DNA of 64,000 bases from an uncultured Candidatus Sumerlaeota bacterium (GTDB lineage Bacteria; Sumerlaeota; Sumerlaeia; MVZB01; JAJFLK01), in the NCBI GenBank assembly GCA_964598765.1, contig CAZRCZ010000003.1:152423-216422 (forward strand). The letters run 5' to 3'. The notes beneath the pieces are model-generated. The model ran no database searches and was not told the DNA's origin. It saw nothing but the letters and a program-made list of their open reading frames with translations. The number at the start of each line of letters is the position of its first letter. Position 1 is the stretch's first letter. This document shows, one piece after another, positions 1-64,000 of this stretch. The position numbers and the translations under genes were made by a program.

Positions 1-690
1 GCTCCCGAACAGCTTGCCGAGGAGGAGGAAAAAGAATTTCAGTCGCTGGACGCGCATTCCTCGCCGCCGCTACGGGAAATTTTGGGCAACATGCTCCGCT
101 TGGATCGGACGCTGGACGCCGAGGTTTTTCTGAAAACCTTGGGACGCAAAAGAACCGGACGCGCGGGTTCCTTCGCCGACGGTTGCGAGGCGGTGATGGA
201 CGCCCTGCATACGCAGGGAATTCGGACTTCGGGGATGGTTCTGCTCGACGGCTCCGGCATGTCCACGCTCGACCGCGTCTCCGCCCATCAAGTCATGAGC
301 GCGCTGGCGTTGATTCATTCCAACCCCCGGTTCAAACTTTTGGAGGGATGCTTTCCCGAAGCCGGGAAGCCGGGCGCGCTGGAACACCGCTTCGCGTCGG
401 AAGACGCTGAAGCCGGTTCCCTAAAGGAAATTAGAAAGGAAATTCGTGGGACAGGATCTAAACCTACATCACCTACATCCCCGCCGAAATCCCCGGAACA
501 TCCTCCCGCCGTCCTCGCTCTTTCGGGCGAAATGAAGGGAGTGGAAACGCTCGCCGGATGGGCGCGCACCCAATCGGGACACCCGATCCATTTCGTCTTT
601 CTCGTGACCGGATCGAAACTCACCGCCAAAGAATTGCAGGAACGCGCCGACGCGGTGATCTTGGAAATCACCCGCTCGGCGATAAATTGA
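1..690 (+). CDS. dacB: D-alanyl-D-alanine carboxypeptidase/endopeptidase (PBP4, peptidase S13), C-terminal part; 5' end lies outside the window
   Basis: Frame 1 is open from nt 1 to the stop at 688-690. 'LLDGSGMSTLDRVSAHQV' and 'GVETLAGWARTQSGHPIHFVFLV' resemble the C-terminal region of S13 PBP4 proteins. Confidence 0.6.
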   Translation, partial: APEQLAEEEEKEFQSLDAHSSPPLREILGNMLRLDRTLDAEVFLKTLGRKRTGRAGSFADGCEAVMDALHTQGIRTSGMVLLDGSGMSTLDRVSAHQVMSALALIHSNPRFKLLEGCFPEAGKPGALEHRFASEDAEAGSLKEIRKEIRGTGSKPTSPTSPPKSPEHPPAVLALSGEMKGVETLAGWARTQSGHPIHFVFLVTGSKLTAKELQERADAVILEITRSAIN

Positions 691-753
691 TTGTTCACCG
701 TAGGTTGGCGGCGACAAGAAAATATCGCGACGCAAAACAGCAACGCAGGAAAA

Positions 754-843
754 TTCTCACGCAGAGGCGCGGAGACCGCAGAGGAAATGAGAAGACCAAA
801 GACCGATGGTTTTCTCTGCGAACTCTGCGCCTCTGCGTGAGAA
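754..843. repeat. Octamer-hairpin repeat ('cgcagagg' type) between convergent dacB and ccsA
   Basis: Arms 754-783 and 814-843 are reverse complements (27/30) around a 30-nt loop. Outer ends read 'ttctcacgcagagg' and 'cctctgcgtgagaa'. Confidence 0.9.
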
Positions 844-917
844 ATAGCGTTGAATAAATTCCCCGCGCTTTGGAAGACAACATTCAGCGGATCGAGTTTC
901 CAAACACGACCTCGGGC

Positions 918-2645
918 TTAACCGATGTGGAAAATCTGCTTCAAAAATCCCGCGAAGCTCACGCCGTCTTTCTCGACGTAGGAATGAAGCCCCGGCAGAA
1001 AGAAACTCACGCCCAAATAAGTGAAAACGACCGCCGCGAAACCCAAAACCGAAAGCCAAATTCCCTTCGGTCCACGCCAGCCCATGAAGAGGCGGAAATG
1101 CAAATAGAGCGCGTAGATCATCCACGTAATCGCGGCGGCGGTTTCCTTTGGGTCGAATCCCCACGGGCGACCCCACGCCTCCGACGCCCACACCGCGCCC
1201 AAAATCACTCCCCCCGTCAGAATTGGAAATCCAATGGTGATGATGCGAAACGTGAGGCTGTCGAGATAGAGAAGCGTCGCGTCGGCGGCGACGTCGTATC
1301 CGGCGCGCCGGATCAACATCACGCGCCGGACCAGATAACAAACCGCGACGAAGAACGCCAGCGCGAAAAAGGCGTAGGAGGTCAGCATCGAGGTGACGTG
1401 AATGTGAAGCCAATACGATTGGAGCGCGTCAATCAGCGGAAGAATTTTGCGGCCGTATTGAAGCGGGATGTTGTTGGCGATTCCCATGAAGAACGCTCCG
1501 AGCGTCGCGCCCCCCAACCCCACGACCCGCGTGCGGTAATAGGCCGAGATGGCGATGCTCATCACGGTCATGACGGCGATGATGAAAACCGCCGACTCGA
1601 AAAGATTGGCGACCGGCGTTCGGTTGGCGAGAATCCCCCGGATCACCATCGCGGAGACGTGAAAGAGCGCGCCCAAACCGAGCGACGCGCCGGCGAGCGC
1701 GGAAAACAATTTTTTTCCGGCCAAATTTTTTCCGGCCAGATAGGAAACCAAAAAGATCAGCGCGGAAAAGCAGTAAGTCCAGCCCGCGAGCCGGAACAAT
1801 CCGACGTGCGAATCCCAACGATCCAATTTGATTTTCCATTCAGGGACGAAAGTCGGAACGCCCAGCGAGCCGAGCGCGCCGACCACGTCGGCGGAGGCTT
1901 GGTTGAAGCCGGCGGCGTCCCCCTTCAGAAACGCCTCTCCCGTTTTTTCCCACGACGCCACGAGCTTTTCCTCGGCGGGACTTTTCTCCCGGACGTGAAC
2001 GGCGACGTCTTCAATCGTGCGCCAGAGGTCTTTTTCTCCTCGGAAATTTTGCGTCGGCACGATGGTCAATTTTTGCGCCGGAGCGAGCAGGAGGTCCCCC
2101 GTCGAAAAGAGATGACCGAGTTCGGTTTTGATCTCCGCGCTTTTGGGGCTTTTTTCAACTTTCGGGCCCCATTCGGGCTTTGCCCGCTCCAAGGCAAGCG
2201 GAGAAATGTAGGGAGATTTGTCGGAAACGCCCAAAATTTTTCGCAGTTCCGGGTGGCGGATTTTCAAGAGCGGCTCGTTGATCCACGCTTCCGGCTCGAA
2301 GGCCATCGAGAACATGTTTTCCATTGCGCCCCGTCCGCCGTAATTGGCCGAACCGGTGACTTCGCGGACCGTCTCCTTGGCGAACGTGTAGAGCGATTTT
2401 TCCAATCCCCCTTCTTGAATCGGAACCAATTCCCATACCGAAAAATCAAATCCGGGATGATTTTTGACCTTTGGCAATGACGGTTCCGTCGGTTCATCCG
2501 CCGCTCGGCTCCGTCCCGGCCATGAGGTCAAGAGCAGTAAGACGAACGCCGCTTTCAAAAAAGAGGTGATGTGGCAGAGCCGCCCTCGGATGTGGCGGAA
2601 CGTTTTGAATGATTTGTCCTGATGATTGTCGCTCCTGTTTAACAT
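918..2645 (-). CDS. ccsA: Cytochrome c biogenesis protein CcsA/ResC (system II haem handling) with a long N-terminal extension
   Basis: W-rich motif 'WASEAWGRPWGFDPKE' and multiple TM helices in the C-terminal half. ATG at 2645 chosen because it follows the resB stop; the ORF is open to 2783 but that start would overlap resB. Confidence 0.85.
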   Translation of the reverse strand: MLNRSDNHQDKSFKTFRHIRGRLCHITSFLKAAFVLLLLTSWPGRSRAADEPTEPSLPKVKNHPGFDFSVWELVPIQEGGLEKSLYTFAKETVREVTGSANYGGRGAMENMFSMAFEPEAWINEPLLKIRHPELRKILGVSDKSPYISPLALERAKPEWGPKVEKSPKSAEIKTELGHLFSTGDLLLAPAQKLTIVPTQNFRGEKDLWRTIEDVAVHVREKSPAEEKLVASWEKTGEAFLKGDAAGFNQASADVVGALGSLGVPTFVPEWKIKLDRWDSHVGLFRLAGWTYCFSALIFLVSYLAGKNLAGKKLFSALAGASLGLGALFHVSAMVIRGILANRTPVANLFESAVFIIAVMTVMSIAISAYYRTRVVGLGGATLGAFFMGIANNIPLQYGRKILPLIDALQSYWLHIHVTSMLTSYAFFALAFFVAVCYLVRRVMLIRRAGYDVAADATLLYLDSLTFRIITIGFPILTGGVILGAVWASEAWGRPWGFDPKETAAAITWMIYALYLHFRLFMGWRGPKGIWLSVLGFAAVVFTYLGVSFFLPGLHSYVEKDGVSFAGFLKQIFHIG

Positions 2646-2650
2646 TTTTT

Positions 2651-2685
2651 CCACCTCTCTGTGTTCTCTGTGTCTCTGTGGTGAA
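2651..2685. repeat. Solo arm of the octamer-hairpin family ('cacagaga' type) in the resB-ccsA spacer
   Basis: 'ccacctctctgtgttctctgtgtctctgtggtgaa' matches arms at 7744, 11092 and 32477. Confidence 0.75.
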
Positions 2686-2695
2686 TTTCTCTCCC

Positions 2696-4543
2696 TCATA
2701 AACTCGTCGAAAGCTTCGGCCTTGATCCCGGAACCGCGATCCGGATTTCCGGTTGCATTTGAACTTCTTTGTCGGCGGACCATCGCGCCATGACCTCCGC
2801 CAATTCATCCTCCAGAGCCTCCCTAGAATACCGCGATTCGCCGCCGATCCATAGGGTCTTTTTGTTCCAATCCACGAACGCCCAGACCCGCCGCCGCGAG
2901 ACAAAAAACGCCAGCACCGGACCGGACGAGGCGAAAATCGCCCCCAACCAAACGACCGGAATCCCCGGATTCTTGCTGATCGCCAGCGTCGTCATGTAGG
3001 TCGGGATCTTGTTGAACGATTCCAGTGTGTAATTGCCCGGAATATCCAAGCCCGCGTTCTCGCTTTCGGCCATCGGAATCGGTTGTCCTTTCTTCAGGCG
3101 GTAGTTCTTGTTCGTGGCGATGCTGGAGTGTTCCAAGGCGATGGTGACGACGGCGCGATTTTCGATTCCCTTGGCGGATGAATCCGAAGGCGTCGCGCCG
3201 CCGATCTTTTCCATCGGCGACTGCGCTCCGGCGTCCGCCATGGCAATGGGATCCATCGCAACGTCGGTGATAACAAAAGTGATCGCGCTCTGCGGTTCTC
3301 CCGCCGACTCGGGCGGTTTCCGATCCTTCGTGAAAACCCATTCCGATCCGATCATTTCCTTGTTCAGGGAAATGGCAATCAGCGCGGCGGGATTATTGGG
3401 ATCGTTGCTTTTGTTAAAGATGTCGCCTGTCGCTTCGTCCTTCGCATAGTCGGGGAAGAACCGAACCATCTCGATCCGATAATCCCCCATCGGCGATTTG
3501 ACACTGCGCGCCAAAAGTTTTTCCTTCGTCGCCACCGACCAAATCGCCTCTTGGCGCGTCCCGCCGCTTTCCACCGCAAAGAAAAGATCGTTGTGCCCGG
3601 GGAGCGGCGTGATTTCTTTTTGGCCGGAAATGAGATAAGTCTCGAATTCGTAGTTTTTTTTGTTTCCGTCCGGAAGATTTTCGGCGAGCTTCACGAAATA
3701 TCTCGATGGAGCTTCCTTGTCCGACAACTCCCGATAACTCGTCTGATGAAAAAACCACCCTTGATAACTTACCTTGTGATTGACGCGCACAAACTCGTTG
3801 TCCTGATTTCCGTTTTTATCGGTGAAGGTCAGCGTCGTTTTGTATTTTAACGCAGTGCTGGTTCCGGGATATTCCGTGAACTCAAAATCACGGCATGTGA
3901 CCGAAAATCCCAGCGGATTCTTGTCTTTGCCGTCGTCTTGTTTGCTGTAATAATCCGCAGTCTCCCCTTCGGCCAAATTGACGTTCCCATCCTCCTTGAA
4001 AAGCGACTCGCCGAGCGAACCGAGAATAATCGAAATCAGTCCGAGATGCGTGACCGTCGAGCCGAAACGCGAGATCAAACCTCGATGGGCGTAAAGGCCG
4101 TCGGCGTCGTAGAACGTCCGGTAGCCGAGTTGATGAAACGCCTTCGCCAGCGACGCCATCAAGCCGCGCGAATCCTCGATCCGCGTCTGTTTGAAATTGG
4201 CGCGGTGCTTGATCTTCATTCCTTTGTAGATGTCTCCGTTTTTGCGGAAGAAGGGGAGAAATTGCGGATAGGTCACCTCGACGTAGGTCATGTAGGTGTT
4301 GAGGAGCAGGTTGACCCCTTGCAGGGTAAGAAGCGAGCGATACCACCACGTCTTGAAGACGATCCGGAGCGACATGCCCGATTCATGCGGAAGGAATTCG
4401 CCGATCGTGCTGGCAATGGCGATGAGCGTCAGAACGGTCAGCCCGAGTTGAAGACTTCCAAAGAATCGAATGACGGGATTGTGCACCACGCTCGAGACGA
4501 ACTCGAACTTTTCGACGTATTCGGGCGGTTTGGTTTTGGCCAT
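2696..4543 (-). CDS. resB: Cytochrome c biogenesis protein ResB/Ccs1
   Basis: N-terminal TM 'FFGSLQLGLTVLTLIAIASTIGEF', a large soluble middle domain and a C-terminal TM 'VVWLGAIFASSGPVLAFFVSRRR'. Lies directly upstream of ccsA on the same strand. Confidence 0.8.
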   Translation of the reverse strand: MAKTKPPEYVEKFEFVSSVVHNPVIRFFGSLQLGLTVLTLIAIASTIGEFLPHESGMSLRIVFKTWWYRSLLTLQGVNLLLNTYMTYVEVTYPQFLPFFRKNGDIYKGMKIKHRANFKQTRIEDSRGLMASLAKAFHQLGYRTFYDADGLYAHRGLISRFGSTVTHLGLISIILGSLGESLFKEDGNVNLAEGETADYYSKQDDGKDKNPLGFSVTCRDFEFTEYPGTSTALKYKTTLTFTDKNGNQDNEFVRVNHKVSYQGWFFHQTSYRELSDKEAPSRYFVKLAENLPDGNKKNYEFETYLISGQKEITPLPGHNDLFFAVESGGTRQEAIWSVATKEKLLARSVKSPMGDYRIEMVRFFPDYAKDEATGDIFNKSNDPNNPAALIAISLNKEMIGSEWVFTKDRKPPESAGEPQSAITFVITDVAMDPIAMADAGAQSPMEKIGGATPSDSSAKGIENRAVVTIALEHSSIATNKNYRLKKGQPIPMAESENAGLDIPGNYTLESFNKIPTYMTTLAISKNPGIPVVWLGAIFASSGPVLAFFVSRRRVWAFVDWNKKTLWIGGESRYSREALEDELAEVMARWSADKEVQMQPEIRIAVPGSRPKLSTSL

Positions 4544-4765
4544 TCGGATCGAACCTGATAAACGCTTTGCGTCTGGACGCTTGCCCTTTCAGTTTAGAAG
4601 ATACGGGAAAGAGGGTAAATCAAAATCGGGTTGGGATAAATGCCCGGAGAGCGCAACGCGCCCCCGACCCGTCCTGCCTCAATATCCCCTAAATCAGGAC
4701 CAGACGATTTTGAAAAGGGTTGGGTTTTTTCGGAATCTTGATTCCGGCGAGAAGAACGGAAGGCT

Positions 4766-4850
4766 TGGTGCGGGCGGAGGGACTCGAACCCCCACGGATT
4801 GCTCCACCAGATCCTAAGTCTGGCGCGTCTGCCAATTCCGCCACGCCCGC
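4766..4850 (-). tRNA. tRNA-Leu (anticodon TAG), 85 nt, class II with long variable arm, encoded CCA
   Basis: Reverse complement reads GCGGGCG-TG-GCGGAATTGGCAGACGCGCCAGACTTAGGATCTGG...GGGGGTTCGAGTCCCTCCGCCCGCACCA. The 7-bp acceptor stem pairs, the anticodon stem is CCAGA/TCTGG with loop CTTAGGA, and the T-loop is GGTTCGAGTCC. Confidence 0.92.
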
Positions 4851-4905
4851 GCGAATTTCAGGATATTACAACGGGCGAGCGTCGGCAAAGGATTTGCAAT
4901 AGGCT

Positions 4906-6423
4906 CTACTCAAGCCCCGTCTCCGCCATTTCGACCGCCGCCAGCATACCCTTGGCTTTGATGACCGTCTCTTGAAATTCGTTTTCCGGAATGGAATCGG
5001 CGACCAATCCGGCGGCGGCTTGGACGTAAGCCGCGTCGTCCTTGATGAGAACCGTGCGGATCGTGATGCAGGTGTCGAGGTTGCCGTTGAATCCGAAATA
5101 ACCGCACGCGCCGCCGTAGGGACCGCGCCGCAGATTCTCCAGTTCGTCTATGATTTCCATCGCGCGGATTTTCGGCGCGCCGGTGAGCGTCCCGGCGGGA
5201 AATCCGGCTTGCGCCGCGTCGAAGCCGTCGCAATCGCTTTTCAATTTTCCCGTCACGTTGCTGACGATGTGCATGACGTGGGAATACCGCTCGATGGACA
5301 TGAGATCGTTGACGCGAACCGATCCGGCCTCGCTCACGCGCCCGCAATCATTGCGCCCCAAATCCACCAGCATGATGTGTTCGGCGCGCTCCTTGGGATC
5401 GGCGAGCAGTTCCTTTTCCAGCGCGGCGTCTTCTTCGGCGGTCGCGCCGCGCCTGCGCGTCCCGGCGATGGGCCGGATTGTCACCTCGCGGTCGTGAACC
5501 GTCACAAGAATTTCGGGACTTGAACCGGCAAGTTTTAGATCGCCATACTTCAAGTAAAACATATAGGGAGAGGGATTGATCGCCCGGAGCGCGCGATACA
5601 CGTCGAACGGATCGCCGTGAAACGGGCGGCTGAACCTCTGCGAGAGGACGATTTGAAACGCATCGCCGGCAAGAATGTATTCGCGCGCCTTCTCCACTCC
5701 CTTCTTGAATTGCTCCGGCGTCATGTTGGAAGCGACCTTGGAATTGCGGATCGCGGATTTCGGATCGCGGATGGGGGAGTCGGGGGCGTGAACGGGAGGA
5801 TAATCGGCGTGGGTGATGGCCTTTCCTTTCAGCCGTTCGGCGAGAACCTCGATTTTGTGGATCGCTTCCTTGTAAGCCGCTTCGGGCGAATCCTCGACGT
5901 GCGCATTGTGGATGATCAACACGCGACGCCGAACGTGATCGAACGCGACGACCGAATCGGCGATCATGAAGAAACTGTCGGGAAGCTGAAGATCGTCGGG
6001 ATTGCGGTCGGGAAGTTTTTCAAATCGCCGGACGAGATCGTAAGCCATGTATCCGACCGCGCCGCCAATGAACGGAGGCAAACGCGGATCGGCGACCGGA
6101 CGATACCGCCGCATGAAATCGCGCAGGAATGAAAAGACGTTCGGACAATCGCGGATGTCCTCCTCGTCGTTGCCGCGCATGATCATCACCTCGGAGCCGC
6201 GGCTCCGAATCACAATCGGCGGATTGCAACCCATGAAGGAATATCGTCCGACTCGCTCCCCCTGCTCGACGCTCTCGAGAAGAAATGCAAATTCCCCGTC
6301 GTCGAGTTTCTTGAACGCCGAAACCGGCGTCTCCATGTCGGCGAGCAATTCGGCCCAGACCGGAATCAGGTTTCCCTGCCTGCATTTTTCCTTGAAGGCG
6401 TTGAGATCGGGTTGGATGTTCAT
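4906..6423 (-). CDS. trpE: Anthranilate synthase component I
   Basis: 'LSQRFSRPF', 'GTLTGAPKIRAMEIIDELE' and 'RGPYGGACGYF' are chorismate-binding TrpE motifs. ATG at 6423 ('MNIQPDLNAF'); the ORF is open to 6483. Confidence 0.9.
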   Translation of the reverse strand: MNIQPDLNAFKEKCRQGNLIPVWAELLADMETPVSAFKKLDDGEFAFLLESVEQGERVGRYSFMGCNPPIVIRSRGSEVMIMRGNDEEDIRDCPNVFSFLRDFMRRYRPVADPRLPPFIGGAVGYMAYDLVRRFEKLPDRNPDDLQLPDSFFMIADSVVAFDHVRRRVLIIHNAHVEDSPEAAYKEAIHKIEVLAERLKGKAITHADYPPVHAPDSPIRDPKSAIRNSKVASNMTPEQFKKGVEKAREYILAGDAFQIVLSQRFSRPFHGDPFDVYRALRAINPSPYMFYLKYGDLKLAGSSPEILVTVHDREVTIRPIAGTRRRGATAEEDAALEKELLADPKERAEHIMLVDLGRNDCGRVSEAGSVRVNDLMSIERYSHVMHIVSNVTGKLKSDCDGFDAAQAGFPAGTLTGAPKIRAMEIIDELENLRRGPYGGACGYFGFNGNLDTCITIRTVLIKDDAAYVQAAAGLVADSIPENEFQETVIKAKGMLAAVEMAETGLE

Positions 6424-6501
6424 GCTTGTCCCCGCGCGAATGTGGACGGCGGGATTATCACACGCGGGGACGGGGATTCTCAATGCTTATGGATTTGGAG
6501 G

Positions 6502-6581
6502 ATTCAACGCAAGGACGCAAAGACGCAATGATGTTGTATGATCCGCTTTGCGTCCTTGCGCCTTGGCGACTTTGCGTTAAT
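6502..6581. repeat. Octamer-hairpin repeat ('cgcaagga' type)
   Basis: 'cgcaaggacgcaaag' (6508-6522) pairs perfectly with 'ctttgcgtccttgcg' (6546-6560). Ends read 'attcaacgc' and 'gcgttaat'. Confidence 0.85.
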
Positions 6582-6595
6582 GCCGAATCGCCTCC

Positions 6596-7873
6596 TCACT
6601 TCGCCCCGGCGACGGGCGGAACATCCGCGTTGGGGGTCAGCTTGGCGGGGAAGGTGCGTTGGGTCGCCTCGGTCCAGACGTTGCCGGTTCCGCGACCCGA
6701 CCAAAACAAATCGCCGCCGGGCGCGCTGAATTTCTTGAACCGCTCGTCAATTTTCGCCGGATCCTCGCCGTTCTTGGCGAGCGTGTTGTCGTGAATGAAA
6801 TTGCCGTCGGGATTCGGTTCGACGTCCAGCTTCGTCGCGTCGGGCAGAACGTCGGCCAAACCATACATGGCGATTCCGTAGTTGTTGTGGCCGGAAATTT
6901 CATTGCGCGTGATCTCGCTGTTGTCCGCCGCGTTGATGGCGATGCCGACGCCGGGACGGACCAGATTCACGATGTTCCCCGGCGGCGAAAGGTTGGGATA
7001 ATTGTTATTCAGCACGCGATTGTTGATGACGCGCGCGTTCGTGGCGACCTTGGAGGGAAGATTCGGAAGGAGCACGACCAAAATCCCCAGCGAATTCTCG
7101 TGGGTCGAGTTGTTGGCGAAAAGGACGTTGACGCAATTTTCCGCCTCGATGCCGATCGTGTTGTTGTAGGACTCGCAATTCTGCACGACGACGTCCTTGC
7201 ATTGTCCGGCGTAGATCGCCGCGTCCCAATCCCCTGACGCGACGCAATGCTCGACCAGCACGCCGTCGCACTCGACCGGATAGACGGCGTATTTGCCGGT
7301 GTTGTGCGCGACCAAATCGCGGAACGTCACGTTCTTCGCCTTGTTCACGACGACGCCGTTCCCTGTGTAATTGCGCATCTCAAATCCGCTGATCGTGAAG
7401 TTGTGTCCGGAGACCATCACCGCGTCGTTGAGTTTGTTTTCGCCGTCGAGCAGGGGGCGCTCGCCGTCGGCGACGATCCCGGCCAACTCGATGTTGTCCA
7501 GATCCACGACGACCGCTTCTTTGTAGGTTCCGGGCAAGACTTCAATGCGGTCGCCGGGGCGGCAACGGTCCACGGCGGATTGAATCGTCTGGCCGGGCGC
7601 GACGCGAAACGTCGCCCGAATGGCCGACGCGGTGGCCGAGGGCTGATCCGCCCGCCGTTCGGGATAATGCTTCGCGTTGCTTTCCACACGCGGGGCATCC
7701 TGCGCGAAAAGCGAAGGACAACAAGCGAGAAAGTAAAAACTTACCACGGAGGCACAGAGACACAGAGAAGAAACAGCGCTAAATACGGGTGTCCCTTTTT
7801 CTCCGCTTCCGCGCGTCTCCGCGTCGCAAATTCTTACTTTGGTGTCCTTGCGCCTTGGTGATGAAAAAATCAT
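6596..7873 (-). CDS. Secreted right-handed parallel beta-helix protein (NosD-like); paralogue of the C-terminal half of 11132-13558
   Basis: 'NYTGNGVVVNKAKNVTFRDLVAHNTGKYAVYPVECDGVLVEHCVASGDWDAAIYAGQCKDVVVQNCE' closely matches residues in the 808-aa fusion. Start uncertain: ATG at 7873, ORF open to 7948. The hydrophobic segment 'SSLCLCASVVSFYFLACC' precedes 'SLFAQD'. Confidence 0.7.
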   Translation of the reverse strand: MIFSSPRRKDTKVRICDAETRGSGEKGTPVFSAVSSLCLCASVVSFYFLACCPSLFAQDAPRVESNAKHYPERRADQPSATASAIRATFRVAPGQTIQSAVDRCRPGDRIEVLPGTYKEAVVVDLDNIELAGIVADGERPLLDGENKLNDAVMVSGHNFTISGFEMRNYTGNGVVVNKAKNVTFRDLVAHNTGKYAVYPVECDGVLVEHCVASGDWDAAIYAGQCKDVVVQNCESYNNTIGIEAENCVNVLFANNSTHENSLGILVVLLPNLPSKVATNARVINNRVLNNNYPNLSPPGNIVNLVRPGVGIAINAADNSEITRNEISGHNNYGIAMYGLADVLPDATKLDVEPNPDGNFIHDNTLAKNGEDPAKIDERFKKFSAPGGDLFWSGRGTGNVWTEATQRTFPAKLTPNADVPPVAGAK

Positions 7874-7907
7874 GGCATTTCCTCTCCGTGTCTTTGTGCC
7901 TCGGTGG
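7744..7907. repeat. Composite octamer-hairpin repeat over the 5' end of CDS 6596-7873
   Basis: 'ccacggaggcacagagacacagag' (7744-7767) pairs with 'ctccgtgtctttgtgcctcggtgg' (7884-7907), 21/24. Extra solo arms 'ccgcgcgtctccgcgtcgc' and 'ggtgtccttgcgccttggtg' lie in the loop. Confidence 0.8.
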
Positions 7908-7958
7908 CGATTCTTCATATTCATCATTCTTCCTTCTTTATTCTTCATCCCTCAACCT

Positions 7959-9479
7959 TCAGTAAGTCACGTCCGCCAAATCCCCCGCCCCCGCGCTGGC
8001 CGGCGCGACGCCGTTGACCAGATCAATTCCGGTCGTCTGGCGAAACCGATTACTCTCGCTCCGGTTATGGGTCGCGCTGAAGAAAATCAGCCCGGCTGTT
8101 CCGTTGCCTTCGCAGGAATTGCCCGTGATTGGATTGCCGGAGCCGCTGGCTCGAATCCCGTGGGAGAACGTTCCCCCCGTGTTCGCCGTGCAATGATTCT
8201 CAAGAACCCGGCAACCGGCGGCGAGAATGCCGGCAGAAAAGCCGACGCCCGCGGCTACCTGACCCGAACAAGTGTTGCTCCGGATGACGCAACCATTCGA
8301 ACCATAAATCCCGACGGCGATGCCGTCGGCGCCCGAGGCGTTGTTTGCCCGACAGGTGTTGTCGACGACAATGCATCCGCCTGCCGCCGAAATTCCGTAG
8401 GCGTTGCCGTTGCCGTTGGGACCTTCGTTGTTGGAATAGCAAACATTGGCTTCAACGGAACCGCCTCCGGCGGCGATGCCGACGCCATTGCTGTTGTTGG
8501 TGTTGCTGTTGCCATAGCAGACGTTGGCCCTAATCGTCCCTGAACCGCTTATGCCGATGGCGGGATAGAGGCCATTGGACGTGTTGTTCGCGCAGGTGTT
8601 ATTTTCGATAATGCCGCTGTTGACGTAAATTCCACAACCATTCCCTCCTGCCGAGCTGTTGGATTCGCAAAGATTATGGAGAACAACGGCGAAGCCGGTC
8701 GTGACGTAGATGCCATAAGCGGCTCCCGTCCCCGATGAAGATTGGTTGCCCCGGCAGACATTGTCGGCAAGCCGGCAACCGGAAACAGGCGCGTAAATTC
8801 CGCAGGCGATTCCTCCGGCTGAGACGTTGTTCTCGCAGAGATTTTTCTCGGCTTGGCATCCGGTTCCGCTGAGATAAACACCGTAGGCGGGAGCCGCTCC
8901 CGAGAAATTGTTCGCCGAGGCGACACATTCCTTCACCACGGAGTCTTGGCCGACTTGGATTCCCGCCGATCCGCCCGCCGTGTTGTTGCCGTTCGCGCGG
9001 CATTTTTCGACGATGGAATCGTTGCCGACGAGGATTCCCGAAGCGGCGCAACCTCGGACCTCCACGTTGCGCATCCGCGCGCGACCGCCCAGATAGATGC
9101 CGTTTTGCGAAAATCCCGCGATGGTTCCATCGAAGATCGTGATGCCGGTTTGAGCCGAACCGGAGATGCCGTCAACGGCGGCTCCACCGCCCCCCGTGAT
9201 CGTATGACCGCCCAAATCAATCGTAATGTCGTTCCACGTCAGCGTGATGGCGGCGATCCCCGCGTTCATCGTCACGTTGTCCACGACGCGGTAGCTCCCC
9301 GTCGCGCTGATGGTCGTCGTCGCGGCGGGGTTGAGTTTGAGGTCAATCGTGCCGTCACCGAAGGCGAAAGGCGAAAGGCGGATGGCGAAAAGCAAGCAAA
9401 TGACGAATGGCGAATGAAGAATGGCGAAATTGAAGGGGATTTTCTTGGCGTCTTGGCACGTTGGTGGTGAAATAAACAT
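7959..9479 (-). CDS. Secreted Cys/Asn/Gly-rich parallel beta-helix repeat protein, paralogue A
   Basis: Signal-like 'ILHSPFVICLLFAIRLSPFAFG', then about 13 coils of roughly 26 aa each carrying '(N)xCxxN'. Start at ATG 9479 by homology with the paralogue B N-terminus. An alternative ATG at 9530 overlaps the paralogue B stop by 4 nt. Confidence 0.75.
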   Translation of the reverse strand: MFISPPTCQDAKKIPFNFAILHSPFVICLLFAIRLSPFAFGDGTIDLKLNPAATTTISATGSYRVVDNVTMNAGIAAITLTWNDITIDLGGHTITGGGGAAVDGISGSAQTGITIFDGTIAGFSQNGIYLGGRARMRNVEVRGCAASGILVGNDSIVEKCRANGNNTAGGSAGIQVGQDSVVKECVASANNFSGAAPAYGVYLSGTGCQAEKNLCENNVSAGGIACGIYAPVSGCRLADNVCRGNQSSSGTGAAYGIYVTTGFAVVLHNLCESNSSAGGNGCGIYVNSGIIENNTCANNTSNGLYPAIGISGSGTIRANVCYGNSNTNNSNGVGIAAGGGSVEANVCYSNNEGPNGNGNAYGISAAGGCIVVDNTCRANNASGADGIAVGIYGSNGCVIRSNTCSGQVAAGVGFSAGILAAGCRVLENHCTANTGGTFSHGIRASGSGNPITGNSCEGNGTAGLIFFSATHNRSESNRFRQTTGIDLVNGVAPASAGAGDLADVTY

Positions 9480-9521
9480 CTTCATTGATTCCTTTCTTTT
9501 CGCCCTTCGCCTTTCGCCTTC
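9360..9521. repeat. Octamer/heptamer hairpin repeat ('ggcgaaag' type) straddling the start region of paralogue A
   Basis: 'gaaggcgaaaggcgaaaggcg' (9360-9380) is complementary to 'cgcccttcgcctttcgccttc' (9501-9521), with one mismatch. Confidence 0.75.
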
Positions 9522-9526
9522 ATCCT

Positions 9527-11065
9527 TCAATAAACCACGTCCGCCAAATCCCCCGCCCCCGAACTCGCCGGCGCGACGCCGTTGACCAAATCAATGCCCG
9601 TCGTTTCGCGCAAACGATTAGTTTCGCTTCGAGTGTTGGTGGAAACGAGGAAAAGAAGTCCTCCGGTTCCATTAACCTCACACGAATTGCCGGCGACGAA
9701 ATTGGCGGAGCCAATGATCCGAATGCCGTGGGAAATCGCGCCCCCCGTTGCGGTGTTGCTGACGCAATGGTTGTCAACGACCCGGCAATTGTTGAGAACG
9801 GCAACCCCTGCGGCAAAACCGGAGCCTTTGCCTTTATTTAACATGCAGATATTGTTCCGAATCGCGCAATCCGATCCGCCGTTGATCCCGGCGCCCGAGC
9901 CGTTCGTCCCCCAAGATTGGTTTCCCGTGCACGAATTGCCGACGACAACGCATCCGTCACCCACGTTGATCCCATCGCCAAACCCGCTGGCGTTGGGACC
10001 CCCTTCATTGCCGGAACATGAATTGGCTTCGACCGTGCAACCATCGGCGGTCGAGATGCCGTAACCAGACCCATTATTGGAGTTGACGTTGCCGGCGCAG
10101 TTATTGGCCCGAACGACGCATCCCAAGCCGGCGGAGATGCCGTAAGCGGGGGAATTCCCGGATGCCGTGTTGCCCGAGCAGGAGTTTTTTTCGAGGACGC
10201 AATATCCCCCCGCGACAATTCCATAAGCGTATCCGCCCAAGGAGGTGTTGTACTCGCAGACGTTGTGGAGAATAAGGGCCGAGTTGACCGCGTAGATTCC
10301 GTAGGCGGAGGTAGTCCCGGATGGCGATTGGTTCCCCGAGCAGAGATTGTCGGCAACGCGGCATCCGGCGTTGGGGGCGTAAATTCCGTAGGCGTTCCCG
10401 CCGGGGGAAACGTTGTTTTGGCAGACATTTCTCTCTGCGTCGCAACCCGTGCCGCCAAGATTGATGCCGTAGGTGTCAAGCGCTCCCGACGGATTGTTGG
10501 CCGACGCGACGCAATCCCTCACGAACGAATCTTGGCCGACTTGGATTCCGGCGGAGCCGCCAAGCATGTTGTTGCCGGTCGTCCGGCATTTCTCGACCAT
10601 GGAGTTGGCGCCGGCGAAAATCCCCGAACCGCCGCAACCCCGGACCTCCACCTCGCGCGCGCGCGCGCGGTTGCCCAAATAAACGCCGCGATTCGAAAAT
10701 CCAGCGATGGTCCCGCCGAAGATGGCGACATTGGTTTGAGCCGAGCCGGAAACGCCGTTGGCCGAAGCGCCGCCACCCCCCGTGATCGTGTGGCCGTTCA
10801 AATCAATCGTGACGTCGTTCGCCGTCAGGGTGATCGCCGAAATGCCCGCGTTCATCGTCACGTCATCCACGACGCGGTAGCTCCCCGACGCGCTGATCGT
10901 CGTCGTCGCGGCGGGATTGAGCTTGAGGTCTATCGTACCGTCCCCGAAGGCAAAGGGAGAATGGAGAAAGGCGAAGAGGAAAGAAAGAATGAAGGATGAG
11001 GGGTGAAGGATGAAATCGGAGATGGATTTCTTTGTGTCGTGGTGTCTTGATGGTGACAAATTCAT
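9527..11065 (-). CDS. Secreted Cys/Asn/Gly-rich parallel beta-helix repeat protein, paralogue B
   Basis: N-terminal roughly 230 aa and C-terminal roughly 60 aa are near-identical to paralogue A ('GDGTIDLKLNPAATTTISA.GSYRVVD', '...GVAPAS.GAGDLADV.Y'). Same '(N)xCxxN' coil pattern. Signal-like 'SFILSFLFAFLHSPFAFG'. Confidence 0.8.
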   Translation of the reverse strand: MNLSPSRHHDTKKSISDFILHPSSFILSFLFAFLHSPFAFGDGTIDLKLNPAATTTISASGSYRVVDDVTMNAGISAITLTANDVTIDLNGHTITGGGGASANGVSGSAQTNVAIFGGTIAGFSNRGVYLGNRARAREVEVRGCGGSGIFAGANSMVEKCRTTGNNMLGGSAGIQVGQDSFVRDCVASANNPSGALDTYGINLGGTGCDAERNVCQNNVSPGGNAYGIYAPNAGCRVADNLCSGNQSPSGTTSAYGIYAVNSALILHNVCEYNTSLGGYAYGIVAGGYCVLEKNSCSGNTASGNSPAYGISAGLGCVVRANNCAGNVNSNNGSGYGISTADGCTVEANSCSGNEGGPNASGFGDGINVGDGCVVVGNSCTGNQSWGTNGSGAGINGGSDCAIRNNICMLNKGKGSGFAAGVAVLNNCRVVDNHCVSNTATGGAISHGIRIIGSANFVAGNSCEVNGTGGLLFLVSTNTRSETNRLRETTGIDLVNGVAPASSGAGDLADVVY

Positions 11066-11091
11066 GAAAAAATCCTTATCTCTCTATGAAT

Positions 11092-11124
11092 CCCTCTCTG
11101 TGTCTCTGTGCCTCAGTGGTGAAT
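11092..11124. repeat. Solo arm of the octamer-hairpin family ('cacagaga' type)
   Basis: 'ccctctctgtgtctctgtgcctcagtggtgaat' lies between the stop of 11132-13558 and the start of paralogue B. Confidence 0.75.
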
Positions 11125-11131
11125 CTTTATC

Positions 11132-13558
11132 CTAAATTCCCCCCAGAACCGAAACCTCAAACGGCGCGAACCCCGATTGATCGGGTAGCTTTTCAGGATA
11201 GGTTTTGACGCCCGCCTGTTCACGCCAGCCGTTGCCGACGCCCGTGCCGTCCCAAGTCAAATCCGCGCCCGGAACGCCCATCGCCTTCAGAAGCGGCGCG
11301 GGATTCTTGCCGTTGTCGCGGTAGCTGTTGTCGTGGATCAGGTTGTTGTCGGAGTTCGGCTCGATGTCGAGTTCGTATTTTTCTTTCGACGCCGAGGCCG
11401 ACGTGAGGAAACTCATCAACGTAATGCCCGAGCTGTTGTTGCCGTAAATCTGGTTGCCAGTGACCTCGGTATTGTCCGCCGCCATGACGAGCATCCCCGT
11501 TCCGGGGGGCAGATAAGAAACGATGGAACCGGGCTTGGCAAAATTCGCCGTGTTGTTTTCCCAGACACGATTTCCGATCACCCGGCAATGGCTTCCGACC
11601 TTCGACGCGCCCGCCGGAAGGAGAAAAACCAAAATCCCGCCGGTGTTATGATGTGCGCTGTTGTTGGTGACGAGCGCGTTGACCGAATTTTCGATCTCCA
11701 ATCCCGCGACGTTGTGGAAGACCTCGTTGTTGCGAACGATGATGTCCCGACTCTGGCCGACGTAAATTCCGGCGTCCTTCGCCCCGCTGACGACGCATTC
11801 TTCAATCAACACGCCTTTGCACTCCACCGGATAAACCGCGTAAAGACCGGAATTTTCGACGACCAAATCGCGGAACACCACGTTGTTGGCTTTGTTGAAT
11901 ACGACGCCGTTGCCGGTGTAATTGCGAATGACAAATCCTTCCAGCGCGCAGTCGTTGCCGGTTCCCTGCACGGCGTCGGCCAGTGCATTCTGGCCGTCAA
12001 GGACCGCGCGTTCACCGTTGACCACCAAACCCGCGACCTCGATGCCGTCGCGGTCCATGGCCACCGTTTGATGATAGACGCCCGGCATGACTTCCACGCG
12101 GTCGCCGAATTGACTTCGATCCAGCGCGGCTTGGATGGATTGTCCGGGCATGACGCGCAACGTCGCCGAAACGGAGCGCGACCGCGGATGAAGGCGCGAC
12201 GGAACAATTCCTTGAGTTCCGGGGCCTTGCGTTCCCGGACTAAATCGCGCGAAGGCGGCTTGTCGCGCCGCTTGAAGCGCGCTCGGCGCTTCGGACAACG
12301 CCGAAGAACTTGGCGTGATGGACGACGTCGGAACCGATGCGGAAGCAATCTGAGTCAACGGCGGAGCCGGAATGGCTTTGGTCTTGACCTCGACCACAGG
12401 CAAACCCGAAGGAACTTTGACCGGTGGTTCGGGTTGGAGCGAGGTGTCGGTCAGCGCGTTCAAGAACGCAACCAAATCGCTCACTTCCGCAGGGGTGATG
12501 TCGAATTTGCCAATCTTGTCGTCAATGCCGGGGATCTGCTTTTCAAATTGGCGTCCGCCCCCTTTGGAGTAAAAGTCAATGACTTCCTCCAGCGTCTTGA
12601 ATCGCCCCGTGTGCATGTAAGGCGCGGTCAGCGCGACGTTGCGCAGAGTCGGGATTTTGAACGCGCCGTCGGGTCCCTGTCCCGGAACCTTGGCGCGTCC
12701 CGGATCGTGCTCCGCTTCGTCCGGCACGCCGATTACGCGGAAACTGCCGTCGGAAAAATTCGGAAGCGTGTGGCACTCGAAGCATCGCGTCTTGAGCGAA
12801 CGGAAAAGCGCTAGGCCGCGCTTTTCTTGTTCGTTCAGCGCGCCGGAATCTCCCGCCGCGTAGCGGTCATATTTGGAATTGAAGGAAAGAAGCGTCCGCT
12901 CGAACGCGGCAATCGCCAACGTGACGTGGCGGAACGTCACCGCTTCGTCGGCGCTTCCGCCGAACGTCTTCTGAAAAAGCTGGACGTATTCGGGAATCCC
13001 CTTGAGTTCCTTGATGAGTTCGTCGGCGTTTTGAGCCATTTCGTGTGCGTCCTGAATCGGACCCTCGGCTTGTTGTTCCAAATCCTTGGCGCGTCCGTCC
13101 CAGAATTGCAGGGGGCTGTAGGCGGAATTCCAGATCGTCGGCGCGCCGCGTTTCAAAACGTCGCCTCCGTTGCGCTCCGGTCCGACTCCTTTTCCCCCTT
13201 TGCCCATGCTGGTATTGCGTCCGTCTGTGAAGCCGTAATCGGGGTGATGGCAATGCGCGCAGGAAATCGTGTTTTCGCCGCTCAAGACCGGATCGAAATA
13301 GAGCAATTTGCCAAGCTCGACTTTTTCCGGCGTCATCGGATTTTCGGCGAGCGATTTCATCGCGGGAAAAGCTTGTTGCAAACCCGTCGCCCGCGTTTGT
13401 CCTTCGACGTAAGATTCGTTCGGAACGTAAACGCCATTCACGAAGCGGAAACCGGAAATCGGTTTGCCTTCCGGTTTGTCCGCCGCCGACGCGGAGTTGG
13501 CCACTGCCGCAACGCACACTGATCCGAGAAAAATAAAAAATGGAAAACGTCTTGTCAT
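11132..13558 (-). CDS. Di-haem cytochrome c peroxidase/MauG-family domain fused to a NosD-like parallel beta-helix domain
   Basis: Signal peptide 'FPFFIFLGSVCVAAVANSASA'. Two CxxCH sites ('CAHCH', 'CFECH') and 'FKIPTLRNVALTAPYMHTG' are typical of bacterial CCP/MauG. A Pro/Ser-rich linker follows, then a beta-helix half paralogous to 6596-7873. Confidence 0.85.
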   Translation of the reverse strand: MTRRFPFFIFLGSVCVAAVANSASAADKPEGKPISGFRFVNGVYVPNESYVEGQTRATGLQQAFPAMKSLAENPMTPEKVELGKLLYFDPVLSGENTISCAHCHHPDYGFTDGRNTSMGKGGKGVGPERNGGDVLKRGAPTIWNSAYSPLQFWDGRAKDLEQQAEGPIQDAHEMAQNADELIKELKGIPEYVQLFQKTFGGSADEAVTFRHVTLAIAAFERTLLSFNSKYDRYAAGDSGALNEQEKRGLALFRSLKTRCFECHTLPNFSDGSFRVIGVPDEAEHDPGRAKVPGQGPDGAFKIPTLRNVALTAPYMHTGRFKTLEEVIDFYSKGGGRQFEKQIPGIDDKIGKFDITPAEVSDLVAFLNALTDTSLQPEPPVKVPSGLPVVEVKTKAIPAPPLTQIASASVPTSSITPSSSALSEAPSALQAARQAAFARFSPGTQGPGTQGIVPSRLHPRSRSVSATLRVMPGQSIQAALDRSQFGDRVEVMPGVYHQTVAMDRDGIEVAGLVVNGERAVLDGQNALADAVQGTGNDCALEGFVIRNYTGNGVVFNKANNVVFRDLVVENSGLYAVYPVECKGVLIEECVVSGAKDAGIYVGQSRDIIVRNNEVFHNVAGLEIENSVNALVTNNSAHHNTGGILVFLLPAGASKVGSHCRVIGNRVWENNTANFAKPGSIVSYLPPGTGMLVMAADNTEVTGNQIYGNNSSGITLMSFLTSASASKEKYELDIEPNSDNNLIHDNSYRDNGKNPAPLLKAMGVPGADLTWDGTGVGNGWREQAGVKTYPEKLPDQSGFAPFEVSVLGGI

Positions 13559-13633
13559 GGAAGAGACGCCCCTTTCGAAAGAATGAAGAGAGGACCGAGC
13601 GTTCTAAAAAGCCGCCGCCTTGCCTCTCTAAAA

Positions 13634-14839
13634 TTACCGGAAGCGAGGGAGGGGAGCAAGGGGGATTTGATCGGCGCGAGCTGACGTCGCAAGATTCGCA
13701 ATCCCACGCGATTGTGGATCAGAGCCAACGAGCAAGTCGGCTCCGGCGCCGAATAGGGACGGAGGCCGCGAGAAAGGTTTTTGGAAGGCCGCCGTCTCGA
13801 CCAAGGCCAGCGCCCGCAGGAGGCGCTTCAGTTGATCGTCTCCCGATCCCGGGCCGATTGCGCCGGCAGGAGTCCAGAGCGCGACTTCATAGCCCGCTTC
13901 GATGAAATACTTGGCGAGCGAAGCGGCGACGCTGACGCCGTTTTCGAACGCTTCCAACTCATCGGTCGTCGGGTTTGACGCCACGCGCGGCGCGAAGACA
14001 ATCCGCAATCGGCGCGCCTCCTCCCGTTCGTCCTCCCGCAATTTGATCCCCGTCCCTTTGGCCGAAAGTTTCCAGTGAATCATCCGCGCCGGATCGCCCG
14101 GAACGTAATCCCGAATCGCGTAGAGGCTTCCGCCGTGTCCCTTGAGGGGAGATTCCAATTCACCCAGTTGAGGATCAAACCGCTTGAGGAGGGGCTGAAC
14201 GGGCAACAATCGGGGATAAATCAGCGCCTTGTCAGGCACATCCCATCGGACGGTGCGATCCAGAAACCCGAAAGGAAATCCCGATCGGCAATGGAGGGAG
14301 CGGAATTCAACCCATCCTCGGCGGGGAAATTGAACTTCAACGTTTTGTCGCGATGCACGACGGGGCGGAATCGCGGAAAAGAAAGCGGAATAACGGGGCA
14401 AGGGAGTGTCCGCTTCCCCCTCGGCCACTGACAAACCATACGATGCCATCCATCGTTTACGGTTGGAAAGCTCGACCTGCATTTCGGTCGCGGCTCCGGC
14501 GAAAATTTCGGAGGAAAGTTTTCTACGCGCGACGATTCCCGTCATGTTGATCCAGCTCAGCAGGAGCGTTGCCAGCCAAAAGCTCAGCAGGGTGGAGACC
14601 ATAAGATAGAGGAGATTGGTTCCGGTGCTGACGGCGGCCATCCCGATGGCCGTCATCAGCAGGGCGACCCCCAATCCCATGCGCGTAACACGCCCTCCGT
14701 GGCGCGGTCTCCAGCCGAACCATGGAAAACGCCGCCGCCGCTTGGAAGGGGCGGGCAAGGCTTGATTGCGTCGGTTCAACAATTTAACCTCAAGGTTGTG
14801 GCTCGTCGCAGTGTCCCGCTTTCTTTCTCGTTCCTCCAT
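13634..14839 (-). CDS. DUF58 domain protein (vWA-like, usually MoxR-associated)
   Basis: 'LYAIRDYVPGDPARMIHWKLSAKGTGIKLREDE' is the DUF58 signature, and N-terminal TM helices 'LGVALLMTAIGMAAVSTGTNLLYLM' are present. Start uncertain; anywhere from 14839 down to an internal TTG is possible. Confidence 0.7.
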   Translation of the reverse strand: MEERERKRDTATSHNLEVKLLNRRNQALPAPSKRRRRFPWFGWRPRHGGRVTRMGLGVALLMTAIGMAAVSTGTNLLYLMVSTLLSFWLATLLLSWINMTGIVARRKLSSEIFAGAATEMQVELSNRKRWMASYGLSVAEGEADTPLPRYSAFFSAIPPRRASRQNVEVQFPRRGWVEFRSLHCRSGFPFGFLDRTVRWDVPDKALIYPRLLPVQPLLKRFDPQLGELESPLKGHGGSLYAIRDYVPGDPARMIHWKLSAKGTGIKLREDEREEARRLRIVFAPRVASNPTTDELEAFENGVSVAASLAKYFIEAGYEVALWTPAGAIGPGSGDDQLKRLLRALALVETAAFQKPFSRPPSLFGAGADLLVGSDPQSRGIANLATSARADQIPLAPLPRFR

Positions 14840-15871
14840 TTGATTATCACATTGTCCGCGGTCCGTCCATCGGCGGGACAGGAAACGCTACAACGGGGCG
14901 TGGCGCCCTCGACGCCCCAAGAGGTCGCGCTGAAAATCGGTTATCTGATTTCGGGATCCGATTTGGATCCGGTGCGCCCGGTCCTTGAAGAGCTTCGCCG
15001 CGATTTGCTGAGCGATTCCAAGGTCCTCTCGGCGTTGAAAGCCGGAAATTATCAGGACATCTGGCTCCGTCCCTGCGACGCGCCGCAAGACATGATCCAG
15101 CGGTTGAAAGGAATTGAATTCGATCTGGCGTTTGCCACCTCGGTCATCTATGCGCGCCAATTTCGTCCGCGCGCCGATCAGCCCGATCAGTTTCAGGAAG
15201 TTCCCTATGAGCCGGTCCTGCAATTTCATTATCTCGACGGCGACGTGCCCGATCCCAAGGGTAACGGCGTTTTTCGGCGGGGCGTCGTCTTTATTGGTCC
15301 GGGCAGTTCGCTCTGGAGTGTCGGACAACCCTCCGCCGAACAAATGCGGCGCGAGTTGGAGACGCAGTGGCTGGCCGTCTCCGATTCTTATTCGGCGGCG
15401 GGGTATATTTATTCGCGGCTGAAGATCATGGACGAATTCGGCGAGGTTCGCCTGCGCGGTCCGATGTTCTGCAAATCGGGAGGCGAGGCGTTCAAGCACG
15501 TCGTTTCCGGGCTGACGGGCATCGGCGCGTGCGACTCGCGGATTTTGGAAGGAGCGGCGGGAAAGCCTGCCGCGCGGGGAAAATTCTACCGCGAACTTTT
15601 CCGCACCGATCCCATTCCGACCGATCCGATTTTGCTCCGGCGCGATCATTTGCCGCAGACTTCTCCACTGGGACGGGAACTCAAGGCGGCGATTCAATCT
15701 TTTTTCAACGCCGCCAAGTCACCGGTCGCCGGACTTCGCGTCGAGACCGCCGACCGCCGGGCGTTTGAGTTGACGGCGCGCGCCTTGGAAAAATTCGATC
15801 GCGCCGAGCAGGAGGCATCCAAAATTCCGGCCAATCTTTCCGCTTCTCCGAATGGAGCGCGGCGACCGTGA
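14798..15871 (+). CDS. PhnD-like periplasmic substrate-binding protein (phosphonate/phosphite ABC SBP fold)
   Basis: 'KIGYLISGSD...GIEFDLAFATSVIYARQ' resembles PhnD-family SBPs. GTG at 14798 gives the signal-like 'MARRSVPLSFSFLHLIITLSAV'; the ORF is open from GTG 14699. The stop overlaps the kinase start (ATGA). Confidence 0.5.
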   Translation: MARRSVPLSFSFLHLIITLSAVRPSAGQETLQRGVAPSTPQEVALKIGYLISGSDLDPVRPVLEELRRDLLSDSKVLSALKAGNYQDIWLRPCDAPQDMIQRLKGIEFDLAFATSVIYARQFRPRADQPDQFQEVPYEPVLQFHYLDGDVPDPKGNGVFRRGVVFIGPGSSLWSVGQPSAEQMRRELETQWLAVSDSYSAAGYIYSRLKIMDEFGEVRLRGPMFCKSGGEAFKHVVSGLTGIGACDSRILEGAAGKPAARGKFYRELFRTDPIPTDPILLRRDHLPQTSPLGRELKAAIQSFFNAAKSPVAGLRVETADRRAFELTARALEKFDRAEQEASKIPANLSASPNGARRP

Positions 15872-17100
15872 AATCGTTCAATCGTCCCCTGACGCTCTTT
15901 TCGCTTCTCGTTTTGCTCGTGACGATTTCGATCCTCTTTTGGCTTCGCTCGCGCACCGCGCGCGGATTGGAGCAGAGCGTCGCCAACGTCGTTGCCTCCT
16001 TCAATCCTCCGCAATCCGTTCTGGGGGAGCCGACGTTTCCCCTTGCCAATTTCGAACTCGCCGAAACGCTGGTCCAGAACGCCAAGCGCAATCCGTTTAT
16101 CCGGAACGTAATCGTCACGAAATCGCTGGCGGGGGCTTCGGGGTCGGAAGCTGAAGCGCCCATCGTCCCGTTTGATCTGCTCGCAAGCGCGGGACCTCGT
16201 TGGCGAGACCCTTTGACCGCTATGCGGGTGCTTCCCTTACAATCGGGCGGCAACATCTATGGTCATCTCTATCTCGATCTGGATCGCTCGGCGATTCGGA
16301 GCGTGAATTGGGCCATCGGCTCGGCGTCGGTCGCGCTGGCGACAACCCTGCTCATGCTCCTCGCCCGGCTCTTTTCACAGGAGACGACGATCCAGCGCGT
16401 CGGTTCCGAATTGGATCAACGCAAGCGCGAACTGATTCGTCTCGAACGCCTTGCGCTGGCCGGTCAACTCACCGCCAATTTGATCCACGACCTGAAAAAA
16501 CCAGTCTTGAGCGTCCGGCACAGTTTGGAGGATTGGGAGCGGAAACCGGATAAGGAACAGTTTCCATTGACCGAGACGCGGGATCAAATCGCGCTCTTCT
16601 TTCAAATGCTGAATGACACGGGGTTGGAGCGGTTCGTCAAATCCGACCGCGCGCAGGAGGAATACGTGGACCTCAACGAAATTCTTCGATCCTCGCTCAA
16701 GCTGGTCCACTACGAGCGCGGCGCGGTTCAGGTCGTCGAGCGATTCGCGCCGGATCTTCCTTCGGTCCTCGCCCAACCGTTTCGGCTCGTGCAGGTTTTT
16801 TCCAATTTGATCCTCAACGCCTACCAAGCCATGCGCGGGAAGGGAACGCTGACGTTGGAGACGCTTCCCGCTCAGGGAGGCGTCGAAATCCTCGTAACCG
16901 ACGACGGACCGGGGATCAAGCCCGAAATTTTGGCTTCCGTTTTTGATCCCTTTTTCACCACCAAGCCCGAATCGGAAGGCTCCGGCCTCGGACTTGCAAT
17001 CAGCCGTCTGATCATTGAGGAACTCAAGGGGAAGATTGAAGTGGACTCCAAGGAAAGGGGACCGACGACGTTTCGCGTCCGGTTGCCTGCGGAGCGGTGA
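15868..17100 (+). CDS. Sensor histidine kinase
   Basis: H-box 'LIHDLKKP', N-box 'NLILNAYQAM', G1 'DDGPGI', G2 'GSGLGLAI', and an N-terminal TM segment. Confidence 0.85.
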   Translation: MKSFNRPLTLFSLLVLLVTISILFWLRSRTARGLEQSVANVVASFNPPQSVLGEPTFPLANFELAETLVQNAKRNPFIRNVIVTKSLAGASGSEAEAPIVPFDLLASAGPRWRDPLTAMRVLPLQSGGNIYGHLYLDLDRSAIRSVNWAIGSASVALATTLLMLLARLFSQETTIQRVGSELDQRKRELIRLERLALAGQLTANLIHDLKKPVLSVRHSLEDWERKPDKEQFPLTETRDQIALFFQMLNDTGLERFVKSDRAQEEYVDLNEILRSSLKLVHYERGAVQVVERFAPDLPSVLAQPFRLVQVFSNLILNAYQAMRGKGTLTLETLPAQGGVEILVTDDGPGIKPEILASVFDPFFTTKPESEGSGLGLAISRLIIEELKGKIEVDSKERGPTTFRVRLPAER

Positions 17101-17124
17101 TCGCCGAGCCTAGCATTTTTTTAC

Positions 17125-17209
17125 GAATTCGACTGATCCTCCTTGCGTCTCTGCGCCTTTGCGTTTTTTTTCGAAAAATCTCACGCAGAGGCGCGGAAGC
17201 GCAGAGAAA
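17125..17209. repeat. Octamer-hairpin repeat between convergent kinase and higA
   Basis: 'gaattcgactgatcctccttgcgtctctgcgcctttgcg' + T8 + 'cgaaaaatctcacgcagaggcgcggaagcgcagag'. The arms are partly complementary. The first 17 nt are identical to 18605-18621. Confidence 0.75.
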
Positions 17210-17234
17210 AAAGCTTCCTTTCGACCTTGCGCGC

Positions 17235-17534
17235 TCAAGCCGTCGCCAAGGGTTGAACCGAGCGCAGGCGTCGCCGGATGGACCGCTCGGCGATTTTCAG
17301 GTCGTAGGCAGACTGAAGGTTGAGCCAGTATTGGGGCGATTGACCGAAAGCTCGACCGAAGAGCAAGGCCAACTCCGCCGTCACGGGGCGGGTCCCTTTG
17401 ACGACGTGCGAAACGCGCATCGGCGAAATCCCGATCGCGCGGGCAAACTCCGCCTGCGACAAGTCAAGTTCCTTCAATCCCTCTTTCACAAATTCTCCCG
17501 GGTGGACGGGGGGCAATCCGCTCTTGATGGTCAT
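17235..17534 (-). CDS. higA: HigA-family antitoxin (XRE-type HTH)
   Basis: 'PVHPGEFVKEGLKELDLSQAEFARAIGISPMRVSHVVKGTRPVTAELALLFGRAFGQSPQYWLNLQ' is a canonical HigA sequence. Confidence 0.9.
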   Translation of the reverse strand: MTIKSGLPPVHPGEFVKEGLKELDLSQAEFARAIGISPMRVSHVVKGTRPVTAELALLFGRAFGQSPQYWLNLQSAYDLKIAERSIRRRLRSVQPLATA

Positions 17535-17545
17535 GACGATCCTCC

Positions 17546-17827
17546 TCAGTGATAATCCACAATTTCAACGTCAAATGCGTCGCCTTCTTCGAGGCGAAAA
17601 CAAAGGCGCCATCGCTCGTTGATTCGGATGCTCCAATGTCCCACTCGGTCGTTTCTCAATCGCTCCAGATGGTTTGACGGCGGAAACCGCAGATCATTCA
17701 GCGATGTCGCCGCGTTCAATTGGGTTAATCTCATGATCGCCCGCTTCTGAATTTGGAAGGGGAACCGGCGGGATTTCCCCGTAGTGAAAAACCGTTCCGT
17801 CTCCGGGCAGGCAAAGGAGCAAATCAC
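17546..17827 (-). CDS. higB: HigB-family toxin (RelE/ParE superfamily, proteic killer)
   Basis: '...LNDLRFPPSNHLERLRNDRVGHWSIRINERWRLCFRLEEGDAFDVEIVDYH' is a canonical HigB C-terminus. Lies 12 nt upstream of higA. Confidence 0.9.
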   Translation of the reverse strand: MICSFACPETERFFTTGKSRRFPFQIQKRAIMRLTQLNAATSLNDLRFPPSNHLERLRNDRVGHWSIRINERWRLCFRLEEGDAFDVEIVDYH

Positions 17828-17833
17828 GGCCAG

Positions 17834-17862
17834 AGTCTAAACTATTTGTTTACTATTGTCAA
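17834..17862 (-). promoter_or_regulatory. Candidate sigma70-like promoter for higBA, possibly giving a leaderless transcript
   Basis: On the minus strand: TTGACA (17862-17857), a 17-nt spacer, then TAGACT (17839-17834). The higB ATG at 17827 lies only 6 nt after the -10 hexamer. Confidence 0.3.
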
Positions 17863-17926
17863 TGATAACGCATGGAACGTGGTGCGGGTTGTCAAAGCAC
17901 ATGCGAAAGGGTAAATTAAACGGCAA

Positions 17927-18616
17927 ATGATCCCCCTCCGCGAAAAGCGCCGCGAGGTTTTGCTGGATTTGATTCCGCTAATCGCCGTTTGGGTTTCCCT
18001 GATTTGTGCCTTTGCCCTCAAGGATGAGTTCCTGAGAAGAAGCATTGCAATCCTCACTGTCATCTACGGACCACTCTTGGCTTCCGTCTATGCCATATCA
18101 CTGATGCGCGTTCGCATCTTGCGCCTCGCGGATAGAAAACGGCGGCAGGAATTAGCAGTGACACTCCTTCCCGCCTTGACTTATATGCAATGGCAAATTC
18201 GACGACCCCTCAGCCGATTATCGATGCCAGCCTTGACGGTTGTCCCAGTTTCATTGGGGCTCAACTTTTCTTGGTCCTATGATTGGTGGGAATGCTTCGG
18301 TTCGTCATTGATGGTGGTCGGTCTGCAAGTCTGGACGGTCTTCTGCGCCATGCTCGCCGTTCTTGACATGCTTATTCGTTTCAGCGCGTCAAAAGTGCCA
18401 ACGACTCTTTCGCCACTTATTTCCCTTTGGTGGTGCACCATTCTGTTTGGATGCCCAATCCTTGTTGCCGTTTTCTTCAATTTGGTTGAATGGCCGAATG
18501 CCGTTTCCTTCTACGCAGTTGGAGCGGCCTTTTTTCTGATCTTCCCCTATGGCCTTTGGATCATCGTTCGAAGAAAATGGGTGAAGGCTTGCATGTCGTT
18601 CTATGAATTCGACTGA
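17927..18616 (+). CDS. Hypothetical polytopic membrane protein
   Basis: 229-aa ORF with several hydrophobic helices and no recognisable motif. Hand-counted lines are about 48% G+C, AT-richer than the neighbours. Confidence 0.55.
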   Translation: MIPLREKRREVLLDLIPLIAVWVSLICAFALKDEFLRRSIAILTVIYGPLLASVYAISLMRVRILRLADRKRRQELAVTLLPALTYMQWQIRRPLSRLSMPALTVVPVSLGLNFSWSYDWWECFGSSLMVVGLQVWTVFCAMLAVLDMLIRFSASKVPTTLSPLISLWWCTILFGCPILVAVFFNLVEWPNAVSFYAVGAAFFLIFPYGLWIIVRRKWVKACMSFYEFD

Positions 18617-18676
18617 TCCTCGCTTGCGCCTTCGCGCTTTTTTCTGAAGAATCTAGCGCAGAGCCGCGAAGGAAAA
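18605..18676. repeat. Octamer-hairpin repeat whose left end overlaps the stop of 17927-18616
   Basis: 'gaattcgactgatcctcgcttgcgccttcgcgc...gcgcagagccgcgaagg'. The stem is 'ccttcgcg'/'cgcgaagg'. The left end is identical to 17125-17141. Confidence 0.7.
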
Positions 18677-18731
18677 ATCCGCCTTGCCAATCCCTCCCGA
18701 TTTGATACAGATAGATTCAGGCAACTGAGCG

Positions 18732-20378
18732 ATGTCCAAGACCACGACCGTCGGCAAATATCTCGTGCGCAGGCTGGAGCAGGCCGGACTGCGGCACGTC
18801 TTCGGCATCCCCGGCGATTACGTTCTCTCTTTTTACGATCTGCTCGAAGCGAGTCCGATGGAAGTCATCGGGACCTGCACGGAAGCGGGCGCGGCGTTCG
18901 CCGCCGACGCTTATGCGCGGGTCAACGGCTTGGGGGCGATTTGCGTTACCTATTGCGTCGGCGGGCTGAACACGATCAACGCCGTCGCCGGAGCCTACGC
19001 CGAAAAGTCGCCGGTTATCGTCATCAGCGGCGCGCCGGGTCTGGGCGAGCGCGTCCGCCATCCCCTTCTTCATCACCGCGTCCGCGAGTTCAACACCCAA
19101 CGGCAGATTTTTGAAAAAATCACCGTTGCCGCCATCGCGCTCGAAGACCCGGCCACCGCGCCGGAGCAAATTGACGAGGCGATCTCCGCCTGTCTGCGAT
19201 TCAAGCGTCCGGTCTATATCGAACTTCCGCGCGACGTCGTGTCGCAACCGTGCAAGGCTCCGGATCATCAAAAGGCGCCGGCGCCGAAAAGCGATCCTGA
19301 CGCGTTGAAAGAAGCCCTGAGCGAAGCGACGGCGATGTTGCGCCGCGCCGAGCGACCCGCCATTCTGGCCGGCGTGGAAATTCACCGATTCGGCCTGCAA
19401 GAGCAACTTCTGCAATTGATCGAGCGATCACGATTGCCCGTCGCTTCGACGCTACTCGGCAAATCCATCGTGAGCGAACTTCATCCGCAATACTTGGGCG
19501 TTTATGAGGGGGCGATGGGGCATGAAAGCGTCCGGCAGGCGATTGAGAAGGCCGATTGTCTTCTCATTCTCGGCGCGTTCATGACCGACATCAACATGGG
19601 CGTTTGGACGGCGCGGCTCGACGTGGCGCGGAGCATCAACGCGAATTCCGAACAGATTGAGATCAAGCATCACCAATTCGACGGGATCGTCTTGGGGGAT
19701 TTCATTCGCGGCCTGACCAAAAATCTCGCCGGATCGAAACGCAAACTGTCTCGAATCCCCAAATCCGAGCCGATTCCGTTTCGGCCCCGCCCGAAAAATC
19801 GGATCACCGTCCGCCGCTTTTTCTCCCGCATGAATGATTTCTTGGAGGACGACATGATCGTCATCGCCGACATCGGCGACAGTCTATTCGGCGCGGCGGA
19901 TTTGACGATCCACCGGCGGACCGAATTTCTAAGCCCCGCTTATTATACCTCGATGGGTTTCGCCGTTCCGGCGGCGCTCGGCGCGCAAATCGGCAAACGG
20001 AAATTGCGCCCCGTCGTCTTCGTCGGCGACGGCGCGTTTCAAATGACCGGACAGGAGCTTTCGCCCATCGCCACGCGCGGATTGAATCCGATAGTCTTCG
20101 TTCTCAACAACAAAGGTTACACGACCGAGCGTTACATTCACGACGGGCCTTACAACGACCTCCGCGAGTGGGCGTATCATCGCTGGCCGGAGTTGCTCGA
20201 CGCCGGATGGGGAACCGAGGTTTCAACCGAGGGGGGATTGGAATCCGCGCTCATCGTGGCGCGAAAAAACACGAAAAGCCTTTCGATCATCAACGTTCAT
20301 CTGGATAAATTCGACCGCTCCGAAGCGCTGGAACGCCTCGGCAAACGTCTGGCCAAACAGGGCGGACTAAAGAACTGA
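18732..20378 (+). CDS. Thiamine-diphosphate-dependent 2-keto-acid decarboxylase (indolepyruvate/phenylpyruvate/pyruvate decarboxylase family)
   Basis: N-terminal 'VGKYLVRRLEQAGLRHVFGIPGDYVLSFYD' and the TPP-binding region 'FVGDGAFQMTGQELS...VLNNKGYTTER'. Confidence 0.8.
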   Translation: MSKTTTVGKYLVRRLEQAGLRHVFGIPGDYVLSFYDLLEASPMEVIGTCTEAGAAFAADAYARVNGLGAICVTYCVGGLNTINAVAGAYAEKSPVIVISGAPGLGERVRHPLLHHRVREFNTQRQIFEKITVAAIALEDPATAPEQIDEAISACLRFKRPVYIELPRDVVSQPCKAPDHQKAPAPKSDPDALKEALSEATAMLRRAERPAILAGVEIHRFGLQEQLLQLIERSRLPVASTLLGKSIVSELHPQYLGVYEGAMGHESVRQAIEKADCLLILGAFMTDINMGVWTARLDVARSINANSEQIEIKHHQFDGIVLGDFIRGLTKNLAGSKRKLSRIPKSEPIPFRPRPKNRITVRRFFSRMNDFLEDDMIVIADIGDSLFGAADLTIHRRTEFLSPAYYTSMGFAVPAALGAQIGKRKLRPVVFVGDGAFQMTGQELSPIATRGLNPIVFVLNNKGYTTERYIHDGPYNDLREWAYHRWPELLDAGWGTEVSTEGGLESALIVARKNTKSLSIINVHLDKFDRSEALERLGKRLAKQGGLKN

Positions 20379-20452
20379 CGGCCGGTCACCTCCAAACTCC
20401 AAACTCGGCCTCTTCGCAAGGATCCTATTCCCAGCCCCATTCCCAGCCGCTT

Positions 20453-20735
20453 CAGCGGCGGCATAATTTTAGCCCCATGCGGAAGCGTGGGGTTGACATT
20501 ACATTCTTACCAAATCCCAGCCCCGGCAGGAGCGGCATAAATTCGGCTTCCCCCGGCCTCAGCCGCGTCAGCGGCGACATAATCTTAGCCCCATGCGGAA
20601 GCGTGGGGTTGACATTACATTCTTACCAAATCCCAGCTCCGGCAGGAGCGGCATAATTTTAGCCCCATGCGGAACCGTGGGGACCGAGGAATGACCCAAC
20701 CCAAATTGAGCCGCGGGAGCGGCGACATAAATCTG
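20453..20735. repeat. Tandem array, about 116-bp period, built from small hairpin modules
   Basis: 20453-20540 matches 20569-20656 with 3 mismatches in 88 nt. The module 'agccccatgcggaa[gc]cgtgggg' occurs 3 times and 'agcggcg.cataa' occurs 5 times. Confidence 0.85.
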
Positions 20736-20866
20736 GCACCGGCTCCCGTCCCGCATCCCACGCAGGCCGGGTTACGGGCGTGGTTGAATTAGAAATGGAG
20801 TCAACGTCTCGCTTTGTCCGCGTCCCGCTTTGCCCCTCGCGTCGTTCCCGTCGCGCCATGGTTCAG

Positions 20867-21784
20867 TCAATCAGCTAGAGGCGACATTGAAGAGTCCAAA
20901 AGTGGATTGGGTGATTTTGCCCTCTTCTCGATTATCCGCTCCACATCTTGGATAGATTTGACAATATCCTCCGGGGTTCGTGGCGAGTAAGAAATAACTG
21001 GGACCACGCCTATTCTTTTCTTCTGTGTCTCGATTTCGTTGAGGCGCGTTCTGGCGTCGTCAAAGCGACTAAGAAAAGTAAGGCAAAGGGCCTCCACGAA
21101 GGACAATTCCGGTTCTTGGATTCTTGCACTCCTCATTCTTTCAAAGCATTCTGTCGCCTGCTGATAAAATTGGACTTTTCCAGTCACACAGCCGAGATAG
21201 TAGTAGGCATACGGCCAATCCGGTAATTGCCGCGTGATACCCGCAAGCTCCGATTCTGCGGCATCTGGTTTGCCATCATTGACAAACTTGATAGCCCGAC
21301 TAAGTGGTTGGTAGATCACCGACTCATTGCTTGAGGGTTGGGAACTGGTGGTCCACCTTGAGCCTCCTTGTACTGTAATCTCAATTCCCATGGGGTATAT
21401 GTCCGCAATCTTCCGCAACATTGGAAAGGCGGCTTGCGCGGCCACTTTTTTGATCTCTTCCTGAGCTTCCTGAAGTTTCGAGTCCACCGTTAAGAGATCA
21501 TCTGCGAGTTGTCGCATTGCTTTGGGATCCGAACTTGAGAATTTCTCGATCGCGATCGCGTTGAAAGGAGCGATTTCGGTCTGAAGTTCGCTAATCCTTT
21601 TGTCTTTTTCCCTGATTTCGCTTTCTAATTTTGGGATTTTCAAGAATAGAAAATAAAGCCACAAGACGATGGCTAGGTCAAATATGAACGCCCTAATCGG
21701 GTGGCTTTTCCAGAGCGCAAAATGATCTTCCCACTCAAGTAGGAATCGCTTGGTTAACGTTCCTTGGGCGGGATTCTTACTCAT
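20867..21784 (-). CDS. Hypothetical protein with an N-terminal TM helix, a coiled-coil and a helical-repeat C-terminus
   Basis: 305-aa ORF: 'IFDLAIVLWLYFLFL' TM, heptad-like 'ESEIREKDKRISELQTEI', no catalytic motif recognised. About 47% G+C on a hand-counted line. Confidence 0.55.
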   Translation of the reverse strand: MSKNPAQGTLTKRFLLEWEDHFALWKSHPIRAFIFDLAIVLWLYFLFLKIPKLESEIREKDKRISELQTEIAPFNAIAIEKFSSSDPKAMRQLADDLLTVDSKLQEAQEEIKKVAAQAAFPMLRKIADIYPMGIEITVQGGSRWTTSSQPSSNESVIYQPLSRAIKFVNDGKPDAAESELAGITRQLPDWPYAYYYLGCVTGKVQFYQQATECFERMRSARIQEPELSFVEALCLTFLSRFDDARTRLNEIETQKKRIGVVPVISYSPRTPEDIVKSIQDVERIIEKRAKSPNPLLDSSMSPLAD

Positions 21785-22001
21785 TCAATGCCCTTGCGTG
21801 ATCTAGTGCCAGAAGCAAGCTGAAGAATCCGCTCCCCAACCCGAGCGATTTTTCGGCGTCGTCGTAGGTCAGGACGACGACCGTTCCGGGCTGGACTTTC
21901 TTGACGAGGGATTTGAGATCGGCGGGGTCCTCGGCGGGGAGGGACAGGGATGCGAGAAGCAGGAGGAGAAAGCCGATAATATGAGGCGAACGAAAACGCA
22001 T
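21777..22001 (-). pseudogene. N-terminal remnant of an HtrA/DegP-like (S1C) serine protease
   Basis: Signal peptide 'IIGFLLLLLASLSLPA', then 'LVKKVQPGTVVVLTYDDAEKSLGLGSGFF', which is typical of the start of the S1C protease domain. Similarity stops abruptly near 21820 and no catalytic His/Asp/Ser region follows. Confidence 0.45.
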
Positions 22002-22056
22002 GGCGAAGAACCCTGCGCAAAATCGTAGGGATTAGGGGGAGGCGGGTCAAGGAGAA

Positions 22057-22140
22057 GAATTCAACGCAAGGCCGCGAGGGTGCGAAGACGCAAGCAGGAT
22101 CCGGCAACTTCCTTGCGTCTCTGCGGCTCTGCGTTAAAAT
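22057..22140. repeat. Octamer-hairpin repeat ('cgcaagg/cgcgagg' type)
   Basis: 'gaattcaacgcaaggccgcgagggtgcgaagacgcaag' faces 'cttgcgtctctgcggctctgcgttaaaat'. An imperfect inverted repeat with the conserved ends 'attcaacgc' and 'gcgttaa'. Confidence 0.8.
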
Positions 22141-22161
22141 ATATGGCAATCCAACGAATGA

Positions 22162-22374
22162 TTATCCCGTCGCGGCCAAACCGCGGGCTTGCTCGTCCAC
22201 GGCCCGGAGGATGGCTTGGATGGATTCGACCGCGGGTTTTTCAAAATACGGCTCGCCGCATTGTTCGCAAACCCAAGCCCTCACGTCGTCAAGAGTCAGA
22301 TGGATTCCCTTTCGATCCACGTGAAAGGGGACGCTTCCCCGCTTCATTTCACCTTGGCAATGCAAACATTTCAT
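22162..22374 (-). CDS. YgiT-type zinc-finger (MqsA-like N-terminal domain) antitoxin candidate
   Basis: 'MKCLHCQGEM...AWVCEQCGEPYFE' has two CxxC pairs. The ATG at 22374 overlaps the upstream gene's TGA (ATGA). The ORF is open to 22407. Confidence 0.7.
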   Translation of the reverse strand: MKCLHCQGEMKRGSVPFHVDRKGIHLTLDDVRAWVCEQCGEPYFEKPAVESIQAILRAVDEQARGLAATG

Positions 22375-22703
22375 CGTTTTGTCCTCCTTCTGAAATCGTC
22401 GGACCATTCGGCGGGTTCCGGCAGATACGCCGTGATGATGGCAAGGTAATGCTCTTTGGGCGCGCAGACGACGTGGATCGGTCTCTTTTCGCTTTCCCGA
22501 CCCAGCAAAAGCGAGCTGGGTCCCCTAGGATCATCCGGATAGTCTTCGATAATCTCTCCGCGTTCAATAATCACAGCCTCGACCTCAAGCGGGGTGATCA
22601 TCCGTTCCGGCCTCGACATCTGCCGCACCGCATGGGGCAGAAATAAAATCCTTTCCTTTGCGCTCCTGCGAATCGTTTTGAGAGAATCCTCATACCCCTT
22701 CAC
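22371..22703 (-). CDS. DUF4258 domain protein (toxin candidate)
   Basis: 'FLPHAVRQMSRPERMITPLEVEAVIIERGEIIEDYPDDPRGPSSLLLG...PIHVVCAP...IITAYLPEPAEW' fits the DUF4258 pattern. Confidence 0.75.
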   Translation of the reverse strand: MKGYEDSLKTIRRSAKERILFLPHAVRQMSRPERMITPLEVEAVIIERGEIIEDYPDDPRGPSSLLLGRESEKRPIHVVCAPKEHYLAIITAYLPEPAEWSDDFRRRTKR

Positions 22704-22905
22704 AACGCCAATTTATCAAAGGCATGTCCCATCCTCCACCACTTCTTGAGGTTTTCTTCGATGGCGAAAGGATTCAGTCAATGCAAGACAACGGCGACAA
22801 CGGGACAAATCGGACGTTCACCGTATTTTTAATTCAAACCGGCAAAAACCGTAGCCCGGACTGCATTCCGATTTTCCAACTCCGTCGGGATGGCAACGCG
22901 GTTAG

Positions 22906-23976
22906 CTAACCCGATTGAGTCGCCAGCTCGCGCGCCTTGGCGATGAGCGGCGGGACGGCAGGACCGAGCGCGGCGAAACGCTGGTCCTTCGTCTGTCCGC
23001 GAACGAAGCGGACGTAGATTTGCTCCAACACCACCGCGTTCTTGAAAAGCGCGAATGCTTCGTAGTAGCCGATCCGCGAGAGATCAAATCCCGTTTTTTC
23101 CGCGTAGCGGTTCACGATTTGTTCGCGGGTCAAAAATCCGGACATCTGCGTCGGAATCAGTCGTCGTCCGTCGCTTCCGGGAAGATGAACGTGCGCCCAA
23201 TAGGTGAGCGTCGTTCCGAAGTCAATCAGCGGATCGCCGATCGTACACATTTCCCAATTAAATATTGAAGTGAACTTCCCCGGATCGTTGGGATCGGGCA
23301 TGACGTTGTCGAGTTTGAAATCGTTGTGGATCAACGAGGCGGCTTGGGGCGCGGGCATTTTCTCCAGAAACCAGCGGACCAATTCGTCAAGGTCGGAAAT
23401 CTCGCGCGTCTTGGCTTTCTCCCAGCGTCCCGCCCATCCCTTGATTTGCCGCTCGACGAATCCCTCCGGCTTGCCGAAACTTCCCAGCCCGACGGCGACG
23501 TAATCAATTTTGTGAAGCTGGGCGAGCGTGTCCACGAGCGATTCGCTGATTCTGCGGCGCAATTCGGGGTTGTCGCCCAGTTCGGCGGGCCATTCGTTGC
23601 GCAGGACGATTCCCTTTCTGCGCTCCATGACGATGAACGGCGCGCCGATGACACCCGTGTCCTCGCAAAAAAGAAAAACGCGCGGCGCGGCGGGAAAAAC
23701 CTTGTAGAGTTTGGAGAGGACCGCGTTCTCCCGTCCCATGTCGTGTGCCGTCGGCGCGACGGGACCCAACGGTGGTCGCCGCACGACGTATTCCTGCGCT
23801 CCGAACCGCGCAAGATAAGTTAAATTGGAATGGCCGCCGGGAAATTGGAAAATTTCAATCGGTCCGTCCGTGCCGGGCAACTTGCCTCGCAGATAATCGG
23901 CGAGTTTTTGATGATCGAATTCCTCGTCGGCGCGGATCGGCGCAAGTTCGGAAACGGCGTGGGATGAAGTGGCCAT
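22906..23976 (-). CDS. Phosphotransferase-family protein (APH/choline-kinase fold, ACAD10/11-type)
   Basis: 'GGHSNLTYL' near the N-terminus and the catalytic loop 'LIHNDFKLDNVM'. Confidence 0.8.
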   Translation of the reverse strand: MATSSHAVSELAPIRADEEFDHQKLADYLRGKLPGTDGPIEIFQFPGGHSNLTYLARFGAQEYVVRRPPLGPVAPTAHDMGRENAVLSKLYKVFPAAPRVFLFCEDTGVIGAPFIVMERRKGIVLRNEWPAELGDNPELRRRISESLVDTLAQLHKIDYVAVGLGSFGKPEGFVERQIKGWAGRWEKAKTREISDLDELVRWFLEKMPAPQAASLIHNDFKLDNVMPDPNDPGKFTSIFNWEMCTIGDPLIDFGTTLTYWAHVHLPGSDGRRLIPTQMSGFLTREQIVNRYAEKTGFDLSRIGYYEAFALFKNAVVLEQIYVRFVRGQTKDQRFAALGPAVPPLIAKARELATQSG

Positions 23977-24013
23977 AATCAGCTTTTCCTGATTCAGAAC
24001 GATAAGCCAGATG

Positions 24014-24757
24014 TTAGACCGTCACGGAGAGGAAATCCATAGAGGATCGCCTCTTCGGCATTTCGTCCCATGTCCTTCCCTCAAGAAGGCGTCCCCTAGA
24101 TTTTTTGCGAGTTCCACCCCACTGCTTGAAAAAGAACGGCACATCGGCATCCCTGCATTGATCCCGAATATCCAAGGCCCATTGAGATTTCATCGGTCGC
24201 GCGCCGGGACCGGATTCTCCTCCCACAATCACCCAGTCCATCCCTTTCAGATTCAAATCGGGCAAGCAACCGATCAACGGCTCCAAGGAGAGAAACTTGA
24301 CTTGCGCGGATGATTTCCGGAGATGATCAATTCGGAAAGTGTAGTCGGAATTTTCCACGCTGACACCCATCCAGATGTGGGGGGACCAAGGCAATTTGGA
24401 ATCCAGTTCCAAAAGTCGCTCGGATCGCTTGGTTAAAATCTGATACTGATGCCAAGTGGCTTGATTCATGACGTCAAAGATGCGCATGATGAAATCCAAG
24501 GGAACTTTTTCGTGAAAGAGGTCGCTCATGGAATTGACAAAAATGGTTCGCGGTTTCCTCCAATGCAACGGAATTTCCAGCGCGCGTTCGTGAAGCGTCG
24601 TCTTGAAACCATTCGTATAATTGGGTTGCCCCATCCGTTGAAGTCGCTTGGCAAGCCTCTCGGCGTAGCAATGCTTGCATCCGGGGCTGATCTTGGAGCA
24701 ACCGGTAACCGGATTCCACGTCGCTTCGGTCCATTCGATGGAGGATTTGTTCGCCAT
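24014..24757 (-). CDS. DUF5131 / phage Gp37-Gp68 family protein (three-Cys motif)
   Basis: '[26 protein letters not shown]', '[10 protein letters not shown]', '[15 protein letters not shown]' and 'FFFKQWGG' are hallmark blocks of this family. ATG at 24757, 5 nt after the TcmP stop. Confidence 0.85.
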
Positions 24758-24761
24758 AATT

Positions 24762-25646
24762 CTAGTGCCGTAATATATGGTCCGCGATCCTGACAGCAAT
24801 CGTTGATCCCTTGGGATTACCTGCGGCAAAGCAAAAAAGGTAAAGGGGATTGTTTCTTGAATTTCGAAGCGTCAAGGGCTTGGGGGCTACACCGGAGAAA
24901 ACTGTCATAAGTCTCGCGTTGAAATAATCGCCGATGGCCTTAAAATCACCCACCTTTTCGGTGCTTTCTCGAGTGCCGAATAATTCATCCTTCTCCTTTC
25001 GACTGTAAAAAACATCGTACCATTCCGTGTCGCCAAATAGAAGGTCGAGGCGTCTTCTTCGCGCGGGGGTTATTTGTCCATCCCTCCGCAACAAACGCAT
25101 AACGCCAATGCCAAGTGGAAAGAGGATCCAAAGGTCAATGGCTTGCGTTTTGGCGATGGCCTTGATGGTTTCCCATTCGATTTGCATTCCATAAGGATCC
25201 AAGAAAAGCACCGCTCGGCGATCTCCCCACGGCTCTTTGCAAATGCGCAAAATGTAGTGATTGGCCTCTTCATTAACCGGATCGATCCTCGACGCCAAAA
25301 GCTGAGATGCCGCTTTCAATTTCAGAAGCTCACGGTGCCTCTTTTCACTTTTTTCAATGAAAATGTATCTCGAAAATCTAGGCTCAATTTGCAGAGCGAT
25401 TCGGGCCGAACCGTCCAGAAAACCCTTTGTTCCAGCAAACTCAGAGAACGCCAATTCAGGTTGAGAATCATGGCGTCTCGGTGAGCGGTAGCCGGTTCCG
25501 GCAAAAGCGTCGATGTAGATCAGCTGAAATCTTGTGTTCTTCATGGCATGGACGTAAGCGTCCAAATACTTGCGGAGCCGTTGAAGCTTGTCAGTCGTCC
25601 AATCGCCGCCGAAAGTGTGAGAGTAAACCGCTTCGCTCATTGCCAC
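24762..25646 (-). CDS. tcmP: Three-Cys-motif partner protein TcmP
   Basis: '[38 protein letters not shown]' matches my recollection of the TIGR04474 N-terminus. Adjacent to a DUF5131 gene, as that family is defined. Confidence 0.7.
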
Positions 25647-25708
25647 ACAACGATGATCAACATCCTAATCCATACCCACAAGGCAAGGGCTTTATCAATG
25701 GTAAAGCC

Positions 25709-26926
25709 TTACAGCTTCAGCCCCATCGATTCCATTGTTTTGCGGGCGGATTTGGCTTCTTCGCTTTCGGGATTGTTCTGCACGATTTTGCGGTAATACT
25801 GTCCGGCGGCGGGGGAATCGCCCCGCGCGATCTCAACCCGCGCCAAACCATCCAGCGTTTTGGGATTGGAGGGATTGATCCCCTCGGCGACCTTGAAATA
25901 ACGCTCGGCTTGATCGAAGAGGTCTTTGGAAGCTTGGCGGTCGCCTCCCTGCTTCTTCCGGCCCAGCATGTAATAAGTCCATCCCAAGTCGTATGCGAGC
26001 GTTTCGTTTTTCGCGTCGTGCTTGAGAGCTTCCTCGTAGTCGGTCCGCGCGTCCTCGTATTTGTTGTCGCGCGAGTGGGCGTCGCCCTGCTGGCCGTAAA
26101 CTTTCGCCAGAAGTTGTTCTTTCTCCGGACCGTCCTTCACGAGTTGGGCTTTTTCAAGAGCCTGCGCGAAAAGATTTTGCCTCAGATAATCCTGCGCCTG
26201 ATCCAGAAGCGCCTGATCCTGTTTTCCCATCGCTTCGGCGGGCTTGGCCGCTTCCTTGGATTCTTTCTTCTCGCCAAACGGATTTTTTCCGGAATAAGCA
26301 ATCCATCCCACGCCCGCCAGCGCAAGAACGAGCGCGACAACGCCAACGATGCCGAAAATTCCCAGCGGAACACCTTCGCGTCGGGTTTCGACTTGAAACG
26401 CCGAGCGCGACCGAATCGGCGCAGTTTGCGGACGCGGAGCTTCCCCCTGCGACGGCGGCCTTGCCCGCTCCGGACGGTCGGCGCGCGACATGGGCGAAGA
26501 TTCCCCCTTCGGTCTTCGCTCCGGCATTTCGGTTCGAATTTCCTCGATTTCCGGCTTTTCCAACGGCGTCATGCGCGCCGGCTCCAAGAGCGGCGGACGG
26601 GACGCGGCTCGCGGTCGAACCATCGTCGGCCCCGGTCCCTCGGATCCGGCTCCCCCCTTCATTTTGAGCGCGGCGACAAGCATCCCGCGCAAATCCTCCC
26701 GCATCGGAGCCAGCGCGGAGGCGGCCCGCAAATTGGCGACGGCCTCGCGCGGTTTTCCGTCGGCCAACCCCTTTTTCGCCCGTTCAATGAGCGCATTGAC
26801 GTCCAAGTTCGAGGATGGTTCTTTGGATGGATTCCGGGATTCGTTCGGCAACAAAGTCAACTTGAGATACCCCCGGTCGGAGAGATATTCCGCTTTCCTT
26901 GTATCGCAAATTTGTTCCGCGCGCAA
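25709..26926 (-). CDS. Tetratricopeptide-repeat protein with a Pro/Arg-rich N-terminal region and one TM helix
   Basis: TM 'GIFGIVGVVALVLALAGVGWIAY'. C-terminal TPR-like helices 'YEDARTDYEEALKHDAKNETLAYDLGWTYYMLG' and 'AERYFKVAEGINPSNPKTLDGLA'. Start uncertain. Confidence 0.6.
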   Translation of the reverse strand: MRAEQICDTRKAEYLSDRGYLKLTLLPNESRNPSKEPSSNLDVNALIERAKKGLADGKPREAVANLRAASALAPMREDLRGMLVAALKMKGGAGSEGPGPTMVRPRAASRPPLLEPARMTPLEKPEIEEIRTEMPERRPKGESSPMSRADRPERARPPSQGEAPRPQTAPIRSRSAFQVETRREGVPLGIFGIVGVVALVLALAGVGWIAYSGKNPFGEKKESKEAAKPAEAMGKQDQALLDQAQDYLRQNLFAQALEKAQLVKDGPEKEQLLAKVYGQQGDAHSRDNKYEDARTDYEEALKHDAKNETLAYDLGWTYYMLGRKKQGGDRQASKDLFDQAERYFKVAEGINPSNPKTLDGLARVEIARGDSPAAGQYYRKIVQNNPESEEAKSARKTMESMGLKL

Positions 26927-27109
26927 CTTTTTCCGACGGATGTTTGGGATGATTTTGGTGAGGACCCAATTTTGTTTTCACCGCGCAACGAATCAAACGC
27001 ATCATCTTGGCGGTAGGTTTCGAACCCGATCCCATTTTGCTTTATTGACTCCATGCGCCGAATTTAGGAGTTTTGATCGGAATTTGCATGATTTACCCGA
27101 GGTGAACTT

Positions 27110-28462
27110 ATGATTCGTCGTCGTTTCGTTTTTCTCCTTTTCGGACTCTTCGCTTTTGCGCGGGTTGTTTCCGCCGGCGAATTAATCTTGGCCGGACCGA
27201 TGGTCGGCCATGTTTCGGATTCGACCGCGTCGGTCTGGTTACGCGCCGAAGACGGCTCTTCCATTTCCGCTCAAGCGCATCAAGGGACCGATCCGGCTAA
27301 AGCCGCCAAGATTGAAAATCTCGGAGAAGGATTCTATCTCGCCCGATTCGAAGGATTGAAACCGGAAACCCCAACCGAAGCCACAATTGACTTGGAACGC
27401 GAGCGAAAAGTTTCGGACAAGGTGAGCTTCAAAACCGCGCCGATTCCCTCCGCCACCGGAATGATCAAAATCGCCTTTGGTTCTTGTAGCAAGGACGCGC
27501 AGTTCAAGCGCGTTCCGGTCTTCGAGGCGATCTCCGATGAAAAACCGGACGCCGCATTCTTCATCGGCGACAATTCCTATTTTATTGTCGGCGATCAGGG
27601 AAGCGACACGTGGGGGACAACCGGATCAGTCGGTGATTGGACATCGCCACAATTGATGCTCGCCCGCCACATGCAAACTCGCACCAATCCCGATCTCCAG
27701 CGATTGATCCACACGATTCCCTGCTACGCCGTATGGGACGATCACGATTACGGCTCGAACGACACCGACCGCGAATTTCCGCTGAAAAAAGATTCGCTCC
27801 GCATCTTCAGGGAGATTTGGGCGAATCCTTCCTATGGCGCGTCCGAAATTCCGGGAATTTTCAGTTCCTTCCGTTTCGGTCCCGCCGAATTCTTCCTGAT
27901 GGATGACCGCTACAACAAATACACCGCCGCCGGATCGCATCCCAGCGTCAAACCGGAGGAGGCCGTGATTTGGGGCGACCCGCAACTGCAATGGCTCATG
28001 ACGGGACTTAAGGCGAGCAAGGCTCCGGTTAAATTCATCGTCAACGGAACGCAGGTGCTTTCGCAGACCAAAAGCGGCGAGGGACATTTTCAAGAAGCCA
28101 AGCTGGAGCGGGAAAAACTATTCACTTTCCTGAAGGAGAACAAGATCGGCGGCGTGATTTTCCTGACCGGCGACCGGCATTACAGCGAGGTCAACCGTCT
28201 GGGGCAACAGGGCGGCCCCGATCTCTTGGAATTCACCAGTTCGCCGATTTGCCAGAATGAGAAAGTTCGACCCTTGGAAGTGAAACATCCCACGCAACTT
28301 TGGGGCGTTCGCGGCGATTCCTACGGACTGGCCACGGTGGAAATCGAAAAAGAAGGCAAGGGAATGATCCGTCTTGAAACTAGGGACGCCCAAAATCACG
28401 TTCCCCTCGTGGCGGGGCTACGGTGCGTGACGAATTGGGAATTGCGAAAGTTAAACTATTAA
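27110..28462 (+). CDS. PhoD-like alkaline phosphatase/phosphodiesterase
   Basis: Arg-rich signal 'MIRRRFVFLLFGLFAFARVVSA', 'AGPMVGHVSDSTASVWLRA', 'YAVWDDHDYGSNDTD' and 'FLTGDRHYSEV'. Confidence 0.8.
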   Translation: MIRRRFVFLLFGLFAFARVVSAGELILAGPMVGHVSDSTASVWLRAEDGSSISAQAHQGTDPAKAAKIENLGEGFYLARFEGLKPETPTEATIDLERERKVSDKVSFKTAPIPSATGMIKIAFGSCSKDAQFKRVPVFEAISDEKPDAAFFIGDNSYFIVGDQGSDTWGTTGSVGDWTSPQLMLARHMQTRTNPDLQRLIHTIPCYAVWDDHDYGSNDTDREFPLKKDSLRIFREIWANPSYGASEIPGIFSSFRFGPAEFFLMDDRYNKYTAAGSHPSVKPEEAVIWGDPQLQWLMTGLKASKAPVKFIVNGTQVLSQTKSGEGHFQEAKLEREKLFTFLKENKIGGVIFLTGDRHYSEVNRLGQQGGPDLLEFTSSPICQNEKVRPLEVKHPTQLWGVRGDSYGLATVEIEKEGKGMIRLETRDAQNHVPLVAGLRCVTNWELRKLNY

Positions 28463-28517
28463 GAAACAAAAATCGGGGGACCCCTCACCGGAGGGAATAT
28501 TTTCCGACGATTGTCGC

Positions 28518-30311
28518 ATGACAGGAAAATCCAAGGTAAACAATCAATCCATCGGAGCTGACGAAGCCTTTTCTGGGCGTCTTTTCCTTTGGTGCGTCTT
28601 TCTCGGCATCATGGCCGGCTTGGGGGCCATTGCTTTCTACACGGCTCTGGGCACCGTGTCCCATTTTCTTGTGGATAGGGTGAGTGGTTTCCACGCCATC
28701 TCCCCTGCCCACGAACCTGAATTGTTTCGCCCCAGTTCCACTCCATTCCGCCCGCTGATCATTCTTATCATTCCCGCGATTGGAGGTCTCGCAAGCGGGT
28801 GGATCGCCTACAGATTTGCTCCCGAGACGGCGGGACATGGAACAGACGCCTCCATCGAGGCTTACCACTTTCACGGCGGGCGAATTCGCGCGCGTGTCCC
28901 GTTGGTGAAGTCAATTACGTCCGCATTGACCATCGGATCGGGCGGATCAGCCGGAGCTGAAGGTCCCATTACGCAAATTGGCGCCGGAATCGGATCGTCG
29001 CTGGCCGATCACTTCAATCTTTCGATGGCGATCCGCAGGCGACTGATGGCGGCCGGGATGGCCGCAGGGATCGCGGCCATTTTTAGGGCGCCGCTGGCCG
29101 GAGCCGTTTTTGCCTCCGAAGTTCTCTATGAGGGAATGGATATCGAGCATGAGATTCTGGTTCCGGCCTTTATCTCATCGGTGACGGCTTACAGCGTCTT
29201 TGCCTTCGCCTTCGGTTGGGATCCCTTATTTGCAATGCCGGAATTCGTTTTTGACAATCCCGCGCGACTACTCATTTATTTCCTCCTCGCGCTGATCGAG
29301 GGAGGCGCGGCGGTCATTTTTATTCGACTGTTCGATGCCGTTCATGATGCCTTCGCTCGACTCAAGATGCCATTCTACTGGAAGCCCGCGTTGGGAGGCG
29401 CCATTGTTGGCTTGCTCGGTTGTTTTTTTCCCCAAGCACTTGGCACGGGATACGGTTTAATACAGGAGGCTTTTCTTCATGACCTAGGATGGTCTTTCCT
29501 GACAGTGGCGATCTTGGCAAAAATGGCCTCGACCTCTTTCTCAATAGGTTCGGGCGGAAGCGGAGGGTTGTTCGGCCCTTCGCTTGTCATCGGATGCATG
29601 ATTGGCCGCCTTGTCGGTCAAGGGGGAGCATGGTGCTTTCCTTTTTTGAACATTCATGGTGGGTCTTTCGCCTTGGTCGGGATGGTTGGATTTCTTTCGG
29701 CCGCAACCAATTGTCCCGTTTCCGCTCTTTTATTTGCCGGCGAGATTACGGGAAACTACCGACTGATTGTTCCTTCCATGTTGGTGTGTGTCACCTCCTA
29801 CGCCATTACCCGCCGGCATTCTCTCTACAGGTCCCAAGTGCGCTCGCGACTCCACGCGCCGGCGAACATTAAATCCATGATGACTGAAGTCTTGAAATCC
29901 ATTTCGGTGGAATGGACCGTCGAAACTCTAAGATTACGAACCCCTCATGTCATCCCCGATACATCCTCCCTAGCGGCGGTCATGGATAAATACAAGGATT
30001 CCGACGAAGTGCTGTTCCCCGTGACCGATTCCGGGGGGTCGCTGTGCGGAGTCGTTGAAGCAAGAGATCTGCGCCGATTGTTGACCGAGGCCGGCTCTCT
30101 TGACGGATTGATCGTCCACGATTTATCCATCAAGCCTGTGACGGTGATTCCTTCCGATTCGCTTTACGACGTGATTCAGGCGATTCAACTCCATGACCGG
30201 TCGGGGGTGATCGTTGTTGAGGAACCTCCTTCAGGGGGAATTATCGCGATCATAGACCCGTCAACAGTTGCCGCCGCATATAATCAGGTCTTGGCAAAAA
30301 AGGAGGTCTGA
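28518..30311 (+). CDS. ClC-family chloride channel/H+-Cl- antiporter with C-terminal CBS pair
   Basis: 'GSGGSAGAEGP', 'GSGGSGGLFGPS' and 'GHGTDASIEAY' selectivity-filter motifs. The C-terminal roughly 140 aa are CBS-like. Confidence 0.85.
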   Translation: MTGKSKVNNQSIGADEAFSGRLFLWCVFLGIMAGLGAIAFYTALGTVSHFLVDRVSGFHAISPAHEPELFRPSSTPFRPLIILIIPAIGGLASGWIAYRFAPETAGHGTDASIEAYHFHGGRIRARVPLVKSITSALTIGSGGSAGAEGPITQIGAGIGSSLADHFNLSMAIRRRLMAAGMAAGIAAIFRAPLAGAVFASEVLYEGMDIEHEILVPAFISSVTAYSVFAFAFGWDPLFAMPEFVFDNPARLLIYFLLALIEGGAAVIFIRLFDAVHDAFARLKMPFYWKPALGGAIVGLLGCFFPQALGTGYGLIQEAFLHDLGWSFLTVAILAKMASTSFSIGSGGSGGLFGPSLVIGCMIGRLVGQGGAWCFPFLNIHGGSFALVGMVGFLSAATNCPVSALLFAGEITGNYRLIVPSMLVCVTSYAITRRHSLYRSQVRSRLHAPANIKSMMTEVLKSISVEWTVETLRLRTPHVIPDTSSLAAVMDKYKDSDEVLFPVTDSGGSLCGVVEARDLRRLLTEAGSLDGLIVHDLSIKPVTVIPSDSLYDVIQAIQLHDRSGVIVVEEPPSGGIIAIIDPSTVAAAYNQVLAKKEV

Positions 30312-30405
30312 ATTTCCCGATCCGCCCCAATCACTTTCCCATCGCCACAGACTTTCGGTGCATGCCGAATTGGGAATTGTGAAAATGAAATAATAGCTTC
30401 GACCG

Positions 30406-30447
30406 GAATTCAACGCGAAGCCGCGAAGCCGCGAAGACGCAAGGACG
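30406..30447. repeat. Solo arm of the octamer-hairpin family ('cgcgaagc' type)
   Basis: 'gaattcaacgcgaagccgcgaagccgcgaagacgcaaggacg'. Confidence 0.75.
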
Positions 30448-30623
30448 TGGAGCGGACACCTCGGAAAGTTTGAGAATTGCAATTTCGATGTTTCTCAACG
30501 CGCTCATCTTTTTAGGGGAGGAGGAAGGGTTAGGGATCCTTGCGCCTCTGCATTTCATTATCTTCGCGCGCCTTTATGTCTCGGCGCTGAATCTTCCGTT
30601 TCTTTTTGCGGTAATCGTTCCCC

Positions 30624-30730
30624 ATGAACACGAACTCGCCCCCCGCCGAAATCTTGATTTTCAGTTGCTCGCTAGGTCCGGAGAGCAATTCTCGAATTCT
30701 CGCGGAGGAGGCGAAAAAGCAGTTTGACGC
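30624..30730 (+). pseudogene. Possible N-terminal remnant of an NADPH-dependent FMN reductase
   Basis: 'EILIFSCSLGPESNSRILAEEAKKQF' resembles the '(I/V)L.ISGS.R..S.N..LA' start of flavodoxin-like FMN reductases. Similarity ends after about 35 codons and the frame runs into purH. Confidence 0.3.
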
Positions 30731-30852
30731 TCACCCCACGCCCTGCGGGCGGAATTTCGAACGCGCGTCCGCGGATGGACTAAAGGGGATTCTTGACTCC
30801 CCTCGCGGCTGTCTCTATAAACTACCCGACAGTCACAACGGACAGACGGTTC

Positions 30853-32463
30853 ATGAGTCAATCCAATTTTCCTCAAGGTACGAGCGGCTTGCGCCGCGCC
30901 CTGATCAGCGTCTCGGACAAATCGGGCGTGATTGAATTCGCGCGCGGACTGAACAAACTCGGATTCGAGATTATTTCGACGGGCGGAACGATGAAGTCGC
31001 TTGCCGACGCGGGGGTGAGCGTGCGGTCGGTCTCGGAAATCACCGGCGTCCCCGAAATTCTAGGCGGGCGCGTGAAAACGCTTCATCCGGCGATCTTTGG
31101 CGGGATCCTCGCGCGGCGCGAATTGATGGAAGACCTCGAAACCCTGAAGGAGCACGGCATCGGCGAGATTGACGTTGTCGCCGTGAATCTCTATCCGTTT
31201 GAAAAAACCGCCGCCAAACCGGGAACCGCGGACGAGGAAATCATCGAGCAAATTGATATTGGCGGGCCGTCGCTCCTCCGCGCGGCGGCGAAGAATCATC
31301 ATCATCTCTACGCCGTCGTGGACCCCAAGGATTATCCCGAAGTGCTCCAAGCCGTAGGCGAAGGTCGGGACGCCGATGGACGTTCCTTGCGCCGTCGCCT
31401 CGCCGCCAAAGTTTTCGCGCATTGCTCCGCTTACGACCGGGCGATAGGCGCGTATTTGGGTTGCAAGGGCAAATCCGAGGATTCGGAACATCCAAATCTC
31501 GCGTCACAAATAGAAACTCTTCCGGAACGCTTGATGATTTCTTGGCCGCTCGGGCAAAAATTGCGCTACGGCGAAAACCCTCACCAGCAGGCCGCCTTCT
31601 ACGCCGATCCGTGCGCCGGGGCGCCGAGCCTCGCGCATTGCAAACAACTTCAGGGCAAGGAGCTTTCCTACAACAATTACCTCGACGGCGAGGCCGCGCT
31701 GGAAATGGCCCGCGAGTTCGAGGAGCCGTTCGCCGTCATTATGAAACACGCCAATCCATGCGGGGCGGGGCGCGGCGCGACGTTAACGGAAGCCTATCAG
31801 CGCGCATTTCACGGCGATTCGGTTTCCGCGTTCGGCGGGATCGTCGGATTGAATCGCGCGGTGGATTCCGCGACGGCGGAAGCGATGGCGGAATCGTTTC
31901 TGGAAGTCATCATCGCGCCGGAATTTGAGGAACCCGCGCTAAAAATTCTCGCCAAGAAAAAAAATCTGCGTCTCCTTTCGGCAGGCAAACTCACCCCCCG
32001 TAATCCCGGCGTGAGTTATCGCTCCGTCTCCGGCGGACTTCTGGCGCAGGAGACCGACGTCGCGCTGGTTCCGCGCGAATTGATGACCGTCATCACCAAG
32101 GCGCAACCCACTGCCGAGGATTGGGAGGGACTTCTCTTTGCGTGGAAAATTTGCCGATGGGTCCGGTCCAACGCGATCGTCTATGCTTCACGCGAGAAGA
32201 CGCTGGGGATCGGCGCGGGTCAAATGAGTCGCATTGACGCGGCGCGGTTTGGCATGATGAAAGCCGAGGGAGGCGTCAAGGGCGCTTACGTCGCCTCGGA
32301 CGGATTCTTTCCCTTCCGCGACACGGTGGACATGCTTGCCAAGGCGGGCGTCCGCGCGATCATCCAACCCGGCGGTTCCCTCCGCGACGACGAAAGCATC
32401 CAAGCGGCGAACGAGCACGGGTTGATGATGGTCTTCACGGGGCAACGACATTTCAGGCACTAG
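30853..32463 (+). CDS. purH: Bifunctional AICAR transformylase / IMP cyclohydrolase
   Basis: '[20 protein letters not shown]...[10 protein letters not shown]', '[13 protein letters not shown]', '[10 protein letters not shown]' and '...GQRHFRH' at the C-terminus. ATG at 30853. Confidence 0.92.
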
Positions 32464-32472
32464 GAGAATTGT

Positions 32473-33861
32473 ATGAGCCACAGAGAACACAGAGATCGCG
32501 GAGACATTCCGCAGAGTCTTTTTCTTTGCTCGGTGATCTCTGCGTTCTCTGTGGCTATCTTAATTTTCCCAACTTTGTCTTTCGCGGAGGATTGGCCGCA
32601 ATGGGGCGGCAAGAACCGCAACGGCGACTGGACCGAAACCGGCATCCTTGAAAAATTTCCGTCCGATGGACTCAAGATCGAATGGCGCGCGCCGATCGGC
32701 GGAGGCTATTCCGGTCCCGTCGTCTCGGACGAAAAAATCGTCGTCACCGATTGGAAACTCTCGCCCGAAACGAAACGGCTAGAGGGAACCGAGCGCGCCG
32801 TCTGCCTCGACGAAAAAACGGGCAAGGTTCTCTGGACGCGCGAATGGCCCGCCGATTATTCCGCGCTCATGCAGTCCTACGCCAGCGGCCCCCGCGCCAC
32901 GCCGACCATTGACGCCGACCGCGTTTATCTTATCGGCGCGGTCGGGAACATTTTTTGCCTCTCGATGAAAACCGGCGACGTGATCTGGCAAAAGGATTGC
33001 GTCAAGGAATACAAAGCCGCCATTCCAACGTGGGGCGCGTCGAGCGCGCCGCTGGTGGACGGCGACCGTGTGATCTTCCTCGCCGGAGCCGATCCCGACG
33101 GCAAGGTCATGGCGTTCGACAAAATCACGGGACAGGAGCGTTGGCGCGCGCTCTCGTCGAGATGGGAAATGGGTTACAGCCAGCCGGTCATTTACGAGGC
33201 GGGGGGGAAACGCCAACTGATCGTCTGGCATCCGCGCGCGGTCAGTTCGCTCGATCCGGAAACCGGAAAAGTCTATTGGGAGCAACTCGACCGCACTCCC
33301 TCCGACATGTGCATCGCCACGCCGGTCAAGAGCGGATCGTATTTGTTTGTCGCCTCCTTCTACGGCGGCTCGATGATGATGGAACTGGACAACGCGCAAC
33401 CGGCGTCCAAGCTTCTTTGGCGGATCAAGGGGAAGAGCGAAATGCCCGGCAAAACCGAGGCGCTTCACGCCGTCATCACGACCCCGATCATCATCGGCGA
33501 TTACATTTACGGAACGTGTAGTTACGGCGAGTTACGATGCCTGAATGCCAAAACCGGCGAGCGGATTTGGTCGAGCGACAAGTTGGGACGGCAAGGACGC
33601 TGGGGCTCGGCGTTTTGGGTCCGCAACGGCGACCGCTACTTCGTCAACAACGACGTGGGGGACTTGATCATCGCGCAATTCACGCCTGAAAAATACGCGG
33701 AGCTTGACCGGACGAAGCTTATCAAACCGACGACCAACGCCGGATTCGGCCCGCGCCGTCTTTTTGAGACGACGGTCAATTGGGTCCAACCCGCCTACGC
33801 GAATCGTCACATCGTCACCCGCAACGATGAGGAAATCATCCGCGCGTCGCTGGAAAAGTAA
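32473..33861 (+). CDS. PQQ-like (BamB-type) beta-propeller repeat protein, secreted
   Basis: 'EDWPQWGGKNRNGDW' after a signal-like N-terminus, with repeated 'G..VW' propeller blades. The N-terminal 28 codons are encoded by a hairpin repeat. Confidence 0.75.
   Translation: MSHREHRDRGDIPQSLFLCSVISAFSVAILIFPTLSFAEDWPQWGGKNRNGDWTETGILEKFPSDGLKIEWRAPIGGGYSGPVVSDEKIVVTDWKLSPETKRLEGTERAVCLDEKTGKVLWTREWPADYSALMQSYASGPRATPTIDADRVYLIGAVGNIFCLSMKTGDVIWQKDCVKEYKAAIPTWGASSAPLVDGDRVIFLAGADPDGKVMAFDKITGQERWRALSSRWEMGYSQPVIYEAGGKRQLIVWHPRAVSSLDPETGKVYWEQLDRTPSDMCIATPVKSGSYLFVASFYGGSMMMELDNAQPASKLLWRIKGKSEMPGKTEALHAVITTPIIIGDYIYGTCSYGELRCLNAKTGERIWSSDKLGRQGRWGSAFWVRNGDRYFVNNDVGDLIIAQFTPEKYAELDRTKLIKPTTNAGFGPRRLFETTVNWVQPAYANRHIVTRNDEEIIRASLEK
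32477..32555. repeat. Octamer-hairpin repeat ('cacagaga' type) inside the 5' end of CDS 32473-33861
   Basis: Arm 32477-32505 'gccacagagaacacagagatcgcggagac' pairs with arm 32528-32555 'gctcggtgatctctgcgttctctgtggc' at about 24/27 positions. Confidence 0.9.
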
Positions 33862-33913
33862 CAGCCAACGTAAGACCGCTACAAGGCTATGGACCGCTTT
33901 GAGCTAAGGTTTT

Positions 33914-34135
33914 TCAGAAATCAACCGGCGGCTTGCGAGGCGCCGGCGGCGGGGAAGAGGACTGCATCTGCTTCATTTTTTTTTGCCAGTCCATCCGGTA
34001 AAGGGGGCAAATTTCGCGGTTCAGGTAGTGCGACTTTTCCGGATGAACGCAACGGCACTTGCGCGGATTGCTCGGCTCCGGACGATAGGAGACGCAATCG
34101 GAGAGAACGCAATAGACGACGATGTGGTTTTCCAT
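33914..34135 (-). CDS. Small Cys-rich hypothetical protein
   Basis: 73 codons from ATG 34135 (84 from ATG 34168). Five Cys ('YCVLSDC', 'CRC', 'ICPLY') and a Pro-rich tail. Lies 17 nt downstream of the GNAT gene on the same strand. Confidence 0.4.
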   Translation of the reverse strand: MENHIVVYCVLSDCVSYRPEPSNPRKCRCVHPEKSHYLNREICPLYRMDWQKKMKQMQSSSPPPAPRKPPVDF

Positions 34136-34184
34136 GATCTCTCGTAGTTCCGCGCAGGCTGGAAGCATATGCTCCCATTACCTA

Positions 34185-34664
34185 TCACAGTTTCCTAACG
34201 TAATGAATCTGCCTCGCGGCTTCCTTGAATCCCATGGCCGGATAGAGATGCTCGCCGACCTCGTTGCCGACCAGCGTTTCGATTTTCGCCAGTTGCATCC
34301 CTTCCTTTTTGAGATAGGCCAAGGCGTGATCCAGCAATTTGCGTCCGATGCCGCGTCCTTGCGCACCCGCCGTGACGGCCAAGTTGGGAATCCGTCCGAT
34401 GCTTGCCTCGCGGTCCAGCGTCACGGTGACGTAACCCAGAATCTCCGGTTTGCCCGACTTGGCGGCTTCTTCGAAAACAAAAATGCCCGCAGAATTGGCG
34501 CGAACGTCGTCGTCAATGTGCCGCGCCTTGCGCCATGCCCAATCACGCCCGGCCACGATTCCGAACAGTTGCTCGATGTAATAATCAATTGCCGAGGGTC
34601 CGAAAACCTCGGTCGTGATTCGCTTGAGCGCATCGGTGTCTCCAGTTTTGAAAGGGCGAATCAT
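34185..34664 (-). CDS. GNAT-family N-acetyltransferase
   Basis: Acetyl-CoA motif A 'LAVTAGAQGRGIGRKLLDHAL' and 'YPAMGFKE'. Its start overlaps the MFS stop by 4 nt. Confidence 0.85.
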   Translation of the reverse strand: MIRPFKTGDTDALKRITTEVFGPSAIDYYIEQLFGIVAGRDWAWRKARHIDDDVRANSAGIFVFEEAAKSGKPEILGYVTVTLDREASIGRIPNLAVTAGAQGRGIGRKLLDHALAYLKKEGMQLAKIETLVGNEVGEHLYPAMGFKEAARQIHYVRKL

Positions 34665-35995
34665 CGGTTTGCGGGTTCCTCGTCTTCGTCGGTCGGGAGC
34701 GGGCGTCCTGCCGTTTCGGGGGCGAAAAACATCACGGCGGCTCCGACCAGATAAATCATCGCCATCGCAATCGCCGTCGAGCGAAAAACCGGGACATCGG
34801 GAAATGCGTTTTGCATGGGTTTCCTTATGTAATTGGGCACGAGCGTCAGGACCGCCGCCAAATACCGCCCGACATTATAGCAGAACGAAACTCCGGTGGA
34901 ACGGAGCCGCGTCGGAAAAATTTCAGGAAAATAAACCGCGTATCCTCCAAAAAGAGCAAGCGTTCCGACGCCAAGAATGAGGCCGAAGGGAATGATTTGC
35001 GAGCCGCGATCCAGAAATCCGAAAACGACGATCACCGCCGCCAATCCGAGAAGACAGGAGAGTTGGAACGTCAACCTTCTGCCGATCCTCGCGCTGACGA
35101 ACGCGAATCCCGACATGCTGACGAACGCCCCCAGATCCTGACAAAAAAGCATGATGCTCTTGTGATGCGTGATGGTCGTCGCGTCCAATCCCGGAAACGC
35201 GCTGGCGACCAATTCCGGCGAAAAAAAACTCACGCCCCAAAGTCCGGTCACGCCGACGACGGCGATCGTTCCTCCGAGCAAAGCATTATTTCTCCAGCGC
35301 GGAATGGAAAAGAGATCGCGGTAGGATCCCATCCGTTTGCCCGTTCCGGCTTGCGCGAGCGCTTTGGATCGAATCCACGAATCCGGCTCCTTCAATTTGC
35401 GAAGCACGAGAACGACCATCAAAGCCGGAACCGCGCCGACAAAGAAAAGATACCGCCAACTGACCGGCAAAACGAAATACCCGATGGCCGCGCCGGTCAT
35501 ATTCCCGACCGCCGAAAGCCCTTGCAGAACCCCCAAGGCATAGGGACGCGGACGTTCCGGCACAACCTCGGCCAAAAGCGATACTCCCGCCGAAAATTCT
35601 CCTCCAACTCCCAAGCCCGTTAGGAAACGATACCCCATGAATTCATACGGCGTGCGCGCGAAACCGGAAAGCGCGGTGAACGCCGCATAGACCAAAATCG
35701 TGAGGAGCATCGTTTTGGCGCGGCCCCATTTGTCCCCTAAGATTCCAAAGATGATTCCTCCCGTTGCCCAGCCGATGATGAAGATCGTTGTCGCCCAGCG
35801 CCCCATGGCGTCGGGATCGCCGTCGGCCCCTACGAGTTCCTTCATCGCCGCGCCGCGCGCCAAGACAAAAATGCGCTGGTCCATCGTGTCGAACAGCCAG
35901 CCGAGCGAACAAACGATGAATATCCACCAGTGATAGGAGTTCATCTCCTTATACCAAGGGATTTTCGGTTTGAGGGAAGGCGAAGCGGGAGTCAT
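34661..35995 (-). CDS. MFS transporter
   Basis: About 12 predicted TM helices and the MFS loop motif 'GILGDKWGRAKTM'. Confidence 0.8.
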   Translation of the reverse strand: MTPASPSLKPKIPWYKEMNSYHWWIFIVCSLGWLFDTMDQRIFVLARGAAMKELVGADGDPDAMGRWATTIFIIGWATGGIIFGILGDKWGRAKTMLLTILVYAAFTALSGFARTPYEFMGYRFLTGLGVGGEFSAGVSLLAEVVPERPRPYALGVLQGLSAVGNMTGAAIGYFVLPVSWRYLFFVGAVPALMVVLVLRKLKEPDSWIRSKALAQAGTGKRMGSYRDLFSIPRWRNNALLGGTIAVVGVTGLWGVSFFSPELVASAFPGLDATTITHHKSIMLFCQDLGAFVSMSGFAFVSARIGRRLTFQLSCLLGLAAVIVVFGFLDRGSQIIPFGLILGVGTLALFGGYAVYFPEIFPTRLRSTGVSFCYNVGRYLAAVLTLVPNYIRKPMQNAFPDVPVFRSTAIAMAMIYLVGAAVMFFAPETAGRPLPTDEDEEPANR

Positions 35996-36055
35996 GGACG
36001 CTCGGAATTTCGGGACGGAATTTCGGCGGGATTCTTTCAGAGCGTCGGGATGATG

Positions 36056-36766
36056 TCAACCTTGCGGGTGTTGCGCCGAATGTGAATCGGCCGTTCTGTC
36101 GGAAAGTTTCACCAGTTGAGCGTTGTGAATTCCATGGAGCGTCGCTTGCGCCGTGAGGGAACCGATGAGCGCGAAAAACATGTCCCACTGGGTATCCCAC
36201 GGGTCCCCTTGGGTTCCGAGAAAAGCGTCGGCGGCGCTTCCGGTCGCCTCGGCCACGCCCCATTCGAGCAATTCATAGAGGGCGCTGATTGCCATGCAGA
36301 CGCAAAACACAAGAAAGAAAAGCAGTTTGCCGCGCCGGAGCGGCGACTTGCGCAGGAGAATTTCGCGCGCGATCATCGCCGGAACAAACCCCTGCGCGAA
36401 ATGGCCAAGCCGGTCGTAATGGTTTCGGCTGAATCCAAAGGCGTCCCGGATCCAATTGAAAAGAGGCATTTCGGCGTAGGTGTAATGTCCGCCCACGAGA
36501 AGAATCAAGGTGTGAAGCCAAATCAAGATGTAAACCAGCGGCGTGAATTTCCAACGGGGATAGAGGACGGTCAAAAAAATCGCCCCGCCAATCGCGGGAA
36601 ATGTTTCCAGAAACCAAGTGAACAAATCATGCGGCCGGATGAGCGACCAAATCAACGCCGCGCCGAAGGAAATCCAGAGAAACCAATGGAGACGTTTCTC
36701 GCGCGGAGGCGGAGTGGATGGGTTCAATTGTGATTGCGTGTCCATTGGACTTCTTTCGAGCATCAC
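36056..36766 (-). CDS. DUF2238 (YjdF-like) inner-membrane protein
   Basis: 'FSRNHYDRLGHFAQGFVPA' and 'GTQGDPWDTQWDM' are as I recall for the YjdF family, with several TM helices. Confidence 0.7.
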   Translation of the reverse strand: MMLERSPMDTQSQLNPSTPPPREKRLHWFLWISFGAALIWSLIRPHDLFTWFLETFPAIGGAIFLTVLYPRWKFTPLVYILIWLHTLILLVGGHYTYAEMPLFNWIRDAFGFSRNHYDRLGHFAQGFVPAMIAREILLRKSPLRRGKLLFFLVFCVCMAISALYELLEWGVAEATGSAADAFLGTQGDPWDTQWDMFFALIGSLTAQATLHGIHNAQLVKLSDRTADSHSAQHPQG

Positions 36767-38238
36767 TTTATATCCAACTTATAAGGGGCCAACCGAAGAA
36801 TTTCCTCCGGAATATCCTCCAATTCGAGAAACTCGATTCTCAACCGATTCATACCCGCAACGGCTTCCAATTCCACGGGCGATGGAATCGGACGGACGCT
36901 GACAAACCACAGCGTCGCTTTGGGATTCGACGCCACTCTTGCGCGAATCTGTTCGGCGTCGAACGGAAGAAACTTATACGGTTGCCTCAGATAATAGATC
37001 AGCGCACCATGCGTGTAGGGGGGGTCCATAACCAGCATGTCGCCCGGATGGAAGCGTCGGTCGAGTTCCTTGGCCGCGACGTCGAATGGGCGTTTCTGGC
37101 GACTGTCGAAATAATCAACGTGGTAGCGGACCATTCCTCCAAGAATCATCGAGGACAGGAGAAGAGGAGCTATCGGTCCGAATCGGAGACGCAAATCGGA
37201 AAGGCCAAGGGCAACCAGCAAGTAAAACGGAATCGTTGCGATAATTTCGTAGCGTTGGCCGAAAAAGACTATGGGATGGAAAATAGAAACCAAAAGGGGC
37301 AGGCCGAGCGCGCAGGCGAAAAATGGGAGCAAGAGAAATCGCGCATCGGGACGATCCGAGGGCGTTCCTCCCGAATTCGATCTTGGAAAAGCCGCTACTA
37401 ACGGCATCGCGAAGGCGACGCATGAGGGGATAATGATCCACCACGGTTTGGGCAGGATGAAAACTCCATAGCAAAAGGAGTTCAGAATCCCGTGAAATGT
37501 GTCCACGGAAAGGGGAGGAATCCAACCGATGTTCTGTCCCGTTTGCATTTGCCGGGTCATTTGCAAGAAACCCGGAATGGACAAGGCGATGGTCCATACA
37601 CACCAGCAGGCAAAAGTCAGGGCGGATCGCATTTCCCGCCGACCGAAGATTGTTAGATGGAACATCCAATAAAGTCCAACGAAGGCGACGATGAAGAGAT
37701 AATAAAAGTGGGTGAAGACGGCTCCGGCGGTTGCGACAAACAGACCCGCCGATTCAAGTATCCATCGGCGAGGCGAGAGCGGGCGGGACCAAAGGTCAAA
37801 CGCAAACAGAACGATCAAAACCTCCCAAAATACCAGTAGCGAATACATCCGCGCCTCTTGCGCATACCAGAGATGAAAAGGGGACAATCCGAGGAAAAGC
37901 GTGGCGAGAAGGGAGGTCCCATCGCCGATCATCCGTCGAGCGAGAAACCAAAATAGGGGGATGGTCAAAAGCGAGATGACCGCGGAAAAACTCCGAATCG
38001 AGACCAGCGAGTTGGAGAAGACGCCGCCCCACATTTTGGCGAGAAAAAAATAAAGAGGCGGGTTGGCTTCCGACGTCGTAATCGCGCGTGAGATCGCGTC
38101 AAAAGAGGGTTGCGAGACCAATCCGAGGGTGGAAGCTTCGTCCCCCCAGATGCTTTCCTCGCCGATCTGATAAAACCGAAGAAAAGCCGAGACGGCGAGG
38201 ATAAGAATCAGACAGGAAGTTTGGAAGCGGGAGTTCAT
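36763..38238 (-). CDS. ArnT/PMT-like glycosyltransferase (GT39/GT83 type, lipid-linked sugar donor)
   Basis: 'LRFYQIGEESIWGDEASTLG...ANPPLYFFLAKMW' and many TM helices. ATG at 38238; the ORF is open to 38313 through a repeat arm. Confidence 0.65.
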   Translation of the reverse strand: MNSRFQTSCLILILAVSAFLRFYQIGEESIWGDEASTLGLVSQPSFDAISRAITTSEANPPLYFFLAKMWGGVFSNSLVSIRSFSAVISLLTIPLFWFLARRMIGDGTSLLATLFLGLSPFHLWYAQEARMYSLLVFWEVLIVLFAFDLWSRPLSPRRWILESAGLFVATAGAVFTHFYYLFIVAFVGLYWMFHLTIFGRREMRSALTFACWCVWTIALSIPGFLQMTRQMQTGQNIGWIPPLSVDTFHGILNSFCYGVFILPKPWWIIIPSCVAFAMPLVAAFPRSNSGGTPSDRPDARFLLLPFFACALGLPLLVSIFHPIVFFGQRYEIIATIPFYLLVALGLSDLRLRFGPIAPLLLSSMILGGMVRYHVDYFDSRQKRPFDVAAKELDRRFHPGDMLVMDPPYTHGALIYYLRQPYKFLPFDAEQIRARVASNPKATLWFVSVRPIPSPVELEAVAGMNRLRIEFLELEDIPEEILRLAPYKLDIK

Positions 38239-38265
38239 TGCTCCAATCGGGAAACTCTCCGGCAT

Positions 38266-38298
38266 CTTGAGAGCAAGAGCAAGAGTTAGAGCAGGAGA
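38266..38298. repeat. Solo arm of the hairpin family ('gagcaaga' type)
   Basis: 'cttgagagcaagagcaagagttagagcaggag'. Complementary arms occur at 41247-41272 and 47453-47484. Confidence 0.7.
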
Positions 38299-38333
38299 AA
38301 GGAAAAATGGCACGCCGGTTCAGCGGACCCGCG

Positions 38334-41231
38334 CTACATGCCCGAGCCTTTCTCTAGAAACGCGAACAAATCCACCAAGTCTTGAAGCGACATGGTGTCG
38401 AGAAGGCCCTCCGGCATGATTGAAACCGTGGAGGGTCGGCGCTCGACAATTTGATCCTTCGGCACGTCGGTTTTGTCCCCCGTCGCGGTGATGAGCGTGA
38501 GCGTCGCGTCGGTTTCGCCCGCCAACATCCCGTTGACCGTGTCGTGATTCTTGAGTTCCACGTTCAACGCCGTGTATTGATCGGAAATGACCTTGGAGGG
38601 ATACATGATGGACTCCAGAATTTCGCGCCGACGGAACCGCTTGACGACGTTGGAGAGATCGGGTCCGCCTCCTTTGCCTTCCGTTCCAAAGACGTGGCAA
38701 TTGGCGCACTTGGCGCGCTGGAATACCCGCTTGCCTCGCTCGGCATTCGCCTTTTCATAGGTCATCGGATCGAATTCAAGATATTCGCTCAACTCTTGGT
38801 AACCCATCTGAGCCAAATCCGTTTGCCCCTTGGCCGGACGATCACCCTCGATTTCCGCCCGGAGCGTTTCGGCCCGTTTGGCCCGCTCGGCCAGTTGCTT
38901 TTCCTTTCGCTCCTGCGCGCTTCTCTTCTCCTCTTGGGAAAGATTGGCCAGAACCGATTCCCACAAGTCGTTGATGTAACCTTCCATGCTGGCCGCGCCC
39001 CCCATCTCCCGCCCGCGATCAAACCATTCGATCAATCGCTTGCGTTGGTCCTGCGTCCATCCTTTGTTGATGACGCGCAGGGCATAAACGGCGTGGATTT
39101 GGTCTTCCTGAGCCTTCTTTGGATCGAGTTGCGCCAGCATTGGCTCAATCGCGCCCGGGGTTTGCATATAACCCAAAAGTATTTCCAACTCGCGGTGCAC
39201 ACGCGGATCGGAAGCGGGATAGAGGGGAAGAAGCCTTCGTCCGATTTCGTTCATGAATCCGCGTCGTCCCGGATCGGCGGGAATAAGATCCCGGATAAAG
39301 GCGACCTCAAGCATCCGCAGATAAGCGCAAAGCGTGTCGTCCTTCATCGGCGCGCGGCTGTATTGGAGGAGTTTGTCGAAGACCATATCGGCGTCGCGGA
39401 CCAGACCTTGGGTCAGCGTCGCGGCGAGCAAGCCTTCCAGCGCGCCGCGCGGGCGGGATTCAATGCTGTCGTCGGCGACGGCGTCAATCCAAGCCCGACG
39501 ATCCACGCGCATCAGGGCCAGCTTCGCGGACCAGCGCAGATGGCTGTCCTCGCTGTCGAGCAAAGCGAAAAGCTTTTTGACCAAATGATCCTTGGCGGAA
39601 ACTGGCGTGTCCGAATTCAGTCCGGCGCGAACCAGCGACTCGCACGCGCGGCGGGCCACGAGTCCGTCGTCGTCCCCCAGCGCGTTGACCAAGGCGTCTC
39701 TGGTTTCATCCAATCGGAAGGTTCCGAGCAGGAGAACCGCCGACGCGCGAACTTCGGCGTCACGGTCGCGCGCAAGTTTCTCAAGAAATTTGAGGTCGGG
39801 CTTGGGACCATGCGTTTGCAACAATTCCAAAGCGCGGACGCGATGAGATGACGAAGCCCGCGTGTCCTGAATCGTTTTTCGCAACTCGCTTTCCCATGGC
39901 GCGCCCAGTTCTTTTTTGACTTTTTCGATTGCGGCCTCGCCCCAAGACGAGCGATGCATCGGTTGATCCAGCGCGGCATTGAGGCCTGCCGTCGCGGGTT
40001 TGAATTCATTATTTCCTTTGTATCGAACTCGGAATAGCCCTCCCGTCGTGGAGCGTCCTCCCGTGGCGAAATAGAGAAGACCGTCCGGTCCGATTTCCAA
40101 ATCGGTGACATTAAGCGGCTCGCCTAGGACAAATTCGACGCTCTTGCCCTCGTAAGTCGCTCCGTGCCGCTGGTTGAAGGTTGCCAGAATTCTTCCGCGT
40201 GACCAATCCCCCAAGAAAAGCGCGCCGTAAAATTTTTCGGGGTAGACATGATGCTCGTAAACCGCCATTCCAACCGGCGAGCCACGTCCGGCGTCCTCCA
40301 TCGGCGGGAGCATGTCGAAATAGTAGTTGGGAAAAACCCCCGATCCGGTCCGCCAGCCGTAATCGCCGCCGGGAATGCAATGGACGACGCGGATCGGACG
40401 ATACCACGGAAGGCCGACGTCCCATTCCATATCCGAATCAAACGTGAAAATTTCTCCGAGGTCGTTCTCCGCAAAATCAAAGGCGTTGCGGAATCCGGCG
40501 CAGAATTGGCTCCATTGTTTGGTTGCCAAATTCAATCGCATCACGACGCCTCCCGGAGCGCGGATGTTCGTCGCGTGGCCGCGCGGATCAACGTAACGCG
40601 GCAACAACTGGTCCTCCTCCAGCCAGCGCGAAGGGGACGCCGGATCGGGCGTAACGTCGGGGTAAGAATGATTTCCATACATCACATAAATCTGGCCGTC
40701 GTAGCCGGTGAGAATTGCGTGGGGACCATGCTCGCCGATGCCGCCGATCCGCGATCCGGCGATGAACTCAACCTTGTCGGCCACGTCGTCGCCGTTGGTG
40801 TCGGTCACGCGGTAAAGTCCCGCCCCTTTCGGTCCGTTGGAGCAGACCAACAAATCGCCGGGACCGATAAAGTGCATTCCGTGCGCGGTTTGAATTTCGG
40901 AGCAGAAAACCTTCACGCCGTCGTATTTTCCGTCCTTCTTGGAATCGGTTAGGAGAACGATGCCATTGTGTTCGAGGCTGAGCGCGGGTCGCCCCTGATA
41001 ATCGAACGTCATGTTGACGACGGAACCGACCAGATCGTTTCCGGCGACCTCCTCGACCTCAAACCCTTCGGGCGCGATGAACCGCCGCTTATCGTGGCTG
41101 GGGCGTTCCTTGCGCGTGGATTGCTCCGGAAGCAGGGGCTTGACATCCAAGGCGCGACTGGAAGTTTGGAATCCCAACCCCAACGCAACGACGAGAATGA
41201 TGGATTTCAACGCGAAGATTCGATGATTCAT
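38334..41231 (-). CDS. PVC-type haem-binding CxxCH protein (membrane-bound dehydrogenase domain + HEAT repeats + C-terminal cytochrome c)
   Basis: C-terminal 'AKCANCHVFGTEGKGGGPDLSNV...ILESIMYPSKVISDQY' is the Pirellula/Verrucomicrobium-type haem-binding domain. The N-terminal 'FEVEEVAGNDLVGSVVNMTFD' propeller-like domain and central HEAT-like repeats are also present. ATG at 41231 ('MNHRIFALKS'). Confidence 0.85.
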   Translation of the reverse strand: MNHRIFALKSIILVVALGLGFQTSSRALDVKPLLPEQSTRKERPSHDKRRFIAPEGFEVEEVAGNDLVGSVVNMTFDYQGRPALSLEHNGIVLLTDSKKDGKYDGVKVFCSEIQTAHGMHFIGPGDLLVCSNGPKGAGLYRVTDTNGDDVADKVEFIAGSRIGGIGEHGPHAILTGYDGQIYVMYGNHSYPDVTPDPASPSRWLEEDQLLPRYVDPRGHATNIRAPGGVVMRLNLATKQWSQFCAGFRNAFDFAENDLGEIFTFDSDMEWDVGLPWYRPIRVVHCIPGGDYGWRTGSGVFPNYYFDMLPPMEDAGRGSPVGMAVYEHHVYPEKFYGALFLGDWSRGRILATFNQRHGATYEGKSVEFVLGEPLNVTDLEIGPDGLLYFATGGRSTTGGLFRVRYKGNNEFKPATAGLNAALDQPMHRSSWGEAAIEKVKKELGAPWESELRKTIQDTRASSSHRVRALELLQTHGPKPDLKFLEKLARDRDAEVRASAVLLLGTFRLDETRDALVNALGDDDGLVARRACESLVRAGLNSDTPVSAKDHLVKKLFALLDSEDSHLRWSAKLALMRVDRRAWIDAVADDSIESRPRGALEGLLAATLTQGLVRDADMVFDKLLQYSRAPMKDDTLCAYLRMLEVAFIRDLIPADPGRRGFMNEIGRRLLPLYPASDPRVHRELEILLGYMQTPGAIEPMLAQLDPKKAQEDQIHAVYALRVINKGWTQDQRKRLIEWFDRGREMGGAASMEGYINDLWESVLANLSQEEKRSAQERKEKQLAERAKRAETLRAEIEGDRPAKGQTDLAQMGYQELSEYLEFDPMTYEKANAERGKRVFQRAKCANCHVFGTEGKGGGPDLSNVVKRFRRREILESIMYPSKVISDQYTALNVELKNHDTVNGMLAGETDATLTLITATGDKTDVPKDQIVERRPSTVSIMPEGLLDTMSLQDLVDLFAFLEKGSGM

Positions 41232-41246
41232 CTTTTTTCCTATTTC

Positions 41247-41272
41247 GTGCTCTTGATCTTGCTCTTGCTTTG
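41247..41272. repeat. Solo arm of the hairpin family ('ctcttgct' orientation)
   Basis: 'gtgctcttgatcttgctcttgctttg', inverted relative to 38266-38298. Confidence 0.7.
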
Positions 41273-41335
41273 GCCCGGAGGCTGGGAATCTGAAATCGCG
41301 CATCCGAAATTTCCTATCTCAAATCTCAAATCGCT

Positions 41336-42013
41336 TTACTTCAATTCTTTAATTTTCAAATCCTTGAAACTGACCATCATCGCCGGACCGGCATGGATTT
41401 GCAGACCGATGGCTCCTTCTTTGGCTCCCGCGGGATCGTCCATGTCGAGGACCGTTTTGCCGTTAAAGACCATTTTGACGTGATCCCCCTTGCAAGTGAT
41501 TTCGTATTCGTTCCAGTCGGTCGGTTTGGCCAACGCGCCGACGGCTTTCTTGTCGGCGTCGCTCATGTTCTTCCAGTAATCCATGATGCCCCGCTTTCGC
41601 TCTTCGTAAAGCATCCCCCAAAAACCGTCCGCCGCGTCGGCCTGATAACCGGCCATCACGTATTCGGGGAGTTGCTCGCTCCGAAATTGAATTCCGCTGT
41701 TGTGGTTGCGGAGTTTGATTTTGGCGCGGAGGATGAAATCGGAATAATGCTTCTCGGTCGAGAGGAAAGTGTTGTGTTCGGCCTTGGTCTGGTCGGTCGA
41801 GCCGACAATCACGCCGTCCACGACTTTCCAAAATCGCGGGTCACCCTTCCAACCCGTGAGGTCCTTGCCGTTGAAAATGGGAACGAATCCTTCATCGCCT
41901 TTGGCTGTGTCGTTGGTTTTGGATTTATCTTCCGCCCGAGCCAAAATCGAAATGACGGCAATCATCGTGATCGCCCAAAAGCGGCATGGCGTGACAAAAT
42001 GGCGTTTCTTCAT
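41336..42013 (-). CDS. DUF1080 (3-keto-disaccharide hydrolase-like, concanavalin fold) protein
   Basis: 'FVPIFNGKDLTGWKGDPRFWKVVDGVIVG', 'NSGIQFRS' and 'IGLQIHAG...VSFKDLKIKEL'. Confidence 0.85.
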   Translation of the reverse strand: MKKRHFVTPCRFWAITMIAVISILARAEDKSKTNDTAKGDEGFVPIFNGKDLTGWKGDPRFWKVVDGVIVGSTDQTKAEHNTFLSTEKHYSDFILRAKIKLRNHNSGIQFRSEQLPEYVMAGYQADAADGFWGMLYEERKRGIMDYWKNMSDADKKAVGALAKPTDWNEYEITCKGDHVKMVFNGKTVLDMDDPAGAKEGAIGLQIHAGPAMMVSFKDLKIKELK

Positions 42014-42115
42014 GTTTGGTTCTCTCCTCTGCGGCGAGATCGGTCAAATTGGCGTCAAATGACGCGGGATTCTAGGCCATTCTCCGATGAATAGGCAAGG
42101 ACGGATGAGGGTTCT

Positions 42116-42997
42116 TTACGACTGATTCTTCCAGAGCCTCAGGATACCGAGTCGGCAAAGAGCGAAATCGTATTTCACGGGATCGTCGGGCGAGAAACGG
42201 CGGAAAAAATCAGTGATTTCCTTGCGCGTCCGCGCATCGGCGATTTTTCGCCGCGTCGCGCCGAGGTGTTTTGAAATCCGCAAGATGTGCGTGTCCACGG
42301 GGAATTCCAAATCGGCGGGGCTTTCCGCGCTCCATAATCCAAGGTCAATTCCGTCATCCGGGCGAATGACCCATCGTAGAAACATATTAAGCCTTTTGCA
42401 CGCGCTCGGTCCGTTGGCCATCGGAAGGAGATAATAAAATGAAATTGGGCGTCCGGAATTGCGCGGAGGCACGCCGTCAGAAAAATAGTCCTCCAAATCC
42501 AGCTTCAAGGCTTCATCAATGAACCGTCCCGCTCGATCCGCCACCGTTTCGCCTTTCGCCTTTCGCCTTTCGCCTTCACGTTGCGCCGCTCTCCAAAAAT
42601 TCTCGATGGACCCCCAGCCTCGCAACATTTGGCCGAGAAGGTGAATGAGCGCCGAAAGATCGCGGTCGTCGTTGAAGCGATGGTAGAAACCCTCCAGCGC
42701 GCGGTCGGATTTTCCGGGAACAAAATTGCGGGCGAAATTTGCCGGAGAGCGTCCCATTCGTTTGAACAAATCGCGGAGCGAACGATCAATCTGGGCCACG
42801 TTGCCGTATGCAAGCGAGGCGGCAAGAAAGGCGGCGATCTCACGATCCGCCCAATTCGCATAGCTCCGAGGCCAACTTAATGGATCATTCCGGATGAAAC
42901 GGGGATGATGGTAGCGATCCAAGAGGCGATTCAAAAACGGCGCAAGATTTGCCGGTCGAGATTTCGAAAATTGGCGAGAAATCTGAGGAATAATCAC
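42116..42997 (-). CDS. TIGR02757/DUF2400 family protein
   Basis: 'DPLSWPRSYANWADREIAAFLAASLAYGNV' and 'FPVDTHILRISKHLG' fit my recollection of this family. Confidence 0.6.
   Translation of the reverse strand: MIIPQISRQFSKSRPANLAPFLNRLLDRYHHPRFIRNDPLSWPRSYANWADREIAAFLAASLAYGNVAQIDRSLRDLFKRMGRSPANFARNFVPGKSDRALEGFYHRFNDDRDLSALIHLLGQMLRGWGSIENFWRAAQREGERRKAKGETVADRAGRFIDEALKLDLEDYFSDGVPPRNSGRPISFYYLLPMANGPSACKRLNMFLRWVIRPDDGIDLGLWSAESPADLEFPVDTHILRISKHLGATRRKIADARTRKEITDFFRRFSPDDPVKYDFALCRLGILRLWKNQS
42547..42574. repeat. Perfect heptanucleotide tandem repeat (tttcgcc)x4 inside CDS 42116-42997
   Basis: Four exact 7-nt units at 42547, 42554, 42561 and 42568. They encode 'GERRKAKGE' on the minus strand. 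Confidence 0.95.
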
Positions 42998-43039
42998 TCA
43001 ACCAAATTAACAGAGATGAACGGGTTTTACAGGATGATT

Positions 43040-44323
43040 TTACGCGCTCGCGTATCGTCGCGAGGCGTAGAACAAGAGCGCGACGGCGATCATCGGCGCG
43101 ACGCAAAGCGAGGACATGACTTTACCCAGCGCGACGCCGTGATCGGGCAATTGCGCCATGCCGTAATGCAAAATGGCCGTCGCGCCCCAGATGCCGCCGA
43201 GCATGAGCGAAGTCCGTAGTCCGACCGTCAATCCACGCGATCCGCGGGCGAGCGATGTCATCACGGGCAACGTCGCGCCCGCCGTCGTTCCCGCCAGCGC
43301 GATCATCGCCAGCTTGGCCGGAGCCGAAGGGAAATAGAAGAATCCCGCGAACGGAAAAATCGAAAGCGCCTGAACGATCATCACGATCCGGAACGGATTG
43401 CGCCGATCCGCCAGATGCGCGTAGAAGTAGGAAAAAATTCCGCCGATGACGCCGAAGATGAAACAAGCGTCACCCCCTAATCCCTCCGACTGATAGAGAA
43501 CCTTGAAGAATTTCGGCGTGAAGAACATGACCGTTCCCCCTTCGAACGCCATGAGAAATCCGGCCATCCAAATCAACCCGAACGGAATTCGAGGATCATT
43601 GTTTGACTTGGAAGCGTGTTCACCGTTTGCGCCATTCTTGGGCGGATGAATGAACGCGAGGTAAGGGGCAAGTTCGACTGTTTGAATTCCGCGAATGAGC
43701 AAGGCGGCGACGGTGACGAACGCTCCGAGATAGAGCCAATGAAATCCGCCGAATTGCAAATTTTCCATCCAATGTCCGGAAACCATCGCGCCGGAGGAGA
43801 CGCCCAAGAATCCGAATGAAATGAAGATGGCGGTCGAGAGAGAAGGGCGGCGCGGAAGCGCAAGCTGAGCCAAAATATAAGAGAAGGGATGAAACGCGCC
43901 GTTGGCGACGCCCGCCATACAAAACAAAATTTTGGCCTGCCAAGGGTGCGTCGTCCAACCGACCATAAACGTCAGCGCGCAGAAAAAAGGGCAAACGAGC
44001 AACATCACGGCGGTCCGCGTCCGCTCCATCACCCATCCGGCGACCGGTTGGGTAAAGTTGCTCACGAGGCTTGTCAGGATCAAAATTCCTGCGATGCCGC
44101 CGAGCGTCAAATTGAATTTCCGCTCCATCGCCGGGATCATCGGCGCGGCAATTCCTATGCAGAAATCGTTGAAGAAATGCGAAAGCGAAAGCGCGGCCAG
44201 CAGGGCGTAGTCGTTCGGCTTTTCAAAAATATCGAGCACCCGCGCGGACGAAATATACGCGGCGTGGGCGGATTCAACAGCGGAGATGGCTCCTTGCTCT
44301 GCGATTTGCGGAGAGGTGTTCAT
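43040..44323 (-). CDS. MFS transporter
   Basis: About 12 TM helices. ATG at 44323 overlaps the upstream gene's TGA (ATGA). The ORF is open to 44458. Confidence 0.75.
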   Translation of the reverse strand: MNTSPQIAEQGAISAVESAHAAYISSARVLDIFEKPNDYALLAALSLSHFFNDFCIGIAAPMIPAMERKFNLTLGGIAGILILTSLVSNFTQPVAGWVMERTRTAVMLLVCPFFCALTFMVGWTTHPWQAKILFCMAGVANGAFHPFSYILAQLALPRRPSLSTAIFISFGFLGVSSGAMVSGHWMENLQFGGFHWLYLGAFVTVAALLIRGIQTVELAPYLAFIHPPKNGANGEHASKSNNDPRIPFGLIWMAGFLMAFEGGTVMFFTPKFFKVLYQSEGLGGDACFIFGVIGGIFSYFYAHLADRRNPFRIVMIVQALSIFPFAGFFYFPSAPAKLAMIALAGTTAGATLPVMTSLARGSRGLTVGLRTSLMLGGIWGATAILHYGMAQLPDHGVALGKVMSSLCVAPMIAVALLFYASRRYASA

Positions 44324-45222
44324 CGTCCGTTGGACAGAGCCGGCAAGCCCGCGCGAACCGCTTCGTATTCCGCCACCATGCGGTCCACCAACTCTTTGCA
44401 GGTGGGAACGTCCCTGATCAGGCCGACACCTTGTCCCGCGCTCCAAATTTCCTTCCATCGCCGCGTCTTGGCTTCCTCCGGCGTGGTCACGTCGCCGGGA
44501 ATGCTCTTGCGGATGTAGTTGCCTTTGATCCCGCTCACGCGGTCCGTGTATTCGATGTCTTCAGGACTCGATTCGAGGATCGCTTCCTTGAACTCCGGCT
44601 TGGCGGGAGATTCCCGCGTGGCGATGAATCGCGTGCCGATATAGGCGGCGTCCAGACCGAGCGATAGTGCCGCCGCCAATCCGCGCCCGTCGGAAATTGC
44701 TCCGGCGGCCAAGACCGGAACGCCGAACTCTTTCTTCAACCATGGACCCAGCACGAAGGGGGTAATCTGCCCCGCGTGTCCGCCCGCTCCATACGCGACG
44801 GCGACCAAACCATCCACTCCCGCCTTGGCGACTTTCGTCGCGTGGCGCAGATTGATGACGTCGCTGAAAACACGGGTCTTGGTCCCGCGCGACGCCTTGA
44901 TGATTTCGCTCGGATCGCCGAGGCTCGTGATGATGAGCGCGACTTCCTCCTCGAAGATCGTCCGCACGTCGTCCGCAAGGCGGTCGTTGAGCTTCAGAGG
45001 AAGATTGACTCCGAACGGCTTCCTTGTTCGGCTTTTGATTTCCTTGATCGCCTTGACGAAATCCTCGTGCGTGCGGAAATTCGGCGAGGGAAACGTCCCC
45101 AGCGCACCGGCCTGCGACGCGGCGACGACCAAATCGGGAAACGACACCAAAAACATCGGCGCGCAGACGATGGGGTAGTCAATCCCCATCATTTCGGTGA
45201 ATTGGGTTTTGATTTTGGGCAT
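44320..45222 (-). CDS. NAD(P)H-dependent flavin oxidoreductase (nitronate monooxygenase / FabK-like)
   Basis: 'MGIDYPIVCAPMFLVSFPDLVVAASQAGALGTF' and 'VLAAGAISDGRGLAAALSLGLDAAYIGTRF'. ATG at 45222. Confidence 0.8.
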   Translation of the reverse strand: MPKIKTQFTEMMGIDYPIVCAPMFLVSFPDLVVAASQAGALGTFPSPNFRTHEDFVKAIKEIKSRTRKPFGVNLPLKLNDRLADDVRTIFEEEVALIITSLGDPSEIIKASRGTKTRVFSDVINLRHATKVAKAGVDGLVAVAYGAGGHAGQITPFVLGPWLKKEFGVPVLAAGAISDGRGLAAALSLGLDAAYIGTRFIATRESPAKPEFKEAILESSPEDIEYTDRVSGIKGNYIRKSIPGDVTTPEEAKTRRWKEIWSAGQGVGLIRDVPTCKELVDRMVAEYEAVRAGLPALSNGR

Positions 45223-45590
45223 GGTGATCGGTTCCTCGTTTCTTTCCCGCAGGCACTTGAATATTCGCCAGTTTATCCTTGAACTTTTATTGATAATGGT
45301 CAAGGGCGAGAAAAAAAAAGTCAGTTTAACCCCCGAGGCGCCAAAAACGCCGAGCAACAAGCCACTGATTTCACGGATTGCGCAGATGAATTCCGAGCTT
45401 TCGCACCTTTGGTTTTCTCCCCCTCCCAGTAACTTGTCGTTCTTGGCGTCATGACGGCTCAATTTCAAGAGGTTGTTTTGAACTGGCGGCGGATCACCCG
45501 ATCAGGTAAATTGAAAAGTGGATCGAAACGCGCGGGAGGCAATTCCCGCAACCGCATCGGCGGAGATTTGACGGCGAAAAGGAGATGGTC

Positions 45591-46157
45591 ATGGCGGAAA
45601 CGCTTTCCCAAAAAGTCGCGGTGTTCGTGGAACCAACCCCCAATCCGAACAGTTTGAAATTCATCATCGGTCGCGAGATCGTTCCCGACGGATCGTATGA
45701 ATTCGCCAACGCCGCCGAGGCCGCCGATTCCTTTCTGGCGGCGAGTTTGTTCGGCGTCAAAGGGGTCGAAGGGGTGTTCATCGGCAGGGATTTCGTCACG
45801 GTCCGCAAAACCGCCGACGCCGATTGGGACGAAATCGAATCGAAGGCGATTCAGATCATTGAGGATGGCATTTCCTCCTCTAGACCGGTGGTGAAGGAGA
45901 GAAAAGCGCAGGGGGGTGGCGATGCCTCCGGCGTCGAATCGCGGATCCGCAAAATTTTGGACGAGGAAATCCGTCCCGCCGTGGCATCCGACGGCGGCGA
46001 CGTGGTCTTTCAGGGTTACAATGACGGCGTTCTCACACTGCGCTTGGTCGGCTCGTGCAGTGGTTGTCCCAGCTCGACGATGACGCTCAAGATGGGGATC
46101 GAGCGGCGCCTCCGCGAAGACGTGCCGGAGCTAAGAGAAGTCGTCTCGATGATGTGA
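45591..46157 (+). CDS. Nfu/NifU-like Fe-S cluster scaffold/carrier (Nfu_N + NifU C-terminal domain)
   Basis: 'VEPTPNPNSLKF' (Nfu_N) and 'LVGSCSGCPSSTMTLK' (CxxC). ATG at 45591 is 6 nt after 'aaggag'. An alternative ATG lies at 45585. Confidence 0.85.
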   Translation: MAETLSQKVAVFVEPTPNPNSLKFIIGREIVPDGSYEFANAAEAADSFLAASLFGVKGVEGVFIGRDFVTVRKTADADWDEIESKAIQIIEDGISSSRPVVKERKAQGGGDASGVESRIRKILDEEIRPAVASDGGDVVFQGYNDGVLTLRLVGSCSGCPSSTMTLKMGIERRLREDVPELREVVSMM

Positions 46158-46224
46158 CGGGGCGACCAAGCGGATTGCTCGGCGCGCCGCAACCATTGAT
46201 CCGCGACCTCGCGGTTTTCCAAAT

Positions 46225-47412
46225 ATGAAATCACTTCTCCTGCTTTCATTTGTCGAGTGGGGGAGCGGTTTCCAGCGTCCCCAACACATGGCGGTCGGGT
46301 TCGCCCGTCGCGGCTGGCGCGTCGTCTATGCTTCGCCCGGACATCTTCATCGCAAGCGGCGACGAACGCCGAGCGGGCTTGATCTGCCTCCCAATCTCGA
46401 AGTGATGGAGCCTCCCGCGCTTCCGGGCGCGCGACATTCCAATTTGATCATGGGGATCAATCAGAAGATCATGGGGCTTGCGCTCAATCCTCACGCGGAT
46501 CGGATGATGAAATTCAACTGGCAACTTTTTGGCCGGGCGCAGGATGGAGACGACCGCCAGCCGTGGGACGCGCTGATTTTCAACAATCCGATGTGGAGTC
46601 CGATGATCCGGCACATGCCCGCGCATCTGAAAATCTTAGACGCCATGGACGATCTCTCGCCGACCGTCCGCGATCCGGGGCAAATTGATAATCTGGAACA
46701 CATGGCTTTGGAGTTCGTGGATGGCGTTTGGACGGGAGCTTCAGCCATGGCCGAGCGGTTCAGCGGCAAACATCGCAAGGTGCGGTTTATCCCGTGCGGC
46801 GTGGACGCGGAGCGATTCGCGCATCCGAACGCCGCGGAAGTGGCCAAGGTGAAGGAAGAATTGCGCGCGATTTTCGGCGACGAGAAAAATTCGGACGATA
46901 AACAATCTCCGCCGCTGGCGGGGTTCTTCGGCGTTATCAATGAACGCTTCAATCCCGATTTGCTCAATCCGTTGCTCGACGCAGGCTGGCGCGTCATTCT
47001 GATCGGCCCCTCCTCCCATTTTGTCACTTGGCGTTTGTCCCGGTCGCATTCGTTACGGTTCTTGGGTCCCCGGCCTTACGCCTCGTTGCCCGCTTATCTC
47101 GCCTGTCTGGATTTGGCGTTGATTCCTTATCACGTCGAGGGCGCGCATCGGTTCTTGAATCCGGTCAAGGCGTTGGAATATCTCGCCGGAGGCAAACCGG
47201 TTCTCTCTTCGGCCTTGCCCGAAATTGAAAAATTTCTTGGCGAGTATGTTTTGATCGGGCGAACGCCGGAGGATTGGAGCCGCATCGCGCGGGAGTGGCC
47301 CGCGGTCTGTGATCAAACGCGGCAACAGGCGCTTCGGGGACAAATTTTCGCGCGGGCGCGGAGTTGGGACGCCATGGTGGATGAAATGAGTGAGGATTTG
47401 GTAGGCGTCTGA
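46225..47412 (+). CDS. Glycosyltransferase (GT-B fold, family-1-like)
   Basis: N-terminal 'LLLLSFVEWGSGFQRPQHMAVGFARRGWRVVY' and C-terminal 'FLNPVKALEYLAGGKPVL', a GT1-type E-x7-E-like region. Confidence 0.55.
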   Translation: MKSLLLLSFVEWGSGFQRPQHMAVGFARRGWRVVYASPGHLHRKRRRTPSGLDLPPNLEVMEPPALPGARHSNLIMGINQKIMGLALNPHADRMMKFNWQLFGRAQDGDDRQPWDALIFNNPMWSPMIRHMPAHLKILDAMDDLSPTVRDPGQIDNLEHMALEFVDGVWTGASAMAERFSGKHRKVRFIPCGVDAERFAHPNAAEVAKVKEELRAIFGDEKNSDDKQSPPLAGFFGVINERFNPDLLNPLLDAGWRVILIGPSSHFVTWRLSRSHSLRFLGPRPYASLPAYLACLDLALIPYHVEGAHRFLNPVKALEYLAGGKPVLSSALPEIEKFLGEYVLIGRTPEDWSRIAREWPAVCDQTRQQALRGQIFARARSWDAMVDEMSEDLVGV

Positions 47413-47486
47413 TTCCAATTTGCATATGTCCCGATGATCTACACGGATATTTCTTGCTCTTAAATCTTGCTCTTGCTCTTTTGCTG

Positions 47487-48689
47487 ATGCCCCTTCGCGT
47501 ATTTCACCTTCTTGACGGTCGCCATTTCGGCGGATGCGAGCAAATGGTTCGTCGTCTGGCGATGGCGTCGAAGCGCATCGGCGTCGAAGCATCGGTTTAT
47601 TGTCTCGCAGAAGGAAGGTTGAGCGATTGTCTCCGGCACGATGGCGTTGCCGTCCGCGTTTTTCCCTCGACCGGAAAATATGATCTTCGCCCGTTTAAGG
47701 GCATGGCGCGTGCGTTGATTGAAGACAAAGCGCAAATTATCCAAGCCCACACCAGCCGAACGCATTTGTTTGCCCGCATCCTTTCGCGGCGCGTCGGAAT
47801 CCCCAACATCACGACGATCCATTCTCCCATTGCGCAGGATGAAAACCAATCGTTGCGCCGCCATCCGCTCCGCGCATGGATTGAGCGCCTCGGACGACGC
47901 TGGACTGATCACATATGTCCCGTGAGCAAGGAGGAGACCGAACGATTGATCGGAGAGGAGAAGGTCCCGCCGGAAAAAATTGCCTGGATTCCCAACGGCG
48001 TCGAAGCGATTGCCGAGTCGGAATTGAAGCGGAAAGGACGAGACGAAGCAATCTTGCAAATTCTAAGTAAAAAGAATCTCCCGAGCGACGCCTTCGTCGC
48101 CGCTATGATCGCGTCGCATCGTCCGCGCAAGGGGACCGACGTTCTGATCCGCGCCTTCGTCCGATTCGCCGCCGAAGAGAAGCACGCGCTCCTTCTCATC
48201 ATCGGCGACGATGAATTCGCCCGTCCGCGAAATTATTTGTCCCAACTTCAAGACCTCAGCCGACAATTGGGAACCGGGAACCGAACGTATTTTGCCGGAT
48301 TTCAGGATGATCCTTGGGCGCTGGGCCGCGACGCCGACGTCATTGTTCAGCCCAGTCTTTTTGGCGAGGGGCTTCCTCTTGCGTTGCTTGAAGCAATGAA
48401 CCGCGGCTTGCCGATCTTCGCTTCATACGTTCCGGGCAATCGGGAGTGCGTAGAGAATAACGTCAATGGCTGGCTTCACCCGGCCGGGGACGCCGACGAA
48501 TTAGCGAGTCAACTCCTCCGAGTCTCGCGGGTCCGAAACTCGATGGTTCAAATGGGCAGGAAGGGGCGCGAGATTTTTCTCGAACGATACGAACTCACCC
48601 GAATCCTAAATCAATGGAAATCGCTTTACGAAAAGCTGACCGAGCCAAATTCACCACCAAGACACCAAGTCGCCAAGAAGACGAAGTAA
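47487..48689 (+). CDS. Glycosyltransferase family 4 (GT-B)
   Basis: 'PSLFGEGLPLALLEAMNRGLPIFASYVPGNRECVENNVNGWL'. ATG at 47487 ('MPLRVFHLL'). The upstream in-frame codons belong to a repeat arm, and the last 13 codons also lie in a repeat arm. Confidence 0.8.
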   Translation: MPLRVFHLLDGRHFGGCEQMVRRLAMASKRIGVEASVYCLAEGRLSDCLRHDGVAVRVFPSTGKYDLRPFKGMARALIEDKAQIIQAHTSRTHLFARILSRRVGIPNITTIHSPIAQDENQSLRRHPLRAWIERLGRRWTDHICPVSKEETERLIGEEKVPPEKIAWIPNGVEAIAESELKRKGRDEAILQILSKKNLPSDAFVAAMIASHRPRKGTDVLIRAFVRFAAEEKHALLLIIGDDEFARPRNYLSQLQDLSRQLGTGNRTYFAGFQDDPWALGRDADVIVQPSLFGEGLPLALLEAMNRGLPIFASYVPGNRECVENNVNGWLHPAGDADELASQLLRVSRVRNSMVQMGRKGREIFLERYELTRILNQWKSLYEKLTEPNSPPRHQVAKKTK

Positions 48690-48757
48690 ATCTGGTTTTG
48701 CTGTAGATTGCGTCGCATTTTATTCCTTGGTGTCGTGGTGCCTTGGTGGTGAAAAAT
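48647..48757. repeat. Octamer-hairpin repeat ('caccaaga' type) overlapping the 3' end of the GT4 gene
   Basis: 'aaattcaccaccaagacaccaagtcgccaaga' faces 'ccttggtgtcgtggtgccttggtggtgaaaaat'. Confidence 0.9.
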
Positions 48758-48817
48758 CCAAAAATCGTAATCCTCTCGCCTTTTGAATGAGCTTGTGTAA
48801 AAAGTTGGAACAGCAAG

Positions 48818-49912
48818 ATGCAGACCTATCAAGCCACCGTCCAAGGTCATTGGCCGATTTTCTTTGGCCGCGATTCGCGGGAATTGCTCCTTGAGGAGAT
48901 CGAAAAACTCGCGCCGGATCGCGTATTTATTCTGACCGATCACACCGTCGAATCGCTTCATGCCGAGGCGATCAAGGAGAATATCCCGCACGCCGTGCCG
49001 CATGAGGTCGTTGTATTCAATGAAGGCGAGGAAAATAAAAATCTCGCGACGCTGGAGCACGTCGCGGGGGATCTGATCCGCGCAGGAGTTTCCGACGGCT
49101 CGTTGATTCTGAACGTGGGCGGAGGCGTGGTCTTGAACATGGGAGGATTGGTCACCTCCTTGCTTGGACGTGGCGTCCGGTTCGCCCAAATTCCGACGAC
49201 CTTCGCGGCCCAATGGGGATCGGTCAACACCAACCGTCAGGCGATCCATTTTGTCGGGGTGAAAAACTCGCTCGGGCTTTATCGCTCCCCCGTTTTCTCT
49301 GTAATTGATCCATATTTTCTGGAGACCGAGCCGGAACAGCAAGTTTTGGCAGGATTGGTGGAGTTCGTCCAATGCGCGCTCGTCTTGGGAGGATCAATCT
49401 TTGAGGCGGCCAAAGGCACTCTGTCGGGCAAAGACCCGCATCTTCCCCCCGGATTGGATTCAACCTTGCAGATTTGTCTGGAGCAGTCGCTGGCGATGGG
49501 GAAGGAGGATCCGGAGGAAAGGCGAGCTGAACGACTGGACGCCTACGGTTACACGTTGGGGCGCGCGCTTGAGGTTTTGAGCGACGGAAGAGTCACCCCA
49601 AATGAGGCGCGATACTATGGGATGAAGACTGCGGCGGAACTGGCGCGAATACGGGGTGTGATGAACGAAACGGAATATCAACGCCACGCCTCCTTGATGA
49701 AGTTACTCAAGCTCCAAGCGCAATTTCCCCCGCACGTCCGCACCGACCGCCTGATTCATCAGCTTCACGGCAACAACAAGACGGAGACCGATGGGTTGAA
49801 ATTCATGTTGCTTGAGGCGGTCGGCGTTCCCTCCCGCGACAACGGGGGTTGGGTCGAGGTCCGCGACGCCGAAATCGCGCAGGCCGTCGAAAAGGTCCGC
49901 GCCGATGCTTAG
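48818..49912 (+). CDS. 3-dehydroquinate-synthase-fold (sugar phosphate cyclase superfamily) protein, divergent
   Basis: 'VFILTDHTV', 'ILNVGGGVVLNMGGLV', 'FAQIPTTFAAQ' and 'AGLVEFVQCAL' align by eye to DHQS blocks. The canonical 'GHTFGHA' block reads 'GYTLGRA' here. Confidence 0.65.
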   Translation: MQTYQATVQGHWPIFFGRDSRELLLEEIEKLAPDRVFILTDHTVESLHAEAIKENIPHAVPHEVVVFNEGEENKNLATLEHVAGDLIRAGVSDGSLILNVGGGVVLNMGGLVTSLLGRGVRFAQIPTTFAAQWGSVNTNRQAIHFVGVKNSLGLYRSPVFSVIDPYFLETEPEQQVLAGLVEFVQCALVLGGSIFEAAKGTLSGKDPHLPPGLDSTLQICLEQSLAMGKEDPEERRAERLDAYGYTLGRALEVLSDGRVTPNEARYYGMKTAAELARIRGVMNETEYQRHASLMKLLKLQAQFPPHVRTDRLIHQLHGNNKTETDGLKFMLLEAVGVPSRDNGGWVEVRDAEIAQAVEKVRADA

Positions 49913-50717
49913 CTACAGCACGCTGGGTCTTCCCGAATGGCCGCTGGAGGACCTTTGCGTTCTCCTAAAACAATTCGGATACGAGGGAATGGAGATCGCG
50001 CTCGGTAAGGATCATATTCGGCGACCGGGGGATGCGGATTTCTGGCGGCGCGTCGGCGAAGCGGCAACTCAAGCGGGAATCGCGATTACGAATCTTCATC
50101 TGGGAAATCCCCGGATTTACGACGATCCGAACGAGCCGCGTCTTCTCAGCCGCGATTCCAAAAAACTCCAAGTCCAAAAGAATCTGATATTCTCCGCCTT
50201 TGAAATTGCCCATCGTCTTGAATGCCCGCTTGTGACCGCCGCCTGCGGTCCGGCGGAATCGGACATGAGCGAATCCTTGGCATGGAATCAACTGGTTGAT
50301 GTGTCAAGTACCATTCTGGCGCGGCGTCCCGCCCGGTGCGATTTTCTCCTCGAACACGAACCGGAGCATTTTTTCCGGACTTCCGATCAGATCTCGCGTC
50401 TGCACGGGCAAACCGACGGCGGGGTTTATTCCAATTTGGACGTGGGACATTTGCAAGTCGTCGGCGAACCGATCGGTGCGGCAATCCGAAAATTGGGGCC
50501 GATCGTTAAAAACATTCATTTGGAAGACATCAAGGATCGGCGTCATCGCCATCTCATTCCGGGCGAAGGAGACATAGATTTCGTCGAGGTTGGTCAAGCC
50601 TTGGCGGACATTGATTATTCCGGCCCGCTGACGGCGGATCTGTATCCATACGCCGCCGCGCCAATTCCCGCGTTGATCAAGGCCAAGGAATCCTTTTCGA
50701 ATCTCTTGAAACGATAA
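49905..50717 (+). CDS. Xylose-isomerase-like TIM-barrel protein (sugar phosphate isomerase/epimerase family)
   Basis: 'LKQFGYEGMEIAL', 'LLEHEPEHF', 'NLDVGHLQV' and 'HLEDIKDRRHRHLIPGEGDIDF'. ATG at 49905 overlaps the upstream stop by 8 nt. Confidence 0.75.
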   Translation: MLSYSTLGLPEWPLEDLCVLLKQFGYEGMEIALGKDHIRRPGDADFWRRVGEAATQAGIAITNLHLGNPRIYDDPNEPRLLSRDSKKLQVQKNLIFSAFEIAHRLECPLVTAACGPAESDMSESLAWNQLVDVSSTILARRPARCDFLLEHEPEHFFRTSDQISRLHGQTDGGVYSNLDVGHLQVVGEPIGAAIRKLGPIVKNIHLEDIKDRRHRHLIPGEGDIDFVEVGQALADIDYSGPLTADLYPYAAAPIPALIKAKESFSNLLKR

Positions 50718-50727
50718 TGAAATTCAA

Positions 50728-50817
50728 GAATTACACCACCATGACACCAAGTCACCAAGAAGAAAAGAGTGGGACTTCAGCGCGCGTCGGACTTCCTTGG
50801 TGTCTTGGTGGTGTAAT
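50728..50817. repeat. Octamer-hairpin repeat ('caccaaga' type)
   Basis: 'gaattacaccaccatgacaccaagtcaccaaga' faces 'cttccttggtgtcttggtggtgtaat'. Confidence 0.9.
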
Positions 50818-50838
50818 AACCCATGGAAAGATAGGCTT

Positions 50839-53310
50839 ATGGTCCAAGCAAGAAAACTCGGATTTGTCGTTCACCTTCTTATTTTCCTTTTTGTCCGCGG
50901 CTCTGCGCTCGCGGGGAATGAAATTCGGTTGCCGCTTCCCTGCGTTGACGCGCCCGTGGACGTGATCCTCGACGAACACGCGATTCCGCATGTTTACGCC
51001 AAGAGCATCGAAGACGCCTATCGCGCGATCGGGTATCTCCAAGCTAAGGATCGGCTTTTGCAGATGGAGCTTTTTCGCAGAACCGCGCAAGGGCGAATGG
51101 CGGAGTTGCAGGGAGACGAGGCATTCGAGCAGGATCTTCTCACCCGTCAACTCGATTTGCGCGGAAGTTCAGAACAGGCGATCAAGACGGGAATTCTCGG
51201 CGAGGAGGTCAACCGGCAACTTGAGGCATTCGCGCAAGGAGTGAACGCGCGCCTTGAAGAACTCAAAACCGAGGAGGGAAAGAAAAGTTTGCCTCCGATG
51301 ATCCGTCTCCTCGGATTGACAATCGCTCCGTGGTCGCCGGTGGATAGCGTCAGCCTCTCCAAATACATGGCTTGGGACCAGCAGGGAACGGACAGCGATT
51401 TGTGGTTCGGGATGATGGTGGAAAAACTCGGCGTGGACGCCGCCGAGGAGCTTTGGCCGTTGGATCGTCCCTACGAGCTACCGATAGTGCCCGATTGGCC
51501 GAATAAAAAAACGCCGCTTCCGAACCGCCCGACCGCAAGCTTGAAGTCGGATGCGGAAGTTCTGCTCGCATTGAATCAAGGGAAACCCTTCTCAACCGAT
51601 TACATGGACTTGTTTCATCATCTTGAAAGCGGAGGTTTGATGCGAATCGGCACGGCGTTTGGAAGCAATAACTGGGTCATTTCCGGCTCGAAAAGCGCGA
51701 CCGGCAAGCCGATCCTTTGCAACGATCCGCATCTCCCTTTGACGATTCCCTCGATTTGGTATGCCGCGCACATCGTCGCGCCCGGACTGAACGTGACCGG
51801 CGTCACGTTTCCCGGTTCGCCCTACGTCGTCATCGGACACAGCGAGTGCGCCGCTTGGGGCATGACCAACATGGAAGCCGACGCCGTGGATTATTACATC
51901 GAGACCGTCAATCCCGACAATCCGAAGCAATACAAACACAAGGGGCAATGGAAGGAATTCTCCGAGCGAAGAGAAATTATTGCCGTTCGGGGTCAATCTC
52001 CGCGCGAGATCACAGTTCGGGCAACGGTTCACGGTCCGGTCGTCCGGAGCGGCGAGAAATCGGGCGGCAAGACAATCACGCTCTGCTGGGCGGGATTGGG
52101 GCCTACCGCCGAAGTTCGCTCGGTGGCGATGCTCGGAACCTGCAAGAATCTCGACGACGCGACCAAAGCTCGTCATTACCTCCAAGTTCCCGCGCTCAAC
52201 ACAATCTACGCCGACGTGGACGGCAATATCGCCATCACGCCGCACGGTAGTTTGCCCATGCGAGCGCGCGGGACGGGACGCATCCCGATGGACGGCGCTT
52301 CGGGCGATTACGATTGGCTCGGTTACATTCCAGACGAGGAACTTCCGATCTCGGTCAATCCCGCGCGCGGATTTCTTCTTAGCGCCAATGCGCGGCCTCA
52401 TCCGGTCGGCTACCCGCATTACCTCGGTTGGATGTGGTGCTACAGTTATCGCACGCGCCGGATTTACGACATGCTATCTTCAAAGGAGAAAATCAGTTTT
52501 GAGGACATGGAGCGATTTCAATTCGACGCGCACGACAAATGCGCGGAGCGGTTTATTCCAGTCCTTGTCGCCGCGTTCGACCACGCCCCCTACGGCGACG
52601 CCGTCGCGAAGAAGGCCATGGACCTGCTCCGCGATTGGGATTTCGTCTGCGATCCCGTCAAACCGCAACCGACGATTTACATGGAATGGTTCAGCGCGTA
52701 TCGCCATGCGGTTTGGGACGACGAATGGAAATCGCGCGGAATTGAGCAACCTGCCGGGGGTTGGGGTTACGACGAGGATAACCGGCGCGAGCCGATGCTC
52801 GACGTGCTGGAATATCTGACGCTCGAAAAACCTGAATCGGCGTGGTTCGACGACAAAACCACCCCGGAGCATGAAGCCCGCGATGATATTTTCCGCCTTT
52901 CTTTTACCGCCGCTATTGAAAAGCTGAAGAAAGAACGCGGCGACGATCCGGCCAAGTGGCTCTGGGGTGCGGTGAATCGGCTCGCATTGAGGCCGCTGAA
53001 TCTCAACCAAACTCCTCGCGGTGGAATGGAAATTCTCGGATCGCCCTTCACGGTCAATCCGGGAGGTCGCGGAGGTCCCGTCGCCGACGGCGCGTCGTGG
53101 CGGCAGATCGTGGAGTTGGGCAATCCCGCCCACGCGGTTGGCGTCTATCCCGGAGGTCAGAGCGAAAATCTTTCCAGCCCGCACTATGACGACATGGTGG
53201 ATTTGTGGGTGAAGGGGAAGTATGTCCCCCTGTATTTCTATAGCGCTCCGGGAGAATTCCCTGTGGTTGAAGCAAATGAACGGATCAATTTCACTCCGAG
53301 CAAACCATGA
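50839..53310 (+). CDS. Penicillin/AHL acylase family protein (Ntn hydrolase, peptidase S45)
   Basis: 'DEHAIPHVYAKSIEDAYRAIGYLQAKDRLLQMEL' and the autoprocessing site 'GSNNWVISGSKSATGKPILCNDPHL'. ATG at 50839 gives a signal peptide. Confidence 0.85.
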   Translation: MVQARKLGFVVHLLIFLFVRGSALAGNEIRLPLPCVDAPVDVILDEHAIPHVYAKSIEDAYRAIGYLQAKDRLLQMELFRRTAQGRMAELQGDEAFEQDLLTRQLDLRGSSEQAIKTGILGEEVNRQLEAFAQGVNARLEELKTEEGKKSLPPMIRLLGLTIAPWSPVDSVSLSKYMAWDQQGTDSDLWFGMMVEKLGVDAAEELWPLDRPYELPIVPDWPNKKTPLPNRPTASLKSDAEVLLALNQGKPFSTDYMDLFHHLESGGLMRIGTAFGSNNWVISGSKSATGKPILCNDPHLPLTIPSIWYAAHIVAPGLNVTGVTFPGSPYVVIGHSECAAWGMTNMEADAVDYYIETVNPDNPKQYKHKGQWKEFSERREIIAVRGQSPREITVRATVHGPVVRSGEKSGGKTITLCWAGLGPTAEVRSVAMLGTCKNLDDATKARHYLQVPALNTIYADVDGNIAITPHGSLPMRARGTGRIPMDGASGDYDWLGYIPDEELPISVNPARGFLLSANARPHPVGYPHYLGWMWCYSYRTRRIYDMLSSKEKISFEDMERFQFDAHDKCAERFIPVLVAAFDHAPYGDAVAKKAMDLLRDWDFVCDPVKPQPTIYMEWFSAYRHAVWDDEWKSRGIEQPAGGWGYDEDNRREPMLDVLEYLTLEKPESAWFDDKTTPEHEARDDIFRLSFTAAIEKLKKERGDDPAKWLWGAVNRLALRPLNLNQTPRGGMEILGSPFTVNPGGRGGPVADGASWRQIVELGNPAHAVGVYPGGQSENLSSPHYDDMVDLWVKGKYVPLYFYSAPGEFPVVEANERINFTPSKP

Positions 53311-53463
53311 GACGATGAATATCTCTGCGGTCTCCGCGCGTCGGCGTGAAAATTTCTTCGTGTTCGTACGGCGCAATTTGGGAGCGGCGAGATTTTTTCA
53401 GCTTGACCTCCGTCCCCGTCGCATCTAAAAGTTTTACCTACATTTATCCTCAGGGGGGAGAAA

Positions 53464-54591
53464 ATGAACTTCGATTTTTCGAATGAGCAAAAATCAATCA
53501 AGGATCAGGCGCGCCGCTTTTTGAAGGAGCGTTGCACCTCCGAAGTCATTCGTCGGGTCTTGGAGGGGGAGGAACCGTTCGCCCGCGAAATATGGAAAAC
53601 GGTGATCGAATTGGGATGGACAGGAGCGGCGATTCCCGAAACCTACGGCGGCATCGGATTGGGTTATCTCGAACTTTGCGTCATTGCCGAGGAATTGGGC
53701 CGCGCCATCACGCCGGTTCCTTTTTCGTCCTCGGTTTATCTTGCGAGCGAAGCGATTCTTTCGGCGGGCAATGAGGAGCAAAAGCAAAAGTATCTTCCCA
53801 AATTGGCGGCGGGGAAAATGATCGGAACGCTTGCCATTGCGGAGGGTGCGCAACCGACGCTCGGAACCAACATCAAGACGGTTCTGCATGGGAACAAGGT
53901 CAGCGGCGCGAAGGTTCCGGTTTCCGATGGAACCGTCGCCGATTTCGCCATCGTCGCGACGGGCAAGGAACAATCCAACGGAGGCGGGGCGATTTCGCTC
54001 GCGGTGGTTGATCTCAAGGGATCGGGCGTCTCGCGCGAGTTGGTCCGAACCATGGATCCGACCCGGCCTCACGCCAAGATTGTATTCGATGGAGCGGAAG
54101 CCGAGCCGCTGGGCAATTCCGGTGAAGGATCAAAAATCCTCGATCGGGTTTTCAATCGCGCCGCCGTCCTGACGGCGATGGAACAACTGGGCGGAGCCGA
54201 TGCTTGTCTTGCGATGGCGCAAGATTACGCGCGCAATCGTTACGCCTTCGGCCGTCCCGTCGGATCGTTTCAGGCGATCAAACACAAACTGGCCGACATG
54301 TATATCAAGAATGAACTGGCGCGATCCAACTGCCACTACGGCGCGTGGGCGCTTTCGAGCGACGCGCCCGAACTGCCGACGGCTTCCGCTTCGGCGCGGA
54401 TCGCCGCGACCGAGGCGTTCGAATTTGCCGCCAAGGAAAATATCCAAACCCACGGCGGCAACGGATTCACTTGGGAATACGACTGCCACCTTTATTATCG
54501 CCGGTCCAAACTCCTTGCGCTTTCCCTTGGAGGATTGAGCGCGTGGAAGTCGCGGCTGATTGACCGGCTCGAAGCCCGGTCCGCCGCCTAA
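53464..54591 (+). CDS. Acyl-CoA dehydrogenase
   Basis: 'MNFDFSNEQKSIKDQARRFLKE', 'YAFGRPVGSFQAIKHKLADM' and 'IQTHGGNGFTWEYDCHLYYRRSK'. RBS 'ggggggag' lies upstream. Confidence 0.9.
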   Translation: MNFDFSNEQKSIKDQARRFLKERCTSEVIRRVLEGEEPFAREIWKTVIELGWTGAAIPETYGGIGLGYLELCVIAEELGRAITPVPFSSSVYLASEAILSAGNEEQKQKYLPKLAAGKMIGTLAIAEGAQPTLGTNIKTVLHGNKVSGAKVPVSDGTVADFAIVATGKEQSNGGGAISLAVVDLKGSGVSRELVRTMDPTRPHAKIVFDGAEAEPLGNSGEGSKILDRVFNRAAVLTAMEQLGGADACLAMAQDYARNRYAFGRPVGSFQAIKHKLADMYIKNELARSNCHYGAWALSSDAPELPTASASARIAATEAFEFAAKENIQTHGGNGFTWEYDCHLYYRRSKLLALSLGGLSAWKSRLIDRLEARSAA

Positions 54592-54662
54592 TAATTAATT
54601 CCTCTTACCCCTCTCCCAGTTAGGGAGAGGGCAGGGTGAGGGTAAACGAAAGGACAACGTCA

Positions 54663-55898
54663 ATGGATTTCAATGACACCCCCGAAGAAGCGCAATTTCG
54701 CGCCGAAGTCTGGGCATGGCTCGATAAAAACGCCCCGCGCAAAGACGGCCGCTCGCGCATTCCGCGCGCCGGCGGAGAGCACGAGGCCGAGGAACTCAGA
54801 CGCGCCAAGGAATGGCAGGCGTGCAAGGCTGACGGCGGTTGGTCCTGCATTCATTGGCCGAAAAAATACGGCGGACGCGGCGGTTCGCTCATGCAAAGCG
54901 TGATTTACAACATGGAGGAGGAAAATTACTCCATCCCGCGCGGCTATTTCGAGATCGGCCTCGGCATGTGCGGGCCGACGATGATGGCCTTTGCCACGGA
55001 AGAGCAAAAGCAACGCTACCTGCCGAAAATGATTCGCGGCGAGGAGATTTGGTGCCAACTTTTCTCCGAACCCGCCGCCGGATCGGACTTGGCCGGACTC
55101 CGCACCAAAGCCGAGCGCGACGGCAACGATTGGATCATTAACGGACAAAAAGTCTGGACCTCCGGCGCGCACTTTTCCGATTACGGCATTCTCGTCACGC
55201 GCCACGATTCAAAAATTCCCAAACACAAGGGACTCACTTTTTTCTTTATTGACATGCGCGCGCCGGGCGTCGAGGTGCGCCGCATCAAGCAAATCTCCGG
55301 CGATTCGCATTTCTGCGAGGTCTTCTTCAAGGATTTGCGCGTTCCCGACACGCAACGGCTCGGAGCCGTGGGGCAAGGCTGGCAGGTCTCTCTGACGACG
55401 CTCATGAACGAGCGCCTCGCCGCGGGCCGGTTGCCCGGCGCGGACATCGAGGAACTTTTGGAACTGGTGCGCGGGATTCAACTGGAGGACGGTCTCGCGA
55501 TCAAGAATCCCGCCGTGCGCGAAAAACTCGCCGATTGGTATGTGCAAAACGAGGGATTGCGCCACACGATCAACCGGATCATGACAGCCCTTTCGCGCGG
55601 ACAGATGCCCGGCCCCGAGGCTTCGATTCTCAAGGTTGTCACGGCGAATAAGCTTCAAGAGATCGCCTCGTTCGGAACCGATCTTCAAGACATGGGGGGC
55701 ATCTTGATGGACGACGACCAAGCGCAAATGCAGGGACTTTTTCAATTGTCGTTCCTGATGACCCCCGGTTTCCGCATCGCGGGAGGAACGGACGAAATTC
55801 TTCGCAACATCATCGCCGAGCGCGTCTTGGGTCTTCCCGGCGACATCCGAGTTGACAAAGACGTTCCGTTTAACGAATTGCCCACGGGCAAAGTATAG
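54663..55898 (+). CDS. Acyl-CoA dehydrogenase (FadE-like)
   Basis: 'MDFNDTPEEAQFRAEVWAWL', 'WCQLFSEPAAGSDLAGLRTKAERDGNDWIINGQKVWTSGA' and 'GGTDEILRNIIAERVLGLP'. Confidence 0.9.
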   Translation: MDFNDTPEEAQFRAEVWAWLDKNAPRKDGRSRIPRAGGEHEAEELRRAKEWQACKADGGWSCIHWPKKYGGRGGSLMQSVIYNMEEENYSIPRGYFEIGLGMCGPTMMAFATEEQKQRYLPKMIRGEEIWCQLFSEPAAGSDLAGLRTKAERDGNDWIINGQKVWTSGAHFSDYGILVTRHDSKIPKHKGLTFFFIDMRAPGVEVRRIKQISGDSHFCEVFFKDLRVPDTQRLGAVGQGWQVSLTTLMNERLAAGRLPGADIEELLELVRGIQLEDGLAIKNPAVREKLADWYVQNEGLRHTINRIMTALSRGQMPGPEASILKVVTANKLQEIASFGTDLQDMGGILMDDDQAQMQGLFQLSFLMTPGFRIAGGTDEILRNIIAERVLGLPGDIRVDKDVPFNELPTGKV

Positions 55899-55915
55899 TA
55901 TCCATCATGCATGCG

Positions 55916-55937
55916 GCACAGCCGCGCCCGGCTGTGC
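55916..55937. terminator. Possible bidirectional stem-loop between convergent genes (no U-tract)
   Basis: 'gcacagcc gcgccc ggctgtgc' has an 8-bp GC-rich stem. It lies between the stops at 55898 (+) and 55941 (-). Confidence 0.3.
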
Positions 55938-55940
55938 AAA

Positions 55941-57368
55941 TTATCGCCGCCGCGTCGCGGGTTGGGTCGCGCTCGAATTTTGGGTCTGCGGTTGCGCCGT
56001 CGCCGCCGCTCCGCGATGGAGAATTGACGATCGGATGTTGATCGAAAAGACATAAGCGCGTCCGGACTCCAAAGCCCCGCCATCTTCGTCACTCGCTCCA
56101 ATGATGATTCCGGGATGCCCCCGAGCCGGAGCACTGGAGGTTCCGCTGACTGAAGAGCCGAACCTTCCGCCTTGCTTCGGATTGGGGGAGGCGACAGTTT
56201 GAAGAAGCAAACCCGTTGCGCCGCTAAAAAGATAGATGTGACCTTCCTGAGAATAGGTCGGTCCGTTTTCGATCATGGCGCCGACGAGGACGTCTCCGCG
56301 CCTGTCACCGTCAATGTCGCCAACTCCGGCAACCGAGATACTGAAGCCGGTGGCCGATGCGGGTTGAGCCGAAGGCGATTGTAGCGCGTGGAGCAAGGCA
56401 CCGGTCGAGCCGTTGAAAACATACGCGATTCCTTCATTACCCGTTCCCACAACGACGTCGCCACCTCCATCGCCGTCAACGTCGGGAATTCCGGAGACTG
56501 ACCAGCCGAAATTTCCCCTGTCGAGCGGGTTCGGAGACACCAGCTTTACGAGCAGAGATCCATCCGTCCCATCGAAAATGTAGGCCGCGCCAGCCTCCAC
56601 GTAAGTGGTGTCCTCCCTCGGCGCTCCCACAATAAGTTCATTGAAGCCATCGTTATTGACGTCCGGCACCTGCGCGATGGACGACCCAAATGCAACGTCT
56701 CCCCCAACATACCACGGGGCTTCGATCTGTCGCATCAAACTACCGTCGCCGCCGCTGAAGAGATAGACGCGTCCCCAACCGCTGGCGTAGGTGGTTTCTT
56801 CGGGGGCGCCAACCGCAAAATCGCCCAATCCATCTCCATCCAAATCGGCCAATCCCGTTACGGAACCGCCAAAAAAGCCGTAAGCTTGGATATTGGGAGA
56901 CTGGAGCGAGTAGAGAAGCGTTCCCATGTTCCCGCTGAAAACGTAAACCCTTCCGGCGGCTCGTCCACCCTCCGGTTGTTCTCCGGGCGCGCCAATGACC
57001 ACATCGCCGCGCCGATCCGCGTTGAGGTCGGGAATCCCGGAGACCGAAGCGCCGAATGCGCCTTCCTTCTCGGGAGTTGGAGATTGAAGCGTCCACAACA
57101 CTCTCCCCGAGGCTCCGCTGAGAATGTAAGCCCGTCCCTGAAGGTTCGCGAATGGATCATTGATTGGTTTTTCGCCTACGGCGCCGACCACAGTGTCCGG
57201 CCGTCCATCCCCGTTGACGTCCGGCACACCGGAGACCGAAAATCCGAACATGCCCGATCTGGTGGGATTGGGGGACAATAGATTTAGCACGCGTGCCGCG
57301 CCGCCTCCCGCGCCTATCAAGCCGATTCCCACGAGCGCAAACCAAAGATAAAAGCTCCGGCGATTCAT
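55941..57368 (-). CDS. FG-GAP (integrin-alpha-like) repeat protein, secreted
   Basis: Repeated 'FG.SVSG.PD.NGDG..D.VVGAP' units followed by 'GR.Y.FSG..G' (at least 7 copies). ATG at 57368 gives the TM/signal segment 'FYLWFALVGIGLIGAGG'. Confidence 0.8.
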   Translation of the reverse strand: MNRRSFYLWFALVGIGLIGAGGGAARVLNLLSPNPTRSGMFGFSVSGVPDVNGDGRPDTVVGAVGEKPINDPFANLQGRAYILSGASGRVLWTLQSPTPEKEGAFGASVSGIPDLNADRRGDVVIGAPGEQPEGGRAAGRVYVFSGNMGTLLYSLQSPNIQAYGFFGGSVTGLADLDGDGLGDFAVGAPEETTYASGWGRVYLFSGGDGSLMRQIEAPWYVGGDVAFGSSIAQVPDVNNDGFNELIVGAPREDTTYVEAGAAYIFDGTDGSLLVKLVSPNPLDRGNFGWSVSGIPDVDGDGGGDVVVGTGNEGIAYVFNGSTGALLHALQSPSAQPASATGFSISVAGVGDIDGDRRGDVLVGAMIENGPTYSQEGHIYLFSGATGLLLQTVASPNPKQGGRFGSSVSGTSSAPARGHPGIIIGASDEDGGALESGRAYVFSINIRSSILHRGAAATAQPQTQNSSATQPATRRR

Positions 57369-57717
57369 GGGGCGATTTCCCTTTCCGCAAGTTGTGGCAT
57401 GGGCATCTTGCCCATGAAACTCAGGCCGATGAGTGGATGACATACGACATGGTCTCCTTAAAGATTGTTTGAGCGCGAGGGACGTCTCCGCGCCTCAAAT
57501 CGGCAGTAAACTTTTCAGTTCCGAAACGACTCTGCTCTTCCTCATATGTCATGTCGCCGGAGGCGTCAACTTGAAGACAATGGGATGAACAAAAAATCTT
57601 TCGGGTTCCTGCCTCTACTTACAATAAACGGCTGAGGAGGATAAATTTCGCACAAGGAAATGAAATTTTTTCAAAATCGTTTTACCCCACAATCGTCAAA
57701 AAATTGACTCTTGTTTT

Positions 57718-57820
57718 TCTTCATCTTTCTCCTTCTCATCCTCCTTCTCCTTCTCCACAATGGGGTATGATTTGATTTTATGGAGAACGAGAAGGAGAAT
57801 GAGTAGGAAGGGAAGAAGGA
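57718..57820. repeat. Hairpin repeat ('gagaagga' type) ending at the start codon of 57821-59287
   Basis: The pyrimidine arm 'tcttcatctttctccttctcatcctccttctccttctcc' is complementary to the purine arm 'ggagaacgagaaggagaatgagtaggaagggaagaagga'. Confidence 0.85.
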
Positions 57821-59287
57821 TTGGATACGCAATCAAATCTCGGCGCGGTTAATCCGAAGCCTTCCGCCGCCGGAATTATTCTGAGCGGCGGCGACGAGCC
57901 GCGCGTTCTTTTGGTCCGCCGGAGCGCGAAACTCCGCTTCATGGGAGGGCATCATGCTTTCCCCGGCGGGCGGATTGATCCGAACGAAGGGACGGCGAAC
58001 GTGGTCGGCGCGACGGATGAGGAGCAGGCGCGCGCGATTCACGCCTTGGCGCGGGAGATTTTCGAGGAGACCGGCCTTTTGCTCGCGCAAGGTTCACTCC
58101 CGTCACGCGAGGTAATTCGAGAGGCGCGATTGCGATTGCTGGAAGAAAATGAAAGCTTCGACCGGATTTTGGAAAAGTGGAGCCTCAAAATCGCCGCCGA
58201 AGAATTCTTGCCCGCCGGAGTCTGGATCACGCCGGAGGGGAGTCCGATCCGGTTTCATGCGCGATATTATCTCCATCACCATCGCGGCGACGACGAGCCG
58301 GAGACGATCACGGGAGAGATAGACCGGATTGATTGGCTAGGACCGCGCGAAGCGAGACGTCTCTGGCGCGAAGGCTCGATTCAAATTCCGGCTCCCGTCG
58401 CCTACGTCCTGCAACAGCTCGCGCAGTTTCCATTTCCCGAAGTCATGCCCCATTTGCGCCGGACGACGCACGTTTCCCCTGCGAATCCGGGACGGATCGA
58501 ATATCAGTGCGGCGTTTACGTTTTGCCGCTCCTGACGCCGACGCTCAGGCCGGCGACCCACACCAATTGCGTCGTCATCGGCGAGCGCGAATTTTACGTG
58601 ATTGATCCCGCGACGCCGATTCCCGACGAACAAAAGAATCTCAAAATCCAGTTGGATCATTTGTTGGAGGCCGGAGGCAAAATCGCCGCGGTTCTTCTCA
58701 CCCACAGCCACATTGACCATGTCGGGGCGGCGGAATTGGTTCGCAAGGAATACGGCGCGCCGGTCTGGGCGCACAAGGCCGTCGCGCCGCAGGTGAAATT
58801 CACGATTGACCGTTTTTTGGAGCACGACGAAATCATTCGCGTCGCGGGGGATCCCGATTGGCGGTTGCGCTGTCTCCACACCCCCGGCCATGATCCGGGG
58901 CATCTCTGTTTCCTCGAAGAAACGACGCGGACCCTGATGGCGGGAGACATGATCGCCGAGCGGGGAACGATCGTCATTTCGCCTGATTACAGCGGCGATA
59001 TGACGCAATATCTCGAAAGCCTCGAACTGCTCTTGCGTGAGGATTACGACGTGATGCTTCCCGCGCACGGCCTCGCGCTGTTTAATCCCAAAGAAAAAGT
59101 GCGCGAATACATCGGTCACCGGCTGGATCGGGAAAAAAAAATTCAGGCGGCGCTCGATGAAGGCAAGAAGGAAATGAAGGAACTGCTGGCGACGGCCTAC
59201 GCCGACGTGCCGAAGGAAGTGTGGCCGCTCGCCGAGCACAGCCTTCGGGCGCATCTGGTCCGACTCGGATTCCCGAAGCAAGAATGA
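57821..59287 (+). CDS. NUDIX hydrolase domain fused to an MBL-fold metallo-hydrolase domain
   Basis: Nudix box 'GGRIDPNEG...AIHALAREIFEETGL'. MBL motif 'LLTHSHIDHVGAA' and 'HTPGHDPGH'. TTG start at 57821; there is no in-frame ATG upstream of the Nudix fold. Confidence 0.8.
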   Translation: MDTQSNLGAVNPKPSAAGIILSGGDEPRVLLVRRSAKLRFMGGHHAFPGGRIDPNEGTANVVGATDEEQARAIHALAREIFEETGLLLAQGSLPSREVIREARLRLLEENESFDRILEKWSLKIAAEEFLPAGVWITPEGSPIRFHARYYLHHHRGDDEPETITGEIDRIDWLGPREARRLWREGSIQIPAPVAYVLQQLAQFPFPEVMPHLRRTTHVSPANPGRIEYQCGVYVLPLLTPTLRPATHTNCVVIGEREFYVIDPATPIPDEQKNLKIQLDHLLEAGGKIAAVLLTHSHIDHVGAAELVRKEYGAPVWAHKAVAPQVKFTIDRFLEHDEIIRVAGDPDWRLRCLHTPGHDPGHLCFLEETTRTLMAGDMIAERGTIVISPDYSGDMTQYLESLELLLREDYDVMLPAHGLALFNPKEKVREYIGHRLDREKKIQAALDEGKKEMKELLATAYADVPKEVWPLAEHSLRAHLVRLGFPKQE

Positions 59288-59340
59288 ACATTGTCAACTA
59301 ACCACCAAGACACCAAGAATCCTTCTACCATCGAATTGCA

Positions 59341-59476
59341 GATGCCAAGTGGCATCGGCGGACGCCAACGGCGTCCCGGATTAAAGCCCAAGGCTGGCGC
59401 AACGCGCCTACCTTGGGTCGGGGTATACAAGATTTTTCGCAACCCCAAGGCGGGTTGCGGAATCCCTTTGTGCTGA
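59341..59476. repeat. Composite multi-hairpin repeat (modules ggacgcc/ggcgtcc, cccaagg/ccttggg, gcaaccc/gggttgc)
   Basis: Module order and sequence are shared with 62216-62330, e.g. 'ggacgcca.cggcgtcccgga..aaagcccaagg' and 'cgcaaccccaa..gcgggttgcg.aat'. Confidence 0.85.
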
Positions 59477-59480
59477 GTCC

Positions 59481-59534
59481 AAAAAAAAAATTCCGAACCG
59501 GGAACAAGGGGTTGGAGGTTTGTTCCCGGCTCGG
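59481..59534 (-). terminator. Rho-independent terminator of the amt-glnK operon
   Basis: Minus strand reads 'ccgagccgggaacaa-acctccaacccc-ttgttcccggttcgg-aa-tttttttttt'. The stem is 15 bp with one G-U pair and is followed by T10. It lies about 70 nt after the glnK stop. Confidence 0.85.
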
Positions 59535-59602
59535 CACGTGGAGGAGAACGAAGGGACCAATTGGAGGGTTGTGGGTTGAATCGGTCCCTTCGGAATGAAG
59601 TA

Positions 59603-59941
59603 TCAAAGCGCGTTGTCGTCGGTTTCGCCGGTCCGGATGCGGATGGCCTTGCCGACGTCCATCACGAAGACCTTGCCGTCGCCGATACTTCCGGTTCGGG
59701 CGGTCTTGATGATGGTGTCGCACACCCCGGCGACGTCCTCGTCCTTAACCACGGCTTCGAGGGTCATCTTGGGGAGGAAATGGATCTCATATTCCGCCCC
59801 GCGATAGATTTCCTTGTGCCCCTTTTGACGGCCAAACCCTTGGGCTTGATAGACCGTCATGCCGGGGACTCCCTTCTGTTGAAGGGCGTCGCGCACGGCG
59901 TCGAGACGGTGAGGTTGAATGATGGCGCGGATCAGTTTCAT
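59603..59941 (-). CDS. glnK: Nitrogen regulatory protein P-II
   Basis: 112 aa: 'MKLIRAIIQPHRLDAVRDAL...GFGRQKGHKEIYRGAEY' (T-loop) and 'TGSIGDGKVFV'. Directly downstream of the amt gene. Confidence 0.92.
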   Translation of the reverse strand: MKLIRAIIQPHRLDAVRDALQQKGVPGMTVYQAQGFGRQKGHKEIYRGAEYEIHFLPKMTLEAVVKDEDVAGVCDTIIKTARTGSIGDGKVFVMDVGKAIRIRTGETDDNAL

Positions 59942-60028
59942 GGTTGTTGTCCTTTGCTTTGTTTTTCAAGTCGTGTTTTGCGTTCGTTTAGTTTTTAACC
60001 ACCCGGCATTCTACAAGAAACCGGGGCA

Positions 60029-61855
60029 TTATTGCCCCGATTTCTTGATGACGAAGTCGGGATAACCCAACGCTCCCATTTCGGGAATATCCAGACCCTG
60101 CATTTCGGTTTCCGGACTGACGCGGATCGGCGTGATCACGTTACTGATCTTGAACCAGATATAGGCCATGACGAAACCGAAGACCGCGACGACGGCGCCG
60201 TCAATTAGTTGGGCGACCAGTTGCGAGGAATCGCCGTAAAGAATGCCGCGCACGCCGTCGTAGCCGTAACCATCCTTGGCCTTGGCCCAAACATCGCGCG
60301 AAACGCCGTTCCAGCCGCCGCCGTATTTCCCGTTGGCGAAGATGCCGACAGAAATGACGCCCCAAACGCCGTTGATCCCGTGAACGGAAATCGCGCCGAC
60401 CGGATCGTCCACGCCGACGTTGTCCCAGAAGATCACGCTGATAACCACGAGGACTCCGGCCACGATTCCTATGACAGACGCCGCCCAGCTTGAGACGAAG
60501 GCGCAAGGAGCGGTGATGGCCACCAATCCGGCCAACATGCCGTTGCACATCATCGAGGGATCGGGCTTCTGCCCCTTAGCCATCATGAACAACATGGCTC
60601 CAAACGCTCCGAAATTCCCGGCGAGCAGGGTGTTGACCACCACGACGGTGAGACGCAAATCGGTTCCCGCCAGCGTCGAACCGGGGTTAAACCCGAACCA
60701 ACCGAAAGCGAGAATGAATGTTCCGGCGATGACCATCGGCAAGTCGTGTCCGGGTATTGCCTGCGGCTTGCCGTCCACGTATTTACCGATACGCGGTCCA
60801 ATTATGATCGCTCCGGCCAAACCAATGAAGCCTCCCATCGCGTGAACGACACCCGACCCGGCGAAGTCCACCGCGCCGTGTCCGAGATTCCAATTCTTGC
60901 CCATCTGCGCCAACCAGCCGCCGCCCCACACCCAGTTGGCGTAAAGGCAGTAAGGAAGGGCGACCCAGAGGCCGTAGATGATGAAATTCTTCCAGCTCCA
61001 CCGCTCGGCCATCGCGCCGGTTGGGATCGTGGCGGTCGTGTCCATGAAGACCATCATGAAGAACCAAAGCGCCATGACGCTCACGTCGTCCACGCCGCTC
61101 AGACAGAAGCCCTTCAAGCCGATAATTCCATAGGTAAAGGCGCCCGTTGCCTCGTGAGTGACGGGGTCCGTGGCCGCGCCGATTCCCCAACCGCTATTGA
61201 GAACGGAAGTTCCGGGTCCCAATACCGACCACCACCCATCGGGGACCAGGCCGTTGAACCAGTTTCCCCAACCGATGGCGAACCCGTAAACCCAAAATCC
61301 GATGGCGCCCAAGGGATAAATCATCATGTTCATGCTCATCGTATGCGCCGAGTTCTTGGCTCTGCAAAGTCCGGTCTCAACCATGGCGAAGCCGGCTTGC
61401 ATGAACATAACCAAGAAGCCGGTGACCATCGCCCAAACGATGTTGATGCCGAACATATTGTGGCAAAGGCGATCATAGAGATCGCCGATCGTCAGTTTGC
61501 TGATGTCGTCTCCTTTGCCGTCTCCGGCGGGAGCGGCCCAGACACCGGCGCTCAGTCCCGTCGGATCGGGCCAAACGTCGGGTTTCCCTTTTTCATTCGC
61601 GCCCGAAAAATAAGCGGGCATTTTCGGTGGTTCCGCCGGTTTTTCGGCCGGCTTTTCTCCCGCAGGCGCGGCGGATTCGGCCGGTTTATCAGCCGCTTTT
61701 TCGGCGGCGGGGGCCTCATCCTTTTTCTCGTCCTGCGCGCGGAGCGTCGCCGGAGCGACGAACAGCAACGCAACCGCTCCCAGAAGAGCGGCCGAGACCC
61801 ACCTTTTTAACGGCGAGGTCCCTTTCCCCAAAATCTTGTCGTGCAATCCAGTCAT
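60029..61855 (-). CDS. amt: Ammonium transporter (Amt family) with a long low-complexity N-terminal region
   Basis: 'VMFMQAGFAMVETG', 'AVDFAGSGVVHAMGG' and 'FGWFGFNPGS'. ATG at 61855. After the signal peptide comes an Ala/Pro/Glu/Lys-rich region. Confidence 0.9.
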   Translation of the reverse strand: MTGLHDKILGKGTSPLKRWVSAALLGAVALLFVAPATLRAQDEKKDEAPAAEKAADKPAESAAPAGEKPAEKPAEPPKMPAYFSGANEKGKPDVWPDPTGLSAGVWAAPAGDGKGDDISKLTIGDLYDRLCHNMFGINIVWAMVTGFLVMFMQAGFAMVETGLCRAKNSAHTMSMNMMIYPLGAIGFWVYGFAIGWGNWFNGLVPDGWWSVLGPGTSVLNSGWGIGAATDPVTHEATGAFTYGIIGLKGFCLSGVDDVSVMALWFFMMVFMDTTATIPTGAMAERWSWKNFIIYGLWVALPYCLYANWVWGGGWLAQMGKNWNLGHGAVDFAGSGVVHAMGGFIGLAGAIIIGPRIGKYVDGKPQAIPGHDLPMVIAGTFILAFGWFGFNPGSTLAGTDLRLTVVVVNTLLAGNFGAFGAMLFMMAKGQKPDPSMMCNGMLAGLVAITAPCAFVSSWAASVIGIVAGVLVVISVIFWDNVGVDDPVGAISVHGINGVWGVISVGIFANGKYGGGWNGVSRDVWAKAKDGYGYDGVRGILYGDSSQLVAQLIDGAVVAVFGFVMAYIWFKISNVITPIRVSPETEMQGLDIPEMGALGYPDFVIKKSGQ

Positions 61856-62215
61856 AATAGATACTCCCTCAATTGAATACACCCCTCCCGCCCGTTGGCG
61901 GGAACACTTTTTCCCTTGGGGGGGCGCAAATGTTGATGGGGAGAGTGGCCAAATTCAGGCCAATTCGAGAATGAAATCCTCGATTCTTGCGGATGACTCT
62001 ATTTGTGTGAGTTGAGTTGAATATGGAGAGCGTTGGAAAGGGAAGGCGGAACCGGGTGAATCAAACGTGTGGACCCGGGGATGGAGCTAAAATTTTCACC
62101 TTAGCCAAAAAGTGCCACTTTGAGAGCGAGATCAAGTCATGCGAAATTCAGCGGTCACAGATCTATTTGAGGGCGGTGAATAGAAGGGCTGAATGGTCGA
62201 GCGAAGTTCACAAGA

Positions 62216-62430
62216 GGACGCCATCGGCGTCCCGGAAAAAAGCCCAAGGTCGCTACGAGGCGGTTACCTTGGGATCGAATGCGCGGTATTCTCTTGCAAC
62301 CCCAACGCGGGTTGCGAAATTTGGCGCGATCCATCCGCAACCTCGTCGTGGTTGAAAATGATTTCCAACCACCCAAGGGAGGCGCAATGCGCCTACCTTG
62401 GGCTTTGCTCCTCAGCCCCCTTGGGGCTGA
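62216..62430. repeat. Composite multi-hairpin repeat, same family and orientation as 59341-59476
   Basis: Contains 'ggacgccatcggcgtcc', 'cccaaggtcgctacgaggcggttaccttggg', 'gcaaccccaacgcgggttgc', a second 'cccaagggaggcgcaatgcgcctaccttggg', and 'cagcccccttggggctg'. Confidence 0.85.
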
Positions 62431-62459
62431 ATGTTGAAACGCCATACAACGGAATTGCC

Positions 62460-62918
62460 TCACGCATCCAGCATTTTCAGAAGGCCGTTCACGTCGCTTC
62501 GCAGGTGAGAAATCTTTTCCCCCATCGCGCGGGTGTAGAGCTTGACCCATTTGGCCGATTGGGGCGAGCCGGAAGATTTGGCGTCGGGTTCAGGCGCGGA
62601 AAGGGCGGGAGTCTCCGGAGCTTCGGACGGGCCATTGCGCAATTCTTGTTTTAGACGGCCTCGCGCTCCCTTGATGGTAAAGCGGTCCTCATAGAGCAAT
62701 TTGCGGATCGCCTGCACGGTGCGGATGTCCTTGCTTCGGTAGCGGCGCTGATCGGAGCCGTCTTTTTCCGGAGCAAGCTCGTCGAATTCGGTCTCCCAAT
62801 AGCGGAGCACGTAGGCCTTGACCCCCGTGATCTTGGCGACCTCGTTAATGCGATAGAATAATTTCTGCGGATGCAGGCTTGCGGACGCGGCGACCGCGCC
62901 GACGGTTTGGGTTTTCAT
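62460..62918 (-). CDS. MerR-family transcriptional regulator
   Basis: 'LFYRINEVAKITGVKAYVLRYWETEFDELAPEKDGSDQRRYRSKDIRTVQAIRKLL' is a MerR HTH. ATG at 62918; the ORF is open to 63272 with no similarity upstream. Confidence 0.8.
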   Translation of the reverse strand: MKTQTVGAVAASASLHPQKLFYRINEVAKITGVKAYVLRYWETEFDELAPEKDGSDQRRYRSKDIRTVQAIRKLLYEDRFTIKGARGRLKQELRNGPSEAPETPALSAPEPDAKSSGSPQSAKWVKLYTRAMGEKISHLRSDVNGLLKMLDA

Positions 62919-63271
62919 GAATGGCGACCTCCAGCGGGAAGAGAAAGAAATTGATGGAAGCCGAGGCGGTGGCTTTCCATTTCGGCGGGAAATTGAGGAA
63001 CAGTGAGCCTTTGGCTCGTTCGACCTTGGCGGATCGGAAATTTGTCTCCTTCTTGGCGGTTTCGATTTCGCGCGGGCGAGAACCGCCCGCGACCCAACGG
63101 AAATACAATACTCCAATACCGAGCCGGTTGCAAGGGCAATTCGGTTGATGGTTGAAAAATCTTGCCGCGCGGGGAGGCGGGGACTAAACTGACGACGCGA
63201 GCAGGAATTGAGGATTTCAGACGGAGCCAACGAGATTGGAACCCCTTTCATTATCTTCGGGACATGGTCCA

Positions 63272-63877
63272 ATGGAGGACGATTCGGATTCCGGCAACGG
63301 TTCGGCGATTCATCCCCATCTGACCGAACTTGTCACCGATTTGCTTCAAACCATCGGCGAGGAACCGTCGCGCCCCGGATTGCTACGCACTCCCCAGCGC
63401 GTCGCGCGAAGCTGGGATTATCTCACCGCCGGATACCGCCAGAACCTCGATGAGATCGTGAACGGGGCGATTTTCGAGGAGGACTGCAATGAACTGGTGG
63501 CGGTCAAGCGGATTCATTTCTTTTCCCTTTGCGAGCATCATCTTCTGCCCTTCTTCGGCGTCTGTTCGGTCGCTTACATCCCGAACGGACGGATCATCGG
63601 GTTGTCGAAAATCCCGCGCATCGTCGACATGTTTGCGCGTAGGCTTCAAGTTCAGGAACGGTTGACCAAGCAAATCGCCGAATCGCTCCAGCGCGTCCTG
63701 CAACCCAGCGGCGTCGCCGTGACGATGGAGGCGTATCACCTTTGCATGATGATGCGTGGGGTCGAAAAACAGGACAGCCGGACCGTGACCAGCGAAATGC
63801 TGGGGGTCTTCAAGACCAATCCACAAACCCGTCAGGAGTTCTTGACGCTGATGGGGTGGTCGGTAATGGGAACGTGA
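63272..63877 (+). CDS. folE: GTP cyclohydrolase I
   Basis: '[13 protein letters not shown]', '[14 protein letters not shown]', '[23 protein letters not shown]' and 'HLCMMMRGV'. ATG at 63272; an alternative TTG lies at 63236. Confidence 0.92.
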
Positions 63878-63889
63878 CTCGGAATCAGC

Positions 63890-64000
63890 TCAACTTTTGG
63901 GTTTGAGTTTGAGGCGCGTTCCGATTTTTTCCGCGTCCGGCGGAAGATACCGCGCAAGTTGCTTCTCAAGAAACGTCTGCATGTCCTTCAACTGCGTGAT
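63890..64000 (-). CDS. 3' end of an unidentified CDS continuing beyond the window
   Basis: 36 sense codons, open to the window edge and ending at TGA (63892-63890): '...ITQLKDMQTFLEKQLARYLPPDAEKIGTRLKLKPKS*'. Convergent with folE. Confidence 0.3.
   Translation of the reverse strand: MTQLKDMQTFLEKQLARYLPPDAEKIGTRLKLKPKS

What the first reader, a model, noticed from the sequence alone, without database searches (positions are those of the whole stretch)
6596..14839. Candidate undescribed secreted system: DUF58, di-haem MauG/CCP fused to beta-helix, two Cys-ladder beta-solenoids, stand-alone beta-helix paralogue
Five co-directional minus-strand genes are separated by gaps of about 45-85 nt or by a 4-nt overlap. 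They are DUF58 (13634-14839), the di-haem peroxidase/beta-helix fusion (11132-13558), two tandem Cys/Asn/Gly-rich beta-helix paralogues (9527-11065 and 7959-9479), and a beta-helix protein (6596-7873). The last protein is a close paralogue of the C-terminal half of the fusion, sharing blocks such as 'NYTGNGVV.NKA.NV.FRDLV..N.G.YAVYPVEC.GVL.E.CV.SG..DA.IY.GQ..D..V.N.E'. All four downstream proteins have signal-like N-termini. From established knowledge, di-haem enzymes of this superfamily (MauG, MbnH) oxidatively modify a partner protein encoded next to them. NosD-type beta-helices act as periplasmic maturation factors, and DUF58 proteins are vWA-like assembly factors. My inference is that the haem domain may mature or cross-link the neighbouring Cys-rich solenoids, or a bound cofactor or polymer. 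I cannot match this gene combination to any named system.
Basis: partly seen in the sequence, partly recalled or inferred. Interest (0 to 1): 0.75.

Follow-up and report, generated by a model that had tools for sequence, protein, structure and literature searches.

The report
Di-haem peroxidase/beta-helix fusion, unrelated neighbours
The five genes are real, but they are not one system: only the MauG-type di-haem/beta-helix fusion and its stand-alone beta-helix paralogue travel together in other genomes, while the two Cys-rich solenoids and the DUF58 gene are local additions.

Summary
All five minus-strand genes, their spacing and both paralogies are confirmed. The five-gene "system" is not.

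- **Fusion:** the di-haem/beta-helix fusion is a widespread, uncharacterised, mostly self-contained gene. In 80 metagenome loci none had a solenoid or a detectable DUF58 within 10 kb, and no neighbour family recurred in more than 10 loci.
- **Stand-alone paralogue:** this distinct orthogroup lies directly downstream of a fusion in six other loci. The window alone has 3.2 kb, the two solenoid genes, between them.
- **Solenoids:** the family is rare and nearest to Candidatus Sumerlaeota. In one Sumerlaeota MAG that has both genes, solenoid and fusion sit on different contigs.
- **Haem domain:** it is MauG-type. Tyr330 aligns with MauG Tyr294 and is invariant in 120 fusions, and the bCCP distal His is absent. 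It scores below the curated MauG and MbnH cut-offs.
- **Beta-helix domain (TIGR03805):** elsewhere it is fused to SO2930 di-haem cytochromes, class I cytochrome c or cupredoxins. That marks it as a redox-coupled periplasmic module.

Most likely the haem domain oxidises its own tethered beta-helix and the paralogue, or a ligand bound to them, not the solenoids. The substrate is unknown.

The parts
11132..13558 (-). Secreted fusion protein, 808 aa. Sec signal (aa 1-25), MauG-type di-haem CCP_MauG domain (about aa 60-385), Ala/Arg/Pro/Ser-rich linker (about aa 386-461), TIGR03805 right-handed beta-helix (aa 462-808).
   Evidence: Pfam and NCBIfam hits. 120 full-length homologues with the same architecture at 50-70% identity. 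The beta-helix domain model has pLDDT 94.3. Linker length ranges from 19 to 121 aa, median 67.
13247..13261 (-). First haem-binding motif, C100-A-H-C103-H104 (peroxide-reactive, 5-coordinate-type haem).
   Evidence: Present in 119 of 120 fusions; the remaining row has a gap. The bCCP distal His position is Lys120 here and is never His in 120 fusions.
12770..12784 (-). Second haem-binding motif, C259-F-E-C262-H263 (6-coordinate / E haem).
   Evidence: Invariant in 120 of 120 fusions.
12569..12571 (-). Tyr330, the predicted axial Tyr ligand of the second haem (the MauG-type signature).
   Evidence: Aligns with MauG Tyr294 and with the equivalent Tyr of MbnH 6E1C. It sits 14 residues after His316 of the PYMH motif, the position where bCCPs carry the Met ligand (for the motif alignment; the +14 Met position is from my own knowledge). 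Invariant in 120 of 120 fusions.
6596..7873 (-). Stand-alone secreted TIGR03805 beta-helix paralogue (425 aa from the ATG at 7873). It belongs to a distinct orthogroup that normally sits immediately downstream of the fusion.
   Evidence: 51% identity to fusion aa 462-799. Orthologues lie directly downstream of a fusion in L001, L003, L089, L119, L166 and L167. It keeps 69 of 102 fusion-invariant columns and has group-specific S603C, R609Q, N611C and D770S.
9527..11065 (-). Solenoid A: secreted, very regular Cys/Asn/Gly-rich right-handed beta-helix (512 aa). A lineage-restricted insertion between the fusion and its paralogue.
   Evidence: Only 7 other proteins above 37% identity, one of them solenoid B itself, among 5.8 billion. 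AF2 model pLDDT 87, all-beta with a coil period of about 27-28 residues. PDB fold matches are only generic, TM 0.3 or less for the top 40.
7959..9479 (-). Solenoid B: tandem paralogue of solenoid A (506 aa, 61% identity).
13634..14839 (-). DUF58 membrane protein (401 aa). An upstream neighbour that is not conserved next to the fusion.
   Evidence: Pfam DUF58, 30.6 bits. Absent from all 5 Pfam-annotated fusion loci (L001, L002, L003, L164, L165) and from 80 metagenome loci by phmmer.
7725..7958 (-). Structured, repeat-derived 5' leader of the stand-alone gene. Inverted copies of GAGGCACARAGACAC (7888-7902 and 7749-7763) bracket the start codon.
   Evidence: RNA fold -80.7 kcal/mol, z=-4.6. The N-terminus differs from the orthologues.
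9350..9540 (-). Structured 5' leader of solenoid B. A 40-nt inverted repeat (9360-9399 / 9489-9528) encloses the start codon.
   Evidence: RNA fold -64.9 kcal/mol, z=-4.2.
10940..11131 (-). 5' leader of solenoid A. It carries the same GAGGCACAGAGACAC repeat (11100-11114) and the TCACCA..GACAC..AAAG element just after the ATG.
   Evidence: The fold is weaker, z=-2.4.
6508..6560 (-). Hairpin (CGCAAGGACGCAAAG / CTTTGCGTCCTTGCG) just downstream of the stand-alone gene's stop codon and ahead of trpE. REP-like or terminator-like end of the gene set.
   Evidence: Read directly from the sequence. It aligns with the repeat family.

Best explanation
The region is a composite, not one system.

(1) Conserved core. 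The core is a two-gene module. The first gene is a secreted fusion of a MauG-type (His/Tyr-ligated) di-haem enzyme, tethered by a flexible linker to a TIGR03805 right-handed beta-helix. The second gene is a stand-alone TIGR03805 paralogue.

(2) Local additions. In this lineage a tandem pair of secreted, highly regular beta-solenoid genes, each with a repeat-derived structured 5' leader, has been inserted between the two core genes. The insertion also remodelled the 5' end of the paralogue. The DUF58 gene upstream is an unrelated neighbour.

(3) Proposed mechanism of the core (inferred). The 5-coordinate haem reacts with H2O2. The His/Tyr di-haem pair stores two oxidising equivalents, as in MauG, MbnH and BthA. 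These equivalents pass through the inter-haem Trp153 and surface aromatic residues to the beta-helix module held next to it, and in trans to the paralogue. There they do one of two things. They may install a protein-derived or metal-dependent redox site among the invariant Tyr, Trp, Asp, Glu and His residues. Or they may oxidise a ligand bound in the beta-helix groove.

The TIGR03805 beta-helix is itself a redox-coupled periplasmic module. In other lineages it is fused to pure electron carriers instead.
For: Shown here:
- **Architecture and conservation.** 120 fusions with the same architecture. Both CxxCH motifs, Trp153, Gln163, Glu173 and Tyr330 are conserved in all of them; the first CxxCH is present in 119 of 120, the remaining row being a gap.
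- **MauG-type signature.** Tyr330 aligns with MauG Tyr294 and with the MbnH Tyr. The bCCP distal His is replaced. His/Tyr against His/Met ligation is the published discriminator of MauG-type from canonical bCcPs (PMC11892367; PMC6405878).
- **Self-contained gene.** No neighbour family occurs in more than 10 of 80 loci.
- **Paralogue linkage.** The paralogue is directly downstream of a fusion in L001, L003, L089, L119, L166 and L167. It keeps the family-wide invariants Tyr576, Asp595, Tyr599, Glu623 and Asn624.
- **Redox coupling of the beta-helix.** Of 146 representative TIGR03805-like clusters, 14 are fused to CCP_MauG, 10 to TIGR03806 SO2930 di-haem cytochrome, 7 to class I cytochrome c and 3 to cupredoxin.
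- **Solenoids and DUF58 unlinked elsewhere.**
- **Insertion signature.** The shared leader repeat sits at the 5' ends of solenoid A, solenoid B and the paralogue. The paralogue's N-terminus differs from its orthologues.

Inferred, not shown: formation of a bis-Fe(IV)-type oxidant, the direction and target of electron or hole transfer, and the identity of any cofactor or substrate.
Against: - No experimental data exist for any member of the fusion family (literature searches).
- The haem domain scores below the curated MauG and MbnH cut-offs. Overall it is most similar to canonical bCCPs (E=1e-53), so simple peroxide reduction is not excluded.
- Most fusions, about 95% of the sampled loci, lack the paralogue. 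The paralogue is therefore an accessory, not an obligate partner.
- Some TIGR03805 proteins have no redox partner nearby, for example Pontibacter locus L168.
- The beta-helix fold resembles carbohydrate epimerases, lyases and hydrolases (AlgE4, IFTase, tailspikes; TM 0.5-0.6). None of these is redox-active.
- Co-transcription of the five window genes cannot be excluded. The gaps are short and no convincing terminator was found inside the set.
Confidence: 0.55

Rival explanations
1. All five genes form one secreted system in which the di-haem domain matures or cross-links the two Cys-rich solenoids, with DUF58 as an assembly factor.
For: The genes are co-directional with short gaps and no clear internal terminator. 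All are exported or membrane proteins. MauG-type enzymes do modify partner proteins (PMC11951088).
Against: - None of 80 fusion loci carries a solenoid or a DUF58.
- None of 77 loci with solenoid relatives carries a haem, TIGR03805 or DUF58 gene.
- Sumerlaeota MAG GCA_964586185.1 has the fusion and a solenoid on different contigs with unrelated flanks.
- Solenoid relatives form tandem arrays of their own, for example eight in a row in L011.
- The Cys ladders are replaced by Val/Ile or Ser/Gly in relatives. The single Trp is not conserved.
Confidence: 0.07
2. The fusion is an ordinary periplasmic H2O2-detoxifying cytochrome c peroxidase. Its beta-helix merely anchors it to a cell-surface glycan or polymer, and the paralogue is a second binding protein.
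For: The best PDB sequence matches are canonical bCCPs (3HQ6, 2C1U; E about 1e-53). The peroxide pocket residues Gln163 and Glu173 are conserved. The beta-helix fold resembles carbohydrate-binding or carbohydrate-active proteins.
Against: - The Met ligand that defines canonical bCCPs is replaced by an invariant Tyr, and the activation-switch distal His is absent (PMC11892367).
- The same beta-helix is fused elsewhere to plain electron carriers: cytochrome c, cupredoxin and SO2930 di-haem cytochrome. That is hard to explain by anchoring alone.
Confidence: 0.15
3. The beta-helix is the catalytic domain of a periplasmic dehydrogenase or oxidase. The fused di-haem domain is simply its steady-state electron acceptor, with electrons ending on H2O2 or the respiratory chain. 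There is no maturation step.
For: Sister subfamilies carry cytochrome c, SO2930 di-haem or cupredoxin domains at the C-terminus. The fusion is permanent and 1:1, joined by a flexible linker. Polar residues are invariant on the beta-helix across the whole family.
Against: No cofactor-binding motif is known or detected in the beta-helix. All structural neighbours are non-redox carbohydrate enzymes. His/Tyr di-haem enzymes characterised so far act as oxidants of protein residues rather than as electron sinks (PMC11892367, PMC11951088).
Confidence: 0.2

Closest known systems
MbnH (PDB 6E1C) with its substrate MbnP
   Same: A periplasmic di-haem enzyme of the CCP_MauG superfamily. It gives the best match over the C-terminal haem region (E=6e-17), including the 'LEEVID(F/I)YS.GG' segment that holds the Tyr ligand. 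It gives the full-length match aa 64-386 (E=9e-44). MbnH oxidises a Trp of a separately encoded partner to kynurenine (PMC11951088).
   Different: The score against the MbnH family model is 245.6 bits, below the cut-off of 362.85. No MbnP-like gene is nearby. The candidate partner here is a covalently tethered beta-helix of a different fold.
MauG with pre-methylamine dehydrogenase (then amicyanin and cytochrome c)
   Same: His/Tyr ligation (Tyr330 aligns with Tyr294), an inter-haem Trp and no distal His. The set of partners seen fused to TIGR03805 across lineages is a MauG-type di-haem, a cupredoxin and cytochrome c. This mirrors the MauG, amicyanin and cytochrome c set that serves the TTQ enzyme (the parallel is my own inference).
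   Different: TIGR03791 scores 230 bits, below the cut-off of 444. PDB E-value is only 5e-27. There are no mau genes, and the partner fold is a beta-helix rather than the MADH beta subunit.
BthA (PDB 6NX0)
   Same: An orphan MauG-type di-haem enzyme with Tyr ligation and an unknown substrate (PMC6405878).
   Different: Only a distant match (E=1e-15). BthA has no fused beta-helix.
Canonical bacterial cytochrome c peroxidases (e.g. Geobacter 3HQ6, Paracoccus 2C1U)
   Same: Highest overall sequence similarity (E about 1e-53). They share the peroxide pocket, the Trp and the PY(M/F)H motif.
   Different: The His/Met E-haem ligand is replaced by Tyr, the distal His is absent, and an extra beta-helix domain is present.
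TIGR03805 beta_helix_1 with TIGR03806 SO2930-family di-haem cytochrome c (uncharacterised)
   Same: Both window beta-helices score above the TIGR03805 cut-off. The family is physically coupled to c-type haem proteins, as shown by the fusion proteins P0318, P0334 and P0360.
   Different: The haem partner here is a CCP_MauG-type enzyme at the N-terminus, not an SO2930-type cytochrome at the C-terminus. No function has been published for either combination.
NosD (N2O reductase maturation; PDB 7OSF and related)
   Same: A periplasmic right-handed beta-helix. Pfam NosD hits and partial TIGR04247 hits cover the N-terminal coils.
   Different: TIGR04247 scores 47-52 bits against a cut-off of 300. No NosF/NosY/NosL-type genes are adjacent. 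NosD is not among the top 50 fold matches of the TIGR03805 domain.
CASH-type beta-helix carbohydrate enzymes (AlgE4 A-module 2PYG, AlgG, inulin fructotransferase, PL6 lyases, tailspikes)
   Same: They are the best structural neighbours of both the TIGR03805 domain (TM 0.5-0.6) and the solenoids (TM 0.3 or less).
   Different: Identity is 9-18%, there are no sequence-family hits, and catalytic motifs were not compared. For the solenoids the resemblance does not go beyond the generic fold.

Membership tests
MauG-type (His/Tyr) branch of the bCCP_MauG superfamily | Two c-type haem motifs (CxxCH) within a CCP_MauG fold. | tested here: met
   PF03150, E=1e-56. C100xxCH and C259xxCH are conserved across 120 fusions.
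MauG-type (His/Tyr) branch of the bCCP_MauG superfamily | A Tyr in place of Met as the axial ligand of the second (E / 6-coordinate) haem. | tested here: met
   Tyr330 aligns with MauG Tyr294 and the MbnH Tyr. Invariant in 120 of 120 fusions. The criterion is taken from PMC11892367 and PMC6405878. This is a sequence alignment only; ligation was not observed.
MauG-type (His/Tyr) branch of the bCCP_MauG superfamily | Formation of a bis-Fe(IV) (or equivalent) state with H2O2, and oxidation of a protein substrate. | not testable with these tools
   Requires purified protein and spectroscopy.
MauG proper (TIGR03791 equivalog) | Score above the curated cut-off, and a mau gene context. | tested here: not met
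   230.4 bits against a cut-off of 443.85. No mau genes are among the neighbours.
MbnH family (TIGR04039) | Score above the curated cut-off, and an adjacent MbnP-type partner. | tested here: not met
   245.6 bits against a cut-off of 362.85. No MbnP-like neighbour is present.
Canonical bacterial cytochrome c peroxidase | His/Met-ligated high-potential haem, and (in most members) a distal His on the peroxidatic haem. | tested here: not met
   Tyr sits at the Met position. Lys, Arg, Phe, Val or Leu sit at the distal-His position.
TIGR03805 beta_helix_1 | Score above the curated cut-off for the domain. | tested here: met
   Fusion 240.7 bits and stand-alone protein 194.6 bits, against a cut-off of 141.5.
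NosD (TIGR04247) | Score above the curated cut-off, and NosFY/NosL/NosZ context. | tested here: not met
   47.3 and 51.7 bits against a cut-off of 300. No nos genes are adjacent.
DUF58 (PF01882) | Pfam gathering score. | tested here: met
   30.6 bits against 23.4.
DUF58 in its usual MoxR-type operon | An adjacent MoxR-type AAA ATPase or vWA/transglutaminase-like partner. That this is the usual context is my own recollection. | tested here: not met
   The immediate neighbours are the fusion on one side and a divergent PhnD-like binding protein plus histidine kinase on the other. The rest of the window was not scanned for MoxR.
Characterised polysaccharide lyase/hydrolase families (for the solenoids) | A sequence-family match, or a close fold match with catalytic residues. 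| tested here: inconclusive
   No NCBIfam hit and only a weak Pfam Beta_helix hit. Foldseek gives E of 8e-6 or weaker, TM 0.3 or less and 8-14% identity. Catalytic residues could not be compared.

The most novel reading that the evidence does not exclude
TIGR03805 beta-helix proteins are an unrecognised class of periplasmic redox enzymes. Their active site would be a protein-derived (quinone-like or cross-linked Tyr/Trp/Cys) or metal cofactor, built from the family-invariant Tyr576, Asp595, Tyr599 and Glu623 plus Trp769. In the window's subfamily a tethered MauG-type di-haem domain would install or drive that site in cis, and do the same for the stand-alone paralogue in trans. Sister subfamilies would hand electrons to fused cupredoxin, class I cytochrome c or SO2930 di-haem domains. 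This would be a beta-helix counterpart of the methylamine dehydrogenase, MauG, amicyanin and cytochrome c arrangement.
Probability: 0.15. Interest if true: 0.8.

Novelty: new variant of a known kind. Interest (0 to 1): 0.45.

Why it matters
Only a few MauG-type di-haem enzymes have a known substrate (MauG, MbnH). BthA and most of the superfamily are orphans. This fusion family spans Verrucomicrobiota, Planctomycetota, Hydrogenedentota, Armatimonadota, Chloroflexota and Sumerlaeota. It physically links such an enzyme to a candidate partner, so the substrate question can be tested directly with one recombinant protein.

The same beta-helix is fused to four unrelated redox modules. That points to redox chemistry on a fold so far known only from carbohydrate enzymes and from NosD.

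For genome annotation, the result warns against reading tight co-directional clusters as systems. Here a lineage-specific gene pair was inserted into a conserved two-gene module.

Tried and rejected
- **Five-gene conservation: rejected.** See the neighbourhood screens.
- **Recovering the contigs of the closest solenoid homologues (P0123, P0124, P0126).** The look-ups returned only a 1.6-kb contig or nothing. As weak indirect evidence, no fusion or paralogue hit or 50 has their contig lengths (22,839 and 180,431).
- **Solenoids as a known enzyme, adhesin or defence protein.** No NCBIfam or PADLOC hits. The fold search gave only generic matches.
- **Cys ladder as disulfide or cross-link sites.** Disfavoured by Cys to Val/Ile and Cys to Ser/Gly exchanges, and by unpaired Cys in relatives.
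- **A conserved accessory gene for the fusion, such as an MbnP-like substrate.** None was found.
- **My recollection that TIGR03805 genes pair with TIGR03806 genes.** The one stand-alone case examined (Pontibacter, L168) had no cytochrome nearby. Fusion proteins of the two domains do exist.
- **Rfam scan of 6000-16000.** No hit.
- **Promoter and terminator consensus scans.** At chance level and uninformative.
- **Literature.** No paper on TIGR03805, TIGR03806 or this fusion.
- **Cluster-member look-up for organism names.** Gave none.

Full report
**Observation.** The five minus-strand ORFs exist at the stated coordinates.
- Pfam and NCBIfam identify DUF58 at 13634-14839.
- The 808-aa protein at 11132-13558 has CCP_MauG at aa 77-238 and TIGR03805 beta_helix_1 at aa 475-756.
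- The two proteins at 9527-11065 and 7959-9479 give only weak Beta_helix hits.
- The protein at 6596-7873 is a TIGR03805 protein.
- The stand-alone protein is 51% identical to fusion residues 462-799. The two solenoids are 61% identical to each other and are unrelated to the TIGR03805 proteins.
- All four downstream proteins have N-terminal hydrophobic segments compatible with signal peptides. DUF58 has an internal hydrophobic segment at aa 56-70.
- The flanks are trpE downstream (4906-6483) and, divergently upstream, a PhnD-like binding protein and a histidine kinase.

**Is it one system? The fusion's neighbourhood.** The fusion architecture is common. All of the best 120 hits, at 50-100% identity, carry both domains. 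Where a source names the organism, they come from Verrucomicrobiota, Planctomycetota (Pirellulales), Hydrogenedentota and Armatimonadota. Further fusion-architecture hits add Chloroflexota (Anaerolineales) and Acidobacteriota.

I examined gene neighbourhoods in five Pfam-annotated loci (L001, L002, L003, L164, L165; L004 is a second contig with the same genes as L003). I also screened 80 metagenome loci with phmmer, using the window's own proteins as queries.
- None contains a solenoid relative or a detectable DUF58.
- Clustering of all neighbouring ORFs found no family present in more than 10 of 80 loci.

The fusion is therefore essentially a self-contained gene.

**Is it one system? The solenoids' neighbourhood.** The solenoid family is very rare. 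Seven other proteins exceed 37% identity among 5.8 billion, and one of them is solenoid B itself. The nearest genome is a Candidatus Sumerlaeota MAG.
- None of the 77 genome loci with closer or more distant solenoid relatives has a haem, TIGR03805 or DUF58 gene within 10 kb. The relatives tend instead to form tandem arrays of their own, for example eight in a row in L011.
- The decisive case is MAG GCA_964586185.1. It encodes a 69%-identical fusion on contig 84, flanked by a hypothetical gene and a BNR/Asp-box repeat protein. It encodes a 48%-identical solenoid on contig 30, flanked by unrelated genes.

**What is conserved.** The stand-alone beta-helix belongs to a distinct orthogroup.
- It keeps 69 of 102 fusion-invariant columns and has its own fixed substitutions: S603C, R609Q, N611C, D770S and L572K.
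- In every further locus where I could see its context, it lies immediately downstream of a fusion: L001, L003, L089, L119, L166 and L167.
- Only about 5% of sampled fusions have it, so it is an accessory of one subclade.
- The window is the only case with anything between the two genes. The intervening 3.2 kb holds the two solenoid genes.

**Signs of an insertion.** A short repeat (TCACCACCAAGGCGC.AGGACACCAAAG) follows the start codons of solenoid A, solenoid B and the stand-alone gene. It also occurs in an unrelated intergenic region near 48.7 kb and, as a hairpin, just after the stand-alone gene's stop codon. The stand-alone gene's orthologues have a plain 25-residue signal peptide. The window's copy instead has a long solenoid-type leader. 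I read this as insertion of the solenoid cassette into the two-gene module, with remodelling of the downstream gene's 5' end. This is an inference.

**The haem domain.** By overall sequence it is closest to canonical bCCPs (E about 1e-53), then MbnH (9e-44), MauG (5e-27) and BthA (1e-15). Its C-terminal part is closest to MbnH and MauG.
- The residue 14 positions after His316 of the PYMH motif is Tyr330. Canonical bCCPs carry the Met ligand at that position.
- Tyr330 aligns with MauG Tyr294 and is invariant in 120 fusions.
- The distal His of activatable bCCPs is Lys here and is never His in the family.
- Trp153 (in the QFWDGR motif), Gln163 and Glu173 are invariant.
- His/Tyr against His/Met ligation is the published discriminator between MauG-type and canonical enzymes. 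The MauG-type enzymes studied form bis-Fe(IV)-type oxidants and modify protein residues (PMC11892367, PMC6405878, PMC11951088).
- The domain is nevertheless neither MauG nor MbnH by the curated thresholds.

**The beta-helix domain.** The AF2 model is confident (pLDDT 94.3). Its nearest solved folds are carbohydrate epimerases, lyases, fructotransferases and tailspikes, with TM 0.5-0.6 and 11-18% identity among the top 50 matches. That gives fold-level information only.

Domain architecture across the family is more informative.
- An exhaustive HMMER search found 429 representative clusters at E of 1e-30 or better.
- Among the top 146, 14 carry an N-terminal CCP_MauG domain. Ten carry a C-terminal TIGR03806 SO2930-family di-haem cytochrome, 7 a C-terminal class I cytochrome c, and 3 a C-terminal cupredoxin.
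- Repeated, independent fusion to four unrelated periplasmic redox modules indicates that the TIGR03805 beta-helix takes part in electron transfer.
- This supports a model in which the haem domain acts on its own tethered beta-helix and on the paralogue. The linker is 19-121 residues and Ala/Arg/Pro/Ser-rich.
- Whether that action is a one-time maturation or steady-state catalysis cannot be decided here.

**The solenoids.** The AF2 model (pLDDT 87) is an uninterrupted beta-helix with a coil period of about 27-28 residues. Fold matches are generic, with TM 0.3 or less for the top 40.
- The two Cys ladders have C-x6-C spacing in each coil. One is replaced by Val or Ile and the other by Ser, Gly or Asn in relatives. 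Unpaired Cys are tolerated. They therefore look like packing positions rather than obligate redox sites.
- The single Trp is not conserved.
- The family shares a conserved, disordered C-terminal tail that ends in an aromatic residue (for example GAGDLADVTY). Related endings occur in many distant members. This may be a sorting signal.
- I regard the solenoids as lineage-specific secreted or surface proteins of unknown role.

**Comparison with known systems, and verdict.** The core works most like MbnH with MbnP or MauG with preMADH, but with the candidate partner fused. It is not a member of either curated family, and no function is published for TIGR03805 or TIGR03806.
- The five-gene system is not supported.
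- The fusion plus paralogue is a real, conserved, uncharacterised module.
- I rate it a new variant of a known kind, with moderate interest.

Noticed in passing
window 7725-7958, 9350-9540, 10940-11131 (minus strand): The 5' regions of the stand-alone gene, solenoid B and solenoid A can each form a long-range RNA stem. The stem pairs a purine-rich upstream arm with the signal-peptide coding region and encloses the start codon. Energies are -80.7, -64.9 and -43.9 kcal/mol, with z-scores of -4.6, -4.2 and -2.4. This could be translational control, or simply a REP-like repeat.
   Followed up: partly
window 11038-11058, 9451-9471, 7843-7866, about 48740-48770, 6508-6560: A short dispersed repeat (TCACCACCAAGGCGC.AGGACACCAAAG) occurs both in intergenic DNA and as the first codons of three genes, where it encodes 'SPPRHKDTKK'. 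The same peptide leader is present in the solenoid homologues P0123, P0124 and P0126 from other assemblies.
   Followed up: partly
window 918-2783 (-) and 2696-4543 (-): The system II cytochrome c biogenesis genes CcsA (PF01578) and ResB (PF05140) lie on the same strand just beyond trpE, about 2 kb downstream of the haem-protein cluster.
   Followed up: partly
solenoid family: window 7959-8030 and 9527-9600; loci L008, L010-L014, L017: The family shares a C-terminal tail that ends in an aromatic residue (GAGDLADVTY, TGFTNVTY, GDLANVSF, SPYTNQSF). The tail is predicted to be disordered and may be a secretion or sorting signal. Family members form tandem arrays of up to 8 genes in MAG MFD01231.bin.1.77 and in Sumerlaeota MAGs.
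   Followed up: partly
proteins P0286, P0290, P0294; P0267, P0299 and others; P0318, P0334, P0360: The TIGR03805 beta-helix is fused to a cupredoxin, to class I cytochrome c, or to a TIGR03806 SO2930-type di-haem cytochrome in other lineages.
   Followed up: yes
L087, L088, L166: In these loci the fusion gene appears split into separate CCP_MauG and beta-helix ORFs. This could be a frameshift, an assembly error or a genuinely split gene. It shows that the two halves can also be encoded as adjacent genes.
   Followed up: no
L164 11985-13514: In the Sumerlaeota MAG the gene downstream of the fusion encodes a secreted BNR/Asp-box (SxDxGxTW) repeat protein rather than a beta-helix paralogue.
   Followed up: no
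window 14699-17100 (+): A PhnD-like periplasmic binding protein and a histidine kinase have overlapping stop and start codons (15868-15871). They are transcribed divergently from DUF58, and the annotated 5' ends of DUF58 and the PhnD-like ORF overlap (14699-14839).
   Followed up: no
whole window: The nearest relatives of both the solenoid (48%) and the fusion (69%) are in Candidatus Sumerlaeota MAG GCA_964586185.1, and a 67%-identical paralogue is annotated as Sumerlaeota (P0161).
   Followed up: partly
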